Of a DNA stretch of 64,000 nucleotides, positions 1-64,000 are shown piece by piece. This DNA is from an uncultured Planctomycetales bacterium (GTDB lineage: Bacteria > Planctomycetota > SBBH01): contig CAYVXZ010000005.1 in assembly GCA_964455625.1 (NCBI GenBank), forward strand, positions 9,632 to 73,631. The letters are read 5' to 3'. The translations under genes were made by a program, and so were the position numbers. Positions within the stretch are counted from its first letter, which is position 1. Each line of letters starts with the position of its first letter. The notes below the pieces were generated by a model. The model saw only the letters and a list, made by a program, of their open reading frames with translations, made no database searches and was not told the DNA's origin.

Positions 1-1629
<1,629 letters not shown>

Positions 1630-1687
1630 GTGCACCTCCTTGTCGTAATCACCGGACCAGTATACACCACGCCCAAAGCCTTTGTTT

Positions 1688-3184
1688 TCAAGACTTGGGT
1701 CTCCTGTCGAGGATCCGCTGCTCCTTCAGGCGGTCCTCCATCCCGAGGCGCTTCGTCAGTTCCGGGAGGGTCGTCACCTCGATCCGGTTCGGGGCCACCT
1801 CGCAGTGCGCCTGGAACCGCGCCTGCAGGTCCTGGACCCAGTCGGCCGATCGGCCGGGCGCCTCGCGGAGCGCCACCGCGAGGACCATCTCGTCCAGCTC
1901 GAACGGGTCATCGTTCGCCTTCTGGATGACGATCTGCCATTCCTCGATCCGCGTCTCTCCCATCAGGAAATCGGAGATCTGGTTGAAGTCGACGAGCGTC
2001 CCCCGGATCTTCGAGAAGTTGAATTCATTCACGTTGGAAACGCGCCGCAGGTCCGACGAGACCCTCGGCATCGTCCGCCCGCACCCGGGGCACGGCGCCC
2101 AGGTGATTCCCCCCTGTGCGAGGTCGCCGGTCCGGTAGCGGACGACGCACGAGCCCCGCCACCCCAGGGAGGTGTAGACGACCTCGCCGGTCTCGCCCTC
2201 CGGGACCGGCTCACCGGTCTTGGGGTCCACGATCTCGACGAGGCTCATGTCCGGATACAGGTGGAAGCCGGCCGCCGCCCCCCCGCCGGGGCACTCGGGC
2301 CAGGCGGTCCGCGCCTCCGTCATCCCGTAGACGGAGATCACCTTGGGGTCTTTCGCACCGCGCTCCGAAAGAAGCGCCCTGATCCGGTCGCGGATCGGCT
2401 GCGTCGCCTTGTCCCCCCCCAGCACCACGAGGCGGACGGTCGAGAGGTCCACCCCTTGCGCCACCGCCTCCCGGAGCAGGTGATAGACGTATCCGGGGAC
2501 TCCCGCGAGGAACGTCGGCTTCACGCGCCCGATCGCCGCAAGACACCCGGCCGTCCCCATCACCTTGCCGCCACCGGTGTGAAGGAGGAGGACCCCCGCC
2601 GCGATGCCGGCGTAGTAGACCTGCCAGAACCCCAAGTGTGGAGCGAACGGGAAGAGGTTCAGCCCCCGATCGGCGGCGGCGGTGAGGTCCGCCACCTGGA
2701 AGATCCGGTTCCCCGCCTCCTTGACGATCTCGAGGTCATAGAGCGTGTAGAAAAACGGCGTCGGCGCGGCGCTCCGCCCCGTCGTGAACGTCATGAACGC
2801 CGGACGGTACTCGTGTCCCAAGAACTTCTGGACCTCGTCCTTTCCCTGGAGGAGCTTCCGGAGTCCGATCCCGACCAGGCGATCGAGCGGCGCCGACCGC
2901 CGGATCGACGCCTCGTCGGGGGCGAGCACCAGCTGGACCGGCCGACCGGCGTCCTCCTTCGTCGCGATCACCTGGTCTTTCGTCGTGAAAGGGAGCCTGC
3001 GGAGGTCGTCGACCGTGCGGATCTTCCGGAGGTCGACCTTATGCTCGGCAAGAAGCTTCTTATAGAACGGCGAATATGCCCCGACCTCCTCCCGCAGCCA
3101 GCGGGAGAGGACCTCCCCCTGCCACCTTTCAGCCTCTTCTTTTGTCAGTCGGTCCCAGCGGTCGCAGAGGACGGGTCGGCGCAT
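1688..3184 (-). CDS. phenylacetate-CoA ligase family adenylate-forming enzyme (CapK / coenzyme F390 synthetase-like)
   Basis: 498-aa ORF with FTTGRSAAPTPFFYTLYDLEIVKEAGNRIF and VYGMTEA AMP-binding motifs typical of the PaaK/CapK family. Confidence 0.7.
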   Translation of the reverse strand: MRRPVLCDRWDRLTKEEAERWQGEVLSRWLREEVGAYSPFYKKLLAEHKVDLRKIRTVDDLRRLPFTTKDQVIATKEDAGRPVQLVLAPDEASIRRSAPLDRLVGIGLRKLLQGKDEVQKFLGHEYRPAFMTFTTGRSAAPTPFFYTLYDLEIVKEAGNRIFQVADLTAAADRGLNLFPFAPHLGFWQVYYAGIAAGVLLLHTGGGKVMGTAGCLAAIGRVKPTFLAGVPGYVYHLLREAVAQGVDLSTVRLVVLGGDKATQPIRDRIRALLSERGAKDPKVISVYGMTEARTAWPECPGGGAAAGFHLYPDMSLVEIVDPKTGEPVPEGETGEVVYTSLGWRGSCVVRYRTGDLAQGGITWAPCPGCGRTMPRVSSDLRRVSNVNEFNFSKIRGTLVDFNQISDFLMGETRIEEWQIVIQKANDDPFELDEMVLAVALREAPGRSADWVQDLQARFQAHCEVAPNRIEVTTLPELTKRLGMEDRLKEQRILDRRPKS

Positions 3185-3338
3185 GCGGAGGCATCCTAGC
3201 AGAAGCGTCTGGGGGGAGACAGAAGCCAGGAGTCAGAAGAACAACGAATCTGAAAAATCGGCTTCCTCAGCGCATCAGGGATCCCCGCATCTTTCCTGCT
3301 GTCCTCCTGGCTCCTGACTCCTGTATTCTGACTCCTCC

Positions 3339-4331
3339 ATGAAGGTTCTCTTCCTGATCCAGGGGTTCGAGGTCCCGTCGAGCCGCTACCGGGTCCTGCA
3401 GTACCTGCCGGCCCTGAAAGCGGCCGGGATCGACGCCACGATCACGCCGTTCCCGGACACCTTGGCCGAGGAGCAGCGGATCTACGGGGGGGCCGGAGAG
3501 TACGACGTCGTCTTCATCCACCGGAAGCGCCTCTCGAAATACTGGATCCGGACGCTCCGGAAGGCCGCGAAGAAGATCGTCTACGACTTCGATGATGCCG
3601 TGATGTTCCGCGACACGCTGTCCGTCGGCGACCAGGAGTCGGTCCGTCGGCGCCGGCGGTTCGAGCGGACCTGCCGGATGGCCGATCTCGTGATCGCGGG
3701 GAACGCCTATCTGGCCGATTTCGCGAAGCCGCACAACGCGAATACCGTCATCTTGCCGACCGTGATCGATCTCGCCCGGTACGCCCCCCGGCGCTGGGGC
3801 GCGCAACCCGGGAAAGTCACGCTTGGCTGGATCGGCGATACGGGAAGCCTCGCCTACCTCGAATCGCAGAAGCCGCTCTTCGAGGCGATCGGGAAGGCGG
3901 TCCCGAACCTGCAGTTCAAGGTGATCTCGAGCCGCTTCCCGAAGTACGAGAACCTTCCCGTGATTCCCGCCCGATGGAGCGCCGAGACCGAGGTCGCGGA
4001 GCTCCAGTCGCTCGACATCGGCGTGATGCCGGTCCCCGACGATCCGTGGTCCAAAGGAAAGTGCGGCTTAAAACTCCTCCAGTACATGGCGGCGGGGGTC
4101 CCGGCGATCTCGTCCCCTGTCGGGGCGAATCTCGAGATCCTGGAAAGCGGCGTCCACGGCTTCCACGCCGCAACGGAGGCCGAGTGGATCAACGCGGTCC
4201 GGAAACTTGCCGGCGACGTCAAACTCCGCGAAAAACTGGGAAAGGCTGCCTTCGAGCGGGTCCGGAAGGCCTACTCCCTTGAGGTCGCGGCGCCCCGGTT
4301 CGTGGCGCTCGTCTCGCGCCCATCGGAATAG
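3339..4331 (+). CDS. glycosyltransferase, GT4/Glycos_transf_1 family
   Basis: 330-aa ORF; C-terminal GLKLLQYMAAGVPAISSPVGANLEIL matches the group-1 glycosyltransferase nucleotide-sugar binding region. Confidence 0.7.
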   Translation: MKVLFLIQGFEVPSSRYRVLQYLPALKAAGIDATITPFPDTLAEEQRIYGGAGEYDVVFIHRKRLSKYWIRTLRKAAKKIVYDFDDAVMFRDTLSVGDQESVRRRRRFERTCRMADLVIAGNAYLADFAKPHNANTVILPTVIDLARYAPRRWGAQPGKVTLGWIGDTGSLAYLESQKPLFEAIGKAVPNLQFKVISSRFPKYENLPVIPARWSAETEVAELQSLDIGVMPVPDDPWSKGKCGLKLLQYMAAGVPAISSPVGANLEILESGVHGFHAATEAEWINAVRKLAGDVKLREKLGKAAFERVRKAYSLEVAAPRFVALVSRPSE

Positions 4332-4341
4332 CGGGGCCATC

Positions 4342-7300
4342 GTGCACTCCGGCCGCCATTCGGGGCAGGGTTTCGCCCTCATCCTCGCGAGCGGCCTCCT
4401 GATGCTGATCCTCTTGAGCGCCTCGTCGCTTCTCGCGGTCGCCAGACAGGCGCTCACCCGCTCCGGGCACGCGACGGACCGGACACAGGCGGCCTTGACC
4501 GCGGCGAGCGGCATGGCATACGCCAGTATCCGCCTTCAGCAGGACCCCTATCCGAAGTATCTCGACACGCCGACCACACGCCCCGACACCTGGCATGCCC
4601 GCGAGCCGTTCAATACCCCCCTGGACCGGATGCTCAACGTTTCGTACGCCAGGGGGGAGCCCTGGAAGGACACGATCATTCTCGCCTCGGACGGCCACGA
4701 CAACGACGGGGACGGACTGAAGGACGAACCGGGGGAGGGGAACGGCCTCTTCACTCCCGGCGAGCGATATCAGGACCTGGACGGCGACGGACGCTACACC
4801 TCCTGGAGCGGGAGGTTGCGCGCCGGCGCCAGGACATCCGGCAATCGCTTCTCCCTGTCGATCGGGTCCCAGGACGGGAAGATCCCCGTCAATGGGGGTT
4901 ACCTGGACGATCTGGATCGCCAGCCCTACCCTTTCATCTTCGGCGGGAGCTGGGGCGTCCCCGATCACCGGGACCCCGCGGCCAGCCCCTATCACAAGGG
5001 GCTGGTCCATGTTCTCAACAACCTGGGCGCCGTAACCCGACCGGGCGGTGCCGGCACGCGGCGCCGGGATTACCGGTCGGGAATCCCCCTTGGGAGCGGC
5101 CACACCTTCGAGTTTTCATGGCTCGGCGAGGATCTCATCGCGGGCCGGCCGCCGGGAGGATATCGCTCGCTCGCGCAGATCCGGCAAACGCTTGCAGGCC
5201 TCGGGTATGCCCCGGCAGAGTGCGACCTGTTCCTTCCTTTCCTGGATGTCGGCCCCTACACCGGACCGATCGAGAGCGGCCGCGTTTCATACCGGAGTTC
5301 CGCCCCTTGGCCTTTCCCCGGCGCGGAAGGGGGCAATCCGGACGACTTCCCCTTTTCCCCTCCGATCGTCCTGTCGACCGCCCCGCGGGAGGTCTTGGCC
5401 TCCCTTTGGCGGTACCTGGCGAGTTCGCAGGACCTGCCCCCCGTCGCCAGCTCGCCGGCGGTGCCCCTGCAGCGCGTCTACGGCGAACCGGCCGGCGACA
5501 TGGCCACGGCCTCGAGATCCGGCGGCACCCCGATCCGGTTCCGCGCGGACGACTATTACGCCTACCACTTCATGATCTTCCCGGACGAATCGGAACTCCT
5601 GGCCGATACGGCCGCCTCGCTCCGCACCGGAGGTTCCGTATCATGGCAGGAGCTTTACAGCGCCATCCTCCAGAAGATCCCGACCCTGTTCTCTGTCGAT
5701 TACAACAATCTTGGAGGGGCCTCTTCTCTCTGCCCGGTCTACCAGCGCGCCTGGTTGCATGCGAAGGCGGATCTCGCCTTCCGGGCCCTGGCCCTGGACG
5801 CCCCCCCGATGGCCGGCCATTTTCACGGCATCGCGACCTGGGCTGGCTGGGGGCTCGACCGCGACCCCTCGACCAGCCCAGTCGAACAAGGGTCCGGCGT
5901 CGGCCTCGACTGGATCTACCAGGGGCCGATCCCCGCCAGCGAGACGTCCCCGCTGCCAAGCCGACCCTACGATGACGAGTACTGGTCCCTCACCAGCAGG
6001 CGCATCAAGCCGCAGGGAATCACGACCGCGCCCCCCTTGAGATTCCAGATCGAGTGCGCCGGGTCCGCAGGGCGGTCCAGGTACCGTGCGAACGGAAGTT
6101 TTCGGGCGGCCGATCCCCTCTATTTCGCCAGCCAGGAGGATTTCGAGATCCTGCGGCAAAACGTCTTCCTGGACCGGATCGGCGGCATCTCGACAGTCCT
6201 GGACGATCCGCCTCCTCCGGACCGCCGCGTCCGGATGTCGGACGGTGGACGGATCTACCCGCACCTGATCTCCCTCCCGAGAACGAACAGGCGCTCCACG
6301 TTCGCTCCCGGATCGGCGCCGTTTTTTCCGGCGGAGGGATACTCGCGCCTCTACGGCGCATTGACCCTCGCGCCCCGGGAAATCGGCCGGCGCGGCGCCC
6401 AACTGTACTGGACCTTTCCGGAGGATTTCGACGGCGTGCAGGACGCCCCGGGCACGGACGATTGGCACGAAGCGGACCCTGCCTATTCCCATCCCCCCTC
6501 CGACCCCATGGAGATTTACGAGAACGCGACCGATTTCTGGCCGGAGTTCCACCAGTACCGGAATCCCTCCCACACGGACGGAATGTTAAGCACTCTCCAC
6601 CCCTTTCAATGTCCGGGAATGAACGCCCCTTCCGGCACTCCCCTTCTGGCCTTCTCGGCCGATTTCTGGATCAACCTGTCCTACCCCTATCATGACAATC
6701 GCGCTGTTTTCCTGGTCTACAACGCGCAAAGGATAAGCGAGGGACACTGGAATCAGCATTTCATCAAGCTTTACGTCTCACGAGGCGATCCGTCCCAACC
6801 CGGAAAGCGCCCGTATGACGCCACGTTCCGGTTGAGCGTGGACGCCAAGGATCTCATGGGAATCCCCCGCGCCACGGCATCGCCCGCCTGGTTGATCCGG
6901 TCCCCCGGTCCAGCGTCCCCGCATACGCCCGGAATCTTCCACGTCGCCGTGACGGTCGCGAAGGATCCCCTGCTGGATGAAATGACCTACCGTCTCTACG
7001 TCAACGGCAGCAAATTCGCGGCTGACGGGTCCGAGATGAAACACCCGCACCTGCACCTGATCGCCGTCAAGGACGGTGAAAGCATGACTCTTTCCTACGG
7101 CGACGAGCTTCGCCTCTTCGAGACGGCCCTTCCCTCCGGGGAACCGGGCAGCATCTATTCAGCAGGCCGGTTCGTCCCCAGCGGCGCCTACAAATCCCCG
7201 CTGTATGTCTTTCACGAACCGGCCTCCTTCGGAAAGAGCCAATGGCTGGGGCTCATCCCCCCCGGCTTCGTCGACGTCTCGGGACAGCCTGTCGATCCAT

Positions 7301-7554
7301 TCCGCATCCTCGTCGAGGCGTACGGCACCGCGCCGGGCGACCTCGCCCATCCGAACCTGATCTGGCAAAGGACACTCGGGCCGTCCGGCACGGTCGACGA
7401 TCTGCCCCCGAACCCCGTCAAGTCGTTTCGCTACACGATCGAAATCGACTGCAACGACGTCGTCGGCGTCCTGGATGACTCGCCGGTTTTCGAATCGATC
7501 TGGTTCACGCTGCGGCGCCGCGGGCGGGCGCCTGTCTGGTCGGAGTGGGAATAG
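4342..7554 (+). CDS. giant (~1070 aa) pseudopilin-like protein, paralog 1 (GspK/PilX-like N-terminus, DxDxDG loops, LamG-like C-terminus)
   Basis: Start taken as the in-frame GTG at 4342, which has a GGGG RBS-like run upstream and yields VHSGRHSGQGFALILASGLLMLILLSASSLLAV (prepilin/PilX_N-like hydrophobic helix). Shares NPS[FY]ARGEPW, DGDGRYTxWSGRLR, PVNGG, GRPxGGYRS and 'LSTAPREVLASLW' (LNxAP, HhH/SAM-like) motifs with the proteins at 36890 and 40254. The C-terminus FHVAVTVAK...YRLYVNGSKF resembles a LamG/ConA-like domain. Confidence 0.6.
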   Translation: MHSGRHSGQGFALILASGLLMLILLSASSLLAVARQALTRSGHATDRTQAALTAASGMAYASIRLQQDPYPKYLDTPTTRPDTWHAREPFNTPLDRMLNVSYARGEPWKDTIILASDGHDNDGDGLKDEPGEGNGLFTPGERYQDLDGDGRYTSWSGRLRAGARTSGNRFSLSIGSQDGKIPVNGGYLDDLDRQPYPFIFGGSWGVPDHRDPAASPYHKGLVHVLNNLGAVTRPGGAGTRRRDYRSGIPLGSGHTFEFSWLGEDLIAGRPPGGYRSLAQIRQTLAGLGYAPAECDLFLPFLDVGPYTGPIESGRVSYRSSAPWPFPGAEGGNPDDFPFSPPIVLSTAPREVLASLWRYLASSQDLPPVASSPAVPLQRVYGEPAGDMATASRSGGTPIRFRADDYYAYHFMIFPDESELLADTAASLRTGGSVSWQELYSAILQKIPTLFSVDYNNLGGASSLCPVYQRAWLHAKADLAFRALALDAPPMAGHFHGIATWAGWGLDRDPSTSPVEQGSGVGLDWIYQGPIPASETSPLPSRPYDDEYWSLTSRRIKPQGITTAPPLRFQIECAGSAGRSRYRANGSFRAADPLYFASQEDFEILRQNVFLDRIGGISTVLDDPPPPDRRVRMSDGGRIYPHLISLPRTNRRSTFAPGSAPFFPAEGYSRLYGALTLAPREIGRRGAQLYWTFPEDFDGVQDAPGTDDWHEADPAYSHPPSDPMEIYENATDFWPEFHQYRNPSHTDGMLSTLHPFQCPGMNAPSGTPLLAFSADFWINLSYPYHDNRAVFLVYNAQRISEGHWNQHFIKLYVSRGDPSQPGKRPYDATFRLSVDAKDLMGIPRATASPAWLIRSPGPASPHTPGIFHVAVTVAKDPLLDEMTYRLYVNGSKFAADGSEMKHPHLHLIAVKDGESMTLSYGDELRLFETALPSGEPGSIYSAGRFVPSGAYKSPLYVFHEPASFGKSQWLGLIPPGFVDVSGQPVDPFRILVEAYGTAPGDLAHPNLIWQRTLGPSGTVDDLPPNPVKSFRYTIEIDCNDVVGVLDDSPVFESIWFTLRRRGRAPVWSEWE

Positions 7555-7564
7555 CGCTTTCAGG

Positions 7565-8212
7565 TCACGCTCCGCGAAGGCGTTTTACGGCCTCGGCGGG
7601 GTCCCTCGCGCGGAAGACCGCGGTGCCGGCCACGATGACATTGGCCCCGGCCTCGATCGCCTGACCGACGTTATCGACCGTGATCCCCCCGTCGATCTCG
7701 ACATCGAACCCGGGGCGCGCCCACTGGCGCACCTGGCGGACCTTCGCGAGAACCTCCGGGATGAATTTCTGGCCCGCGAACCCCGGAAAGACGCTCATGA
7801 CGAGGACAAGATCCGCGACGTCGAGCCAGGGCCTCACCCGTTCGGCGGGCGTGTCGGGATTGATCGTGAGGCCGGCCTTCGCCCCCAGGGCATGGATGCG
7901 GTCGATCAGGGGGCGCGTCTTCGCCCCCGAGACCGCCTCGACGTGGAACGAGACCGACTGCGCCCCCGCCTTCACGAACGGCTCCGCGTACGCCTCCGGG
8001 TCCGTCACCATCAGGTGCGCGTCGAAATAGAGCTTCGAGACGGGGCGAAGTGCCGCGACGACGCTCGGGCCGATCGTCAGGTTCGGGACGAAGTGGCCGT
8101 CCATCACGTCAAGATGGAGCCACTCGGCCCCGGCCCGCTCGACGACGCCGATCTCCTCCTTCAGCTTCGCGAAATCGGCGGAAAGAAGCGACGGCGCGAC
8201 GGTGACGGCCAT
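7565..8212 (-). CDS. rpe: ribulose-phosphate 3-epimerase
   Basis: MAVTVAPSLLSADFAKLKEEI...HLDVMDGHFVPNLTIGP...DGGI is a strong Rpe match; start ATG at 8212-8210. Confidence 0.9.
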   Translation of the reverse strand: MAVTVAPSLLSADFAKLKEEIGVVERAGAEWLHLDVMDGHFVPNLTIGPSVVAALRPVSKLYFDAHLMVTDPEAYAEPFVKAGAQSVSFHVEAVSGAKTRPLIDRIHALGAKAGLTINPDTPAERVRPWLDVADLVLVMSVFPGFAGQKFIPEVLAKVRQVRQWARPGFDVEIDGGITVDNVGQAIEAGANVIVAGTAVFRARDPAEAVKRLRGA

Positions 8213-8213
8213 G

Positions 8214-9415
8214 TCAGGCGGAGGCCCCCAGATTTCCCGAGAGGGCATCCAGACCCGGCAGGGTCCCCTGCGCCATGTACTCGAGCGACGCCCCGCCGCC
8301 GGTGGAGACATGCGCCATCCGCGCGGCAAGCCCCATCTCCTCGACCGCGGAGGCGCTGTCCCCGCCCCCCACCACGACCTTCGTCCGCGGGCCCGCCCCT
8401 GCCAGGATCTCCGCGAGCTTCCGCGTTCCGCTGGCGAACGCCGGGACCTCGAAGACGCCGACCGGTCCGTTCCAGAGGACGGAACGGGCCTTCGCGATCT
8501 CGGCCGCATACGCCGCGACGGTCTTCGGCCCCACGTCCACCCCCATCCGGTCGGCCGAGATCCCCGGCCCTTCGGTGACGGTCGCCGCATCCGGCTTGAA
8601 CTCGGTCACGGTGACGTGATCGAGCGGAAGCACCACCATCGCGCCGCGTGCCTGCGCGCGCGCGAGGATCTTCCCCGCGGTCGCCACCATGTCGTGTTCG
8701 AAGCGGGACTTCCCGATCGGGATCTTCCGCGCGGCAAGGAAGGTATAGGCCATCGCGCCGCCGATCAGGACCGCATCCACCCGGTCGACCAAAGACTCCA
8801 GGATCTCGATCTTGTCCGACACCTTCGCCCCGCCCAGGATCGCGGCGAACGGCCGCTCGGGGTCCTTGACGAGCTTTCCCAGGTGCGTGACCTCGGCCGC
8901 CACGAGAAGCCCCGCCGCCGACGGCAGGAAGCGCGTCACGGCGGCGATCGAGGCATGCTCCCGATGGCTCGCCCCGAAGGCGTCGTTCACATAGCAGTCG
9001 GCGAGCGCGGCGAGCCCCTTCGCGAAGGCGGTCTCGTTCTCTTCTTCCTCCATGTGGAATCGGAGGTTCTCGAGCAGGATGACGCCCCCCGGCTTCAAGC
9101 TCCGGGCCGCCGCCTCGGCCGCGGGGCCGACGCAGTCGGGGACGAGCGGAACGGGCTGTTTCAGGATCTCGGAGAGCCGCTTCGCGACGATCGCCAGGCT
9201 GTACTTGGGGTCGTTCCCTTTCCCTCCCTTGGGGGGACGCCCGAAATGGCTCGCGAGGACGCACGACCCCCCGCGCGCCAGGATCTCCCGGATCGTCGGG
9301 ACCGTCCGCACGATCCGGCTGTCGCTCGTGATCTTCCCGTCCACCACCGGCACGTTGAAATCGCACCGGACGAGGACGCGCTTTCCGCGGACGTCGAGGT
9401 CGCGCAGGAGCTTCA

Positions 9416-9416
<1 letters not shown>
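8214..9416 (-). CDS. pgk: phosphoglycerate kinase
   Basis: MKLLRDLDVRGKRVLVRCDFNVPV...ILLENLRFH...GGGAS are classic Pgk motifs. Start ATG at 9416-9414 overlaps the gap stop (ATGA). Confidence 0.9.
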
Positions 9417-13076
<3,660 letters not shown>

Positions 13077-13080
<4 letters not shown>

Positions 13081-15521
13081 TGGACAGGCTCCGCGTCCGG
13101 CGCGACCAGGCGCCGGAAGAACCGGATGTTCTGCATCACGACCCCTTCCTCCCCCTCGAAATTCTTGGACGTCAGGAAGTGCGAGTCGCCGATCACGACC
13201 AGGCGCCCGGAGCCGACCTTCTGCTCCGCGACGACCGGATATCCCGCGATCATCGCCAGGGTCTGTCCGCCGCGCACCGGCCAGGCCTCCCAGAAATGGG
13301 GCCTTTGCGCCGCCTCCAGCGCTTCCCCGGTCACCGTCGCGTAGTCGCGCCCCAGGGGAACGTCGCCGATCCCCATCCCGAAGCGCGCCAGGAACGGCTC
13401 GGCCGCGGCCCGCTCCTCCCAGCCGACCGCAAGGATGTAGGTCCCCCCCTTGTGGAGGAACGACTGGACCGACTGCGCCTCGCGCTCGCCGTACGGGCGT
13501 GTCGGCGCGACGGAGACGATCACGTCCGCCTCGGCCACCTGCGCCGGGTCGAAATCATCCATCCCGACCGTGAAGTACCCCTCGCGCATCAGGTTCAGGG
13601 AGACGCCCATGATCCCGTCGGGCCGCCACCCTTCCATCGCGTGAAAGCCGAGCCGCGAGTCGTCGACCAGCGCCACCTTCCCGGAAAAGGGCGGGACCTT
13701 CCGGTCAGCGGCGGCGCCTCGGGCGAGATTTCCTGCCAGGAGAAGGACGGTCGCGGCGAGCGGGACGGCGGACGGCCTGCCTCGCGCCGCCAGAAGCGCC
13801 AGGACGCCGCACGCCGCCAGGAGCACCACACCCAGGCGGTCGCGCCAGTACGGCACCGCCGCGCGGCCGGAACCCGCCAGCCACCGGAAGACGCGCGTCA
13901 CGAACGGATGGGAATGGATCAGGATCCCGTTCACGAAGCCGGAGGTGTCCCCGGCGACGATCACGCGTCCCTTTCCCGCGTTCTCGGCGGCGACGAGCGG
14001 GAGGTCCCCCAGCGGCTCTCCCGGCTCGAAATCGAGCGTCCCCAGGTATCCCCGCTCGCTGTTGGCGAGAACCCCCGGGTCCGAATAACCGTACCGCCCG
14101 ATCACGATCGGCGCGGCCGGGTAGCGCACCTCGAGAGACGCCCCGACGACAGATCCGGCCTCGTTGGCGGCGTCGCCGAGGGAGGCGGTCGTCGCGTGGG
14201 GAAAGTACTGGTAGGAATGGAGCCAGCCGCCGACGAAGAAATCGGCCGAGTCGAACGCGATCCGCGTGCGCGCGCCGACCGCCTCCAGGGGCTCGTTCAC
14301 CAGCACCTTGCCGTGCTTCCAGCAGGTGTGGTCCCCCAGGACCAGGAGGCCTCCCCCCGCATGGACGAATTCCCGGATCGCCGCGAGCGCCGGGGCCTCA
14401 AACAGCTCGTCCTGGTTGATGATCACGAGAATGTCGGCACCGGCGAGCCGGTCCGGCGTGATCTCGGGAGCGAGCGCCCCCTCCCATCCGATCGCCGCGA
14501 CCAGCTTCGGAAGGTTCCCGAACATCCCGGAGCTGTAGCTCCCGTAGTTCCCGTGCTCGGGGACCATCCAGTTCAGGAACCCCTTCTCGTAGAAGACGAC
14601 GCGGCACCGCTCGGCCTTCGGCGGGACCGGCCGGTTCGCCAGTGCCCAGACGCCCAGGAGCCCGGCCGCAAGGGAAGCCAGGAGCAGTTTCTTCCGGCCC
14701 CCCGGCTCGCTGTCCGGATCCCGGGCGCCCGCGCGGGAGAAGCGCCAGGCAAAGAACGCGGCGACCGCCCCGACCAGGGGCGGGAAAAGGACAGGCAGGC
14801 GGACCGGCCAGAGCGCGGCGAAAAAGCGCGCGGCCCCTTCGCCCCACGCGGCCCGCCCGGCCGGCGCGGGAAGGAGCGCCGGGCAGTCGGCCCAGAAGGC
14901 GAGCCATGCGAGGAAGGCCGCCGCGACCGCGGCAAGCCCCCCCGCCAGCGCCGGCCGGCTCCGGGAAGCCGAGCGCCACCAGGCGCCGAGAACGACCGCG
15001 AGGGCGAGAACCGCCACGTGGATCCCGCTGAACGAGGGGCCCAGGTCCGGGCGCGTGAGCCACAGGGAAAGTCCCTGCACCTCGTACCAGGTGAGGAGGC
15101 TCGTCCCGGCGGCGTACTCGAAGAGGCCGAAGAGAAGGCTCGCCGCCGCGAGACCCGACATGGGACTCTCCGTCCGCCCCCGCGCCGACGCGGCGGCGGA
15201 AAGCCCGGTAAAGGAAAGCGCGATCCCGAAAAAGCGGACCGCCGGATGCGCGGGAAGGAAGGCGAGGCCGGCAAGCGCCAGGACCCATCCGGCGAGCGCC
15301 CGGACGCGGCCGCCGGACCGGACCGGGGCGGCCCCGAGACCGTCCAGGACGGCCGAGAGGAGGATCCCCAGCGCCGCGGCCGCCGCGTTGAACGGATGCG
15401 CGAACAGGCCGCACGCCTCGGCCGCGAACGACATTCCGAGAAACGCGGCCAGGACGGTCCAGAACGCCACGGAGCTAACGAGGGGTCTGCGGGGTGGTCT
15501 CTTCGGCCGGGGCCGGAGCAT
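13077..15521 (-). CDS. polytopic membrane protein with GldG/DUF4350-like domains, paralog B (start uncertain; possibly about 15433)
   Basis: 814-aa ORF; ADILVIINQDELFEAPALAAIREFVHAGGGLLVLGDHTCW is parallel to paralog A. Overlaps the upstream paralog by GTGA. The N-terminus overlaps the TPR gene end, so the true start is probably the internal Met (MSFAAEAC). Confidence 0.5.
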
Positions 15522-16497
15522 CGCCTGGCGCCTTCGGCGGCGCGAGGAGCTGTTCCCGGAATGCCCGGTAATGGTCGGCGTGTTCCGGCTTCAGGGCGAT
15601 GATCCGGTCGACGGTCGCCACCGCTTCCGGGATCCTCCCGGTCAGCTGGTAGCACCGCGCGAGGAGATCCAGGTAGGCGGACTCCTGGGGCGCTTCCCCC
15701 GAGGCCGCCTCCGCGAGCGCCAGCGCCTGCGGGATCTCGCGGTCATGCTCCACGTAGAAACGCGCCAGCGCGAACCGCGCGCCGACGGCGCCGGGCCCGC
15801 CCTGCCCGATCTGGCGCGTGTACCCGGAAATCGCCTGCTGGAACATCTTCTCGGCGGTCTCGGGCTGTCCCTGCGAGACGAAGATGTCCCCCAGGTGCTC
15901 GTAGACACAGGTGTAGTTCGGCTCCGTAGCGAGAACCTGTCCGTAGACGGCGATCGCCTCCTCGAAGCGCCCCGTCGCCTTCAGGATGTCGGCGATCCGG
16001 TGGTTGGCGAGGGTGCAGTTGTGATGCTCCTTCAGCGCCTCGCGGAACTCCGCCAGGGCCTCCTCGTGCCGTCCCGCGGCGGCCAGCTCGTTCCCCTTCT
16101 GGAAGCGCGGTCCGTTGTGGTCGTGGTACTGGCCATGGCCGCCGTGACCCCGGGCCAGCTGGGCCTGGAGCCCCGCGACGTCGAGCCCCGGCTGTGCCGC
16201 CGCCTCGGGGGGCGCCGCCCGCGGCGCGGCCCCATGCCCGGCCGGGACGCGCGCGTCATCCTCGCGGAACCGGTCGTACGCCTTGTCGAGGGTCGACTTG
16301 TAGAGCGGGCTCATGGGGGCGTCCTCGAAAAGCGCCGCGTCCGACATGAAGAGCCCCGCGGCAACAGCGAGGGCGAGTCCCCCTCCGACAAGCGTGCTGG
16401 CGGTCGTTCCCATGGCCGGAGAGCCTATCAGAGAGCACCCGAAACGCCAGCGCCAGCGCCGCAAAATATTCGATGAAGATTCCACGTCGGTCGGCAA
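15475..16497 (-). CDS. secreted TPR-repeat protein (alternative start at 16413, MGTTASTLVGG signal peptide)
   Basis: TPR-like repeats (AEFREALKEHHNCTLANHRIADILKATGRFEEAIAVYGQVL...); N-terminal hydrophobic signal. Confidence 0.55.
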   Translation of the reverse strand: MPTDVESSSNILRRWRWRFGCSLIGSPAMGTTASTLVGGGLALAVAAGLFMSDAALFEDAPMSPLYKSTLDKAYDRFREDDARVPAGHGAAPRAAPPEAAAQPGLDVAGLQAQLARGHGGHGQYHDHNGPRFQKGNELAAAGRHEEALAEFREALKEHHNCTLANHRIADILKATGRFEEAIAVYGQVLATEPNYTCVYEHLGDIFVSQGQPETAEKMFQQAISGYTRQIGQGGPGAVGARFALARFYVEHDREIPQALALAEAASGEAPQESAYLDLLARCYQLTGRIPEAVATVDRIIALKPEHADHYRAFREQLLAPPKAPGDAPAPAEETTPQTPR

Positions 16498-16642
16498 GTC
16501 CGGTTTGTATCAGGTGACATGGCCGTACGGTCAGCAAAACCCGGACCAGGCTCCTTTCCGGCGAGAGTCCGGCACGCGGGTCGCGCGACGACGCCCGTCT
16601 GACGTCTAGATGCGTCTTATCCGGCCCTTTCCCGACGTCATC

Positions 16643-17920
16643 CTATCGCGCCGCGTTCCGCACGGTCTCGGAGGGATCCGATCCCCCGATCCGCGCGAGC
16701 TCTTCGGCCGCCTCGCGCGTTCCCAGGGAGCGAAGCGCGTAGACCGTCTGAAGGCGCCCGGAGTCGGGTTGCGCGCCGAAATTCCCCATGAGCGCGCGCA
16801 CCGCCCCCCCGCGGTCGACGCGCGAGACGGCCTGCGCCGCACCCAGGCGCACCTGGAACGGCAGGCGGTCGTCCCGGGCCGTCTGCTCGAAGACGTCCAG
16901 GTTCCGGCGCAGGCGGTCCGCCTGGAAGCTCGCCCACGCCTCCGGCGGCATCTCCCCCGGCCGGCCGGCGCGCAGCTCCGCGAGCATCTGGTCCTGGGCG
17001 CGCCCGTCGCCGGCGCGCGCCAGGGCCGCCAGGTACGCCTCCTGGACGCCCGGCGGGGCGGATCGCGCCGCCTCCCACAGGCGTTCCCGGTTTTCCGGGC
17101 TCTCCTGGCAGCTCCAGACAAGCCCCCCCGAGATCGCCATGCGGTCCTCCGGCGAGGAACCCGGCGAGAGAAGAATCGCCATGTCCGCCAGGGTGTCGCC
17201 GCGGCGCGCCAGCCCCGCCAGGATCGCCTGCCGGGCGATCCGGTCCGGCGCGTCCTCGAGGCGCGCGAGCAGGAATTCCCGGGCCTCGCCCCCCTCGACG
17301 CCCGACAGGATCCCGATCAGGTGGTAGCGGACCCCGCTCTCCTGCTCCTCCGACGCGCTCCAGAGCGTCCCGAGGGCATCCGGGCCGCCGATCCGGGCGA
17401 TCATGTGCGCGATCCCCAGGCCGTCGCCGGGCGATTCCGCCAGGGTTTCCCGCAGGCGCGTCCCGAGCTCCGGCAGGAGCGCCTCGACGACCCCCGGAAC
17501 GGGGTTCTTCCGGAACTCCTCGATCAGGGCGAAGGCCGCCCCGTACCCCTTTCCTCCCTGCGCGAGGGCGCCCAGGAGCATGTCGGCGAAGGAACGCGCC
17601 TCGCCGGACGCCAGGGCGGACCGCCCCTTCGCGACCAGGGAAGGATCGGCCCCTTCCGCCGTCGGACGCGCGGGAAGCCCGCCTCCGGCATCGGGCAGGT
17701 CGGCCGGGGCCGCGAGACGCCGGAGGATCTGGACCTCCTTGCGCAGGCGATCGGCCTCCGACTCGGATTTCTTCAGGGACGTCTCCAGGCGTACGATGTC
17801 GCCGCGGGCGGAAGAGCGCTCCCGGTCCGCGGCGGCGCCGCTCCCGAAGATGTACCCGACACAGCCGGCGACGCCGGCCGCCCCCAGGACCCCGGCGAAC
17901 AGGAGGAACCGGGCCGTCAC
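16643..17920 (-). CDS. membrane-anchored coiled-coil / HEAT-like repeat protein (hypothetical)
   Basis: 425 aa; N-terminal TM segment; coiled-coil (LETSLKKSESEADRLRKEVQILRR); repeated helical ARM/HEAT-like units. Confidence 0.45.
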   Translation of the reverse strand: MTARFLLFAGVLGAAGVAGCVGYIFGSGAAADRERSSARGDIVRLETSLKKSESEADRLRKEVQILRRLAAPADLPDAGGGLPARPTAEGADPSLVAKGRSALASGEARSFADMLLGALAQGGKGYGAAFALIEEFRKNPVPGVVEALLPELGTRLRETLAESPGDGLGIAHMIARIGGPDALGTLWSASEEQESGVRYHLIGILSGVEGGEAREFLLARLEDAPDRIARQAILAGLARRGDTLADMAILLSPGSSPEDRMAISGGLVWSCQESPENRERLWEAARSAPPGVQEAYLAALARAGDGRAQDQMLAELRAGRPGEMPPEAWASFQADRLRRNLDVFEQTARDDRLPFQVRLGAAQAVSRVDRGGAVRALMGNFGAQPDSGRLQTVYALRSLGTREAAEELARIGGSDPSETVRNAAR

Positions 17921-17921
17921 G

Positions 17922-18311
17922 CTATTCGGGCCCCGCGGGGGCCTGCGCCGGAAGCGCCAGCCATGGCTGGGGCAGGAGCTCGCCGTCGTGGACCGGGATC
18001 TCCGGAAAGACGCGCGCGACGGGGATCTCCGGAAAGCGCGGCAGCGTCTCCTTCGTGAAGACCGACCGGAACGCGATCGCGCAGGCGAGGAAGACGGCGC
18101 CGATCGCGGCGAGCGAGAGAAGGTTCTCCTGCAGGCGCGCGCGCCTCTCCCGCAGGGTCACCTGCTCGGCGTGCATCTCCACGAGGTGGCGCCCCGGCGT
18201 GATCGGCTTTCCGCAGGCGGCGCAGAAGACGATCCCGGCGAGGTTCGCGTGTCCGCAGCCGCCGCACTTCACCGGGCCGCTCCTTCCAGCGACTCCGCCT
18301 GCCGGCGGCAT
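17922..18311 (-). CDS. zinc-ribbon domain membrane protein (hypothetical)
   Basis: VKCGGCGHANLAGIVFCAACGKPI is a CxxC...CxxC zinc ribbon, followed by one TM helix. Confidence 0.5.
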   Translation of the reverse strand: MPPAGGVAGRSGPVKCGGCGHANLAGIVFCAACGKPITPGRHLVEMHAEQVTLRERRARLQENLLSLAAIGAVFLACAIAFRSVFTKETLPRFPEIPVARVFPEIPVHDGELLPQPWLALPAQAPAGPE

Positions 18312-19606
18312 TCGTCGGCCTTGGCCGGCAGGTCCATCCGGCCGTAGAGGACGGCGAGATTGCGCCAGACTATGGGGCTTCCCGCGTCCCGTCCGGCCGC
18401 CTCTTCCAGGCGGCGCACGGCGATGTCGGGGTTCTCACCGCCCAGGACGTCGAGCACGATCCGGTTGTTCCCCGCCGCCGCCGCGGCCTGCGGGGGAATC
18501 CGGTCGGGAGGAATGCCCGCGTAGACGGCGCGCCAGTCGGCGAGCGCCTTCCCGCCCGGCGCGGGGACGACGCGCGACGCGCCCGCCGAAAGCGCCAGGC
18601 GGTTCATCGCCGCCACCGGATCCTTCCCGCCCGAGAGCACGTTCCAGCGTTCCGCGGCGGCGAACATCCCGTCGGCGCGGGCGCGGGCCGGGCCGTCGGC
18701 GGACCCCTTCATGTCGCGCACAAGGACCACCCCTGCCAGGTTCGCCAGGCGCGCCGCGGCGGACGGATCGATCCCGGGAACCCCCTCCACCTTCCGGACC
18801 AGCGCCTCCGCGGCCGCCACGTCCTTCTCCGCGAGGGTTCCGGCCGCGAGCGACACCAGGAGCCGCAGGCGCTCGCGACGCAGTTCCACCGACAGGATCA
18901 GGCCCGGCAGGCGGTCGGTCGATCCCGCCGCGGGCGGCTCGGCCCGGCCCGCCACCCAGCGGGCCTGGTCCATGTGTCGCGCCGCGTCGGCCAGGCTTCC
19001 CCGGCGCTCGGCGATCGTGGCCAGCCCCAGCAGGGACTCCACGGTCGCACGCCAGCCGGCCGGCTCGGTCTCCTTCCCCGCCAGGACCTTCCTCAAGTGG
19101 CCTTCCGTCCGGTCGAGGTCCCCCTTGCGCGCCGCGCAGGCGGCGAGGTTCACGAGCGGCTCGGGGGCCCCCGGGCAGCGGGCCGCCAGCCGCTCGATCG
19201 CGGCCGCGAGATCCGCGTCGACCCGGCCCCGCCCGATCGCCGCCGCGTGCAGGGCGGCCTCCGCGCGCGCCGGATGCCCCGGCGCGGACGCCACCGGGTC
19301 CCCGACGCGCTCCCGGACCGCCAGCGCCAGGAAGCCGGCGTCCTCGTACCCCGGCAGGATGCGGGCCGCCTCTTCCCCCGCCGACGCGGCCTCGAGGAAG
19401 CGCCCCTCGCGCCAGGCGGCGAGCCCCCTCCGGAAGGCGCGGCCGGCCGTGAACTCGTCCCATCCGGACGCGGCGACCGCAAGGCCGAGCGCGAAGAGGA
19501 GCAGCGTCCCGCCCGCCATGGCCATCGTCGGGCGGTCGAAGAGGTCCAGGAACGAGACGCGCGCCCTGCTCATCTCAAAAGAAGAGAATCGCCCCGTCCA
19601 CGGCAT
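18269..19606 (-). CDS. membrane-anchored TPR-like helical repeat protein (hypothetical)
   Basis: 445 aa; N-terminal TM (GGTLLLFALGLAVAASG); helical repeats. In an apparent operon with the zinc-ribbon and HEAT-like genes. Confidence 0.4.
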   Translation of the reverse strand: MPWTGRFSSFEMSRARVSFLDLFDRPTMAMAGGTLLLFALGLAVAASGWDEFTAGRAFRRGLAAWREGRFLEAASAGEEAARILPGYEDAGFLALAVRERVGDPVASAPGHPARAEAALHAAAIGRGRVDADLAAAIERLAARCPGAPEPLVNLAACAARKGDLDRTEGHLRKVLAGKETEPAGWRATVESLLGLATIAERRGSLADAARHMDQARWVAGRAEPPAAGSTDRLPGLILSVELRRERLRLLVSLAAGTLAEKDVAAAEALVRKVEGVPGIDPSAAARLANLAGVVLVRDMKGSADGPARARADGMFAAAERWNVLSGGKDPVAAMNRLALSAGASRVVPAPGGKALADWRAVYAGIPPDRIPPQAAAAAGNNRIVLDVLGGENPDIAVRRLEEAAGRDAGSPIVWRNLAVLYGRMDLPAKADECRRQAESLEGAAR

Positions 19607-20084
19607 CGACCGGCACCATCCCGAAGGAACGCCCGTCGAGGGGCTTCCCGCCCTCGAGGGCGACCGCGCCGTTGTCGGCGAGGAGCAGGAGATGCCCCCG
19701 CGGGACGCGCAGCGCCGGGAAGGACTCCGAGGCGACGGGCGCGAAGCCGTCCCAGCGGACGCGCTCCCCGTCGACCGTGAGCTCGCCGCCCGCGAGGGAG
19801 ACGGTCTGCCCCTCCGCCGCGACGACGCGCGCCGCGAGGAACGTCTTCCCGCCGCGGGGCGCCGCGACCCCCGGCGGCGCGACGAACCGGACGATCTGGC
19901 CGCTCTTCCATCCCCCGCGCCTGTCGAGCAGGTAGTACTGGCCGGGCTTCAGGGTCGGGTTCATCGCCATGAAATCTTCCGGGATCCGGTCCGGCATCGA
20001 GAAGGAGGCGCCCGCCCACAGGCAGAAGGCGACAACCCCCGTCACGGCGGCGGCGCGCAGGATTCCGGCGATCCGGGCGAACAC
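19575..20084 (-). CDS. S26 (signal peptidase I)-like protein, divergent
   Basis: N-terminal TM; AMNPTLKPGQYYLL aligns with SPase I box B (SMxPTL) but the Ser position is Ala; LLLADNGAV resembles box D GDNR; FGMVPVDAVDGAI resembles box E. Confidence 0.4.
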   Translation of the reverse strand: MFARIAGILRAAAVTGVVAFCLWAGASFSMPDRIPEDFMAMNPTLKPGQYYLLDRRGGWKSGQIVRFVAPPGVAAPRGGKTFLAARVVAAEGQTVSLAGGELTVDGERVRWDGFAPVASESFPALRVPRGHLLLLADNGAVALEGGKPLDGRSFGMVPVDAVDGAILFF

Positions 20085-20245
20085 GCGGCCATGATAACGT
20101 GCAGGCCGCCTTTCCGCGAAAAAAGTGGACTCGGGCTGGCCGCTTCCTACACTGGCCGCGTCCCTTCGACCGGCTCATGGCGGAACCCGGATGCATCGAG
20201 GGACGGACCTCAAGGGAGAAAGGGCATCGCCGGACTGACCGATCC

Positions 20246-21514
20246 ATGCGAAAAATCCTGCTTTACTCCGTGCTTCTCGTGCTCGGTTTGGCCGGATCGC
20301 AATGGCTGCCCCACGCCATGGGGTCCGCTTTTCCGGCCGCGGCACTCGCGGTCCGGATCCTCACCATGCTGGGCCTGTCATTCATCATGATCCGCGTCGG
20401 CTACGAGTTCGACATCGACAAGTCCAGTCTCAAGCAATACGGCTGGGATTATTTCGTCGCGTTCACCGCCGCCAGCTTTCCGTGGATTTTCGTGTCGCTG
20501 TACTTCGTGTTCGTCCTGCTTCCACCCGACGCCTGGGGCCGCCTGGATTCCTGGAAGGAGACCCTTCTGGCTGGCCGCTTCGCGGCGCCGACGTCGGCAG
20601 GCGTGCTCTTCACGATGCTCGCCGCGGGAGGGCTGGGCGCGACCTGGCTCTTCCGGAAGGCCCGCGTCCTGGCGATTTTCGACGATCTCGACACCGTACT
20701 TCTCATGATCCCCCTCAAGATGCTCATGGTGGGACTGGCGTGGCAGCTCGGGGTGGTGGTCCTGATCATGTTCGCGATGCTGGCGTGGGGATACGCCTTT
20801 CTCCACAAGGTCCGCATTCCCGTGACATGGCCGTGGGTGCTGGCATACGCCGGAGGCATCACGGGATTCAGCGAGCTGGTCTATTGGGGCTCCAGGCAGA
20901 TCGACGCTTCCGTGCCCGTGCACGTCGAGGTCCTGCTTCCCGCGTTCATGCTGGGGTGTGTCATGGCCTACCCCCGAGGCAGGACGGATGGGCCCCATGA
21001 CCACGACATGGAGGGCCACCACCCCGAAATCGAAACGCCCGACGAGCGCCGCGTCACGGCGCTCGTGGCCGGCGCCTTCATGCTGCTGGTCGGGCTTTCC
21101 ATGCCGGCCGTCCTCGGCTTCGGCGAGGGCAACGGCCATGAACCCGCCGCCGAGTTCGTGCAATCCCTGGGCCATGTCACCTCGTCTCAGCCGCCCCTCG
21201 GATGGGGCGCGCTGGCTTTCCACACCCTTGTCGTCACCGTGATTTCCAATCTGGGAAAGATGTTCCCGGCCCTGTGCTACCGGAAGGAGGCCCGGTGGCG
21301 TGAACGGCTGGCCCTCGCGATCGGCATGTGGCCCCGGGGCGAGGTGGGCGCGGGCGTACTTGTGATTTCCCTGAGCTATGGCATCGGGGGACCGATCGTG
21401 ACGGTCGCCATGTTCAGCCTCGCCCTCAATCTGGTCCTGACGGGAGTGTACATCTACGGCGTCAAACGGCTGACGCGGTCCGTGCCCGGCTATGGGCCGG
21501 CCGCGTCCTGCTAG
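20246..21514 (+). CDS. cation:proton antiporter family membrane protein
   Basis: Start at MRKILLYSVLLVLG; about 12 TM helices; overall CPA/Na+-H+ exchanger-like topology. Confidence 0.5.
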   Translation: MRKILLYSVLLVLGLAGSQWLPHAMGSAFPAAALAVRILTMLGLSFIMIRVGYEFDIDKSSLKQYGWDYFVAFTAASFPWIFVSLYFVFVLLPPDAWGRLDSWKETLLAGRFAAPTSAGVLFTMLAAGGLGATWLFRKARVLAIFDDLDTVLLMIPLKMLMVGLAWQLGVVVLIMFAMLAWGYAFLHKVRIPVTWPWVLAYAGGITGFSELVYWGSRQIDASVPVHVEVLLPAFMLGCVMAYPRGRTDGPHDHDMEGHHPEIETPDERRVTALVAGAFMLLVGLSMPAVLGFGEGNGHEPAAEFVQSLGHVTSSQPPLGWGALAFHTLVVTVISNLGKMFPALCYRKEARWRERLALAIGMWPRGEVGAGVLVISLSYGIGGPIVTVAMFSLALNLVLTGVYIYGVKRLTRSVPGYGPAASC

Positions 21515-21520
21515 ACGCAC

Positions 21521-22219
21521 ATGCAGAGAACACCCCCAATCCCCAAGCGGGTCCGCCGGAAACATCTCTTCAAGGCGGCGACCTTCGACCTCTTCGAGCA
21601 GATCCTCGACTTCGGCCCGGGGCGGCGGAACGTCGCCTGGTACATGATCACGCACCCGGGGGCGGCGTCGGTCCTGCCGGTCCTCGACGACGGCCGGATC
21701 GTGATCCTCCGCCAGTACCGCCCCGCGATCCGCCGGTGGATGTGGGAGGTCCCGTGCGGGACGCTGGGAAAGGGGGAAGATCCCCTGGCGTGCGCCGCGC
21801 GGGAGCTGGCCGAGGAGGCCGGGTATGCGGGACGCCTCACGCCGCTGGCGAACTTCTTCAGCGCCCCCGGCTTCTGCGACGAGCGGATGTCCTGCTACGT
21901 CGCCCGCCGCCTGCGGCCGGCCCCGGTGAACCGCGACCTCGACGAGCGGATCGTCGTCCACCGGATGCGCCCGGAACGGGTCCTGCGGCTCCTCGCGGCC
22001 GGCAAGATCGAGGACGCGAAGACGCTTATCTGCCTTCTGTCGTATTTCCTGGAGAACCCGGCTGCGGCGAGCCGGGGCCCCGGCGGCCGTGCGGCCGGCG
22101 GTCGCGCCTTTCCCGCTGCTCCTGGTGCCGGTGCGCCTGCGGGTCGTACGGGCGCGCGAGGCGCGCCCAGGCGTCGGCGGGGGCGGGGTCGGCCCCGGCG
22201 GCGGCGAGCCGGATCCTGA
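21521..22219 (+). CDS. NUDIX hydrolase (ADP-ribose pyrophosphatase-like); 3' end probably over-extended
   Basis: Nudix box GTLGKGEDPLACAARELAEEAGY. The ORF continues about 150 nt past the expected domain end and overlaps convergent pcnB. Confidence 0.7.
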   Translation: MQRTPPIPKRVRRKHLFKAATFDLFEQILDFGPGRRNVAWYMITHPGAASVLPVLDDGRIVILRQYRPAIRRWMWEVPCGTLGKGEDPLACAARELAEEAGYAGRLTPLANFFSAPGFCDERMSCYVARRLRPAPVNRDLDERIVVHRMRPERVLRLLAAGKIEDAKTLICLLSYFLENPAAASRGPGGRAAGGRAFPAAPGAGAPAGRTGARGAPRRRRGRGRPRRRRAGS

Positions 22220-23543
22220 AGTAGGCGACCGCGAGCGAGAAGTACGGCCGCTCGATGAAGCGCGGCGGGCGTCCCTTCGCCGGGGGCGGCCGCTCGATCC
22301 GGCGCTGGGTGGCGAGGATGTGGAGCGCCGTCGCCCGGTCGAACCGCGGGAACGGCAGCTTCCCCCCCACGGCGTCGATGGCATCCTTGGCGGCCTCGGC
22401 CCAGTTGGCGGCATGCCCGCCTCGCGCGGCGGCCATCACCTCCTCGACGTGCGGCGAGACGAGCGTCGTGAAGGCGAGCGCCCGGCCGCCCGGCAGCTTC
22501 GCCATCCCCGACGCGTCGAGATGCCCGAGGCGCGACAGGATCTCCGCGCGCTTCGCGTCGTCCCGCATCGCGGGGACGAGCGCCGGATAGAGCTCGCCGA
22601 AAAGGTCCAGGTCCCAGAGGAGCGTGGTCGCCGCGGCGCACGCCCCCTGCTCGAGGATCCGGAAGCACTCCTCCACCACGCGCGAGGGAGGGCTCTTGCG
22701 GATCTCCTCCTTGTGCGCCCGGATCGCGGCCAGGTCGCCGTCCGCGATCGAGAACCCCAGGCGCGCCGCCAGCTTCACCGCCCGGATCATCCGGACCGGG
22801 TCCTCGCGGTAGCGCACCGACGGGTCGCCGATCGAGCGGACGACGCGCGCGGCGAGGTCCGGCAGCCCCCCCACGTGGTCGATCACGGAGAAATCGGCGA
22901 TGTTGTAGAAGAGCGCGTTCACGGTGAAGTCGCGCCGGAAGGCGTCCTCGCGCGGCGTGCCGTACAGGTTGTCGTCGCGGATCAGGAGGTCCTTTTCGCC
23001 CTCCGCCGTTCCCGCCACCGCCCCCCCGTTCGGGGCGGCCTCCGGAGACTCGTCGGGCCCCGGACCGGCCGGCGGGGCCGGGGGCGCCGCGTCGAGAAGC
23101 TTCCGGAAGGTCGACACCTCGACCACCTTCTTCGGCCCGAACGGCACCTGCACGAGGCGGAAGCGCTTGCCGATGATGCGGCTCCGGCGGATCAGCTTCC
23201 TCACCTGCTCGGGGGTGGCCGAGGTCCCGATGTCGTAGTCCTTGGGGGTGCGCCCCGCGAGGAGGTCCCGCACGCTCCCTCCCACGAGGTACGCCAGGTG
23301 CCCGGCGTTGTGCAGCTGGTAGAGGACCCAGAGCGCGTCCCGGTCGATGAGCTTCCGCGAGATCCCGTGCTCGGCCCGCGGCAGGATGCGCGGGACAGGT
23401 TCCGGATCGGGGGACTGGACGGAGTCGACGGAGGCCAAGCCCTGCCTTGTACAGGACCCGCGACCCCCTTGCAATCCCCGGAACGGGCCGGTAGACTTTT
23501 CCGCTCTTATGGCCGTCGTCATCCGTCTCCAGCGCGTGGGCAA
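22026..23543 (-). CDS. pcnB: poly(A) polymerase I (PcnB) / tRNA nucleotidyltransferase family; start codon uncertain
   Basis: ILPRAEHGISRKLIDRDALWVLYQLHNAGHLAYLVGGSVRDLLAGRTPKDYDIGTSATPEQVRKLIRRSRIIGKRFRLVQV closely parallels the E. coli PcnB N-terminus. The most upstream in-frame ATG at 23543 overlaps the rpsP start. Confidence 0.8.
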   Translation of the reverse strand: MPTRWRRMTTAIRAEKSTGPFRGLQGGRGSCTRQGLASVDSVQSPDPEPVPRILPRAEHGISRKLIDRDALWVLYQLHNAGHLAYLVGGSVRDLLAGRTPKDYDIGTSATPEQVRKLIRRSRIIGKRFRLVQVPFGPKKVVEVSTFRKLLDAAPPAPPAGPGPDESPEAAPNGGAVAGTAEGEKDLLIRDDNLYGTPREDAFRRDFTVNALFYNIADFSVIDHVGGLPDLAARVVRSIGDPSVRYREDPVRMIRAVKLAARLGFSIADGDLAAIRAHKEEIRKSPPSRVVEECFRILEQGACAAATTLLWDLDLFGELYPALVPAMRDDAKRAEILSRLGHLDASGMAKLPGGRALAFTTLVSPHVEEVMAAARGGHAANWAEAAKDAIDAVGGKLPFPRFDRATALHILATQRRIERPPPAKGRPPRFIERPYFSLAVAYFRIRLAAAGADPAPADAWARLARPYDPQAHRHQEQRERRDRRPHGRRGPGSPQPGSPGNTTEGR

Positions 23544-23907
23544 GAAGAACCAGCCCAGCTATCGCCTTGCGGTGGTCGACCGCCGCTTCAAGCGGGACGG
23601 CCGGTTCATCGAGATCGTCGGCAACTACGCCCCCCTCAAGAAGGAGAACACCCTCGTCATCCGGCACGACCGGATCCAGTACTGGGTCTCCCAGGGGGCG
23701 CAGGTGAGCGACCGGATCCGGTCGTTCCTCGCGAGCCATCCGGCCCCGGCCGCCGTCGCCGGAGCCGCCGCCGCGGCCCCCGCCCCGAAAGCGGACAAGG
23801 CCGGGAAGCCCGCTCCCGCCCCCAAGGCGGAAAAGCCCACGGCGGCCCCCAAGGCCGAGAAGCCCAAGGCCGCCGCGAAACCCGCCTCCAAGAAGCCCGC
23901 GAAGTAG
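23509..23907 (+). CDS. rpsP: 30S ribosomal protein S16 with Ala/Lys/Pro-rich C-terminal tail
   Basis: [43 protein letters not shown]; tail [41 protein letters not shown]. Confidence 0.9.
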
Positions 23908-23932
23908 CTCCGGGGCCGCCCGGCTCCTTCCC

Positions 23933-24628
23933 ATGCGCGTCGATATCCTGACCCTCTTTCCCGAGATGTTCGGGGGCGTCCTCGGCGCGAGCATCCTGAA
24001 GATCGCCCGCGAGAAGGGGATTCTCGACGCACGGGTCGTCAACTTCCGCGACCACACGCTGGACAAGCACAAGAAGGTGGACGACCGCCCCTACGGCGGC
24101 GGCCCGGGGATGGTCCTCGCGGCGCAGCCGGTCGTCGACGCGGTCGAGGCGGTGAAAAAAAGCGGCCCGGCCGGCGCCGCCCCCCGCGTGGTCCTGATGA
24201 CGCCCCAGGGGCGCCCCTTCACCCAGAAGGTCGCCGCGGAACTGGCGGCGGCGCCCTGGCTCGCGATCGTCTGCGGCCACTACGAGGGGTTCGACGAGCG
24301 GATCCGCGCGATTCTGGCCCCGGATGAAATCTCGGTCGGCGACTACGTCCTCACCGGCGGCGAGCTTCCCGCGATGACGGTCCTGGACGCCGTGACGCGG
24401 CTCCTGCCGGGGGTCCTCGGGGACCCGGAGTCGGCGGCGACCGAATCGTTCTCGGACGCGTCGGGGGGACTCCTCGAGGCCCCGCAGTACACGCGCCCCG
24501 AGGAGTTCCGCGGCCACAAGGTCCCCGACGTCCTCCTATCGGGAAACCATGCCGAGATCGCCAGGTGGCGCCGGGCCGAGGCGGAAAGGCGCACGCGCGC
24601 GCGCCGCCCGGACCTGCTGAAGGACTAG
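23933..24628 (+). CDS. trmD: tRNA (guanine37-N1)-methyltransferase
   Basis: [13 protein letters not shown]...YGGGPGMVL...[12 protein letters not shown]...[10 protein letters not shown]. Confidence 0.92.
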
Positions 24629-24652
24629 CCTCCCCACGCCGAAATACAGGGG

Positions 24653-24988
24653 GTGCGGACGGTCCTCCTCCTGGTCGCCAGCAACGTCTTCATGACCTTT
24701 GCCTGGTACGGGCACCTGAAGCACAAGCAGGCGCCGCTGTGGCTGGCGATCCTGGCGAGCTGGCTGATCGCGCTCCCCGAGTACGCCCTGCAGGTCCCCG
24801 CCAACCGCTGGGGGCACGGGACGTGGTCCGCCACCCAGCTCAAGATCCTCCAGGAGGTGATCACGCTCGCGGTCTTCACCGTCTTCGCCTTCCTCTACCT
24901 GGGGGAGCGCCCTGCCTGGAACCACCTCGTGGCGTTCGCCCTGGTCATCGGCGCGGTCGCCTTCGCCTTCTGGAAGCCGTCGGTCTGA
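24653..24988 (+). CDS. DMT-superfamily small membrane protein (DUF486-like)
   Basis: 111 aa, 4 TM; SNVFMTFAWYGHLKH...LPEYALQVPANRWG. Confidence 0.55.
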   Translation: MRTVLLLVASNVFMTFAWYGHLKHKQAPLWLAILASWLIALPEYALQVPANRWGHGTWSATQLKILQEVITLAVFTVFAFLYLGERPAWNHLVAFALVIGAVAFAFWKPSV

Positions 24989-25008
24989 ACGGCTGCTAGA
25001 CTGGCGGA

Positions 25009-25281
25009 ATGCTCTACATGGTCGTCGAGCGTTTCAGGAACGCGGACGCGGGGCCGGTCTACCGGCGTTTCCGCGAGCGGGGCCGGATGGCCCCCGAGGG
25101 GCTCTCCTACGTCGCGAGCTGGGTGGACCGCGACCTGAAGCTCTGTTACCAGCTCATGGAAACGGAAGACCCGAAGCTCCTCGACGCCTGGATGACGAAC
25201 TGGAGCGACCTCGTCGACTTCGAGGTGCATCCGGTGATGACATCGAAAGAGGCCGCGGACCGGATCGCGCCGCGGCTCTAG
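25009..25281 (+). CDS. DUF3303 family protein
   Basis: MLYMVVERFRNADAGPVYRRFRERGRMAPEGLSYVASWVDRDLKLCYQLMETEDPKLLDAWMTNWSDLVDFEVHPV matches DUF3303. Confidence 0.7.
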   Translation: MLYMVVERFRNADAGPVYRRFRERGRMAPEGLSYVASWVDRDLKLCYQLMETEDPKLLDAWMTNWSDLVDFEVHPVMTSKEAADRIAPRL

Positions 25282-25285
25282 GAAC

Positions 25286-25852
25286 ATGGCCACCGTCGTC
25301 GTCGTGGACTACGATCCCGCCTGGCCGGCCCTGTTCGAGCGGATCCGGGCGCGCGTCTGGCCGGCGGTGGCGGACCTCGCCGTCGCGATCGAGCACGTCG
25401 GAAGCACCTCGGTGCCGGGACTCGCCGCCAAGCCGCGGATCGACATGGATATCGTCGTCCCCGCGCGCGAGGACGTCCCGAAGGCGATCGCGCGTCTCGC
25501 GCCCCTGGGATACGTCCACATCGGGGACCTCGGCATCCCGGACCGGGAGGCGTTCCGCGCGTCCGGGGAGCTTCCGCCCCATAACCTGTACGCCTGCCAC
25601 GAGGGGGCGCTCCCCCTCCGGAACCACCGCGCCCTGCGCGATCACCTGCGCGCGCACCCGGCAGACGCCCGGCGCTACGCCGCCCTGAAGAAGGATCTCG
25701 CCGCCCGGTTCCCGGACGACATCGACGGCTACATCGAGGGAAAGTCGGCGTTCATCCGGGAGATCCTGCGCCAAAAAGGACTGACGCCCGACGACCTGAA
25801 AAGCGTCGAGGCCGCCAACCGGAAACCGCCGGAGCGGTCCGACCGCACATGA
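25286..25852 (+). CDS. GrpB family protein (UPF0157, nucleotidyltransferase-like)
   Basis: VVVDYDPAWPALF...IEHVGSTSVPGLAAKPRIDMDIVV. Confidence 0.75.
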   Translation: MATVVVVDYDPAWPALFERIRARVWPAVADLAVAIEHVGSTSVPGLAAKPRIDMDIVVPAREDVPKAIARLAPLGYVHIGDLGIPDREAFRASGELPPHNLYACHEGALPLRNHRALRDHLRAHPADARRYAALKKDLAARFPDDIDGYIEGKSAFIREILRQKGLTPDDLKSVEAANRKPPERSDRT

Positions 25853-26121
25853 CCGATTCCCCGCGTACTTTCCCGCGTCTCGGCCTCGCCGCCACCGCTG
25901 CGGCCGGGATCGCCCTCTGCCTCCATGTCGGGGTCGGTTGGCTGGACGCCGGGCGCCCGCAACTCCGGCCGACCGGGCATCTGTCACTGGTTGCCGCCGC
26001 CGCCTGGATCTCCGCGACGGTGCCCGCCCTCCTCTTCGCGCTCCTCGAACGGAGGAACCGGGCCTGGTCCCTCGGTGTGCTGGGGGTCTGCCTGGCCGGT
26101 CACCTTCTCATTCTTCGTTGA
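25849..26121 (+). CDS. small hypothetical membrane protein
   Basis: 90 aa with two or three hydrophobic segments; start overlaps the GrpB stop (ATGA coupling). Confidence 0.35.
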   Translation: MTDSPRTFPRLGLAATAAAGIALCLHVGVGWLDAGRPQLRPTGHLSLVAAAAWISATVPALLFALLERRNRAWSLGVLGVCLAGHLLILR

Positions 26122-26140
26122 CGCTCCAACCGCCAGGTTT

Positions 26141-26665
26141 TCATGGCGGCTCCTTGAAGCCGATTCGTCTCGTTGCGACGGCCGGCGGCTCCATCAACTG
26201 CCGGATCGCTCCCAAAATCGCCTGGATCGCGCCGTCGTGGATCGACACCTTGCGCTCGAGTTCATCGAGCTTCCGGGCCAGCTCCTTGTGGACGGCCAGC
26301 GCCTCCCTCAAACGGATAAAGGCACGCACGATGAGAACGCTCGTCCGGACCGCCACGGAACTGTTGAGGACGCTCGCCAGCATCAGCGCCCCATGCTCGG
26401 TGAAGGCGCGGGGACGGCTGGGCGAGAATTTCAACCCCATGAGGTGGTCGCAATTTGCGACCACCTCGTCTTTCTCCGTCTGCGTCAGCTTGAACATGAA
26501 GTCCGGCGGGAAGCGGTCGAGATTCCGTTTCACCTGCTCATTCAAACGCTTCGTCGAAACGCCATACAGCCTGGCCAGATCGGCATCCAGCATCACGCGG
26601 TGCCCTCGGACAACGAAGATCCGCCGCTCGATCCGGTTCAATGCCCCCATCAGAGCAGGATACAC
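26141..26665 (-). CDS. ORF6N-domain protein (KilA-N/antirepressor-like, mobile-element associated)
   Basis: IFVVRGHRVMLDADLARLYGVSTKRLNEQVKRNLDRFPPDFMFKLT matches the ORF6N domain. Confidence 0.7.
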   Translation of the reverse strand: MYPALMGALNRIERRIFVVRGHRVMLDADLARLYGVSTKRLNEQVKRNLDRFPPDFMFKLTQTEKDEVVANCDHLMGLKFSPSRPRAFTEHGALMLASVLNSSVAVRTSVLIVRAFIRLREALAVHKELARKLDELERKVSIHDGAIQAILGAIRQLMEPPAVATRRIGFKEPP

Positions 26666-26685
26666 CCGCCGAGGAATAATGCAAA

Positions 26686-27264
26686 CTATTGTTTGCCATC
26701 AAGCGGCCGGGAGCGGGTCGCCGGGGAGACGGCGGCTATCGGGCGCCTTTTCCCCCCAGGCCCCCGCCGCCAACGGCCAAAACAGCCTGTCCGGGTTTCG
26801 TCCGTTTCGCCTCTCATGCCGGCGGCGCCGACGCACTGCCTTGCGCCCCTGTCGGCGGTTCGCCTGTCAGACATTCGCTTAGGGTGGGTTAATCGATTCC
26901 GTATTTTCAGGCTTGTCTGAAGGCTTTTCCATTCAGGCCCCGAAACATTGAGTTTCCAGCGGAGATTGAAGGCCTTGCTTACCAATGAAAAGGAGAATCG
27001 GACATTACTTAAAAAGCGGATTTTGGCTGGCCGATCAATTACCTCTCCTTTGTCATTGAGTTCCCAATCTAATTCATTGGCAAAGGAGACTTCCTCTTGG
27101 GAGAGCCTGTTTCTGCCATGAGATTCAATCGCGAACTGTTTCAAGCCAAAGACAACAGCTTCCATTAGCGAAAAAACACTCCTTGTTACCATTCGTCGTT
27201 TCGATTGAGAGATTCGATTTGGATTGAAAGAAGCGTCTGGGAAAAGGCACTCGTTTATGTCCAT
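26686..27264 (-). CDS. hypothetical protein in low-GC segment (possible degraded/fused gene; weak HEPN-like Rx4H motif)
   Basis: The N-terminal ~125 aa are encoded in a roughly 40% GC segment and end at ...LKIRNRLTHPKRM. The remaining C-terminal ~65 aa read through high-GC DNA with Arg/Gly-rich composition, which looks like read-through after a junction. Confidence 0.3.
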   Translation of the reverse strand: MDINECLFPDASFNPNRISQSKRRMVTRSVFSLMEAVVFGLKQFAIESHGRNRLSQEEVSFANELDWELNDKGEVIDRPAKIRFLSNVRFSFSLVSKAFNLRWKLNVSGPEWKSLQTSLKIRNRLTHPKRMSDRRTADRGARQCVGAAGMRGETDETRTGCFGRWRRGPGGKRRPIAAVSPATRSRPLDGKQ

Positions 27265-28091
27265 TGATAGTTCATGGTGGACATCCGCATTTCGAACGAC
27301 GATTTAAAAGAAATCCTCCGTTCTTACTTATGGTTTTATCGGCAGTACGTTTTACTTCTTCAATCCATAGTAGGCACGACTCACCGAAAACTTTTAAAAG
27401 CTCATCCAAAATCAAAATTTAGACTAGCTCTCCCCTCTAGAACGGAAATCCAAAATCTTTCAAAAATCCCGATTGAATCATTCTCGTGCTTCTTTCCGCC
27501 TCAACGTCACTCAAAAAGCTTAAGCTCCTGAATAGCATCCAAACTATTGAAACCAATTAGTTGTGGCGGGGGCCGATCGACAAAGCTGGCCGAAGGCCAG
27601 CGATTCCACCAGGGTGGGTGGGCCCGACCCCCTATTACTCACCAGGACCTGATCTGAACGGGGCCGCCGATGGGGGCCACAAGTGGGCGGGGTGAGAGGG
27701 GCCCCTCCGGCCGGCCGAGGCGCGGCTGGCCGTTTTTGGCGGCAGGGGGCCGGTAGAGAAAAGCCGGCCCGATAGGGCCGGCACTCCCTACGGGGGTGGG
27801 TGGGGAAATAGGTCTTATTTTTTTAGGTGGAGCGGGACGCTCGCGCTCCCGGCGGCCCGCGGCGGGAACCTGGACGCGGGGCTGAACCGGCAAGGCGAGG
27901 CGCGGTCTGGCGTGAACGGGGAAGACTGCCGCTGGCTTCGCCTCGCCGCCGCCGGTTCGCAGTGAGGCGGGGGTTGGCCAGTCTCCTCCCCGCCGAACGT
28001 CCCGCGAACAGGTGAACCGCCGGTAGGGCCGCAGGCGGACTGAAAATGTGTTTTTGTTCGGGGCCAATTATGCGGAGCGCACGCGTCAGCG

Positions 28092-28283
28092 CGCGCCCCG
28101 CGGCGGGAGCGTTTTCGGGGGCCTGATGGCGCCGGGCCGGTCAGGAGGTGCAAGGCCCGGCGGCATCGGAGCGACGAGGCGGCACGGATGCCGCCGAGGA
28201 GCGTCCCCCGACAAACGCGACCGCCGGAAGGGCAAGCGAGCGAGCGTCCCCGGCGCACGCGACCGGCGGTAGGGGCCGCAGAA
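28092..28283 (+). repeat. intergenic structured repeat element, copy 1 (family of 4)
   Basis: Conserved core GGGGGCCTGATGGnGCCGGGCCGGTCAGGAGGTGCAAGGCCCGGCGnCATCGGAGCGACGAGGCGGCACGGATGCCGCCGAGGAGCGTCCCCCGACAAAnGCGACCGCCGGAAGGGCAAGCGAGCG is shared with copies at 49904, 58266 and (partial) 62170. Confidence 0.8.
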
Positions 28284-28385
28284 TACCACCCCCACCCCAA
28301 CCCTCCCCCATCAAGGGGGAGGGAGTCATCACGTGACCCGTACCCCCCCCACCCTGTCCCTCCCCCGCGACGGAGGGGGAAACTG

Positions 28386-31130
28386 TTACAGCTGGTAAGC
28401 GGCGGGATCTGGCTTAAAGGGTCTTGCCAGCCACAGCGGGCGGCGGAGGTTGCCGGGGTGGACGGGCCGGGCCATCTTCATCCAACGCTGGTAGACGGCG
28501 AAGGACTTGTTGGTGTCCACGAAGACGTCGCCGTACTGGTCGGCGGGGCCCGGGAGGGTGACGGTCACCTTCTGGTGCCAGCAGTGCTGGCCGCTCAAGG
28601 GATCGGGCTGGACGGGAAAGATCAGATTCTGGTGGACGCCGGACTCGCTCCACCAGATCCGCTCGGAGTCGGGGTCGTCGCTCTTGAACGGCTTGACCCC
28701 CTCGAGCTTCCTCATCTTCCACTGTCCCGGCGCGACCTGGTCGAAGTTGACGACGGCGGTGGACCACCTCTCCCCCGCATGCCCGGGCAGGCGCCAGCGG
28801 CCCAGGTGATGCGAGCAGGCGACGATACCGGGGCGGATCGACTCGGTGACCCACGCCTTGTCGATGAAGAAGCCGATCTCGGTGGCGATCTTGAGGAGCT
28901 GGCCCGTCTCGACGCCGACGCGCTTCGCGTCCTCGGGGTGGATCCAGAGGGGGTTGGCGTGACTGATCTCGTTCAGCCACTTCGAGTTGCCGGAGCGCGT
29001 GTGGATCAGCGTCGGGAGCCGGAAGGTCGGGAGAAGCACCATCTCTCCCTTTTGGACGTCGATGTTCGACCAGTGGACCTGGCTCCGGATGTAGTTCGGG
29101 AGCATCTGGTCCTCCCACCCCCACTCCTTGAGGGTGGGCGAGTAGAACTCGAGTTTTTTCGACGGGGTCGGAAAGCCGGTGCGGGTCTTCCCCTCCACCT
29201 CGACGCCGGGGACGCCCGGTTTCACGGGGGTCTCGTGCGGACGATAGACATTTTCCTCCACCAGAAATGAGCCGTACTTCCGCATGTAGGCGAGCGGCGT
29301 CAGCCCTTCCTTCCTTGCGGCCTCCGGCAGGCCGGGGACGGAGTTCTCGAAGATCCACCGGTACTGTTCCTCGATCCGCATCTTCTGGCCCGGCTTGTAC
29401 GGCGACTCGAAGTACTTCCGGATCCCCAGGGTGCCGTCCGGGTCGATTCGCCAGGAGAGCTCGATCCAGAATTCGTCTTCTTCCCACACCTGCCCGATCC
29501 CGGCGGCCTCGTGCGCCTGCCAGGTGAGGTCGAACACCTTCCCCTGCTTTTCGAGGGCGACGCGCTGGACGGGCTGACGGAACCCGATCCAGCGGGCGGC
29601 GTGCGTCTCCTGGCTCATGAGGTCGTGCCGCTCGGAGCCCAGGCCCATCGGGAGGACGTAGTCGGCGAACTGCGCCGTCTCGCTCCAGACCGGCGTGAGG
29701 CAGGCGTGGCACTCGATCCCGGATTCGTCGGTGAGCATCTCGATCCAGCTGGCGCCGTCGGGGTTCGTCCAGACGGGGTTGTAGACGCGCGTGAAATACA
29801 TCGAGAGTTTTCCGCGTTTTTCCTTCAGGAAGTGCGGGAGCAAAAAGCTCATCTCGAAGAAGGCCAGGGGGAACTCCCGCGGCATCAGGAGCTCGCTCCA
29901 GACCTTCGGGGCCGGGGGCATGCTGTGCGGCATCGGGATCGACTTGTTGGTGTAGCTCGGGGCGGTGCCCCCCGGCGTGCTGACCGCCCCCATCAGGACC
30001 ACGATCAGCTCGAGAGCCCGCGCCACCTGCCAGCCGCCCAGATTCCCCGCGGCGGCGTTCCGCCAGATGTGGGTGGCGAGGGCCGAGCCGGCGCGGCCGA
30101 TCTCGTGCGCCACCTCGATGATCGTCGCGGCGGGGACGCGGGTTTCCTTCTCGGCGAATTCGGGGGTGTATTCGGCGTAGATCTCTTTCAGGGCCGCTTC
30201 GAACGCCTCGAACGTCTGCGGGCCGTTCGGCCGCTCGGCCTTCAGGTACTCGGGCCAGTTGACCCAGTTCTTCACGAACTCGCGGTTGTAGAGCCCTTCG
30301 CGCACCAGGATGTTCGCGATGGCGAGAAGCAGGGCCGCCTCGCTCCCCGGCCAGGTGGAGAGCCAGTAGTCGGCCATCGAGGCGGTGTTCGAGAGGCGCG
30401 TGTCGATGACGCAGAGCTTCGCCCCCTTCTCCTTCCCCTCCATGATCCGCTGGGCGTGGGGGTTGAAGTAGTGACCGGTCTCCAGGTGCGACGAGAGCAG
30501 GAGCATGAAACGCGCGTTCGCGTGGTCCGGCGACGGCCGGTCGTACCCGTGCCAGAAGGCGTACCCGGCGCGCGCCGAAGAGGAACAGACGTTCGTGTGG
30601 CTGTTGTGCCCGTCGATCCCCCAGGCGTGCAGGACCCTCTGCAGGTAGACGAGCTCCATCCCGGGGCGCCCCAGGTGGTACATGACCTCTTCGGGCTTCT
30701 TCGCGACGAGCGACTTCCGGATCCGTCCGGCGATGTCGTCCAGGACCGCGTCCCAGGTGACACGCTCCCATTTTCCGCTCCCGCGCGGGCCGACCCGCTT
30801 CAGGGGGTACGGGATCCGCTCCGGGTCCTGGATCTGGTTCAGCGTGGCGGGCCCCTTGGCGCAGGTGCGGCCGCGGCTCCCGGGGTGCGTCGGGTTCCCC
30901 TCGAACTTCTGGACCTGCAGGGTCTTTTTATCGACGTAAGAAAGGAGCCCGCAGGCGGACTCGCAGTTGAAGCAAATCGTCGGGATCAGCCAGTAGTTCC
31001 GCTCGACCTTCTTCGGCCAGGACTTGCCGTCGAGCTCCGTCCAGTCGTCCCACCGCGACGCGGGCGGAAACGACGCCAGCCCCCCGGGCGGGAGGTCGAG
31101 ATCCTTGGCGGCGGGGTTCAGGGGCTCCAT
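28386..31130 (-). CDS. molybdopterin (Mo-bisPGD) oxidoreductase catalytic subunit, Psr/Phs/Ttr-like; no recognisable Tat signal
   Basis: 914 aa; N-terminal CFNCESACGLL...GRTCAKGPA (CxxCxxxC...C-KG FeS/Mo-bisPGD motif); typical MopB size. Its start ATG abuts the stop of the upstream FeS-NrfD gene. Confidence 0.75.
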   Translation of the reverse strand: MEPLNPAAKDLDLPPGGLASFPPASRWDDWTELDGKSWPKKVERNYWLIPTICFNCESACGLLSYVDKKTLQVQKFEGNPTHPGSRGRTCAKGPATLNQIQDPERIPYPLKRVGPRGSGKWERVTWDAVLDDIAGRIRKSLVAKKPEEVMYHLGRPGMELVYLQRVLHAWGIDGHNSHTNVCSSSARAGYAFWHGYDRPSPDHANARFMLLLSSHLETGHYFNPHAQRIMEGKEKGAKLCVIDTRLSNTASMADYWLSTWPGSEAALLLAIANILVREGLYNREFVKNWVNWPEYLKAERPNGPQTFEAFEAALKEIYAEYTPEFAEKETRVPAATIIEVAHEIGRAGSALATHIWRNAAAGNLGGWQVARALELIVVLMGAVSTPGGTAPSYTNKSIPMPHSMPPAPKVWSELLMPREFPLAFFEMSFLLPHFLKEKRGKLSMYFTRVYNPVWTNPDGASWIEMLTDESGIECHACLTPVWSETAQFADYVLPMGLGSERHDLMSQETHAARWIGFRQPVQRVALEKQGKVFDLTWQAHEAAGIGQVWEEDEFWIELSWRIDPDGTLGIRKYFESPYKPGQKMRIEEQYRWIFENSVPGLPEAARKEGLTPLAYMRKYGSFLVEENVYRPHETPVKPGVPGVEVEGKTRTGFPTPSKKLEFYSPTLKEWGWEDQMLPNYIRSQVHWSNIDVQKGEMVLLPTFRLPTLIHTRSGNSKWLNEISHANPLWIHPEDAKRVGVETGQLLKIATEIGFFIDKAWVTESIRPGIVACSHHLGRWRLPGHAGERWSTAVVNFDQVAPGQWKMRKLEGVKPFKSDDPDSERIWWSESGVHQNLIFPVQPDPLSGQHCWHQKVTVTLPGPADQYGDVFVDTNKSFAVYQRWMKMARPVHPGNLRRPLWLARPFKPDPAAYQL

Positions 31131-32738
31131 CTAGCTAAGCGGGACCGATTGCCCCGCGCGGACCCACGCCTCTTCATAGAGATAAAGGCCGACGAGCGCC
31201 GAGACCGCCGCCGCCGCCGCGCCGAACGCCCCTCCCACCAGCGACAGGAGGACGAGGGGAACCGTGACCCCGAGGCCGACCCCTCCCCCCCAGAAGAGCC
31301 CCGAGAGGTGTCCGCTCCGCAGGGTCTCCGCCGCGCGCGCGGCATCCTGGCTCGGGTGCCTTCCCAGGACCTCGACCGCGAGGATCCCCCCCTGGACGAC
31401 GAGCGACCCCGAGAGAAGGAGCGAGAAGTAGCGGAGCGCCTCCGGCGAGAACCCGGAGGCGCACATGACCAGGAGGAGCGCGGCGCTGCCGGCAAGGACG
31501 GCCGACGCCAGCAGCTGCCAGAAGAGAAGCGGGCTCTGCCAGAAGTCGCGCCCCTCCGCCTGGCCGAACAGGAAGGCGCTGTAGACCGCCGCCGCGACCG
31601 AGAAGACGACCGCCGGCCAGGCAAGAAGGGCGAACCACTCGGGACGACCCAGAAAAGCGGCGGCGAGCCAGGCGGTCGCCACCCCCCCGAACCCCATCAG
31701 GATCCAGGCCCCCCAGACAAGCCACGAGCGCCAGTTCGGCTTCAGGAGGATGTAATGGAAACGGTCGGGGCGCTTGAGATCCGCGACGAGGAGAATCGTC
31801 GTCAGGGCCAGAAAGACGAGGGCCAGAAGCGGCGCCTGGATCCCGAGGAGCCGCCCAGGCTCCCAGCCGAAGGCGGCGACGCACGCCGCGGCGATTCCCA
31901 TCACCCCCGCCGCGACCGACTTGGTCCAGAGGTAGGCGGAGACCTTCCATCCCCAGGGGTTCTCCAGGTGCGGGACGTCGTAGACGGTCCGCGCCATCGT
32001 CTGGAGGTCGCGGGCGAGGTTCTCGTCCGGCGCGGCCGGTTTCGGGAAGACCGACATCCCGGTCTCGGCAAAGAGGTACGAATCCCCCCGCTCCAGCGCC
32101 TGCGGGGTGAGCGACGCCTGATCCGCACCGGTGTAAAAGACCTTGGGGCGGGTCCCCTGCTCGGGCTTACGGACCTGGGTCTGCTCGGTCCCGACGCGTC
32201 TGGCGATGTTGCTGGCCGGGTTATCCAGGTCCCCCGCCACGATCGCCTGCTCCGGGCAGACGACGACGCAGGCGGGCTCCAGCCCCACCTCCACGCGGTG
32301 CGCGCAGTAGTTGCACTTGGCGGCGGTCTGCGTGTTCGGATCGATGTAGAGGGCGTCGTACGGGCAGGCCTGCATGCACGACTTGCACCCGATGCACCGC
32401 TCCGGGTCGAAGTCCACGATCCCGTCCTTCCGGCGGAAGAGCGACGTCGTCGGGCAGATCGTCGTGCAGGGGGAATCGTCGCAGTGGTTGCACCGGAGGA
32501 CCGAGAAATACCGGCGGGTGTCGGGAAACACCCCCTTCTCGATGTACTTGACCCAGGTGCGGAACGCCCCCAGGGGGACGCCGTTCTCTTCCTTGCAGGC
32601 GACCGTGCAGGCGTGGCATCCGATGCACTTCGTGTGGTCGATCAGGAAGCCGTAGCGCACCGGCGGAAGGATAGCGGCGCGGAAGGGCCCTCCGAAGGAA
32701 AAAGCGGGGGCCCCCGCTTCCGGAGGCCCCCGCCGCAT
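31131..32738 (-). CDS. fused 4Fe-4S ferredoxin (NrfC/PsrB-like) + NrfD/PsrC-like integral membrane subunit
   Basis: N-terminal half has four Cys clusters (CIGCHACTVAC, CNHCDDSPCTTICP, CIGCKSCMQACP, CNYCAHRVEVGLEPACVVVCP). The C-terminal half has about 8 TM helices, NrfD-like. Confidence 0.75.
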   Translation of the reverse strand: MRRGPPEAGAPAFSFGGPFRAAILPPVRYGFLIDHTKCIGCHACTVACKEENGVPLGAFRTWVKYIEKGVFPDTRRYFSVLRCNHCDDSPCTTICPTTSLFRRKDGIVDFDPERCIGCKSCMQACPYDALYIDPNTQTAAKCNYCAHRVEVGLEPACVVVCPEQAIVAGDLDNPASNIARRVGTEQTQVRKPEQGTRPKVFYTGADQASLTPQALERGDSYLFAETGMSVFPKPAAPDENLARDLQTMARTVYDVPHLENPWGWKVSAYLWTKSVAAGVMGIAAACVAAFGWEPGRLLGIQAPLLALVFLALTTILLVADLKRPDRFHYILLKPNWRSWLVWGAWILMGFGGVATAWLAAAFLGRPEWFALLAWPAVVFSVAAAVYSAFLFGQAEGRDFWQSPLLFWQLLASAVLAGSAALLLVMCASGFSPEALRYFSLLLSGSLVVQGGILAVEVLGRHPSQDAARAAETLRSGHLSGLFWGGGVGLGVTVPLVLLSLVGGAFGAAAAAVSALVGLYLYEEAWVRAGQSVPLS

Positions 32739-32747
32739 GCGCCCGCC

Positions 32748-33365
32748 CTACTTGTTCTTCCGGTGCTTGATCTTCTCGCGCGCCTTCTCGCCGGCGCGGT
32801 CGTCCTTGTGCTCCTTGTGGAACTTCCTCTCGCGGTCGAGCTGCTCCTTCCCCTCGCGGCGCGTCAGGGAGCCGTCGCCGTCGGTGTCGGCCCGGTCGAA
32901 CCGCTTCCCCCCGAAAAGCCGCTCCTCGAGCGGCGTCGCCTCCGCCTTCGCCTCGGTGCGTGTCAGGCCTCCGTTCCCGTCGGCGTCCGCCCGGTCGAAC
33001 CGCTCCTCGCGGTAGCCGTCCTCGTCGGTGTACCCCTTCTTCCAGCGCTCCACCCCCTCGCGGCGGGCGTCGCCGGCCCGATGCCGGTGCTTCCGGCACA
33101 TCTCGTGGAAGCGGTGCCGCTTGATGCGACCGTTCTCGTCGGAAAACCGCTTCCACCAGGCGCGATCCGCCTCGGAGCCATCCGTCAGGCCCGCGGCGGC
33201 CGCCTCGTCAAAGGTGAGCTCTCCGTCGCGGTCGGCGTCCGTCTGGACGAACGTCTCCTCGTCCCTTGCTTCGAGCGATTCCACCTCCTCGGAACGCACC
33301 ACACTGCCGGCCAGAAAAGCCCCCGCTGCCAGCATCCATCTCCCCATCTTCCATCCGTTGCTCAT
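32748..33365 (-). CDS. secreted EF-hand calcium-binding protein, paralog A
   Basis: Start ATG at 33365 (MSNGWKMGRWMLAAGAFLAGSVV signal peptide; AAAGGA RBS). Three canonical EF loops: DADRDGELTFDE, DADGNGGLTRTE, DTDGDGSLTRRE. The track start at 33434 is a TTG lying inside the promoter. Confidence 0.8.
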   Translation of the reverse strand: MSNGWKMGRWMLAAGAFLAGSVVRSEEVESLEARDEETFVQTDADRDGELTFDEAAAAGLTDGSEADRAWWKRFSDENGRIKRHRFHEMCRKHRHRAGDARREGVERWKKGYTDEDGYREERFDRADADGNGGLTRTEAKAEATPLEERLFGGKRFDRADTDGDGSLTRREGKEQLDRERKFHKEHKDDRAGEKAREKIKHRKNK

Positions 33366-33418
33366 GACCCGTCCTTTCTGGCATGTATGCCCTTGTTTCC
33401 CCACGACGGGAATATCAA

Positions 33419-33434
33419 GCATATTCCGTGCCAA
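33419..33434 (-). promoter_or_regulatory. sigma-54 (-24/-12) promoter upstream of EF-hand gene A
   Basis: Minus strand reads TTGGCACGGAATATGC, i.e. TGGCACG-N4-ATGC against consensus TGGCACG-N4-TTGCW; about 54 nt upstream of the start codon. Confidence 0.6.
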
Positions 33435-33651
33435 TGGTCATGCCGGGTCAGAAAGCCAGGGGCGATCCGGAGAGCGCTCTGAAATCCGACAGGTGCCGGG
33501 AATACCCGCACCAAAGAGGGTAGAGGGTGTCGAGACCGCGCCGGGGACGTCAGCCAGCGGGAGTGTTCCCACGGAGGCCCAGGTCGAAGCACGAAAGATG
33601 AAGCAGCGTGGAGCAGAATCCCCTCCTCAAATTCACCATTCTCCGATTGTT

Positions 33652-34386
33652 CTATTTACCCGGCTCGCGGAGAGCCCCTATGCCATTCGCCGCGATCTCG
33701 CGGACGTTCCAGTCGGGATCCTCCAAGACAGCCTGAAGCCGATCCACCAGGAAGACCCGGAATGTCGGGTCATGTCCCTGCCGCGCGATGCTGATGAGCA
33801 CCGCCACGGCAGCCGAGCGGAGTTCCGGATCGGAATCTTCCAGGACCGGCACCAGCCGCTTCCCTTCCTCGATACGGTTCAGGATTCCGAATCCCCGGAT
33901 GGCATCCTTCCGGAATCCCGTACACGGATCGTCCAGAAACATCCCGAGCACCTCGCCGCCGGGCTCCGGCCAGCGCCCCCGCGCGGCACGGGCGAAGGCC
34001 TGAAGCGATCCGGGCCCCAACCCGGCGAACAACGCGTCCACCACTCGCGTCCATCCCGAGTCCTCCGGAGCAAGCGCAAGCGACCGGAGGCGCAGGGACG
34101 CCATGCGCATGTGGTGCCGCAAGCGGTCGCACAGGTTCCGGACCTCCGGATCCGGATCGTCCCCGGGAAGGAGCCGCGCGATCTCCGGATGGCGATTGCC
34201 CCAGTCGCACAGGCGATCGAAGGCCGTCTGGCGCGTTTGCCAGGAATCAGCCGACAACGCTCCCACTTGGGCCTTCACCGCATCGTCATGCGGAGGGGCC
34301 GGCTCGGCGATGGCGGTGAATCCCGCGAGAAAGGCTGCCGGGACGGAAAGCCGGCGGCGGCACCCGGGCCCCACTATCAGGCGCAT
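33652..34386 (-). CDS. secreted HEAT-repeat protein
   Basis: 244 aa; signal peptide; PEIARLLPGDDPDPEVRNLCDRLR, LEDSDPELRSAAVAVL, LEDPDWNVREIAANGIG are HEAT/PBS-type repeats. Confidence 0.6.
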   Translation of the reverse strand: MRLIVGPGCRRRLSVPAAFLAGFTAIAEPAPPHDDAVKAQVGALSADSWQTRQTAFDRLCDWGNRHPEIARLLPGDDPDPEVRNLCDRLRHHMRMASLRLRSLALAPEDSGWTRVVDALFAGLGPGSLQAFARAARGRWPEPGGEVLGMFLDDPCTGFRKDAIRGFGILNRIEEGKRLVPVLEDSDPELRSAAVAVLISIARQGHDPTFRVFLVDRLQAVLEDPDWNVREIAANGIGALREPGK

Positions 34387-34461
34387 ATCCCTGTTTCACG
34401 CAAACGCGGTTCCCGCCGGCACTGGCCCGGACCACAGGGAAGCCTGAAAGGAATTTCGATA

Positions 34462-36774
34462 ATGAATTATTTATGTATTATTATTGATTCATTCATTAGA
34501 ATCCCGGCCAGAGTGCCCCGCCATCCGGCCGTCACGACGTTCCTGACATCGGAATCGGATCTCCTCACCATTCTGGAGGGGAGCCCGGAACCGCTCGACC
34601 CGGTTCTGCAAGCGACGCTCGCCATCCGCCGGGCGCTCGCCGGGCTTGTCCCCGCCGAGCGGGCGAACGCGTTGGCCGCCGGGCTGGCCGAGCCGGACCA
34701 GGATCCGGAGTTGCGCCTCATCCTGCTCGCCACTTGGGCAACCCTCTCCGGCACCCGCGAGCGTCACGATGAGATGCGAGCCATCCTGCGACAGGCCCAG
34801 GGGCTCGTCGGCCGGGAAACGCCTCCCGAGCTGCGCGTCATGGTCATGCTCTGCGAGGGGTACTATCTTTCCCTGCGCGGAGACCGGCGGCGGCGCGAAA
34901 CGCTCCTCAAGCAGGCGCTGGGAACCCTGACCCGGGCCTCTCCGTGGTATCCGCGCGTCGCCTGGGAATGGGCGGTGGTCTTGGCCCAGCAAGGACGCGC
35001 GAACGAGGCGGAACCCGAGATACGGTTTCTTGATGCCAAGGAAAGCGAGTCCTTCCCGCAGGGGCGACTCGCCCTCGTGAGGTTGTTCGACGCGGTCGAG
35101 TCCGGGCGATGGCGCCAGGCCCGGGTGATGATCGAGCGAATCGACCGCGACCGCCGCACCCTCCGCCCCTGGCAGGCGCTCCTGCGGATCGCCGAACAGT
35201 ACCGGGCGCTGGCGGGCCTGGCGGATCCGAGAGGAGGCGCCCCTACCGAACCGTTCGCGCGCGAGGAGGAGGATCTTCTGCTCGTGACGCGCCATCTCCT
35301 TGCCGGACGGGCGCAGCTCGCCTTGCGCGCGGCCCTGGAGCGCCATGCGCGCTTTCCGCTCCGGTCGATGGAGGCCGGCTTCACCGGCTGGGACATGATC
35401 CGGGCGGAGCTCGCCTGCGGAAACGGGGAATCGGCCCGCCGGCTGGTTGCCGCGCGCCGAAAGCGCGGAAGCCCCCACTGGCTGGACGGGTTCTTCCTGG
35501 CCCGCGCCGAGCGCCTGGCGGGAAAGTCACGGGGGGTGGCCCGGTTGCGCGAAGCCCGCCGGGAGGCCGCCCGCCTCGGCGCCGACGGACGGTTCGAACT
35601 CGAGCTTCGACTCGCCACCGAGATCCCCCCCGGAGATCCGTTCCTTGCTGGCGTGCACCTTCAGGAAAGGAGCGTTCGTCCTGTCGGGACATCCGCTGTC
35701 GATGTCTGCGACTCCGTCATGGATCCGTTGGTCGGGACCGATCCGGAAATCGTTCGCGTCCGGGAGGTGGTCCGCCGGCTCGCTCCGCTGAAGGTGACAG
35801 TCCTGGTGACCGGCGAAACCGGAACCGGAAAGGAGCTTGTCGCGCGCGCCCTGCACGAGGCGGGGCCACGGCGGGCAAGACCTTTTGTCGCTGTCAACTG
35901 CGGTGCGATCGCGGAGGCGCTCCTCGAGTCTGAGCTTTTCGGCCACGAGAGAGGGGCGTTCACGGGAGCCGAACGGGCTCATCGAGGACTTTTCACCGCG
36001 GCGACCGGCGGGACCCTGTTCCTGGACGAAATCGGCGAGGTCTCCCCGCGCCTGCAGGCCGCGCTCCTGCGGGTCCTCGAGAATGGCGAGGTGCGTCCCG
36101 TCGGGTCGGCCGGCGCAGAGCGGATCGACTGCCGCGTCGTCGCGGCGACGAATGCCGACCTCGACCGGCTCGTCGACAGGGGCCTCTTCCGGAAGGACCT
36201 CCTCTATCGTCTGCGGCGTCTGGAGATCGCGCTCCCTCCGTTGCGGGACCGCCCGGCGGACATCCTGCCGCTGGCGCTTCACTTCCTGAACCAGGACCGC
36301 CCCACCGGACGGACCGCGACGATGACGCCGGATCTCGCCGATTGCCTGCGCGCCCATCTCTGGCCGGGAAATGTCCGGGAGCTCAAGAACCGGATCGAGC
36401 GGATGCTGCTCCTGGCCGGCGAGAAGGCGGTCTATACCCGCGAGGACTTCGACCTCGCGCCGCTCTCGCCGCGGGAGCCTGCGCCGGCCGCCAGTGCCGG
36501 CACGCCCGCGGACCCGCGCGACCCGTTGCAGGTTTTCACCGAGGGGCGGTCGACCCTGCGGCGCCGGGAACGACTGAAGGCTCTCTTCCATGAGCACCGG
36601 ATGCTCACCCGGGCAGAGGCGGTCCGCATCCTGGACGTGGCCCCCGGGACCGTCACAACGGACCTCAAGGCGCTGGCCGCGGAAGGGGTGATCGAGAAGG
36701 TGATGCCCCGCCGCGCGCCGCGGACCCATTTTTTCCGGCTTCGCACAAGGCCGTCCGACAGGATTATGAAATGA
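34462..36774 (+). CDS. sigma-54-dependent transcriptional activator (enhancer-binding protein) with ~430-aa non-canonical helical N-terminal domain
   Basis: [57 protein letters not shown]...[25 protein letters not shown]...[27 protein letters not shown] (AAA+ sigma-54 interaction domain with GAFTGA) plus a C-terminal HTH. The first 15 codons are very AT-rich, so the true start may be the downstream GTG near 34509. Confidence 0.85.
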
Positions 36775-36889
36775 ATCAAGAATGAACCGTTTTCAGGAAT
36801 AACGGAAACCGGTCGCACGCGACCTGCTCTAACCCCTTCCAGGTCAATCCCCAAAAACATCCGCCGCGCGCACCCCGATTGCATGCAGA

Positions 36890-39800
36890 ATGGCCATGCC
36901 CGCACATACGCTTCCCCGGACCGGTGGCATCGCCCTCATTCTGACCGCCGGCATCATGACCCTGCTCGGCCTCATGGCGGCCCTTTTCACGGGAGGCCTC
37001 CGGCTGACCTCCGAGACAGGCCACCGCCGGACGGATCAAACCCGCTCCGGGCTTGTGAGCGAAAGCGGCCTGTCGTACGCCCGATCGCGTCTCCTCGCCC
37101 GGACTGCCCCAGCGCCCGGCGCGCTTTGTCGCGGAGATGACTGGACGGCGCGTGGCGACGAGATTCCTTCCCTGTCGCCCGGACAGCTCTCGAATCCCTC
37201 CTATGCACGCGGGGAGCCGTGGCCGGATGACGGAGACGGCATCCACAGACCAGGCGAGGAGCGATCAGGCCCTGGCTGGATCGACCTAGATCGGGACGGC
37301 CGCCTCTCCGCCTGGAGCGGCCGCCTCCGGCTGGAAGCCACCCCGTTCGGCGCCCGCTTCGCCCTCCGGATCCGTTCGGACGCAGGGCTCGTTCCGGTCA
37401 ACGCGGGCGAGCTGGGAAATCCCGACGCCGATCACGACTGCGACGGGATCCCGAACCGGCTCGATCCGGAATACCATGCCTGGCTTGCGGTCAATCCGGC
37501 TCCATGGGCCGATCCGGGCGCCGGTATGAACGTTTCCCTCGTGAACCTTCTCGACAGCCTCGGCGCCCTCCTGGACATCTCGGACGCCGCGCCAGAGCCG
37601 TATACACCGGCCCTCGGAAACCGGCCTCCCACGCCGCGCCACGGCGAGATCCTCCTTTCTCGCCTTGGCCGCCGGATCGTCGCGGCGCGCCCACGCGGCG
37701 GCTACACATCGGTGGAGGAACTTCTCCCCGTCCTCGGAGCGGAAGACTACGCCAAGTCCGCCCCTTTCCTGACGGTCGCGGGAGACCGAGCTCCCCGCAA
37801 TGCCGATGTCGTCGCAGGCCACGCCGATACGGTCACCCGGGCAATGCTGGTCCGCGCCGATCAGCCGCTCATCGACCTGAACAGCGCGCCCGAGACAGTG
37901 ATCCATGCAGCCCTCCGGATCGCTGCCGCCGGGGGCCTCTATCACAACGATCCGTCCCATTACAACTGGGCAGAGGATGCCGAGTTCCAGGCGATCGTCA
38001 CCGAATCTTCCTACGTGCGGATCCTGGAAGGCGAGGCAGCCGGAATCGCCGCACTCATCGGGCAGGAGCGCCGCACCGCCCCGATCCGGAGCTGGAAGCG
38101 CCTGCTGGAGATGCTTGCGGCCTTCTCCGACGTCGCCGACGACCCCTTCACGGCCGTCGACGACCGGACCGGCCAGGCGCGAGAAACGCGCCAGCGCCTG
38201 ATCGAAGATCTCGTTCTCGCCTCTTTCAGCGCGGAAATGTTCGTCCCCGACCCGTTCTCGCGGAGCCGGGATACGCTTGAGGTCGAACGCGAAGGGATCC
38301 CGACGGGCGAGGATCTTTTGCGCGCGCGCCAAGTGCCGTCGGCGGCGCTCCTGGCGCAACAGACCGCCCCCTACAACGTCTCGGGACTGATCCCGCCGCC
38401 GGGTACCGCCGCGCAGCTCCACATGCCGGTGAACTATTTCGAACCGCCGCCGCCGGAGCCGGGCCGTCCGACGCCGGCCCACCTGAAGACCCGGCCGAAC
38501 GCCATTTTCGGCCTGGCGGGCGGGCCATGCCGGTACGACATCGAGTCGGAAGGACGTTCCGGGCCGGATCACCGGCAGACCCGGCGTTCGGCGCGGGCTT
38601 CCTGCGGCCTGCCGCTTGCGGCCTGGCGGGCGACCGGGCAGGAGGATTTCGAGATGCAGCGTCCAGCTCCGGGCTCCCCGCGCTTTTTCGAGAGGGGAGA
38701 CCTCCTCTGCGAAGGCTCCATCCCCCCCGTCAGAAACGGTATCCAAAGCCATCCCCGCTTCCCGATTTCCAGCTACACGCCCGAAGCGCTCCTGGCCGAT
38801 TTTCCGGACATGACCGACGATCAGCAGGAAAGGCTCCACGAAGCGCATGCCTGCCCCGTCCTGTGGGGAGACCTGCGGTTCGCGGCCCGTCAAGCGCCGG
38901 TCTCCGAGCTCCTCGAAACGACCCCTCCGTGCGTCTTCGCCCTGCCGTTCAACGAGGATTCCGTCCCGGGTCCCGACAATCTTTACTCACCCGACGACTG
39001 GAAGGACAACTTCGGGGATCCGACCCGCCGCCCGGAGGGGTCCCCCATGGTGCGATGTTACAGCGGCGAAGGCCGCGGGATGGCGATCGGCGGATGGGCC
39101 CGCTTCGGGCCGTGCGGCCTGCGCCTCTTCCCCCTGGCAATGGTGGGCGAAGAAACGGGCGAACCGGAGGACGGCGATTTCTTGTCGTTCCGGTGGGACG
39201 ACGGCTCGGCCCCCTGTCCGCTGACGCGCGGTGACTACCACGACTCGGACGGGTCGACAAACGTCGTCTCGGGGGGCGGGGAGATCCGGAACGCCACGAT
39301 CACATTCTCCTTTCCGGCGCGGGGCGGCGAGACGCCGGTCGCCCAGTACGGGGATACCGAGTTTACCGTCCAGTTCGAATCGCAGCCGGTTGGCGGCGCG
39401 AGCGGCGCTGGCGTCGACGGGGATGAAGGCGGCAAAGGGGGAATGGGCGGGGGAGGAAGCGGAGGCGAGGAAGAGGAAGAAGAGGAGGAAGAGATCGACC
39501 AGGAGGATATCTATTTTTCCTACCTGAAGATCCGCGTCCTGCCGGGGGACATCCTCATGCTCTCGATGCAGGACGGGAGCTCGGCCCCGGCCATGCCGCC
39601 TCCCGTGCCGTTCGCGTCGGGCCGGCGGTGGCGCCACGCGGCGGTAACGATCGACGGCGGGACGGACCCCGACGACGGCATCGCCCATGCGAGCGCCTGG
39701 ATCGACGGCGTCCTCGCGACGACCGCTCCCTTCACGCTGGATACCGGTCGCTTCCCCGCCGACAAGAAGCCGACGAGCGGCGCCCTGCGCCTCAAGATCG

Positions 39801-40267
39801 TCCAGGGTCCCCTCGACGACCTGAAGTTCTTCAACGCCACGATGAGCGCGCAGCAGATCCAGGACGAGGCGACGCGGGCGTTCCTGCGCCACGAGACGTC
39901 CGGGTCGTACCTCTCGGGCCTTCTGACCTTCGACCAAGGCCGCTTTCCCGGAGGCGCGGCGCTCACGGGCGCTTCCTGGAGCGCCTTCGCACCGGCCGCC
40001 TGCCGGGGCCCGACTGCCCCCATGACATTTACCGTGTACGCTTACGGAAATGATCCGACCGCCCCTCCCCTCGGCGAGGCGAACTTCGACTGGGACGGAA
40101 GCCCGGAGGCGCTCCAGCAAGCGGACTTCCGCCTCCCTCCCTGCCGGCATTTCCGGTGGCAGGTCGTCATGCGGTCAGCAAGCCCCGCCGACACGCCGAT
40201 CCTGGAGGAGTTCCGCGTCCACTACGCGCGGCCGGGAGCGTCCTGGACGACCTATGCCGCGGACTGA
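36890..40267 (+). CDS. giant (1125 aa) pseudopilin-like protein, paralog 2
   Basis: MAMPAHTLPRTGGIALILTAGIMTLLGLMAALF (prepilin/PilX_N-like); NPSYARGEPW, DLDRDGRLSAWSGRLR, PVNAGELGNPDADHDCDG, RPRGGYTSVEELL, IDLNSAPETVIHAAL (HhH/SAM-like as in GspK/ComEA); acidic Gly/Glu low-complexity linker; C-terminal WRHAAVTIDGG...AWIDGVL is LamG-like. Confidence 0.65.
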   Translation: MAMPAHTLPRTGGIALILTAGIMTLLGLMAALFTGGLRLTSETGHRRTDQTRSGLVSESGLSYARSRLLARTAPAPGALCRGDDWTARGDEIPSLSPGQLSNPSYARGEPWPDDGDGIHRPGEERSGPGWIDLDRDGRLSAWSGRLRLEATPFGARFALRIRSDAGLVPVNAGELGNPDADHDCDGIPNRLDPEYHAWLAVNPAPWADPGAGMNVSLVNLLDSLGALLDISDAAPEPYTPALGNRPPTPRHGEILLSRLGRRIVAARPRGGYTSVEELLPVLGAEDYAKSAPFLTVAGDRAPRNADVVAGHADTVTRAMLVRADQPLIDLNSAPETVIHAALRIAAAGGLYHNDPSHYNWAEDAEFQAIVTESSYVRILEGEAAGIAALIGQERRTAPIRSWKRLLEMLAAFSDVADDPFTAVDDRTGQARETRQRLIEDLVLASFSAEMFVPDPFSRSRDTLEVEREGIPTGEDLLRARQVPSAALLAQQTAPYNVSGLIPPPGTAAQLHMPVNYFEPPPPEPGRPTPAHLKTRPNAIFGLAGGPCRYDIESEGRSGPDHRQTRRSARASCGLPLAAWRATGQEDFEMQRPAPGSPRFFERGDLLCEGSIPPVRNGIQSHPRFPISSYTPEALLADFPDMTDDQQERLHEAHACPVLWGDLRFAARQAPVSELLETTPPCVFALPFNEDSVPGPDNLYSPDDWKDNFGDPTRRPEGSPMVRCYSGEGRGMAIGGWARFGPCGLRLFPLAMVGEETGEPEDGDFLSFRWDDGSAPCPLTRGDYHDSDGSTNVVSGGGEIRNATITFSFPARGGETPVAQYGDTEFTVQFESQPVGGASGAGVDGDEGGKGGMGGGGSGGEEEEEEEEEIDQEDIYFSYLKIRVLPGDILMLSMQDGSSAPAMPPPVPFASGRRWRHAAVTIDGGTDPDDGIAHASAWIDGVLATTAPFTLDTGRFPADKKPTSGALRLKIVQGPLDDLKFFNATMSAQQIQDEATRAFLRHETSGSYLSGLLTFDQGRFPGGAALTGASWSAFAPAACRGPTAPMTFTVYAYGNDPTAPPLGEANFDWDGSPEALQQADFRLPPCRHFRWQVVMRSASPADTPILEEFRVHYARPGASWTTYAAD

Positions 40268-43200
40268 CCGCGCCCGGACCGGCGTCGTCCTCGCACTGAC
40301 GAGCGGCCTGCTTACGGCTTTGGCGTTCGCTGTCCTCATTTTCACGCAGATCGTGCGGATCTCCGCTACTGTCCTGTCGGCCGCCTCCGGACGCGCGGAC
40401 GGGGAGCTGGCAGCCGAAAGCGGAATGCATTGGGCGGCGGGGCATCTCGCCGAAAAACCCGCCCGTTTCGACATCCCGCGAACAGCGGTCGCCCGTCCCG
40501 ACGACTGGCAGTACCGGGACGGCGCCGAGTATCGCTGGACTCCAGATGGACCTGATCCCCTCCCGGAGGACCTGCAGGAAAGCTTCAACCCCTCCTTCGC
40601 CCGCGGCGAGCCCTGGCATGACGCGGACGGAGACGGGCGTTACTCCGCGGACGAAATCTGGACGGACCTCGACGGCAATGGACGCTACACCGCCTGGAGC
40701 GGCCGCCTGCGGGGTCCGAGACCCCCCTTGGGGCATTCCTTCTCGATCCGGATCGACCCGGGCCCCTCTTCGCGCGTCAATGTCAACGGAGGGGATGTCG
40801 GGAAGCCATGGTCCGCGACCGCTCCGTGGAGGTTCAAAGGACTCCCCGCTGACTCCGGAAACGATCAGCTGGCATGCCACCTGAACCTGTTGGGAGCCTC
40901 TCTCGGGATCAGGGACTACACGATCGCGAACGTGGACAATGCTGCGATCAAGCCGGTGCTCGTCTCGGACCTGGGTGCGGAAATCCTGTCACGCCGACCG
41001 GTCGGCGGGTTCCGGTCACGGAACGACCTGGCGCGCGCCCTGATCGACGGCGGGGCGCTGACGCGCGACCAGTGGAGTCGCCTGTCGCCTCATCTGGCCC
41101 TGCACGAGACCCGGAACACCGCCGGACGGACCTGGCTCGACCTGAACGGCGCCCCGCGCGCCGTCCTGGCCTCGTTCTGGATGCACCGGAGAGGTGGGGC
41201 GACCTCCCCCTGCCTTTCCTATTCGGGTGCGGATCTCCTGATCGGCGGGACGCCGGTCTTGGACCCCTGGACACAGACCAACTGGGGTGCATCGGCCTTC
41301 GTCTTTCCGGAGGAGGCCACGACCATGGCAGACGAGATACACCTCGCCAAGCGTATGTTCGGGATGCTGGAAAGCTATCTCGAGGTCTTCCGGACGCTGT
41401 GGGAATCCCTCCAGGGTCCCGACGGGCATCTTTGTCCGGATGACCCCACGACATCAATCCCGGAGCCGGCGCTCTACGCCACCGAAAAGGCGCGGATCCT
41501 CATGGCCGCCTCCTTCCCGGACGCCGTGACGCAGAACGGATCGAGCGGCGGATCGCAGATCGGTCGCTTGATGGGGGTCCTGTCCTCGGTGGGAAGCTGG
41601 GAGTGGGACCCGGACGACATCCAGGGAAACGATGTCCTGGCCGTCAACCTCAAGACAATCCCTGAAGGAACCCGCATCATCCCTCTGGACGGCGACGGCT
41701 ACCACGAAGCCAGCCCCTATTCCGGCCTGACGGGATTCGCCGCCGTCTGGCCCGACCGGGCGCTCTGGCTGGGGCCGATCCGGGATTTCGAGGTCTCCTG
41801 CCTCGCGCACTCGATTGGCGGGACCCTGGCCGTTCGTTCGGCCGACGTCCGGATCCTCACAGGGATACATCTGAACAGCCAGGAAGATTTCGAGAACCTC
41901 GGCACGATCCGGACCGGGAGCGACCCGAATGCAGGCATCCGCCGCTTCCTGACGGATGGCGTCGAGACGGCGGGGCTTTCCCGCTACGACAGGGTCCAGT
42001 CGCTCCCCGACTTCTCGAAACGCTCGCATTGGCGGGCTGGCATGACGGGGTTCGACATGAAAGTGGGAGCCCTTACGCTTGCCGAGGCGGTACCCGATTT
42101 CCCCGCTTCCCCCGCCCCGACCGCCCAGGCGGTGATGGCCCCCCACGCGGACGGGAACGAGACCCTGGCGGGCAACTGGCTCGACACGACCTACATGGGA
42201 GGACAGGACCATGTCCGTCTCAAGGGGACCTACCCGTTCGCCGACGACGGTCCGGACGCCCTCTTCGCGCACGGGGATCCGTTCGAGATCCAGCCTTCCC
42301 AGATGGCGACCGGCACCAAACCGCTCGACAAATGCGACCCCTGCTGGACCGGCAACATACGGACCTACTTCCTCTCCCTGGACGCCTCGGACGGCATCCC
42401 GGCGCCGCTGCGAAGCGGCCCTCCTCCCTGTCCGGCCTCCAGTCCCCACTCCGACCTCGCCCGGATGTGGCAGTCGGGCGGAATCGAGGCATGGGTGGAT
42501 TTCACCGGCGGGACCGTCTGGGAAGCGAGCGCCGACTTCGACTTCGGGCCCGGCCTTCTCCTTCCGCAGTCGCTGACGCTCTCCCGCGGAGAGACCCAGT
42601 ACTTTCTCGAATGGCGGTACGAGATCCCCGTTGTCTGGGAGGACCTGAACGGATCCCGGGTGGTCGATCCGGGCGACACCTACTGGATCGCTTCCAGCAA
42701 CACCGGCGACAACCGCATCGCCTGGGATATCCCGACCCGCGGCGTCCCGTGGGTCCGTCCGCTTCCGGACCACCTGGTCGTCGAATGGCAGACGCTCCGC
42801 TACGTCCCGAACCGGGGGAACCTGGATGCGCTGGAGATCCGGACGCGTCTCCGGATCGTCCTGAACGGCTCCGTTGTCCACGACGCGGTGCACACGTTCA
42901 ACCAGGACTTGCAGGGAACAGCCCCCTTCGTGCCTATCCTGTCGAGGCGGATCGCGGCCGACGGCCGCTTTGACTCCCAGCTCGCGATCAAGTGCTACGC
43001 CGATCAAGTAGCACTCTATAACGGCTTCGGCGCCGGGGACTTCCGGACAGCAAATCCACGTCCCTGCCGGGACCGATTCGAGCGGCAAGGATGGTACGAA
43101 TCGCCGCTCCACGTCCTTCCGCAAACGATGCGCCCGCTCTGGGCTGCCTGGACCGGCGTTGCCTCCGAGCAGATGCGCGTGTCGGCCCCGCAAGCGATGC

Positions 43201-43460
43201 GGTGCCGGCTGTCCCTCTACGCAGACGCGACGGGAAAATCCGGGCGGACCGATGAGCTCGCGGGGCGCGGCGGCGAGCGGCTCGACGGCCTTCCGGCGCG
43301 CTCGTTCCGGTTCAGGGTCGACTGGGACATCCCGGACGACGACGCACTCCGGGACGCACCGAGCGGTCAGGGAGGAACCGGTGCCTTCGTCAACCCGCCC
43401 GTCTTCGAGGACCTGTGGATCGCCTTGGCCGGACGGCCTCAATGGAACTTCTGGAAGTAA
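40254..43460 (+). CDS. giant (~1068 aa) pseudopilin-like protein, paralog 3 (translationally coupled to paralog 2)
   Basis: Start ATG at 40254 overlaps the paralog-2 stop by 14 nt. MPRTDRARTGVVLALTSGLLTALAFAVLIF; NPSFARGEPW, DADGDGRYSADEIWTDLDGNGRYTAWSGRLRG, VNVNGGDVG, LSRRPVGGFRSRNDLARAL, WLDLNGAPRAVLASFW; C-terminal LRIVLNGSVVHDAV. Confidence 0.65.
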   Translation: MPRTDRARTGVVLALTSGLLTALAFAVLIFTQIVRISATVLSAASGRADGELAAESGMHWAAGHLAEKPARFDIPRTAVARPDDWQYRDGAEYRWTPDGPDPLPEDLQESFNPSFARGEPWHDADGDGRYSADEIWTDLDGNGRYTAWSGRLRGPRPPLGHSFSIRIDPGPSSRVNVNGGDVGKPWSATAPWRFKGLPADSGNDQLACHLNLLGASLGIRDYTIANVDNAAIKPVLVSDLGAEILSRRPVGGFRSRNDLARALIDGGALTRDQWSRLSPHLALHETRNTAGRTWLDLNGAPRAVLASFWMHRRGGATSPCLSYSGADLLIGGTPVLDPWTQTNWGASAFVFPEEATTMADEIHLAKRMFGMLESYLEVFRTLWESLQGPDGHLCPDDPTTSIPEPALYATEKARILMAASFPDAVTQNGSSGGSQIGRLMGVLSSVGSWEWDPDDIQGNDVLAVNLKTIPEGTRIIPLDGDGYHEASPYSGLTGFAAVWPDRALWLGPIRDFEVSCLAHSIGGTLAVRSADVRILTGIHLNSQEDFENLGTIRTGSDPNAGIRRFLTDGVETAGLSRYDRVQSLPDFSKRSHWRAGMTGFDMKVGALTLAEAVPDFPASPAPTAQAVMAPHADGNETLAGNWLDTTYMGGQDHVRLKGTYPFADDGPDALFAHGDPFEIQPSQMATGTKPLDKCDPCWTGNIRTYFLSLDASDGIPAPLRSGPPPCPASSPHSDLARMWQSGGIEAWVDFTGGTVWEASADFDFGPGLLLPQSLTLSRGETQYFLEWRYEIPVVWEDLNGSRVVDPGDTYWIASSNTGDNRIAWDIPTRGVPWVRPLPDHLVVEWQTLRYVPNRGNLDALEIRTRLRIVLNGSVVHDAVHTFNQDLQGTAPFVPILSRRIAADGRFDSQLAIKCYADQVALYNGFGAGDFRTANPRPCRDRFERQGWYESPLHVLPQTMRPLWAAWTGVASEQMRVSAPQAMRCRLSLYADATGKSGRTDELAGRGGERLDGLPARSFRFRVDWDIPDDDALRDAPSGQGGTGAFVNPPVFEDLWIALAGRPQWNFWK

Positions 43461-43476
43461 ATCCGGCTCAACAAAA

Positions 43477-43513
43477 GCCGGCGGGGACGCCGCTGAACGG
43501 AGCCCCCGCCGGC
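43477..43513 (-). terminator. GC-rich hairpin between convergent genes; intrinsic terminator for the EF-hand B transcript
   Basis: Perfect 10-bp inverted repeat GCCGGCGGGG...CCCCGCCGGC with a 17-nt loop. On the minus strand it is followed by CUUUUGUUG. No U-tract on the plus strand. Confidence 0.5.
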
Positions 43514-43527
43514 CGTCGCTTCGGGTC

Positions 43528-44112
43528 CTACTTGTTCTTCCGGTGCTTGATCTTCTCGCGCGCCTTCTCGCCGGCGCGGTCGTCCTTGTGCTCCTTGTGG
43601 AACTTCCTCTCGCGGTCGAGCTGCTCCTTCCCCTCGCGGCGCGTCAGGGAGCCGTCGCCGTCGGTGTCGGCCCGGTCGAACCGCTTCCCCCCGAAAAGCC
43701 GCTCCTCGAGCGGCGTCGCCTCCGCCTTCGCCTCGGCGCGGGTCAGGCCGCCGCTCCCGTCGGCGTCGGCCCGCTCGAACCGCTCGCTGTTGCGCTCCGG
43801 GTCCCCGTACGCCTTCTTCCAGCGATCGGTCCCCTGGCGGTGCCTGCGGCACATCTCGTGGAAGAGATGGCGCTTCAGGCGCCCGTTCCCGTCGGAGACC
43901 CGCTTCCACCAGGCCCGGTCGGCCTCGCAGCCGTCGGTGAGGCCGGCCGCGGCCGCCTCCTCGAACGTGATCTCCCCGTCCTTGTCGGCATCGGTCCGGG
44001 CGAACGTCTCCTCGTCCCCGGCGTCGATCGACTCCACCTCTTCGGCCCGGACGCCCCCTCCGGCGAGGCATCCCGCGACCAGGATCCATCCCATCATCTT
44101 CCCGCTTTCCAT
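43528..44112 (-). CDS. EF-hand calcium-binding lipoprotein, paralog B
   Basis: Start ATG at 44112 (MESGKMMGWILVAGC, lipobox-like; AAAGGAAA RBS). Three EF loops: DADKDGEITFEE, DADGSGGLTRAE, DTDGDGSLTRRE. The 3' 213 nt are identical to paralog A. Confidence 0.8.
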   Translation of the reverse strand: MESGKMMGWILVAGCLAGGGVRAEEVESIDAGDEETFARTDADKDGEITFEEAAAAGLTDGCEADRAWWKRVSDGNGRLKRHLFHEMCRRHRQGTDRWKKAYGDPERNSERFERADADGSGGLTRAEAKAEATPLEERLFGGKRFDRADTDGDGSLTRREGKEQLDRERKFHKEHKDDRAGEKAREKIKHRKNK

Positions 44113-44166
44113 GCACGTTTCCTTTCTGGCACGCATGCCGTTATCCCTCACCGGATGAATAGTCAG

Positions 44167-44183
44167 GCATTTCCCGTGCCAAC
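44167..44183 (-). promoter_or_regulatory. sigma-54 (-24/-12) promoter upstream of EF-hand gene B
   Basis: Minus strand reads TTGGCACGGGAAATGC (TGGCACG-N4-ATGC), the same architecture as the promoter of paralog A. Confidence 0.6.
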
Positions 44184-44273
44184 GATCATGCCTGGCAGGG
44201 AAACACGAAACGGTCCTGATACTGTCCTGGAATCCTACGATTGCCGGAAAATACCCCGGCTGGCCGGGGGGCG

Positions 44274-45002
44274 TCAGCCGGCGCGGGCCAGGACCTCGCG
44301 CGAGGGGCCGTCGTCCACGATCCGGCCGTCCACGAGACGGATCACCCGGTCGGTGCGGGCCGCCATGTGGGGGTCGTGCGTGACGACGACGATCGTCTGG
44401 CGCTTCTCCCGCGCGAGACGCTCGAAGATCTCGAAGACGCGGTCGGAGTTCTTCGTGTCGAGGTTTCCGGTCGGCTCGTCCCCCAGGACCACGAGCGGGT
44501 CGTTGGCGAGGCTCCGGGCGATCGCGACCCGCTGCTGCTCGCCGCCGGACAGCCTCTCCGGGATCCGGTCGAGCTTGTCCGCGAGGCCGAAATCCGCCAG
44601 GAGCGCCGTCGCGCGGGCGCGCGCCACGGCCGCGGGGACCCCCGCCTTCGCCATCGGCATCATCACGTTCTCGAGCGCGGTGAACTCGTGCAGGAGGTAG
44701 TGGAACTGGAAGATGAACCCGAGCTTGCGGTTCCGGAGCTCCGACAGCCCCTCCGATGAAAGACCCGAGATCCCGGTCCCGTCTACGAGCACCTCTCCCG
44801 ACGTCGGGCGGTCGAGCGCCCCCAGGAGGTACATCAGGGTCGACTTCCCGCTACCCGAGGGGCCGATGATCGCGCAGAACTCGCCGCGGCGGATCGTCAG
44901 GTCGATCCCGTGGAGGATCTCGTTCGCGGCCTCCCCGGTCCCCAGGGTGCGCTTGAGCGCGCGCGTCGCCAGGGCCGGCGCTTCCGCCTCCGGCGGCGTC
45001 AC
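44274..45002 (-). CDS. ABC transporter ATP-binding protein (LolD/MacB-type)
   Basis: GTG start at 45002; EILHGIDLTIRRGEFCAIIGPSGSGKSTL...LSGGEQQRVAIARSLANDPLVVLGDEPTGNLD. Confidence 0.85.
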   Translation of the reverse strand: MTPPEAEAPALATRALKRTLGTGEAANEILHGIDLTIRRGEFCAIIGPSGSGKSTLMYLLGALDRPTSGEVLVDGTGISGLSSEGLSELRNRKLGFIFQFHYLLHEFTALENVMMPMAKAGVPAAVARARATALLADFGLADKLDRIPERLSGGEQQRVAIARSLANDPLVVLGDEPTGNLDTKNSDRVFEIFERLAREKRQTIVVVTHDPHMAARTDRVIRLVDGRIVDDGPSREVLARAG

Positions 45003-46258
45003 GCGTGCCCCCGCAGGATCTCGACCGGGTCGAGCCGTCCCGCGCGCCAGGCCGGGACCAGCGCCGCCAGCGCCGTGCAGACGAGCGCCACGGCCGAGGC
45101 CTGCACGTACAGCTTGGGGGAGTTGTGCATCAGGAGGTGCTCCGTCTCGATGAGGCCCCGCTGGGGAAGCGGGATCGACGCCAGGAACTCCGTCAGGTGG
45201 TACCCCAGCGTGCAGCCGGCGACGACCCCCAGGAGGCCGATCCCGACCCCCTCCATGAAGAAGGTGAGCGAGATGTCCCGCGCGGTGAACCCCATGCTCT
45301 TCAGCATCGCGATCTCGGGGAACTTCTCGAGGACCAGCATGATGAGGACGTTCAGGATCCCGAAGGCGGCCACCGTCATGATCCCGATCGTGATGACCCA
45401 CGTGATCGCCGCCTGCACGACGAAGATCGACAGGAAATCGGCGTTCGCCTCCTGCCAGCTCTCGGTCTTGTAGCCGATCACCGACTCGATCCGGGCGGCG
45501 GTGAGGTCGGCGCGCTGGTAGTCCGCCGTCCGGACGACGATGCGGTTGACGTCGCGTCCCGTCCCCAGGAGCTGCTGGGCGAGCGAGAGGAGGGCGTAGG
45601 CCCGCACGTCGTCGACGGTGACAAGCCCCGTGCGCAGGATCCCGACCACCTTGAGAGGACGGATCTGCCCGGTCCCGAGCACCGCCGTGACGGTGTCGCC
45701 GTGCCCCACCCCGAGCTTCGTGGCCAGGCCATGCCCCAGGATCACCGCGCCGCCCGCCGAGTAGAGGTCGGTCGAGCGGCCGACGGAGAGGTCCGGGTCG
45801 ATCGCCATCACCCGTTCCTGCGATTCCGGAGTGATCCCCACCACGGAGGCCGGCACCTCGCGCCCGCCGTAGGCCAGGACCGCGCTCCCGACGACGTTCG
45901 GGGCGGCGGCGACGACGTCGTCCATCCCCCGCAGGGCCGTCAGGATCTCGAGCGGCTTCTTGATCCGGGGGGTGCGCTCGCGGGGGCGCTCGGAGACGGC
46001 CGTCGCCGTCCCGCCGGCGGCGCGCCCCGCCCAGGCGGCGAAACTCGTCGAGCCGGTCCTCGGCTCGTCATAGATCGTGATGTGGGGGCTCGACTCGATC
46101 GCGTCGGCGACGAACTTCACCTGGAAACCGTCCATCATGCCGCCCAGGGCCACCATGAAGGCGACCCCCAGCGCCACCCCGCCCACCGAGATCGCCGTCC
46201 GGAAAGGATTGTGGGAAAGGTGCCGGACCGCGATGGAAAGGAGGGAAATTCCCCTCAC
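44999..46258 (-). CDS. ABC transporter permease (FtsX/MacB/LolCE-like)
   Basis: GTG start at 46258 (VRGISLLSIAVRHLSHNPFRTAISVGGVALGVAFMV). Large periplasmic loop then three C-terminal TM helices. GTGA overlaps at both ends. Confidence 0.8.
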   Translation of the reverse strand: MRGISLLSIAVRHLSHNPFRTAISVGGVALGVAFMVALGGMMDGFQVKFVADAIESSPHITIYDEPRTGSTSFAAWAGRAAGGTATAVSERPRERTPRIKKPLEILTALRGMDDVVAAAPNVVGSAVLAYGGREVPASVVGITPESQERVMAIDPDLSVGRSTDLYSAGGAVILGHGLATKLGVGHGDTVTAVLGTGQIRPLKVVGILRTGLVTVDDVRAYALLSLAQQLLGTGRDVNRIVVRTADYQRADLTAARIESVIGYKTESWQEANADFLSIFVVQAAITWVITIGIMTVAAFGILNVLIMLVLEKFPEIAMLKSMGFTARDISLTFFMEGVGIGLLGVVAGCTLGYHLTEFLASIPLPQRGLIETEHLLMHNSPKLYVQASAVALVCTALAALVPAWRAGRLDPVEILRGHA

Positions 46259-47487
46259 CGGGCCGCCTCTCCCGCCCGGACGCGCTGGCCGTCCGAAAGC
46301 TCCCCGACGTCGCGGGCGACGACGACCTCTCCCTCCGAAACCCCCGAGAGGACCTCGCACGTCTCGAAATTCGCCAGGCCCGTCGTGACGGCCCGCTCCG
46401 CGAGACGCGCGCCGTCCGTGACGAACACCGTCCCGCGCGGCGTGACGGCCCCGCGCGGGATCACGAGGGCGTCGTCCTTGCGGTCGACGACGATCCCCAG
46501 CTCCACGCTCATCCCCGAGAACGCCTCCTGGGTCTCCCCGACGCGCGTCCGCCCGCGAAGCCCCCCGGGACTGTCCGCGTCAGGCGCGAAGACGGCCGCG
46601 TCGAAGCGGACCCGCACGAGGTAGGTCTTCGTGTCGCGCGCGGCGTCCGGCAGGATCTCCTCGACCGTCCCGAAGGCCGGCTCGACGCCGCCCGCGAGGC
46701 GCGCGAGGACGGCCTGACCCGTCCGGACCCGCGCGATGTCGTCCTCGTCGACGTCCGCCTCGATCAGGAGATCCCGCAGGTCTCCCACCTTCACGAGCTC
46801 CCGCTCGACCCCGGCGTACTCCCCCGGCTCGGCGTCGAGGCTCATCACCACCCCGTCGATGGGCGAGGCGATCCGGTCGTCCTCCTCCTGGGCGGCGATC
46901 GTCGCCAGCTCCGCCGCGAAGCGGCGCTTCTGGCTCGCGAGCTGCTCCTGCTCGCGGCGGTACTGCTCCTCCAGCGTCCGGCGGCTCTCGGCCGCCGCGC
47001 GCGCCTTGCTCTCCAGCTCGTCCAGCTCCTGGCGCGTGGAAGCGCCCGCCTCGAAGACGGCGCGCCGGCGCGCGAGCTCCCGCTCGGCCCAACCGGCCTG
47101 CGCCGCCGCCTCGCCGATCCGCGCCTCGAACGCCTGGCGGAACGGGCTCCCCTCGGCCAGGTCGCGCTCGGCCTGCGCGAGATCCGCCCGGATCCGGTCG
47201 CGGCGGCTCTCGCGCGGGGTGTCGCGCAGGACGAGCAGGGTCTCTCCCGCGCGCACCTCCTGGCGCTCGCGGACCGCCACGGAATCGATCACGCCGGCGC
47301 GCGGGGCCCGCAGGGTCCGCCAGCGCCGCGGCTCCACGCGCCCCGTGGCGAACACCGTCACGACCGCGGGACCCCTCTTCACGGCGGCGGTCTCCACGCG
47401 CGGCGGGTTGACGAGGGAACGGACGACGGGGACCGCGATCGCCAGGAGCAGCAGCGCGGCCGCCGCGGCCAGGAGCGCCTTCTTCAC
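46255..47487 (-). CDS. efflux RND/MacA-type periplasmic adaptor (HlyD-like membrane fusion protein)
   Basis: Signal anchor MKKALLAAAAALLLLAIAV; long coiled-coil (LAQAERDLAEG...ELDELESKARAAAESRRTLEEQYRREQEQL); beta-barrel/lipoyl segments. Confidence 0.8.
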   Translation of the reverse strand: MKKALLAAAAALLLLAIAVPVVRSLVNPPRVETAAVKRGPAVVTVFATGRVEPRRWRTLRAPRAGVIDSVAVRERQEVRAGETLLVLRDTPRESRRDRIRADLAQAERDLAEGSPFRQAFEARIGEAAAQAGWAERELARRRAVFEAGASTRQELDELESKARAAAESRRTLEEQYRREQEQLASQKRRFAAELATIAAQEEDDRIASPIDGVVMSLDAEPGEYAGVERELVKVGDLRDLLIEADVDEDDIARVRTGQAVLARLAGGVEPAFGTVEEILPDAARDTKTYLVRVRFDAAVFAPDADSPGGLRGRTRVGETQEAFSGMSVELGIVVDRKDDALVIPRGAVTPRGTVFVTDGARLAERAVTTGLANFETCEVLSGVSEGEVVVARDVGELSDGQRVRAGEAAR

Positions 47488-47538
47488 GGCCAGTACTCTA
47501 TGCGCGCCGGCGCGGGACGTCCATCCGGCGGCGGCGGC

Positions 47539-48141
47539 TCAAAAAAGGGTCGAGATCGCCCCGGTTCCGCGCAGCAGCTCGACGAGCTCCCACAGGAAGA
47601 AGGCCCAGACGAACCACATGGCGTCCAGGATCGCCTTGCGGATCTTGTCGGGGGGGATCGAAAGCGACTCCGGCTCGTGGTACAGGCGGAAGTCGGGAAA
47701 CCAGCGCGGCGTGCGGGCGCGGTAGGCCGCGTAGGCGTCGCCGAACGCCGCCGCAAGCACCCGCTCCTCCCGCCTCACCGCGAACGGGTAGTAGGCCGCG
47801 AAGGCACCCCCCATCACGAGCGCCAGGCAGGGGTTCTCCACGGCCAGGCCGAAGCCGACGGCGCCGATGAAGCTGAACACGTACAGCGGATTGCGCGTGA
47901 CCGAGTAGGGCCCTTCCATGACAAGGACGTTGTTCTTCTTCCCCCCCACGAACGCCAGGCACCAGACGCGTCCGAATGCCGCGACGACCAGCATGGCGAA
48001 CCCCGCCAGTTCCGAGGCGCCGGCCATCCAGGGGGAAAGCGGGACGGGCGGCGCGGCGAGGAGCACGTAGGCCAGGAGGAGGAGGCCGAGCAAGCGGCTC
48101 AAGGAAACCCGCCGGCTGGTCGAGAAGGACGTGTCGCTCAT
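47539..48141 (-). CDS. isoprenylcysteine carboxyl methyltransferase (ICMT/PEMT)-family membrane methyltransferase
   Basis: VLVMEGPYSVTRNPLYVFSFIGAVGFGL...AFGDAYAAYRARTPRW. Confidence 0.7.
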   Translation of the reverse strand: MSDTSFSTSRRVSLSRLLGLLLLAYVLLAAPPVPLSPWMAGASELAGFAMLVVAAFGRVWCLAFVGGKKNNVLVMEGPYSVTRNPLYVFSFIGAVGFGLAVENPCLALVMGGAFAAYYPFAVRREERVLAAAFGDAYAAYRARTPRWFPDFRLYHEPESLSIPPDKIRKAILDAMWFVWAFFLWELVELLRGTGAISTLF

Positions 48142-48251
48142 GCGCGCGCGGAGCCCTCCGGCATCCGCGCAAGGATATCCTGAAACGGCCCGCCGCCACG
48201 CCGCTTTGTTTGCTGTTGGGGGATCGTTCCCCGCCCCTTATCCTGCCCCGG

Positions 48252-49649
48252 ATGCCGGGCCCGACATCCGACGCGAAAAGGCCCTCCCTCGCGGGCCTCC
48301 CCTCCGTCGACGCCATCCTGCACGTCCCGCCCGTCGCGACGCTCGTCCTCTCGGCGCCGCGGCTCCTCGTGGTCGATGCCGTCCGGACCGCGATCGCGCG
48401 GGCGCGCGCGGCCGCCCTGAAGGGGATCGCGCCCGACCCGGCGGCGATCGCCCGGGACGCCGCCCGGATCCACGCCGAGGAGCGGCGCCGGGGGCTCGTC
48501 CGGGTCATCAACGCCACGGGTGTGATCCTGCACACGGGGCTGGGACGCGCGCCGCTTTCCATCCGGGCGCGCCAGGCCCTCGAGGCGCTCTCCGGTTACG
48601 GAAGCCTGGAACTCGACCTCGCCACCAACGAACGCGGCCAGCGCGACGCCCACGTGGCGCGCCTCCTCGCGCGCCTCACCGGCGCGCAGGACGGGTGCGT
48701 GGTGAACAACAACGCCGCCGCGACCCTGATCGCGCTCTCGTCGCTCGCGGCCGGGAAAGAGGTGATCGTCGCGCGCGGCCAGCTCGTCGAGATCGGCGGG
48801 TCGTTCCGCCTCCCCGAGGTGATGGAGAAGTCCGGCGCGCGCCTGCGCGAGGTCGGGGCCACCAACAAGGTGCGCCTCTCCGACTACGCCAGGGCGATCA
48901 ACAAGGGGACCGGCCTGATCATGCGCGTCCACACCTCCAACTACAAGGTGATGGGATTCACCGAGGAGGTCCCGATCGAGGACCTGGTGAAGCTGGGCCG
49001 CCGGCACAGGATCCCGGTGATGGACGACATCGGAAGCGGCGCCCTCGTCGATTTCTCCCGCTGGGGGCTCCCCGAAGAGCCGACCGCCCGGCGCAGCATC
49101 AAGGCCGGGGCGGACATCGTCTGTTTCAGCGGCGACAAGCTGTTGGGCGGCCCCCAGGCGGGGATCCTGATCGGAAAAAAGCCCGCCGTCGCGGCGATCC
49201 GGAAGAACCCCTTCTACCGGGCGGTGCGGGTGGGGAAATCGACCCTCGCCCCCCTGCAGGCGACCTTGGAAAGCTATCTCTCGGGAGAGGACCAGGCGAT
49301 CCTGCAGATCCCCACTCTCTGGATGATCCGCCAGACGGAGGCCTCCCTCAAGGACCGGGCCGAGACCCTGGCCCGGCGGATCGCCGACGCGGCCCCCGCC
49401 CTCGCCGTCTCGGCCGAGAGGACGGATTCCCAGCTCGGCTCCGGCTCCATGCCGACGCACGACCTCCCCAGCTGGGCGGTGGCGATCACCACCCCGAAGG
49501 CGGCCGGGCTTGCCCGTCGCCTGCGCGAGGGGACGCATCCGGTCCTCGCGCGCATCCAGAAGGGGAAGATCCTCCTCGACCTCCGGACCGTGGACCTCTC
49601 CGAGGAAAAGGAGATCGTCGCGGCCTGCGAGAGCCTGCTCAAGGACTAG
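48252..49649 (+). CDS. selA: L-seryl-tRNA(Sec) selenium transferase
   Basis: MPGPTSDAKRPSLAGLPSVDAILH...VINATGVILHTGLGRAPL...FSGDKLLGGPQAGILIG; start set at the internal Met (48252) by homology. Confidence 0.85.
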   Translation: MPGPTSDAKRPSLAGLPSVDAILHVPPVATLVLSAPRLLVVDAVRTAIARARAAALKGIAPDPAAIARDAARIHAEERRRGLVRVINATGVILHTGLGRAPLSIRARQALEALSGYGSLELDLATNERGQRDAHVARLLARLTGAQDGCVVNNNAAATLIALSSLAAGKEVIVARGQLVEIGGSFRLPEVMEKSGARLREVGATNKVRLSDYARAINKGTGLIMRVHTSNYKVMGFTEEVPIEDLVKLGRRHRIPVMDDIGSGALVDFSRWGLPEEPTARRSIKAGADIVCFSGDKLLGGPQAGILIGKKPAVAAIRKNPFYRAVRVGKSTLAPLQATLESYLSGEDQAILQIPTLWMIRQTEASLKDRAETLARRIADAAPALAVSAERTDSQLGSGSMPTHDLPSWAVAITTPKAAGLARRLREGTHPVLARIQKGKILLDLRTVDLSEEKEIVAACESLLKD

Positions 49650-49903
49650 AAGACCCTCCGGATGGCGCCGTTGCTCCGCTCATGCGGCCCCTGATGCCGG
49701 AAGCGGGTCGCCGGGGACGTTCCTCGCGGCGTCCTGCCGCTCGTCACTCGGGTTGCGCCGCCGCCCGCGAGGCGCGGGGACGGCTACGGGCCTCCGCATC
49801 CTTGCTCCGGAGCGCGCTCCACACGCCCCGGACGACCGCTCCCGACCGGGGCCGCGCGCGTTCGCATGCGTCCGGCTCTGGATGAACCGAACGAACGCGA
49901 CGG

Positions 49904-50072
49904 CGTGCGCCCCGCGGCGGGAGCCTTTTCGGGGGCCTGATGTCGTCGGGTCGTTCAGGACGTGCTAGACCCGACGATATCGGAGCGACGAGGCGGCACG
50001 GATGCCGCCGAGGAAGCGTCCCCCGACAAAGGCGAACCGCCGGAAGGGGCGCCGAAGCCGAGCAAAGGCACC
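49904..50072 (+). repeat. intergenic structured repeat element, copy 2
   Basis: Same core as 28092..28283. The hairpin arms carry compensatory substitutions (GTCGGGTC...GACCCGAC versus GCCGGGCC...GGCCCGGC). Confidence 0.8.
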
Positions 50073-50393
50073 ATTGAGACTTTAGAGCCACCGAAAATAA
50101 CTGGGCTCTGGCGCGGCGCGCGAGATTGCGGCCGATGGCAAGACGCGGCGAGGAGGCAACCCTGGCGGAACGGGTTTCCGACGAGCCGCAACGCCGCCAC
50201 GCGGCCGCAAGATCCTGCGCCCCTCCGGGTTGCGGCGGGGCTGGGCCGTCTCCGGTGTCGCTCCTCCTCATCGTATTTCCCCTCAATACGTTTCGTCGTC
50301 GCTCCTGGGATCCGGCCCAGCCGCGCTCGCAACGCGCCGAGATCCAGTTTTTTCCGGTGGCTCTTAGGCTAAAAAGCCGAAAAACAGGGTTGG

Positions 50394-51740
50394 ATGGGTG
50401 TCTCGCAACTGTTCCTGCCGGAAATCCTCGACGCCTTGAGCGCGCACGACCCGGAGAGCCTGCGCGCCATCTTCGAGTCCCTGCACCCTTCCGACATCGC
50501 CGAGATCCTGGCGAAGCTCGACCCCGAGCGGATCGCCGAGATCGTGAAGGTCCTGGACGCCAAGCACGGGATCGCCGTCTTCGAGCAGCTCCCGCTGGCC
50601 CAGCAGTCCCAGGTCCTCCGGATCGTGGGCCGCAAGGAGATGATCCGGCTCCTCGAGGACCTCTCCTCCGACGACCGGGTGGACGTGATCCGGCACCTGC
50701 CGCCGGAGACGGTCGACGAGATCCTGCCCCTGATGGCGCAGGCGGAACGCGACGACGTCCGGAAGCTCCTCCAGTACCAGGAGGGGACCGCCGGATCGGT
50801 CATGACCACGGAGTACGCCTCGCTCCCCCCCGCGATCACCGTGGGCGAGGCGATCCAGACGATCCGCCATGTCGCCCCCGAGCGCGAGACGATCTACGTC
50901 ATCTACGTCGTCGACCCGGACCGAAAGCTCCTCGGGACGCTGTCGCTCCGCGATCTCGTCATCGCGAAGCCGGAAGTGAGGATCGAGGACCTGATGAACC
51001 CCAACCCCGTCTTCATGCGCGTCACCGACGACCGCGAGGACGTGGCGCGCGCCCTGGGGAAGTACGACCTCATCGCGATCCCGATCGTGGACGACGACCA
51101 CCGCCTCGTCGGGATCGTGACGCACGACGACGTGATCGACATCCAGCGCCAGGAGCAGACCGAGGACGTCCACCGGATGGGCGCGGTCGGGCGCCTCGAC
51201 GTCCCCTACCTGAAGGCGAACTTCTGGAACGTGGCCGCCAAGCGCGGCAGCTGGCTCGCGATCCTGTTTGTCGGGGGGACGCTCACGAGCCTCGCCATCC
51301 ACCGGTTCGACGCGACCCTGACGGCCTACGCCCACCTGGCGTGGTTCCTGCCGCTCATCATCGCCTCCGGCGGGAATTCGGGCAGCCAGTCGGCCACCCT
51401 GATCATCCGGGCGCTCGCAGTGGGCGATGTGACGCCGCAGGACTGGATGCGGATCCTCAAGCGCGAGCTCGTGACGAGCCTCCTCCTGGGATGCGCGCTC
51501 GCGGTCCTGGGGATGGCGTTCACGCGGTTCTGGAACCTCGACGGGATGTCGAGCGCGGTCGTGAGCCTCTCCCTCTTTCTCGTCGTCCTCTACGGGACGG
51601 TGGTCGGGGGGCTGCTTCCGATCGGGATCCAGAAGATGGGACTCGACCCCGCGATCACGTCGTCCCCGTTCATCTCCTGCCTCGTGGACGTGTCGGGGAT
51701 CGTCATCTACCTGACGGTCGCGACGCTGGTCCTGCGCTGA
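50394..51740 (+). CDS. mgtE: magnesium transporter MgtE
   Basis: N-terminal MgtE_N domain, two CBS motifs and a C-terminal TM domain (GGNSGSQSATLIIRALAVG). Confidence 0.9.
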   Translation: MGVSQLFLPEILDALSAHDPESLRAIFESLHPSDIAEILAKLDPERIAEIVKVLDAKHGIAVFEQLPLAQQSQVLRIVGRKEMIRLLEDLSSDDRVDVIRHLPPETVDEILPLMAQAERDDVRKLLQYQEGTAGSVMTTEYASLPPAITVGEAIQTIRHVAPERETIYVIYVVDPDRKLLGTLSLRDLVIAKPEVRIEDLMNPNPVFMRVTDDREDVARALGKYDLIAIPIVDDDHRLVGIVTHDDVIDIQRQEQTEDVHRMGAVGRLDVPYLKANFWNVAAKRGSWLAILFVGGTLTSLAIHRFDATLTAYAHLAWFLPLIIASGGNSGSQSATLIIRALAVGDVTPQDWMRILKRELVTSLLLGCALAVLGMAFTRFWNLDGMSSAVVSLSLFLVVLYGTVVGGLLPIGIQKMGLDPAITSSPFISCLVDVSGIVIYLTVATLVLR

Positions 51741-52619
51741 TCAGTCCTCGGGGTCCCCTTCCGGCTCGAGGTGGATCGTGACGTCGTGGAGCCCCGGGAA
51801 GGCGCCGCGCAGGCTCGCCTCGACCCGGTGCGACAGCGCGTGCGCCTCGCTCACCGGCATGGCGGGATCCACGAGCAGGTGAAGGTCGAGGAAGACCTCG
51901 TCAGCGATCCCGCGCGTCCGGATCCGGTGGCACGCCTTCACCTCGGGGAACGACCGGACCGTCCGCTCGATCTGGACGCGGTCGATCACCCGCTCGTCCG
52001 AGATCAGCGAGGCGTTCCGGGCCACGATGCGGTATCCCTGGAAGGCGATCACGACCGCCACGAGAAGCGCCGCGGCGAGGTCCACCTCGTGGATCCCGAC
52101 CGCCGCCGCCCCCAGCGACGCCAGCACCGTCATGGAGACCCAGACGTCGCTCGCCGTGTGCGCGGCGTCGCTCGCCAGGAGCGCGCTCCCGTAGCGCTCG
52201 CCCGCCGCGCGCTCGTAGCGCGTCACGAGGATGTTCACCGCGATGGTGACGATCATGACGGCGAACGGAAGGACCCCGGTCTCGATCGCCGTCTCCCCCC
52301 GCAGGCGGCTCCAGGCCTCCGTCACCACGTTCCAGGCCGCCCAGAAGAGCGACATCGCGATCCCGAGCGCCACCACCAGCTCGAATTTCCGGTGGCCGTA
52401 CGGATGCTCCTCGTCGGGCGGCTTCATCGCCATCCGCATCCCCACGAGGCCGGCGACGTTCGCGAGGCTGTCCGACAGCGAGTGGAAGGCATCCGCCTCC
52501 AGGCTCAAGCTCCCGTAATGGACGCCGCAGGCGTACTTGGCGGCCGCCACGACGGCGTTGGCGACCAGGGTCCACCAGAGGACCCGCGTGACGCCTGCGT
52601 AGCGCGCGTCGCGGTCCAC
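51741..52619 (-). CDS. cation diffusion facilitator (CDF) family transporter
   Basis: GTG start at about 52619; HSLSDSLANVAGLVG...HPYGHRKFE...SDAAHTASDVW are CDF signatures. The track fuses it into a spurious 1000-aa ORF. Confidence 0.8.
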   Translation of the reverse strand: MDRDARYAGVTRVLWWTLVANAVVAAAKYACGVHYGSLSLEADAFHSLSDSLANVAGLVGMRMAMKPPDEEHPYGHRKFELVVALGIAMSLFWAAWNVVTEAWSRLRGETAIETGVLPFAVMIVTIAVNILVTRYERAAGERYGSALLASDAAHTASDVWVSMTVLASLGAAAVGIHEVDLAAALLVAVVIAFQGYRIVARNASLISDERVIDRVQIERTVRSFPEVKACHRIRTRGIADEVFLDLHLLVDPAMPVSEAHALSHRVEASLRGAFPGLHDVTIHLEPEGDPED

Positions 52620-52627
52620 GAGAGAAC

Positions 52628-53929
52628 CTAGAATTCGGTGGCGCTTGCGAAGTTGAATTCCGAAAGGCGCGCCGGCGGGATCGACGAGAGGGTCTCCCCC
52701 TCGATGCCGGAGGTGACGGCGGGGGAACCCAGCGCCTCGATGCGGGAAAGGATCGAGAGGACGCTCTCGTTGAAGCGGAAATTCTTGACGGCATGGGCGA
52801 TCCGGCCGTCCTCGACCCAGTAGAGCCCGTCGCGCGTCATGCCGGTGAGCATCAGGCTCATCGGCTCGACGTAGCGGATGTACCAGAAGCGCGTGACGAG
52901 AAGCCCCCGCTTCATGCCGCGCGCGAGGTCCTCCGGCGTCCCGGTCCCCCCGGCCATCACCAGGTTCACGGGGCTCCCGACCGGGCGCAGGCCGTTCTTC
53001 TTCGCCCACCAGCGCGAGGTGAGGAGGGTCTTGAGGACGCCGCCTTCGATCCAGGGGACGGTCTCGGCGGGAAGCCCCCCGTCCGTGAAGGGGCGCCCCG
53101 GGCATCCCGGATGGTTGGGGACCGTCCGGACGGTCACGTTCGTCCCGACGATCCGCTCGCCGAGCTTCCCGGAGGCGAAACTGCGCCCCTCGGCCGCGGC
53201 CTTGGCGTCCATCATCCAGAACATGAACGCCAGGAGGTCCGCCAGCCCCGGCGCGGCAATGACCGCCGGATAGGTGCCAGGGGCCAGGCTCCGCGGGTTG
53301 CGGGCGGCCAGGGCCTTCTCGACCGCGCGATCCGCCGCCCCGGCGATGTCGATCCCGTCCACATCGATCCCCACCGATTCGGCCCAGCCGGAGGAGTTGT
53401 CGGTAATCGCCGTGTTGGTGTAGTTCGCCATCGTCCCGCGATGCTCGGCCCGGAGCCCGCGCGAGTTGGCCATGAAGACCGCCTTCTCCCCGGTGTGGAA
53501 GCTGCCGGCCATGAGCACCCCGGCGGCGCGGGCCTTCTCGAAGGCGGGCAGGAGCCGCTCCGCCTTCTCGCGGGGCTCGATCGATGCCGTGCGCGGGACG
53601 AACGCCTCCACCTTCGGGTACTGCTGGGCCGGCAGCCCCGGCACGAACTCGAGGTCTGGCGGGGAGCTCCGGGCGATCTCGCAGGCGCGCGCGGCCGTCT
53701 CCCGGAGGCTCGGCGCGTCGAGCCGGTTCGTGGCGGCGCACCCGACCTTCTCGCCGAAGGCCGCCTTCACGCGCACCGTCGCGTCCCGGCGCACCAGGTT
53801 CTGCGTGATCGTGTTGTTGGAGAAGCGTGTCGCGGCGGAAGAGACCGTCTCGAGGACGACGGAAGCCTCGTCGGCCTTCGCGTGGCCCAGGGCCTCCTCC
53901 AGGATCCGGCGCGCCTCGGCGGATTCCAT
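52628..53929 (-). CDS. TldD/PmbA family metallopeptidase
   Basis: 433 aa; overall TldD/PmbA-like sequence (…GGVLKTLLTSRWWAKKNG…RFWYIRYVEPMSLMLTGMTRDGLYWVEDGRIAHAVKNFRFN). Confidence 0.75.
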   Translation of the reverse strand: MESAEARRILEEALGHAKADEASVVLETVSSAATRFSNNTITQNLVRRDATVRVKAAFGEKVGCAATNRLDAPSLRETAARACEIARSSPPDLEFVPGLPAQQYPKVEAFVPRTASIEPREKAERLLPAFEKARAAGVLMAGSFHTGEKAVFMANSRGLRAEHRGTMANYTNTAITDNSSGWAESVGIDVDGIDIAGAADRAVEKALAARNPRSLAPGTYPAVIAAPGLADLLAFMFWMMDAKAAAEGRSFASGKLGERIVGTNVTVRTVPNHPGCPGRPFTDGGLPAETVPWIEGGVLKTLLTSRWWAKKNGLRPVGSPVNLVMAGGTGTPEDLARGMKRGLLVTRFWYIRYVEPMSLMLTGMTRDGLYWVEDGRIAHAVKNFRFNESVLSILSRIEALGSPAVTSGIEGETLSSIPPARLSEFNFASATEF

Positions 53930-54002
53930 CGCGATACTCTACAGTCCCCGGACGGGAAACAAAACCCGTTCGCGGGGGGTGCCGAGCCGCTAGACTGTCC
54001 CG

Positions 54003-54731
54003 GTGAAAAAGACAAAAAAACCCGCGAAGACCGAAGCCCCCCGGATCATCCCCGCCCGGGCCGACCACAACCATCCGAGCGCCGCCGAGGAACCCTGGCG
54101 GATCTTCCGGATCATGGGGGAGTTCGTCGAGGGGTTCGAGACCCTCTCGAAGATCGGCCCTGCGGTCTCCCTTTTCGGCTCGGCCCGGGCCCGGCCGAAC
54201 GACCCCTACTACAGGCTGGCCGAGCAGGTGGCGGCGGGGATCGCGAAGCTCGGGTTCGCGGTCATCACCGGGGGCGGCCCCGGCATCATGGAGGCCGCCA
54301 ACAAGGGGGCCAAGCGCGCCGGCGGGAAATCCGTCGGCCTCAACATCGACCTCCCGTTCGAGCAGCACCCGAACCGCCACCTCACGACGCTCATCAACTT
54401 CCGCTACTTCTTCTGCCGCAAGGTCTGCTTCATCAAGTACACGAGCGCCGTCCTGATCTTCCCGGGCGGCCTGGGGACCCTGGACGAGTTCTTCGAGCTC
54501 GTCACCCTCATCCAGACGATGAAGATCAAGCGGATCCCGATCGTCCTGGTGGGGTCGCGCTACTGGCGCGGGATGCTCTCCTGGATCCGCAAGGAGATGC
54601 TCGGCTCCGGCTACATCTCGCCCGAGGACATGGACCTCTTCGTGCTGGCGGACAGGGCCCCCCAGATCGTCCGGCTCATCAAGAAGACGAAGATCCAGTA
54701 CAGCATCCTGGAGTATGCCGACCGGACCTAG
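54003..54731 (+). CDS. LOG family protein (TIGR00730 Rossmann-fold nucleotide-binding / cytokinin riboside 5'-monophosphate phosphoribohydrolase-like)
   Basis: AVITGGGPGIMEAANKGAKRAGGKSVGLNIDLPFEQ...IFPGGLGTLDEFFE. Confidence 0.85.
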   Translation: MKKTKKPAKTEAPRIIPARADHNHPSAAEEPWRIFRIMGEFVEGFETLSKIGPAVSLFGSARARPNDPYYRLAEQVAAGIAKLGFAVITGGGPGIMEAANKGAKRAGGKSVGLNIDLPFEQHPNRHLTTLINFRYFFCRKVCFIKYTSAVLIFPGGLGTLDEFFELVTLIQTMKIKRIPIVLVGSRYWRGMLSWIRKEMLGSGYISPEDMDLFVLADRAPQIVRLIKKTKIQYSILEYADRT

Positions 54732-55962
54732 ACGCGTTCTCATCTTCTCCGCGTCCGCCGGGGCGGGACACGTGCGGGCCGGACAGGCCCTGGAGGCCGC
54801 CTTCCGGCTGGCCGGCTATGCGGGCCCGGGCGGTTTCGAGGCGCGGCACGTCGACGCGCTGACCCTGGCCACGGGTGTCTTCCGCCACCTCTACTCGAAG
54901 GCGTACCTCGATTTCGTGGACACGGCCCCGGGAATGTTCGGCTACCTCTACGACCGCACCGACCGCCCTTCCAGGAGCGGGCGCTACCCCGCCGACCGGC
55001 TGCGCCTGGCGTTCGACAAGCTCAACACCCGCCGTTTCGTGGAGTACATCGCCGACTTCCGGCCCGACCTCATCGTGAACACCCACTTCCTGCCGGCCGA
55101 GATCATCTCGAACCTGAAGCTGGAGGGCGGGATCGCGGCCCGCCACGCGGTGGTGATCACCGACATCGAGTCGCACCGCTACTGGGTCTACCCGGGCGTC
55201 GACCGGTACTTCGTCGCCTCGGGCGAGGCGCAGGCGTACCTGCGCCGGATGGGGATCCCGCCCGACCGGATCACCGTGAGCGGCATCCCGATCGACCCTG
55301 CCTTCCGCCAGGCGAGAAGCCGCCGGGAATGCCGGGCCGAGCTGCATCTCGATCCGCACCTGCCGGTGGTCCTGGTGCTGGCGGGCGGGTTCGCCGTGGG
55401 CCCGGTCGACGAGATCGTGGAGGCGCTCCTCGACATCCCGCATCCGGCGCAGATCGTCGTCGTGGCCGGGCGGAACGACCGGATGCGCCGGAAGCTCGCC
55501 GCGCGCTTCGCCGTCCGGAAGCCCGCCGGCCCCTGGCGCACGCTCCGGGCGCGCCTGGGGCGGGAGCGCAAGCTCCCCGGGAACCACGAGAACCTGCGGC
55601 GCCTGCGCGTCATCGGATTTGTCGGGAACATCGACGTCTGGATGGGCGCGGCGGACCTCCTCGTCACGAAGCCCGGCGGCCTCACCACCGCGGAGGCGCT
55701 CGCGAAGGGGCTGCCGATGGTGCTCGTCAGCGCCATTCCGGGACAGGAGACCCGCAACAGCGACTACCTCCTCGAGAAGGGAGCGGCCGTGAAGGCGTCA
55801 AATCCCGTCATGCTCGCCTACAAGACGGCGCGCCTCCTCGAGAACCCCGCGGAGCTCGCCGCCCTGTCCCGCGCGGGGGCCCGCGTGGCGCGCCCCGCCG
55901 CCGGCGAGGAGATCGTCCGGGCGCTCGTCCGCGAGCCGGCCGCCCTGTCCACGGAGGCCTGA
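54715..55962 (+). CDS. GT28-family glycosyltransferase (MGDG synthase / diacylglycerol glycosyltransferase-like)
   Basis: MPTGPRRVLIFSASAGAGHVRAGQALEAAF...ADLLVTKPGGLTTAEALAKGLPMVL. Confidence 0.75.
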   Translation: MPTGPRRVLIFSASAGAGHVRAGQALEAAFRLAGYAGPGGFEARHVDALTLATGVFRHLYSKAYLDFVDTAPGMFGYLYDRTDRPSRSGRYPADRLRLAFDKLNTRRFVEYIADFRPDLIVNTHFLPAEIISNLKLEGGIAARHAVVITDIESHRYWVYPGVDRYFVASGEAQAYLRRMGIPPDRITVSGIPIDPAFRQARSRRECRAELHLDPHLPVVLVLAGGFAVGPVDEIVEALLDIPHPAQIVVVAGRNDRMRRKLAARFAVRKPAGPWRTLRARLGRERKLPGNHENLRRLRVIGFVGNIDVWMGAADLLVTKPGGLTTAEALAKGLPMVLVSAIPGQETRNSDYLLEKGAAVKASNPVMLAYKTARLLENPAELAALSRAGARVARPAAGEEIVRALVREPAALSTEA

Positions 55963-55965
55963 CCC

Positions 55966-56631
55966 ATGGAAATGCTGAAAGAGGCGATCGACGTCATGCT
56001 GCACCTCGACGCCCATCTCAACGAGTGGATCGGCGCGACGGGAAACTGGTTCTACGTCCTCATGTTCCTGGTCATCTTCTGCGAGACGGGGCTCGTCGTG
56101 ACCCCGTTCCTGCCGGGGGACTCCCTCCTCTTCGCCCTCGGGGCGCTCACCACCACGGAGAATGCCGCCTTGAGCCTGCCGGTCCTCCTCGTCTCGCTCA
56201 CCGCTGCCGGAATCATCGGCGACGCCGTGAACTATTCCTGCGGCCGCTGGATCGGCCCGAAGGTCTTCACGAGCGAGACCTCGCGCTTCCTGAAGCGGGA
56301 CCACCTCCTCAAGGCCCAGGCCTTTTTCGAGCGGCACGGCGGCAAGGCGATCATCTTCGCCCGCTTCGCGCCGATCGTCCGGACCTTCGTCCCGTTCGTC
56401 GCCGGGATCGGCCGGATGCACTACCCGCGCTTCGCCCTCTTCAACGTCGTCGGCGCCATCGCCTGGGTGGCGGGGTTCCTGCTCGCCGGCCACTACTTCG
56501 GGAACATCCCCGCCGTGAAGCGGAACTTCCACATCGTGATCTTCGGGATCATCGGCGTCTCGCTCCTCCCGATCGTGATCGAGTTCTTCCGCGCCCGGGC
56601 GGCCTCCAAGACCCCCGCCGCCGGCGCCTGA
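55966..56631 (+). CDS. DedA/VTT-domain membrane protein
   Basis: LMFLVIFCETGLVVTPFLPGDSLLFALG...ARFAPIVRTFVPFVAGIGRM. Confidence 0.85.
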   Translation: MEMLKEAIDVMLHLDAHLNEWIGATGNWFYVLMFLVIFCETGLVVTPFLPGDSLLFALGALTTTENAALSLPVLLVSLTAAGIIGDAVNYSCGRWIGPKVFTSETSRFLKRDHLLKAQAFFERHGGKAIIFARFAPIVRTFVPFVAGIGRMHYPRFALFNVVGAIAWVAGFLLAGHYFGNIPAVKRNFHIVIFGIIGVSLLPIVIEFFRARAASKTPAAGA

Positions 56632-56692
56632 TCACGAACCGGCCATCCGGCCTCCGACTCACCCCCTTGCACGCCCCCGGGTCGGTCCGTAA

Positions 56693-58156
<1,464 letters not shown>

Positions 58157-58265
58157 CCCCCTTCGAGAGCATTTTTACCATGGCCGGCCGGAGAGGCCCC
58201 TCTCACCCGCCCGCCTACGGCTCCTGTCGCCGGCCGCCCCCGCAAAGCGAGCGGCCCGGAGGCGG

Positions 58266-58405
58266 GAGCGGTTGCGGGGGCCTGATGGAGCCGGGCCGGT
58301 CAGGAGGTGCAAGGCCCGGCGACATCGGAGCGACCGAGCGGCATGGACGCCGCGAGGGAGCGTCCCCCGCCAAATGCGACCGCCGAAAGGGCAAAGCGAG
58401 CGCGC
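58266..58405 (+). repeat. intergenic structured repeat element, copy 3
   Basis: Same core as 28092..28283; lies immediately 3' of guaB. Confidence 0.8.
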
Positions 58406-58460
58406 GGTTCCTGCAGGGACGTCGTTTCCACAAAAACCGCACAATAATTCCAGAAACGCT

Positions 58461-59336
58461 CTAGCCTCGCCAGACGAGATACCGGTCCGCGGCCGCGAGC
58501 GCCGCGAAAAGGATGCTGACGGTCCCGTTCACCGTGAAGAAGGCGGCATCCACCCGCGAGAGGTCGTCCCCTGAAACGAGGGAATGCTCGTAGACGAGCA
58601 TCCCGCTGAAGAGGGCCCAGGCGGCCCAGTAGAGCGCCCCGACGTCGTCGACGAGACCGATCCCCCCCAGGGCCAGGGCCGCCACGACGTGAAAACAGCG
58701 CGCGACGTCGAGCGCCCGGTGGAGCCCTCGACCGGCCGGGATCGAGTGAAGCTTGTTCCAGCGGTCGAACACGGCGTCCTGGCAGGCGTAGATCACGTCG
58801 AACCCGGCGACCCAGAAGGTGACCGCGACCGCCAGGAGGAGCGGCACCCACGGAAAGGGATCCAGGATCGGCGAGACCGAAAGCCACCCTCCCACCGGCG
58901 CGCAGGCGAGGGCGAGCCCCAGCGCCAGGTGGCACATCGAGGTGAATCGTTTCGTGAGGGAATACCCCGTCACCAGGATGAACGCGACCGGCGAGAGCGC
59001 GAAGGTCGTCGCGTTGATGGCGGAAGCCGCCTGGAAGAACCCGACGGACATGACCAGGAAAAGTGTCCAGGCCCCGGCCACGGTGACCTCCCCCTTTACC
59101 AGGGGCCACTGCCGCGTGCGCTGGTTCTTCCGGTCGTACTTCAGGTCCGCCAGGCGGTTGAACGCCATCGCGGCGGTGCGCGCGGTCACCATCGCGGCGA
59201 GGACGAGCCATCCCTTCGTCCGTTCCAGCGGACGCCCCTCGTGCGCCCAGAGGAACCCCAGGAAGGCGAACGGCAGGGCGAAGACAGTGTGTTCGATCCG
59301 GACGAGGCGAGCCAGGGCCGGGAGGGAATTCGGCAT
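58461..59336 (-). CDS. UbiA-family aromatic prenyltransferase
   Basis: NRLADLKYDRKN (NxxxDxxxD) and a second Asp-rich motif DVIYACQDAVFD; about 8 TM helices. Confidence 0.75.
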   Translation of the reverse strand: MPNSLPALARLVRIEHTVFALPFAFLGFLWAHEGRPLERTKGWLVLAAMVTARTAAMAFNRLADLKYDRKNQRTRQWPLVKGEVTVAGAWTLFLVMSVGFFQAASAINATTFALSPVAFILVTGYSLTKRFTSMCHLALGLALACAPVGGWLSVSPILDPFPWVPLLLAVAVTFWVAGFDVIYACQDAVFDRWNKLHSIPAGRGLHRALDVARCFHVVAALALGGIGLVDDVGALYWAAWALFSGMLVYEHSLVSGDDLSRVDAAFFTVNGTVSILFAALAAADRYLVWRG

Positions 59337-59346
59337 CCGGTGGCGA

Positions 59347-60879
59347 CTACCGCTTTTTCTTCTTCCTGAACGGGTTCAGGTCCTCCAGCTGGTCCTTGAG
59401 CTGGTCTTTCACCTCGTCCTCGACCTTCTCCTTCCGCTTGTCGGTCTCGTCCCTGAACATGTTGGCGAGGGCCCGCTTCTGGACGCGGTCCATGAGCTTC
59501 CCCTGGTTCCAGTCGGGGGCGGTCGCGGTGCCGGTGATGACGTGCGGCTCGCCGACGTACTCCCGCCAGAGGTCCCTCAATTCCGGATCGCCGAACGACT
59601 CCTCCGTGACCGTGTAGCGGATCGCGAGGGTCGCCTTCTCGAGCTCCCCGGGGACCGACAGGACCGGCGCCGAGGCGGTCTCAACGGAAAGCCGGTTCTC
59701 GACCTTCGGGGCCGTCATCGTGAACTCCACGCCGAAGACCGCCTGGCGTGAAAGATCGTCCAGGCGCCCCTGGATCCTCGCGAACGTCTCCGGTTTCAGC
59801 AAACCCGAGACGGACCCCAGCGAGCCCTTGAGCCGCGCGAACCCCTGCTCGAAGGCCGAGAGCTGTCCCGCGCTGATTCCGGAAAGCGCGATCTTCCCGC
59901 TCCCCGCCGCCGAGAGCCACAGCGCGTCCGGGTCGTCGAACCCCGTCGCGGCGAGATCGGCCTTCCCGTCGAGCACCGCCGACGCGCCGGCCACAAGCCC
60001 CATCCCCATCGCGGCGAGGTAACGGTCGGAGAACGCCTGGTCCACGACGAACCGGTCGAACAGCAGTCTTGCCGTCTGCGCGTGGGCGGGGGTCGCGTCG
60101 AACCCGACGTCGAAGGAAAGGCTCCCCCCGGCCCGGTTCGCGCCGGTCCCCTTGAGGGAAAACTTCCCGGACGCGGCGGAGAGATCGAGGACCGTCCGGT
60201 CGAGCGCGACGCCCGGATGCTCGAGGGCGCCGATCCGGACCTGCCCCGCCCCGTCGATGGCGCGGAGAAGCGGAAGGGGCCCTTCCTCACGGGGAAGCGC
60301 GAAGCGCGAGATGTTGAAATCGAGCTCCAGCCCCCTGACGGCCGAGGTCCCCCCCGCCACGGCGTCCCGGCAGGTCGCGTTCACGCCGCGGCACCGGATC
60401 GTGTCGGCCGAAAGGACGAGGCTGGGCTCCGCCGCGAGGATCGTCCCCAGGCCGTGCGCCCCGCCGGCGGCCGGCGCCCCGGGCGCGGCCACCAGATCCT
60501 CCCAGTTCGCCCGCCCGTCGGCCGCCCGCTCGAGGTTCGCCTCGACGCCCGCGAAGGAGAGCTCCTCCACCGCGATGCGCCCCGCCAGAAGCGGCAGGAG
60601 CCTCACCTTCAGGCGGAACTCCTTCACGGCGAGGAACGGATCCCGTGAGAACCCCTCCCGGTTCCCGATTTCGAGTTTCTTCACGACGACGGAAGCCCCC
60701 ATCCAGGTGGAGAGGCCGACGTCCCCGACCGAGACCGGCCGCTTCACGGCGGACGCCAGCCGTCTCGTGACCTCCCCGCGGAGCCAGCCGTCCAGGAACA
60801 CCCCCGGCAGGACGAAGACAAGGAACGCCGCCGCCAGGATCGCGCCGACGACCAGGACCCGCTTCACGGGCTTCGACAT
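59347..60879 (-). CDS. AsmA family outer-membrane assembly protein
   Basis: N-terminal signal anchor followed by a long beta-rich AsmA-like region; highly charged C-terminal tail. Confidence 0.55.
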   Translation of the reverse strand: MSKPVKRVLVVGAILAAAFLVFVLPGVFLDGWLRGEVTRRLASAVKRPVSVGDVGLSTWMGASVVVKKLEIGNREGFSRDPFLAVKEFRLKVRLLPLLAGRIAVEELSFAGVEANLERAADGRANWEDLVAAPGAPAAGGAHGLGTILAAEPSLVLSADTIRCRGVNATCRDAVAGGTSAVRGLELDFNISRFALPREEGPLPLLRAIDGAGQVRIGALEHPGVALDRTVLDLSAASGKFSLKGTGANRAGGSLSFDVGFDATPAHAQTARLLFDRFVVDQAFSDRYLAAMGMGLVAGASAVLDGKADLAATGFDDPDALWLSAAGSGKIALSGISAGQLSAFEQGFARLKGSLGSVSGLLKPETFARIQGRLDDLSRQAVFGVEFTMTAPKVENRLSVETASAPVLSVPGELEKATLAIRYTVTEESFGDPELRDLWREYVGEPHVITGTATAPDWNQGKLMDRVQKRALANMFRDETDKRKEKVEDEVKDQLKDQLEDLNPFRKKKKR

Positions 60880-60915
60880 GGCCGAAGTATAGCACCCCTG
60901 CTAGAATCCCCGCCC

Positions 60916-62026
60916 GTGCCGACCGACCTTTCCCAACGCCTCGACCTGCTTTCCGCCCGTTTCGGCGGGATCCGGGGGTCTCTTTGACCTTCCCGCGAAG
61001 ACGAGACGCCTGACCGAACTCCAGGAAAGGACGAAGGATCCCGCCTTCTGGGGCCGTCCCGAGGAGGCGCGCGCCGTCATCAACGAGACGAAGCCGCTCG
61101 CCGCGGTGATCGAGCCGGCGGAAAGGCTCGACCGCCAGCTCGCCGACCTCGTCGCCGCGCGCGACCTCGCGCGGGAATCCGGCGACGCGTCGTTCGAGAC
61201 GGAGCTCGCCTCGGGGCTCGACGCCTTCGAGCGGGACCTCGCGCGGTTCGAGTCGCAGATCCTCCTCTCGGGCCCCCACGACGCCGCCAACGCCTACGTC
61301 TCGATCCAGGCCGGGGCCGGCGGCACGGACGCGTGCGACTGGGCCTCGATGCTCGCGCGCATGTACCAGCGCTGGGCCGAGACGAAGGGGTACGCGACCG
61401 TCTTCACGGACCTGACGCCCGGCGAGGAGGCGGGGCTCAAGAACTGCACCCTCTACGTCAAGGGGGACTGGGCGTTCGGGCGCCTGATCGCCGAGCAGGG
61501 GGTCCACCGTCTGGTGCGGATCTCCCCCTACAACTTCAGCGGCAAGCGCCAGACGTCGTTCGCCTCGATCGACGTCATCCCGGAGATCGACGACGAGATC
61601 ACGATCGACATCCAGGAAGAGGACCTCCGGATCGACACCTACCGCGCGGGCGGCAAGGGGGGCCAGCACGTGAACATGACCGAATCGGCCGTCCGGATCA
61701 CGCACCTCCCCACCAACGTCGTCGTCCAGTGCCAGAACGAGCGCTCGCAGCACGCCAACCGCAAGGTGGCGATGAAGATGCTCGCCTCCCGGCTGTACAA
61801 GCGCGAGGAGGAAAGGCGGGACGCCGAGCGCGTGAAGGAGTACGGCCAGAAGGGGGAGATCTCCTTCGGCAGCCAGATCCGTTCCTACGTCCTGCACCCC
61901 TACCAGATGGTCAAGGACCACCGGACCGACTGCGAGACATCACAGGTGGAAAAAGTCCTCGACGGCGAGGCGCTGGACCCGTTCATCGACGCCTACCTCA
62001 AGTGGCGGGTGACGCTGCGAAAATAA
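60916..62026 (+). CDS. prfB: peptide chain release factor 2 (programmed +1 frameshift at 60982-60988)
   Basis: Frame 0: GTG..VPTDLSQRLDLLSARFGGIRGSL then CTT TGA C at 60982-60988, preceded by the SD-like GGGGG. The +1 frame continues DLPAKTRRLTELQERTKDPAFWGRPEEA...GGQHVN... to a stop at 62026. Confidence 0.88.
60982..60988 (+). other. prfB: RF2 programmed +1 ribosomal frameshift site (CUU UGA C)
   Basis: Sequence CCGGGGGTCTCTTTGACC: an internal SD-like G-run 3 nt upstream of the CUU-UGA-C slippery/stop context, as in autoregulated prfB. Confidence 0.85.
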
Positions 62027-62169
62027 TCAGCCAGCGGCGACTCCTTGAGGGTGGGCGGCGGGGAGGCGGAGGCGGGTCCGAGTGTTTTTTTGTCTTCGGC
62101 ACGACGGCATCAACGTCATCGCCCCACGTCATGCGGCCCCGGCCGGTCGCGGTCGTCCGGGGCGTGTGG

Positions 62170-62300
62170 AGTAGGCCCGGAGCATGGATGCGGAGGGCCG
62201 TAGCCGTCCCCGCGCTTCGCGGGCGGCGGCGCAACTCGAGTGACGAGCGGCACGGATGCCGCGAGGAATGTCCCCGGCGACTGCGACCGGCGGTAGGGGA
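62170..62300 (+). repeat. intergenic structured repeat element, copy 4 (3' half conserved, 5' hairpin degenerate)
   Basis: GAGCGGCACGGATGCCGCGAGGAATGTCCCCGGCGACTGCGACCGGCGGTAGGGGA matches the 3' half of the family core. Confidence 0.65.
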
Positions 62301-62306
62301 CGCTTT

Positions 62307-62660
62307 TTACGAAAAGAAAATGGGTGGATATTTATCAGGGTAATTTCCTGTCTTCAAAAACTGTGACGCATATCCGTGAATCATCATTGCCCATGCACCC
62401 CAGCCAAAGCCTCGATATTTTGACGCTATAAGGCTTTCTCGCTCCACCTCCTCAAAAGCATAAATCTCTGGTGGAAGCGCTCTTCCTTTCGACCATACGG
62501 TTGTTGGCTTGAATTCGTAACGCCCAGCCTTTTTGCTAAAGACCAGCTTCCCCACCACTTGCCACTCAGATGACTTCGAAAAATCTGGGGACTCCACAAC
62601 GTATTCATTCCCCTCGATGTCCTGTCGCGTCCGCATCAATCTGATGTGTACTTGACTCAT
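62307..62660 (-). CDS. hypothetical protein, probable immunity protein for the upstream RHS toxin
   Basis: 117-aa ORF 2 nt downstream of the RHS gene stop, within the same low-GC cassette. Confidence 0.45.
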   Translation of the reverse strand: MSQVHIRLMRTRQDIEGNEYVVESPDFSKSSEWQVVGKLVFSKKAGRYEFKPTTVWSKGRALPPEIYAFEEVERESLIASKYRGFGWGAWAMMIHGYASQFLKTGNYPDKYPPIFFS

Positions 62661-62662
62661 GG

Positions 62663-64000
62663 CTATCGGCCTAGCGGGAACAACTCCGGATGAGCTCTCA
62701 TGATCTCCGGGTGAAATAGATCGAGGAAAGTTACCCCTCGCGATTGCAAAGCAGCTCTGTGACTACCCATAAGATCCCCTGTCGCTCCAAAACGAGCCGA
62801 CTCCTTAAGCTCATGAAAATAAAATTCAACGTCCTGTCTCGTCGTTGCCCCCAAACGCAGACGATCAAGCATAGCTCTTTCTCCGGCTTGCAATCTAAGT
62901 TGATCTGCACGTGAAAATTCCGGGAGTTGATTTTTCAGCACCTCATCCAAATGCGCCTCTATGCGAACCAACCCTTTTTCCGTGATGCGTAGCGTTCCTT
63001 TTTCGGTTCGCGGGAGCACTCGCACAGCCACAGATTTCTCTGAAACCTTTTCGAGGGTGAACGTCACTCCTCCCATTTCTCCGACTAGGACCTCTTTCGC
63101 GCCGGTCACTAAGCGCGGAAGATTTTCTGGAGTCGGCACAGCGAGCTTTGGCGCGATCTTCACGGCCTGCACGACCGCGTTCATTTTCAGGAAATTCAGG
63201 AAAGCGCCCGCCCCTTGCGCCGCCAGCGCCACGTGAGGACCCAACCCTCGTGTCGACGCCTGGACATCGAGGAGCGTCCCCCATCTCTGCCTGACAGAGA
63301 AATCCTCGGCTGCTGCCACCAGCTCTCCCGCCGGCCGGAAAGTGACCTTCTCCACGAAATTCCCGAACAGCGGAATGAAGTTGTAGAAGTGGACATAGGC
63401 GTGTTCCCACCGCTCCTCGGCCTCCAGGGAGTCAAACCTGTCTCCGCCAAACATCTTTCCCCATCGCGCCTCGCCGAAGGGATCCACATAGTCGGTCGGG
63501 TTGTTGCCGACGTAGGCGTAGGTGCTGCGCCCCGTCCCCAAATCCGAGTAGGCCGGATCCCGGTGATAGAAGACCGCTTCACTCGGGTCATAGACCCTGA
63601 TCCCGGCGACATCGAGCCCTGACTCCGGGTTCTTCTCGTATTGGGCGTAGTCGTAGCGGTCGGTGACGGGATTTGGGGGCCCGGGAGGGGACGCACCCAA
63701 CGGCACAGGCTCCCCCCAGGCGTTCAGGCGCAGGGATTTCGCCACGCTCCCGGCGTTATCGAGCACCTGGATCGGGGTCCCCAGCTGGTCCGTGTTGTAG
63801 AGGTGCCTGACGCCTCCAAGGGTCAATCTCACTCTCTTGTCGTCGATCCCCAGGCCGTTGACGTAAAAAAGCCCCGGCAAGAGGCTTCCGGGGCTCCCCG
63901 TGTAGTCCGTCATCACGTCCGAGCCGTCGTTGATAAACCAGGTGTTGGCGCCAGAGGCAGGCAGACGCGCCAGGCGGTCCCCCTCTGGCGTCAGCAGGTA
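62663..64000 (-). CDS. RHS repeat-associated core domain protein with variable C-terminal toxin domain (C-terminal part; gene continues beyond window end)
   Basis: RYDYAQYEKNPESGLDVAGIRVYDPSEAVFYHRDPAYSDLGTGRSTYAYVGNNPTDYVDPFGE is the RHS repeat-associated core (TIGR03696-type) ending in DPxGE, followed by a ~265-aa unassigned C-terminal domain encoded in lower-GC DNA. The reading frame stays open upstream to position 64000. Confidence 0.8.
   Translation of the reverse strand, partial: YLLTPEGDRLARLPASGANTWFINDGSDVMTDYTGSPGSLLPGLFYVNGLGIDDKRVRLTLGGVRHLYNTDQLGTPIQVLDNAGSVAKSLRLNAWGEPVPLGASPPGPPNPVTDRYDYAQYEKNPESGLDVAGIRVYDPSEAVFYHRDPAYSDLGTGRSTYAYVGNNPTDYVDPFGEARWGKMFGGDRFDSLEAEERWEHAYVHFYNFIPLFGNFVEKVTFRPAGELVAAAEDFSVRQRWGTLLDVQASTRGLGPHVALAAQGAGAFLNFLKMNAVVQAVKIAPKLAVPTPENLPRLVTGAKEVLVGEMGGVTFTLEKVSEKSVAVRVLPRTEKGTLRITEKGLVRIEAHLDEVLKNQLPEFSRADQLRLQAGERAMLDRLRLGATTRQDVEFYFHELKESARFGATGDLMGSHRAALQSRGVTFLDLFHPEIMRAHPELFPLGR

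What the first reader, a model, noticed from the sequence alone, without database searches (positions are those of the whole stretch)
36890..43460. Tandem, translationally coupled giant pseudopilin-like proteins (GspK/PilX-like N-terminus + LamG-like C-terminus)
Two ~1100-aa paralogs overlap by 14 nt (ATG at 40254 lies inside the upstream gene's last codons). Both open with a prepilin/PilX_N-type hydrophobic helix (RTGGIALILTAGIMTLLGL / RTGVVLALTSGLLTALAFAVLIF) and a GspK-like helical stretch. Both carry SAM/HhH-like 'DLNxAP' motifs of the kind found in GspK/ComEA, and C-termini with a LamG/concanavalin-like signature (hAVTiDG...wIDGvl). Canonical minor pseudopilins such as GspK are only about 330 aa. 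A roughly 3-fold larger GspK-like scaffold carrying a lectin-like tip domain would be an unusual pilus- or pseudopilus-tip adhesin. No PilB/PilC/PilD or T2SS core genes lie in the window, so the cognate assembly machinery is unknown.
Basis: partly seen in the sequence, partly recalled or inferred. Interest (0 to 1): 0.85.

Follow-up and report, generated by a model that had tools for sequence, protein, structure and literature searches.

The report
Giant GspK-like lectin-tipped pilin paralogs
Two adjacent genes, plus a third elsewhere in the window, encode ~1,100-residue proteins whose front half is predicted to fold like GspK, the cap subunit of type II secretion pseudopili, and whose back half is a lectin-like domain; they belong to a large unnamed family that may form sugar-binding filament tips, which remains unproven.

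Summary
Gene 1 (36890-40267, 1125 aa) and gene 2 (40254-43460, 1068 aa) are real, overlap by 14 nt and are diverged paralogs. A third paralog lies at 4342-7554.

The N-terminal ~580 residues are GspK-like:
- The leader plus alpha-1 profile aligns to a true GspK profile (hhalign 95%, E 3e-8).
- The family N-terminus is a short basic leader, Gly, then IALVL, with no Glu5.

The C-terminal half is a ConA/LamG-type jelly roll plus a second beta-sandwich. Its matches include the lectin-bearing minor pilin PilC of S. sanguinis.

The proteins fail the curated GspK and LamG HMM thresholds. They belong to an unnamed family: 190 50%-identity clusters at E<=1e-30, and all 150 best hits shown are 700-1,200 aa, most aligned end to end. 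Members are multi-copy, often tandem, and were never seen next to pilins or T2SS/T4P genes. The order sigma-54 activator, gene 1, gene 2 is conserved in a relative.

Best reading: giant modular GspK-type minor pilins that present lectin modules. Filament incorporation is inferred, not shown.

The parts
36890..40267 (+). Gene 1: 1125-aa giant GspK-like modular protein. An alternative start at ATG 36896 aligns with homolog starts.
   Evidence: ORF and translation. The same gene is called in L001. It matches the family HMM end to end.
36890..37099 (+). Gene 1 residues 1-70: short basic leader, Gly13, the only hydrophobic segment (11-37), and one continuous alpha-1 helix of about 60 residues. This is class-3-signal-like with no Glu5.
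   Evidence: Helix H10-70 in the model. Hydropathy. Family N-terminal consensus from 116 sequences. hhalign to the GspK profile: 95.1% probability, E 3.2e-8. NCBIfam GspK matches residues 13-92 at E 0.022, below threshold.
36890..38629 (+). Gene 1 residues ~1-580: GspK-fold module. It comprises alpha-1, strand 155-163, the helical HhH-containing domain ~190-446, and closing strands 539-574.
37283..37447 (+). Two DxDxDG Ca-binding-like loops (DLDRDG at residue 132, DHDCDG at residue 181). The first lies in the family-invariant block DLDGDGRFSAWSGRLRG.
   Evidence: Motif scan. Invariant columns D132, D134, G144, R145 and R147. This region has low model confidence.
37658..37918 (+). Helix-hairpin-helix region: SRLGRRIVAARPRGGYTSVEEL...PFL, followed by IDLNSAPETVIHAAL.
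39047..39889 (+). Gene 1 residues ~720-1000: ConA/LamG-type jelly-roll (lectin-like) module, interrupted by a Gly/Glu-rich low-complexity loop (residues 834-869, nt 39389-39496).
39890..40264 (+). Gene 1 residues ~1001-1125: C-terminal all-beta sandwich, family-conserved (RF..G.Y.SPLY ... RSFRY ... DTPVFE..W).
   Evidence: pLDDT is 75-92 with strands E1004-1124.
40254..43460 (+). Gene 2: 1068-aa paralog of a different subfamily, overlapping gene 1 by 14 nt.
   Evidence: Translation. Called in L001 and L002. BLASTP to gene 1: E 6e-25. Family HMM: 4e-190. Ortholog at 65.8% identity lies downstream of the gene-1 ortholog in L012.
4342..7554 (+). Gene 3: a third full-length family member (1070 aa), 32 kb upstream, next to a glycosyltransferase gene.
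   Evidence: E 1e-24 to gene 2, full length; best family-HMM score, 1025 bits. The exact sequence is present in the NCBI-derived collection.
34462..36774 (+). Sigma-54-dependent transcriptional activator (bEBP) with a TPR-like N-terminal region and a C-terminal HTH, directly upstream of gene 1. This synteny is conserved.
   Evidence: Sigma54_activat E 1.5e-64. NCBIfam hits. Gene call in L001. The same order (bEBP, gene-1 ortholog, gene-2 ortholog) occurs in L012.
36868..36883 (+). Weak sigma-54-like element GCGCAC-N5-TTGCA, 13 nt before ATG 36896. The block is conserved in the ortholog locus, but the -24 GG is degenerate.
   Evidence: Pattern search with 2 mismatches; the total number of matches in the window is no more than chance. 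Intergenic alignment of window against L012 shows conserved GCA[CT]-N5-TTGC[AG]TG.

Best explanation
Genes 1 and 2, and gene 3 at 4342-7554, encode members of a large, unnamed family of ~1,000-1,200-residue modular minor pilins built on a GspK scaffold.

Shown here (the last two on predicted structure):
- Each protein starts with a short basic leader ending in Gly. This is followed by the only hydrophobic stretch of the protein and a ~60-residue alpha-1 helix.
- Residues up to ~580 are predicted to adopt the GspK fold, a pilin module with a helical, HhH-containing domain inserted in it.
- The C-terminal ~500 residues form a ConA/LamG-type lectin-like jelly roll plus a second beta-sandwich.

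Inferred mechanism:
- The protein inserts in the cytoplasmic membrane by its N-terminal helix.
- The leader is removed after the conserved Gly by a prepilin peptidase encoded elsewhere.
- The GspK-like module caps a type-4 filament (a pilus or a T2SS-type pseudopilus).
- The lectin-like modules are thereby displayed at the tip to bind glycans or other ligands.

The many diverged paralogs, often in tandem and each beside its own regulator (a sigma-54 activator here; ECF sigma plus FecR elsewhere), would provide alternative, conditionally expressed tips.
For: Structure.

Sequence.
- hhalign of the family N-terminus against a GspK alignment: 95.1% probability, E 3.2e-8.
- N-terminal consensus R-R-G|I-A-L-V-L-V-S-G-L-L, with a median 10-residue leader and Leu at +5, from 116 sequences.
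- Recurrent sub-threshold T2SSK hits (10 of 45 members) and Laminin_G_3 hits (14 of 45, best 7.7e-10).
- A single N-terminal hydrophobic segment in each protein.

Family.
- 190 representative clusters at E<=1e-30. All 150 best hits shown are 700-1,200 aa, most aligned end to end.

Genomic arrangement.
- bEBP, gene 1, gene 2 is conserved at 61-66% amino-acid identity in L012.
- Tandem family members also occur in L015 and L016.
- An ECF sigma plus FecR pair sits directly upstream of P0008.

Published precedent. Modular pilins with lectin modules sit at filament tips (PMC8179133, PMC9934059), and those papers treat GspK itself as a modular pilin.
Against: - No pilin, prepilin peptidase, assembly ATPase, platform protein or secretin gene lies in the 64-kb window or in about 150 kb of neighbourhoods around 15 other family members. 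The one exception is a small protein with a T2SSF_N domain in L008.
- Canonical GspK needs GspI and GspJ, and their genes are normally adjacent (E. coli gsp operon).
- Curated GspK models are missed by a wide margin: 14.3 bits against a 130-bit cut-off, and 13.7 bits against 24.2.
- Sequence-level similarity to GspK beyond alpha-1 is weak.
- The structural evidence rests on predicted models of moderate confidence (mean pLDDT 63-66), and the 70-150 region is poorly modelled.
- A ~120-kDa cap may be hard to pass through a secretin.
- Many paralogs per genome is unusual for a tip subunit.
Confidence: 0.5

Rival explanations
1. Filament-independent, membrane-anchored lectin-like proteins. The GspK-derived module has been exapted and the N-terminal helix acts as an uncleaved signal-anchor. 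The proteins then stay in the cytoplasmic membrane with the lectin-like modules in the periplasm or at the cell surface. There they would act as glycan-capturing or sensing proteins tied to the adjacent regulators (sigma-54 activator, ECF sigma/FecR) and to envelope and polysaccharide genes.
For: - No pilus or T2SS genes or partner pilins were seen near any of ~18 family members.
- Neighbours are regulators, exported HEAT-repeat proteins, EF-hand proteins, glycosyltransferases and a Wzz-type protein.
- The family is high-copy and often tandem.
- The products are very large, and they fail the curated GspK HMMs.
Against: - The leader-Gly-hydrophobic pattern is conserved with the same register as GspK. 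A plain signal-anchor would not need an invariant Gly and an A-L-V-L register.
- About 80% of the GspK structure is retained, not only the helical domain.
- Minor-pilin genes can lie far from the machinery genes (established knowledge of T4P systems).
Confidence: 0.33
2. DNA-binding, ComEA-like surface or periplasmic receptors. On this view the HhH motifs are the functional core, and the proteins bind extracellular DNA (for competence or biofilm matrix) rather than glycans.
Against: - The largest conserved modules are lectin-type jelly rolls.
- Gene 3 lacks the DLN.AP motif.
Confidence: 0.07
3. Sec-exported adhesins or S-layer-type surface proteins whose N-terminus is an ordinary signal peptide. 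On this view the GspK resemblance is a modelling artefact.
For: Model confidence is only moderate (pLDDT 63-66). Curated pilin HMMs (N_methyl, PilX_N) are not matched.
Against: - Two independent lines agree with the structural hit: hhalign E 3e-8 to the GspK alpha-1 and recurrent T2SSK hits.
- The hydrophobic stretch continues into a ~60-residue helix, and no Ala-x-Ala site follows it.
Confidence: 0.05

Closest known systems
GspK / XcpX, the T2SS minor pseudopilin that caps the GspI-GspJ-GspK tip complex (PDB 3CI0, 5VTM; NCBIfam NF037980; Pfam PF21687 + PF03934)
   Same: - N-terminal pattern: basic leader, Gly, (I/V)-A-L-hydrophobic, with no Glu5.
- A long alpha-1 helix.
- A pilin module with an inserted helical domain containing HhH-like (I/V)N(I/V)N-type motifs.
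   Different: - Three to four times larger (1,068-1,125 aa against ~330 aa), with ~500 extra C-terminal residues forming two beta-sandwich modules.
- Extra DxDxDG loop region after alpha-1.
- Far below the curated HMM cut-offs.
- Not in a gsp operon and with no adjacent gspI/gspJ (compare).
- Many paralogs per genome, often in tandem.
Modular type 4 pilins, especially PilC of Streptococcus sanguinis (pilin module plus ConA-like lectin module; PDB 7OA7/7OA8; PMC8179133, PMC9934059)
   Different: - PilC has a small canonical pilin module with a standard class-3 signal peptide, and it lies in the pil locus. Here the carrier is a GspK-type module with its own inserted domain.
- There is an additional C-terminal beta-sandwich.
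- The genes are orphaned from any pilus locus.
- Only the lectin part superposes (rmsd 9-22 A overall).
CofB / TcpB (T4bP minor pilins with beta-repeat and beta-sandwich domains) and ComZ of Thermus (pilin with an inserted beta-solenoid)
   Same: These are large minor pilins whose extra domains are displayed at the tip for ligand binding, as summarised in PMC8179133.
   Different: No structural hit to them was seen among the listed matches. Their domain types differ, they are about 500 aa long, and they are encoded in pilus operons.
ConA-like lectin / LamG superfamily (Pfam Laminin_G_3; BoNT/TeNT Hc-N, AbnA domain 4, sialidase CBM40, pentraxins)
   Different: Gene 1 scores below the Pfam cut-off and gene 2 has no hit. 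No ligand-binding residues could be assigned. The domain is interrupted by a Gly/Glu-rich loop.

Membership tests
T2SS minor pseudopilin GspK (NCBIfam NF037980; Pfam PF21687 T2SSK_1st + PF03934 T2SSK) | Scores above the curated HMM cut-offs | tested here: not met
   Gene 1: NF037980 scores 14.3 bits against a 130-bit cut-off, and PF03934 scores 13.7 bits against 24.2. PF21687 is not hit. Gene 2 has no hit. Among 45 family members, 10 hit PF03934, all weakly (best E 0.0042).
T2SS minor pseudopilin GspK | Class-3-type N-terminus: a short basic leader ending in Gly, then ~20 hydrophobic residues without Glu at +5 | tested here: met
   The consensus from 116 sequences is R-R-G|I-A-L-V-L-V-S-G-L-L, with a median leader of 10 residues. 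hhalign to 29 annotated GspKs gives 95.1% probability, E 3.2e-8, over this region.
T2SS minor pseudopilin GspK | Pilin fold with a helical (HhH-containing) domain inserted into it | tested here: met
T2SS minor pseudopilin GspK | Encoded in a gsp/T2SS operon next to gspI, gspJ and gspL | tested here: not met
   No such genes lie in the window or in the fetched loci around other members. No Glu5 pilin motif was found in the window or in loci L001-L010. The E. coli reference operon is.
T2SS minor pseudopilin GspK | Cleavage by prepilin peptidase and assembly on top of GspI-GspJ at the pseudopilus tip | not testable with these tools
   This needs the complete genome and experiments.
Modular type 4 pilins (sensu PMC8179133) | N-terminal pilin module recognised by the IPR012902 / N_methyl signature | tested here: not met
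   No N_methyl hit was found in Pfam scans at E<=1. Lack of the Glu5 motif is expected for the GspK/PilX type.
Modular type 4 pilins (sensu PMC8179133) | A pilin module fused to one or more extra modules not specific to filament biology | tested here: met
   A GspK-fold module is followed by a ConA/LamG-type module and a further beta-sandwich.
Modular type 4 pilins (sensu PMC8179133) | Polymerised into, or capping, a type-4 filament | not testable with these tools
   No machinery genes are in reach. Experimental localisation is needed.
ConA-like lectin / LamG (Pfam PF13385 Laminin_G_3) | HMM match above the gathering score | tested here: inconclusive
   Gene 1 scores 20.9 bits against 27.6, E 4.3e-4. 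Gene 2 has no hit. 14 of 45 family members match, best E 7.7e-10.
ConA-like lectin / LamG | Jelly-roll beta-sandwich fold of the superfamily | tested here: met
T4P minor pilin PilX (Pfam PF14341 PilX_N) | PilX_N HMM match | tested here: not met
   Only 1 of 45 members matches, at E 0.25. Genes 1 and 2 have no hit.
Sigma-54-dependent operon | An adjacent bEBP and a -24 GG / -12 GC promoter upstream of the target gene | tested here: inconclusive
   The bEBP is present and syntenic. The upstream element is GCGCAC-N5-TTGCA, with a degenerate -24, though the block is conserved in L012.

The most novel reading that the evidence does not exclude
The family defines a previously unrecognised class of type-4-filament tip. 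A single giant GspK-derived subunit, or a heteromer of tandem-encoded paralogs, would replace the GspI/J/K or PilVWX-PilY1 tip complex. It would carry its own lectin modules, and interchangeable paralogs would be switched by dedicated sigma-54 and ECF regulators.

In planctomycete-like bacteria these could be the glycan-binding component of the pili-like fibres reported to bind dextran (PMC5394234). That would give a molecular handle on polysaccharide capture by those fibres.
Probability: 0.2. Interest if true: 0.8.

Novelty: new variant of a known kind. Interest (0 to 1): 0.6.

Why it matters
GspK-type cap subunits are known only as ~330-residue proteins locked into T2SS operons. Lectin-bearing modular pilins are known mainly from small canonical pilins. 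This work finds a large, full-length-conserved family with at least 190 50%-identity clusters and no Pfam or NCBIfam model. The family joins the two ideas: a GspK scaffold carrying lectin-type modules, present in many differently regulated copies per genome.

If these proteins do cap filaments, three things follow:
- The repertoire of type-4-filament tips expands.
- It suggests how environmental, planctomycete-like bacteria might tune glycan or surface recognition.
- It provides concrete candidates for the ligand-binding part of their fibres.

If they do not cap filaments, they would be the first example of a GspK fold working outside a filament. Either way the family deserves an HMM and a name.

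Tried and rejected
- Single-sequence Pfam and NCBIfam scans gave only sub-threshold hints.
- A sequence-profile search of the PDB did not retrieve GspK. It returned only IgG-Fc-like noise, a LamG-type S-layer protein and ComEA.
- The word-indexed homolog search found only 14 relatives, even with a profile, and missed the window's own gene 2. The full HMMER scan showed the family is far larger.
- The first genome-contig scan found nothing. The second found one relative, in a MAG labelled Planctomycetales. The taxonomy of the window therefore rests on that single 31%-identical relative.
- Foldseek with the full-length model was swamped by lectin-fold hits and did not list GspK among the 50 matches shown. 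I therefore built a cropped 1-630 model.
- The afdb50 and afdb_sample libraries were unavailable.
- The small genes upstream of P0007 in L008 looked like possible pseudopilins by size. They carry ordinary signal peptides and no pilin motif.
- MacB-type ABC/HlyD genes lie near the family gene both in the window and in L005, but their gene order differs, so I did not treat this as conserved linkage.
- Cluster look-up gave no source names for any member.
- Literature searches for the run accessions found nothing relevant.
- No tRNA genes were found in the window.
Full report
**1. Observation**

The window is 64 kb of ~68% GC DNA.

ORFs 36890-40267 (+, 1125 aa) and 40050-43460 (+) exist. With the ATG at 40254 the second product is 1068 aa, and it overlaps the TGA of gene 1 (40265-40267) by 14 nt.

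A codon-usage model trained on the window picks exactly these two genes. An independent Logan assembly (L001) calls the same 1125-aa and 1068-aa proteins.

The two proteins are paralogs:
- BLASTP gives E 6e-25 with 33% identity over the first ~360 residues.
- Both match the family HMM end to end.

The quoted N-terminal helices and the IDLNSAP / LDLNGAP motifs are present. Each protein has one hydrophobic segment, at the N-terminus, and two DxDxDG motifs.

**2. Surroundings**

Pfam scans of 45 of the 47 model-called ORFs in the window found housekeeping and envelope genes. These include PrkA, GAPDH, PGK, S16, TrmD, SelA, IMPDH, RF, a molybdopterin oxidoreductase, a MacB-type ABC/HlyD system and glycosyltransferases.

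No T2SS/T4P component or classical pilin was found. A six-frame motif scan of the window also found no Glu5-type prepilin.

Directly upstream of gene 1 is a sigma-54-dependent activator (34462-36774; Sigma54_activat E 1.5e-64).

The module HEAT protein, bEBP, gene 1, gene 2 is about 10.8 kb. It is flanked by two paralogous EF-hand genes, whose 3' parts are 98% identical.

**3. What the proteins are**

*Single-sequence searches.* HMM searches gave only hints. Laminin_G_3 scored E 4e-4, T2SSK E 0.08 and NCBIfam GspK E 0.022, all below threshold.

*N-terminal model.* I modelled residues 1-630 of gene 1 with AlphaFold, without templates, from a 24-sequence alignment (pLDDT 66, pTM 0.69).
- The model has one continuous helix over residues 10-70 and a strand at 155-163.
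- It has a helical domain (~190-446) that includes the HhH elements, and closing strands at 539-574.

*Profile comparison.* I fetched the E. coli gsp operon, collected annotated GspK homologs and aligned 29 of them. hhalign of the family N-terminus against this GspK profile gives 95.1% probability, E 3.2e-8, over the leader plus alpha-1.

*N-terminal consensus.* Across 116 sequences the N-terminus is a median 10-residue basic leader, then Gly | I-A-L-V-L-V-S-G-L-L, with Leu rather than Glu at +5. This is the GspK/PilX variant of the class-3 signal peptide.

*C-terminal half.* In the full-length model (pLDDT 63) this part consists of beta-sandwiches.

**4. The family**

The word-indexed search saw only 14 relatives. 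A full HMMER scan of 1.84 billion representatives found many more:
- 2,485 hits at E<=1e-3, 573 at E<=1e-10 and 190 at E<=1e-30.
- All 150 best hits shown are 700-1,200 aa, most aligned end to end.

Of 45 members scanned against Pfam, 14 hit Laminin_G_3 (best E 7.7e-10) and 10 hit T2SSK (best E 0.0042). Nothing else recurred. No source gives any member a name.

The one relative found among GTDB representative genomes is in a MAG labelled Planctomycetales.

**5. Comparative context**

Family genes are multi-copy. There are three in this window, and at least nine distinct members in contigs from the same sample, SRR8109493.

They are often in tandem:
- The window has gene 1 then gene 2.
- L012 has a partial member at the contig start and then three members in a row after the bEBP.
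- L015 and L016 each carry a pair. L006, L008 and L013 carry two members apiece.

In L012 the order is bEBP, gene-1 ortholog (61% identity), gene-2 ortholog (65.8%). Both the pairing and its regulator are therefore conserved. The two genes are separated by 25 nt there, so the 14-nt overlap is not a conserved feature.

Other members sit behind an ECF sigma/FecR pair or next to a Wzz-type protein, ParB, glycosyltransferases and exported HEAT-repeat proteins.

No pilus or T2SS genes or small pilins were seen near any member. The only possible exception is a 198-aa T2SSF_N-domain protein in L008.

**6. Mechanism**

*Shown by computation.* The domain anatomy is a GspK-type pilin module plus lectin-like modules. 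The N-terminal signal is GspK-like. The family is conserved, multi-copy and often tandem, and this pair is linked to a sigma-54 activator.

*Inferred.* The steps would be membrane insertion, prepilin-peptidase cleavage after Gly13, capping of a type-4 filament encoded elsewhere, and display of lectin modules for ligand or glycan binding. Paralogs would act as alternative tips under separate regulators.

*Main rival.* The main rival, at about one-third probability, is that the GspK module has been exapted and the proteins remain membrane-anchored, independent of any filament. I rate a ComEA-like DNA-binding role and a plain Sec-exported adhesin as unlikely, because GspK is by far the best and most complete structural match.

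The sigma-54 promoter upstream of gene 1 is weak. It reads GCGCAC-N5-TTGCA, with a degenerate -24 GG. The block is conserved in L012 and sits 13 nt before the conserved ATG at 36896.

**7. Comparison with what is known**

The proteins work like, and are predicted to fold like, GspK. They are not GspK equivalogs:
- They fail the curated HMMs.
- They are three to four times larger.
- They carry two extra modules.
- They are not in gsp operons.

They fit the published concept of modular pilins, in which a pilin module carries a grafted functional module. Published examples include ConA-like lectins, and those papers regard GspK itself as modular (PMC8179133, PMC9934059). They lack the IPR012902-type motif used to define that set.

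I therefore classify the finding as a new variant of a known kind: a GspK-based, lectin-bearing, ~1,100-residue orphan family.

One speculative link is that pili-like fibres of planctomycetes bind dextran (PMC5394234). Lectin-tipped GspK-like caps would be candidate binders.

**8. Verdict**

- The functional claim (tip adhesin) is plausible but untested.
- Interest is 0.6.

Noticed in passing
window 4342-7554 (+): A third full-length member of the same giant GspK-like/LamG family (1070 aa) lies just downstream of a GT1-family glycosyltransferase gene (3339-4331). It is not part of the reported finding. It belongs to a different subfamily from genes 1 and 2; its closest relatives are P0020, L008_1011 and L013_1045.
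   Followed up: yes
window 32748-33422 (-) and 43528-44112 (-): Two paralogous EF-hand (Ca-binding) genes flank the 10.8-kb module HEAT, bEBP, gene 1, gene 2 as direct repeats. The pair 32747-33005 / 43527-43785 is 98% identical, and 33074-33314 / 43827-44067 is 79% identical. Each is preceded by a good sigma-54-type element: TGGCACGGAATATGCT at 33433-33418 and TGGCACGGGAAATGCC at 44181-44166. The Logan assembly breaks at these repeats. These genes, rather than or in addition to gene 1, may be the real targets of the adjacent sigma-54 activator. An EF-hand gene also neighbours the family member P0005 in L003.
   Followed up: partly
window 36868-36896; L012 ~4795-4823: A conserved block GCA[CT]-N5-TTGC[AG]TG lies 13 nt before the conserved start codon (window ATG 36896, not 36890). 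If it is a degenerate sigma-54 promoter, the transcript would be nearly leaderless. Gene 1 may start at 36896 (MPAHTLPR...).
   Followed up: partly
window 33652-34386 (-); L004 1806-3098; L008 21845-22588; L016 5078-6388: Exported HEAT-repeat proteins recur next to family members in four independent loci. They are only weakly similar to each other (27% identity between the window and L016 copies). This may be a functional partner or may be coincidence.
   Followed up: partly
window ~26100-28300: A low-GC island (0.58 against ~0.68-0.70) contains an ORF6N-domain (antirepressor-like) gene at 26141-26665 (-) and no other convincing genes. It looks like a mobile-element or prophage remnant.
   Followed up: no
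window 62663-63916 (-): An ORF with a weak RHS-repeat hit (E 5.7e-5, below the gathering score) lies in a second low-GC stretch (0.585) at the window end. An RHS/YD-repeat gene also occurs in L008 near family members.
   Followed up: no
window 10501-15470 (-): Two adjacent large genes (859 and 797 aa) carry DUF4350 / ABC_transp_aux / GIFT-like domains. They are followed by TPR, HEAT, zinc-ribbon and signal-peptidase-S26-like genes (15475-20084). This is an uncharacterised envelope-associated cluster.
   Followed up: no
window 28386-32660 (-): A molybdopterin oxidoreductase (914 aa) is followed by a fused 4Fe-4S dicluster plus NrfD-type membrane subunit (509 aa). This looks like a polysulfide-reductase / alternative-complex-III-like module. 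SelA (selenocysteine synthase) is at 48252-49649.
   Followed up: no
L012 84-14840; L015 2-5996; L016 6391-12221: Tandem arrays of two to three diverged family members, with gaps or 4-nt overlaps, recur in other metagenomes. This suggests that different paralogs may act together. In L016 the pair is followed by a DUF7948 protein.
   Followed up: partly
29 against (method note): The word-indexed homolog search returned only 14 relatives and missed the window's own gene 2 and gene 3. The exhaustive HMMER scan found 190 clusters at E<=1e-30. Family size would have been badly underestimated from the first tool alone.
   Followed up: yes

Follow-up and report, generated by a model that had tools for sequence, protein, structure and literature searches.

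RHS proteins normally cleave themselves at a conserved core, and the polymorphic toxins, RHS proteins among them, have yielded NADases, RNA ADP-ribosyltransferases, deaminases that later became base editors, and (p)ppApp synthetases. A framework for the modular tips of such proteins was reportedly laid out by Zhang et al. in 2012. Described toxins of the RHS/YD type that can be compared with our locus include Tse5 (PMC10684867), the Photorhabdus Rhs ADP-ribosyltransferase (PMC8661411), the Serratia Rhs NADases (PMC10539506), and TcC of the Tc toxins. Other points of comparison are the CdiA-CT/CdiI pairs, the CRCT/CRCA pairs, and the Lipocone superfamily, a four-helix cone that carries an active-site His on helix H2, a Glu on H3 and an Asp on H4, and whose toxins pair with transmembrane (TM), lipoprotein or periplasmic immunity proteins (PMC12419801).

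The feature studied here lies at one end of the window, the whole stretch of 64,000 nucleotides that was analysed (Table 1). Its best overall explanation is a Sec-exported RHS polymorphic toxin tip and its immunity gene, carried in a foreign cassette and belonging to an uncharacterised family, a reading to which we assign a probability of roughly 0.8. The architecture of the system is of the textbook, classical RHS type. As in the RHS/YD toxins listed above, repeats are followed by a DPxG-ending core, a variable tip and an immediately downstream immunity gene, tip and immunity gene appear to be exchanged by recombination, and orphan cassettes occur in relatives. Unlike the described RHS tips, however, this one falls in none of the described toxin families.

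Table 1. Positions in the window of the RHS tip, its linkers, the immunity gene and the flanking spacer.
Feature	Position	Strand	Basis and remarks
RHS shell (C-terminal part) and RHS repeat-associated core	63470..64000	-	TIGR03696; ends ...YVGNNPTDYVDPFGE; runs off the window edge
Linker A, ~112 residues (ARWGKMFGG...KIAPKLAVP)	63134..63469	-	RHS-like composition; no homologues found
Linker B, ~42 residues, low GC, precedes the conserved domain	63008..63133	-	GC3 change-point
Conserved C-terminal toxin domain (predicted), 114 aa, all-alpha, unnamed family	62666..63007	-	Homologues, alignment, AF2; residues 2216-2329 of P0014
RHS gene stop, TAG	62663..62665	-	Read from sequence; 2-nt spacer (CC), then immunity start
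Putative cognate immunity gene, 117 aa	62307..62660	-	Homologues, synteny; start ATG at 62660
Intergenic spacer, immunity gene to convergent prfB	62027..62306	.	GC 0.71, host-like

A minus-strand frame (62663-64000) that is open up to the window edge encodes the C-terminus of an RHS protein and contains ...YVGNNPTDYVDPFGE. The core model TIGR03696 (Rhs_assc_core) matches residues 94-176 of this fragment (window 63473-63721) at E=5e-12; its score of 46.2 bits exceeds the cut-off of 32.5, and the match spans positions 3-75 of the 76 in the model and ends just before the E of DPFGE. The Pfam scan added a weak match to PF03527 (RHS) in the fragment, and the aspartates of R-V-Y-D-P...H-R-D-P are visible upstream in the core sequence. 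The window holds only the last part of the gene product, for which the 2329-residue protein P0014 is an exact full-length match; P0014 carries PF05593 RHS repeats in five stretches (E=2e-43) together with DUF6531. On this domain content the feature represents the C-terminal end of an RHS polymorphic toxin, and both its identity and the placement of the core boundary at DPFGE agree with the original prediction. P0014 departs from the named RHS/YD systems in having an apparent Sec-like signal peptide at its N-terminus, as judged by eye, and no detectable PAAR or VgrG domain. Pfam scans of eight large ORFs of the window recovered no secretion-system genes. We propose that the RHS shell would cleave itself at the conserved core (…DPFGE) and free a tail of 268 residues.

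This tail, which starts ARWGKMFGG..., had been described as one toxin domain of ~265 residues. A C-terminal toxin domain without assignment is indeed predicted there, but it does not extend over the tail as one unit, given that the conserved domain measures only ~110 residues. Searches with the whole 268-residue tail detected no homologues for the ~155 residues between DPFGE and the conserved domain, and such an unconserved linker between the cleavage site and the toxin domain is a further difference from the named RHS/YD systems. Within linker A, an Ala/Gly-rich helix (GLGPHVALAAQGAGAFLNFLKMNAVVQAV) is moderately hydrophobic, with a maximum 19-residue hydropathy of 1.11. Another RHS protein, P0022, carries the same toxin domain on a body only 27-35% identical to that of the window and does not conserve linker A; the combination of an unrelated body, the same tip and a different linker shows modular exchange. 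It is consequently improbable that the whole tail is a single novel toxin domain swapped as a unit at DPFGE. The DPxG core boundary does classically delimit RHS tips and the entire tail is without annotation, but other proteins are homologous only to its last ~40%, the family domain spans ~110 residues in the 150 proteins listed, the linker of P0022 is unrelated, and the composition breaks at ~63133 and not at DPFGE. Under the preferred reading, the freed tail would consist of an idiosyncratic linker followed by an all-alpha toxin domain.

The compositional break was located with a likelihood change-point computed on third-codon positions, which fell at fragment residue 289, ~112 codons past DPFGE, with GC3 of 0.80 before it and 0.47 after. 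The RHS core has a GC of 0.64 and a GC3 of 0.83, and the first 106 codons after DPFGE (fragment residues 178-283) are still core-like (0.61 and 0.76, respectively). GC3 is 0.54 in fragment residues 284-331, which cover linker B, and GC is 0.50 in the toxin domain and 0.47 in the immunity gene. Housekeeping genes within the window have a GC3 of 0.92-0.95, and the cassette, at ~48-50% GC, resides in a genome of 68% GC; in relatives, whose genomes range from 31 to 61% GC, the GC of the cassette is host-like. These values support the location of the toxin and immunity pair in compositionally foreign DNA. The low GC originally ascribed to everything beyond DPFGE holds for the toxin domain and the immunity gene and fails for the start of the tail, so that the swapped toxin-immunity module stands as predicted with its beginning moved downstream. 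Linker B is probably where the acquired cassette has its 5' edge, and by its composition the spacer towards prfB marks the 3' edge. In the event that we envisage, the last ~157 RHS codons and the immunity gene (~62307-63133) would have been recombined in from a lower-GC donor, replacing an earlier tip. Sequence comparison thus presents the cassette as genuine, horizontally acquired and of an uncharacterised family. No orphan CT/immunity cassettes lie downstream of 62307 in this genome, because the convergent prfB starts only 280 bp beyond the immunity gene. A promoter and terminator scan around the cassette remained at background level, with no convincing terminator, and Rfam produced no matches in the whole window.

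The short open reading frame that follows the RHS stop at a distance of 2 nt, as first reported, is a real gene because 13 homologues align with it end to end from the same start and 22 columns are invariant in the 14-sequence alignment. Its conserved elements include Y-x-V-E-S-x-D-F, I/L-P-P and G-W-G-A-W, and eight homologous clusters were found in the protein database. Each of the 15 loci fetched, which represent 9 distinct contexts in addition to the window, has a homologue directly 3' of the toxin domain, within ~15 nt; Cyanobacteriota, Floridaenema and a Francisellaceae MAG are among the hosts. In every locus with readable DNA the ORF accompanies the toxin domain, and in none was it conserved independently of RHS genes. 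The identification of an adjacent putative immunity gene is borne out by this strict synteny, which supports a cognate partner whose linkage to the toxin is genetic and whose protective role is putative. Across loci, identity falls from 76% to 53% for the toxin and from 62% to 36% for the immunity protein. Faster divergence of immunity proteins is usual for toxin-immunity pairs and, together with their swapping between clades, is a likeness to CdiA-CT/CdiI. In distant clades of the family the toxin domain is paired with different small downstream proteins, and the immunity proteins, of three unrelated types, are all without signal peptides or TM helices. The protein encoded in the window (maximum hydropathy 0.57) is among them and is predicted to be cytosolic. 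The immunity gene is probably coupled translationally to the RHS gene, and its product would bind the toxin in the cytosol and shield the producer. Its AF2 model, a beta-meander plus helices, reached a pLDDT of only 65; Foldseek returned nothing for this low-confidence model, and the ORF had no Pfam or NCBIfam match.

The toxin domain itself is widespread. While the tail search recovered five close homologues, the profile search found at least 336 representatives at E<=1e-3, counted as clusters at 50% identity, and 62 at E<=1e-10. Among the matches listed, the domain is always at the extreme C-terminus of its carriers and ends a median of ~6 residues from the end of the protein. These carriers are RHS, SpvB/TcdB-RHS, teneurin-like YD shell and PT-HINT proteins, along with some named 'filamentous hemagglutinin' by their sources. 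Occurrence of the same ~110-residue domain on haemagglutinin-named and PT-HINT proteins resembles CdiA-CT/CdiI and other modular tips, whereas the carrier in the window is an RHS protein and not CdiA, and shows no VENN or PT-TG boundary motif. According to source names, the domain is found in at least eight bacterial lineages, including Cyanobacteriota, Bacillota, Pseudomonadota (with Rickettsia endosymbionts, one of the members coming from a Rickettsia endosymbiont of Ixodes), Bacteroidales and Armatimonadota.

The original prediction found no motif that it could assign in the tail, and this description stands. Nothing significant was recovered from Pfam, NCBIfam, PHROGs or PADLOC for the whole tail, the toxin domain, 60 family members or the immunity protein, and isolated weak matches to LPD3 (0.014) and NarE (0.057) are at chance level for 60 queries. 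Sequence and profile searches of the PDB returned unrelated proteins at best (E=0.17-1; E>=0.27 for the PDB profile search with the toxin domain), and searching the literature for the motif strings gave nothing. The AF2 model of the toxin domain is confident (pLDDT 93.7, pTM 0.87), with seven helices and no beta strands. It has no Foldseek neighbour, the best matches having E=1.6 in the PDB and 0.67 in BFVD with TM below 0.4. Consequently, profile and structure searches of the residues beyond DPFGE matched neither a known toxin domain nor a known non-toxin domain, and the comparisons place the toxin domain in a large family without a name or a library model. Neither in sequence nor in fold does the domain resemble a known nuclease, a known peptidase or another known enzyme.

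An alignment of 60 sequences, down to 24% identity, establishes which residues of the domain are invariant: H19, R49, D59, F62, H65, E66 and E69. In addition, H83 and H99 are kept in at least 90% of the sequences, and a remote homologue on an Enterobacteriaceae plasmid keeps all eight conserved residues, as judged by eye. Three of the invariant residues form the motif H65-E66-x-x-E69, which in the window is the H-E-L-K-E encoded at 62801-62815. In the model, an H is on helix 1, HExxE is on the long central helix 4, and a further H is on helix 5; that the conserved residues come together in space is presumed from the periodicity of the helices. The presumed active site would comprise the HExxE of the central helix, H19, R49 and D59, together with the nearly invariant H83 and H99, and our guess at its chemistry is a metal- or histidine-dependent phosphodiester hydrolase, that is, a nuclease. 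A minimal metallopeptidase or amidase, in which HExxE and a downstream His would be a variant of the zincin HExxH, is unlikely. H65 and E69, spaced i/i+4, may share one helix face; E66 stands between them and H83 and H99 lie downstream, an arrangement that recalls zincin metal sites. Zincins, however, require a subdomain with a beta-sheet, and the model is without strands, no peptidase appears among the Pfam matches nor a zincin among the PDB fold matches, and an invariant Arg and Asp are seen more typically with phosphate chemistry. It is possible, though doubtful, that the domain represents a new all-alpha enzymatic toxin fold built on HExxE and His/Arg/Asp, with an activity or target undescribed among interbacterial toxins and at least three unrelated immunity folds that neutralise it.

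Known families of similar function were also considered and rejected. HNH and His-Me finger nucleases (AHH, LHH, SHH, WHH, GHH, HNH-EHHH) have no Pfam match in the window domain or the 60 members, and their beta-beta-alpha metal finger is absent from the strandless model. Zincin metallopeptidases were set aside on the motif (invariant HExxE and not HExxH), the all-alpha model and the lack of Pfam and PDB peptidase matches. For HEPN RNases, which are all-alpha and carry a conserved R-x(4-6)-H motif, inspection of the 60-sequence alignment found no conserved Arg 4-6 residues before any conserved His, and no Pfam HEPN match was obtained. The CRCT/CRCA pairs were compared through the prototype sequence of the published supplement (REIS_1424 / NF27_IC00050 C-terminal domain definition). 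Like our tip, CRCT is an unannotated C-terminal domain of similar size, common to Rhs and CDI proteins across phyla, and both are partnered by small antidotes located in the cytosol and bear marks of lateral transfer. The sequences are nevertheless unrelated (hhalign of the family profile against REIS_1424 gave a probability of 0.2%, E=0.27), the CRCT prototype is without the HExxE motif, and the CRCA antidotes, of ~140 aa, have an N-terminal motif different from that of the immunity protein in the window.

A large family (at least 336 clusters) that has no name in the public domain libraries, a confident model without a Foldseek neighbour in the PDB, and invariant residues that look catalytic and form an unusually clear set therefore make this domain a tractable candidate for a new toxin activity. 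Adding the missing domain model would annotate hundreds of tips now called 'hypothetical protein'.

The domain most likely works as an enzyme in the cytoplasm of the target cell, and it is quite improbable that it acts instead on the envelope, either on lipid head groups or lipid II in the manner of Lipocone or as a pore former. It is a small, soluble, all-alpha domain whose core helices bear conserved His and acidic (Glu/Asp) residues, and so is superficially like the soluble Lipocone tips (PMC12419801); a hydrophobic Ala/Gly-rich segment also precedes the domain in ~37% of family members. However, the immunity proteins of all three unrelated types are cytosolic, as opposed to the TM, lipoprotein or periplasmic partners of Lipocone toxins (PMC12419801), and the toxin domain itself is hydrophilic. 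With a His in helix 1, HExxE in helix 4 and another His in helix 5, the domain does not map to the H2-His/H3-Glu/H4-Asp layout, no Pfam model was significant, hence none of Lipocone type, and no TelC or SAA entry appears in the top 50 PDB fold matches. Membership in the Lipocone superfamily was rejected on motif layout and immunity localisation against the published definition (PMC12419801) and on the absence of Pfam and fold matches. A hydrolase acting in the cytoplasm is the probable identity of the toxin.

The window copy ends ...FPLGR where the family usually ends ...F-x-P-x-W, and this atypical end could mean slight C-terminal erosion. It would also fit a reading without a toxin-immunity pair, in which the domain and its small neighbour would be either a module for delivery or an adaptor, accompanied by a chaperone of its own, or else a remnant in decay, and the toxic activity of the domain is indeed a prediction. 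Such a reading is very improbable. Against it, the domain occupies the extreme C-terminal tip of at least five kinds of toxin scaffold and has invariant polar residues, the small proteins encoded downstream of it differ in distant clades, orphan cassettes occur (one of the fetched loci has an orphan toxin-immunity cassette behind another, complete RHS-immunity pair), and both ORFs of the window are intact and conserved.

The original prediction had recognized an RHS toxin-immunity module here, correctly, and reading of the sequence located the RHS core, the DPFGE motif, the tail and the small ORF where they had been placed. The minus-strand frame, which includes ...STYAYVGNNPTDYVDPFGE, matches the RHS repeat-associated core model of NCBIfam (TIGR03696) at fragment residues 94-176 (numbered along the window part of the RHS protein; E=5e-12, above the curated cut-off), and the match extends to the penultimate position of the model, at the G of DPFG. 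The Pfam RHS model (PF03527) gave a weaker match upstream of it. The tail past DPFGE comprises 268 residues and ends at a TAG codon (62663-62665), 2 bases past which the 117-aa ORF begins. The RHS product has an exact full-length match of 2329 aa (P0014) on a 227.8-kb NCBI contig. This protein carries DUF6531 and RHS repeats (E=2e-43), its N-terminus reads by eye as signal peptide-like, and neither a PAAR nor a VgrG domain was detected.

Coordinates and base composition of the module, its neighbours and related loci (L numbers denote DNA loci retrieved around homologues; other positions are in the window)
Feature	Location	Strand	GC	GC3	Remark
RHS gene, C-terminal part	62663-64000	minus			frame open up to window edge
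RHS core			0.64	0.83	
Fragment residues 178-283			0.61	0.76	directly past DPFGE
Fragment residues 284-331			0.56	0.54	
Toxin domain	62666-63007		0.50	0.44	
Immunity gene (117-aa ORF)	62307-62660	minus	0.47	0.49	ATG at 62660
280-bp spacer			0.71		ahead of prfB
prfB (release factor 2)	60917-62026	plus			frameshift site 60982-60988
Insert-like segment of RHS protein	63900-64000 and past edge; L009 1-330				P0014 residues ~1760-1900
Partner, Paenibacillus	L016 5459-6013				
Partner, Clostridium lundense	L018 5565-6101				
Partner, Enterobacteriaceae plasmid pAF18_1	L023 6324-6596				
352-aa toxin-domain protein, pAF18_1	L023 5272-6330				beside repA
Tandem array	L001 279-7943				JGI Ga0634865_0001590
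Y1 transposase gene (PF01797)	L005 8462-9385				IS200/IS605
RHS-rich region	L022 81852-94142				Methylosinus trichosporium OB3b plasmid pOB3b3

A C-terminal domain is indeed present, but not one of ~265 aa as had been proposed: the conserved unit covers only the last ~110 aa, the rest being linker without detectable homologues. When the whole tail was queried against 5.8 billion proteins, 5 matched, each over no more than the final ~40% of the tail. A profile built from that segment retrieved 336 proteins at E<=1e-3 from 1.84 billion cluster representatives (62 at E<=1e-10 and 13 at E<=1e-30), and in 152 matching proteins the median distance from the domain end to the C-terminus was ~6 residues. 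Sequence searches with the tail detected no homologues of the ~155 residues ahead of the domain. Another RHS protein (P0022) has a body 27-35% identical to that of P0014 and a near-identical tip, and the stretch of ~160 residues separating core from tip in P0022 shows no alignment to the window's linker. Since matches are confined to the end of the tail and the P0022 linker does not align, the mobile conserved unit is these last ~110 residues.

Mean GC of the window is 68%, and GC3 is 0.92-0.95 in its housekeeping genes (guaB, asmA-like, prfB). A likelihood change-point analysis puts the shift in GC3, from 0.80 to 0.47 along the gene, at fragment residue 289 (window ~63133). Together with the composition of the individual segments, this places the foreign cassette at ~62307-63133. 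The toxin domain and immunity gene are therefore of low GC, as predicted, but the 5' edge lies ~112 codons past DPFGE and not at the motif itself. Homologous cassettes elsewhere have host-like GC in genomes of 31-61% GC, which is consistent with acquisition from a lower-GC donor. Note that GC3 of the RHS body (62663-64000) is also below that of neighbouring housekeeping genes (54000-62000), so the whole RHS gene may have been acquired earlier and the tip cassette more recently.

The 117-aa ORF behaves as a cognate immunity gene. It has 8 homologous clusters in the protein database (57-100% identity), and the toxin domain and the ORF were run by tblastn against all 15 retrieved loci, which represent 9 distinct contexts besides the window. 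Both were present together in all 15, with the ORF starting at most ~15 nt from the toxin stop; two further ORF homologues overlap an upstream gene by 4 nt. Linked contexts include six species-representative genomes, among them a Cyanobacteriota MAG, Floridaenema evergladense and a Francisellaceae MAG. Across loci identity drops from 76% to 53% for the toxin and from 62% to 36% for the ORF; immunity proteins usually drift faster than toxins. In an alignment of 14 ORF sequences 22 columns are invariant, among them those of YxVESxDF, PP and WGAW, and the 117-aa protein lacks both a signal peptide and TM segments (maximum 19-residue hydropathy 0.57). Constant adjacency in the loci read fits the proposed immunity role, and we found neither a match of the tail to a known non-toxin domain nor conservation of the ORF apart from RHS genes. 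In Paenibacillus and Clostridium the downstream partners are small cytosolic proteins of ~180 aa, unlike the 117-aa type and without Pfam match, while the Enterobacteriaceae plasmid member has a small cytosolic partner of 90 aa, possibly a winged helix. Because distant clades carry unrelated small downstream proteins, this one toxin family would pair with at least three immunity families.

The proteins bearing the domain are polymorphic-toxin scaffolds: RHS proteins with DUF6531 or transglutaminase N-termini, an SpvB/TcdB-RHS fusion (Tc-like), a teneurin-like YD-shell protein, PT-HINT proteins and proteins named 'filamentous hemagglutinin' by their sources. Other source labels are 'hypothetical protein' and 'polymorphic toxin-type HINT domain-containing protein', and the plasmid homologues of M. 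trichosporium OB3b and Enterobacteriaceae A-F18 carry the first of these two labels. The 352-aa hypothetical protein of pAF18_1, an MPF_F-typed plasmid, has the toxin domain at its C-terminus without RHS, CdiA or HINT scaffold, and could be a plasmid-borne effector or addiction module. The pOB3b3 region is crowded with IS elements (IS66, IS6, IS630). It also contains an Imm26 immunity gene, several truncated genes labelled 'RHS repeat-associated core domain-containing' and, under the annotation of a hypothetical protein of 73 aa, a fragment of the toxin domain; the region resembles a graveyard or reservoir of RHS tips.

In L001-L004 a complete RHS gene (1759 aa) with a 147-aa partner of its own precedes an orphan cassette, and a further toxin-like/small-ORF pair comes after it. 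The array of L001, found again in 24-33 metagenome contigs, is a textbook case of orphan toxin-immunity cassettes in tandem, its cassette with the present domain encoding a 203-aa toxin-domain protein (whose hydrophobic N-terminus arises from the gene call) and a 119-aa immunity homologue, and its last pair 200 and 124 aa. In L005-L008 the carrier is a 687-aa lipoprotein-type RHS (GCA_044223915.1), and in these four independent contigs a Y1 transposase gene lies ~100 bp downstream of the immunity homologue, which suggests how the cassette could move.

The module is otherwise textbook; its novelty lies in the tip, which belongs to a large and unnamed domain family spread across phyla. In an alignment of 60 sequences (24-68% identical to the window copy), seven columns of the 114-aa domain are invariant (H19, R49, D59, F62, H65, E66 and E69) and nine are at least 90% conserved (G12, L20, M46, L50, Y63, A82, H83, H99 and F110), with the rough consensus VTEKGLxRVExHL ... 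NxAMxxRLRxG ... DxxFYxHELKES ... AHxxAL ... LYHPDVI ... F. AlphaFold2 on this alignment predicted seven helices and no strands (pLDDT 93.7, pTM 0.87), with HExxE on a long central helix (residues 57-76). H65 and E69, one helical turn apart, would therefore share a common face, in the geometry of a metal-binding or catalytic pair. Pfam gave no match for the window domain, 6 close or 60 diverse members; NCBIfam, PHROGs and PADLOC gave none for the domain, nor did PDB sequences by phmmer or by profile. The confident model had no detected neighbour among solved structures; there is an appreciable, though less than even, chance that the tip hides a new toxin fold or activity.

The domain lacks a defining feature of each of the HNH/His-Me, zincin and HEPN groups. 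Two published families were also considered and rejected. The closest parallel in concept is the CRCT/CRCA modules of Rickettsia and other bacteria (PMC9111745), but the family profile showed no similarity to their prototype REIS_1424 (hhalign probability 0.2%). Like the domain, the Lipocone toxins are small all-alpha tips, with His, Glu and Asp on helices H2-H4 and membrane or periplasmic immunity partners (PMC12419801); the present family, however, has another arrangement of its motif residues, and its immunity proteins are cytosolic. An envelope or lipid target is very improbable.

Alongside the architecture, toxin-ORF linkage, foreign origin and conserved polar constellation established here, we infer that the RHS protein would leave the cell via Sec and cleave itself past DPFG(E), the 268-residue tail being encapsulated or released. 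The ~110-aa domain would then reach the target-cell cytoplasm, perhaps helped by an Ala/Gly-rich hydrophobic helix of the linker (in ~37% of family members the 80 residues upstream of the domain include a strongly hydrophobic segment), and act enzymatically, while the co-translated 117-aa protein would bind the toxin and protect the producer. Our preferred activity (roughly 40-45%) is that of a metal- or His-dependent phosphodiesterase (nuclease), because the immunity proteins are cytosolic, invariant Arg and Asp accompany the His and Glu residues, and nucleases are prevalent among toxin tips acting in the cytoplasm. A peptidase or amidase seems unlikely, and other activities, such as nucleotide or cofactor depletion or protein modification, account for the rest.

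Within the RHS shell region of P0014, a ~130-residue segment (…WASLDQTGGHTATLDFPSVQPVG…FRINFWNG…IQFEMDSGGGAPGRPNQAALNELQAF) is unlike YD repeats and resembles a carbohydrate-binding or discoidin-like insert, without Pfam match. The neighbouring prfB, convergent with the immunity gene, has a programmed +1 frameshift of the classical kind: a short ORF opening at GTG 60917 ends ...GGG TCT CTT TGA C, directly preceded by a G-rich Shine-Dalgarno-like run, and the +1 frame runs on into a 306-aa ORF (61106-62026).
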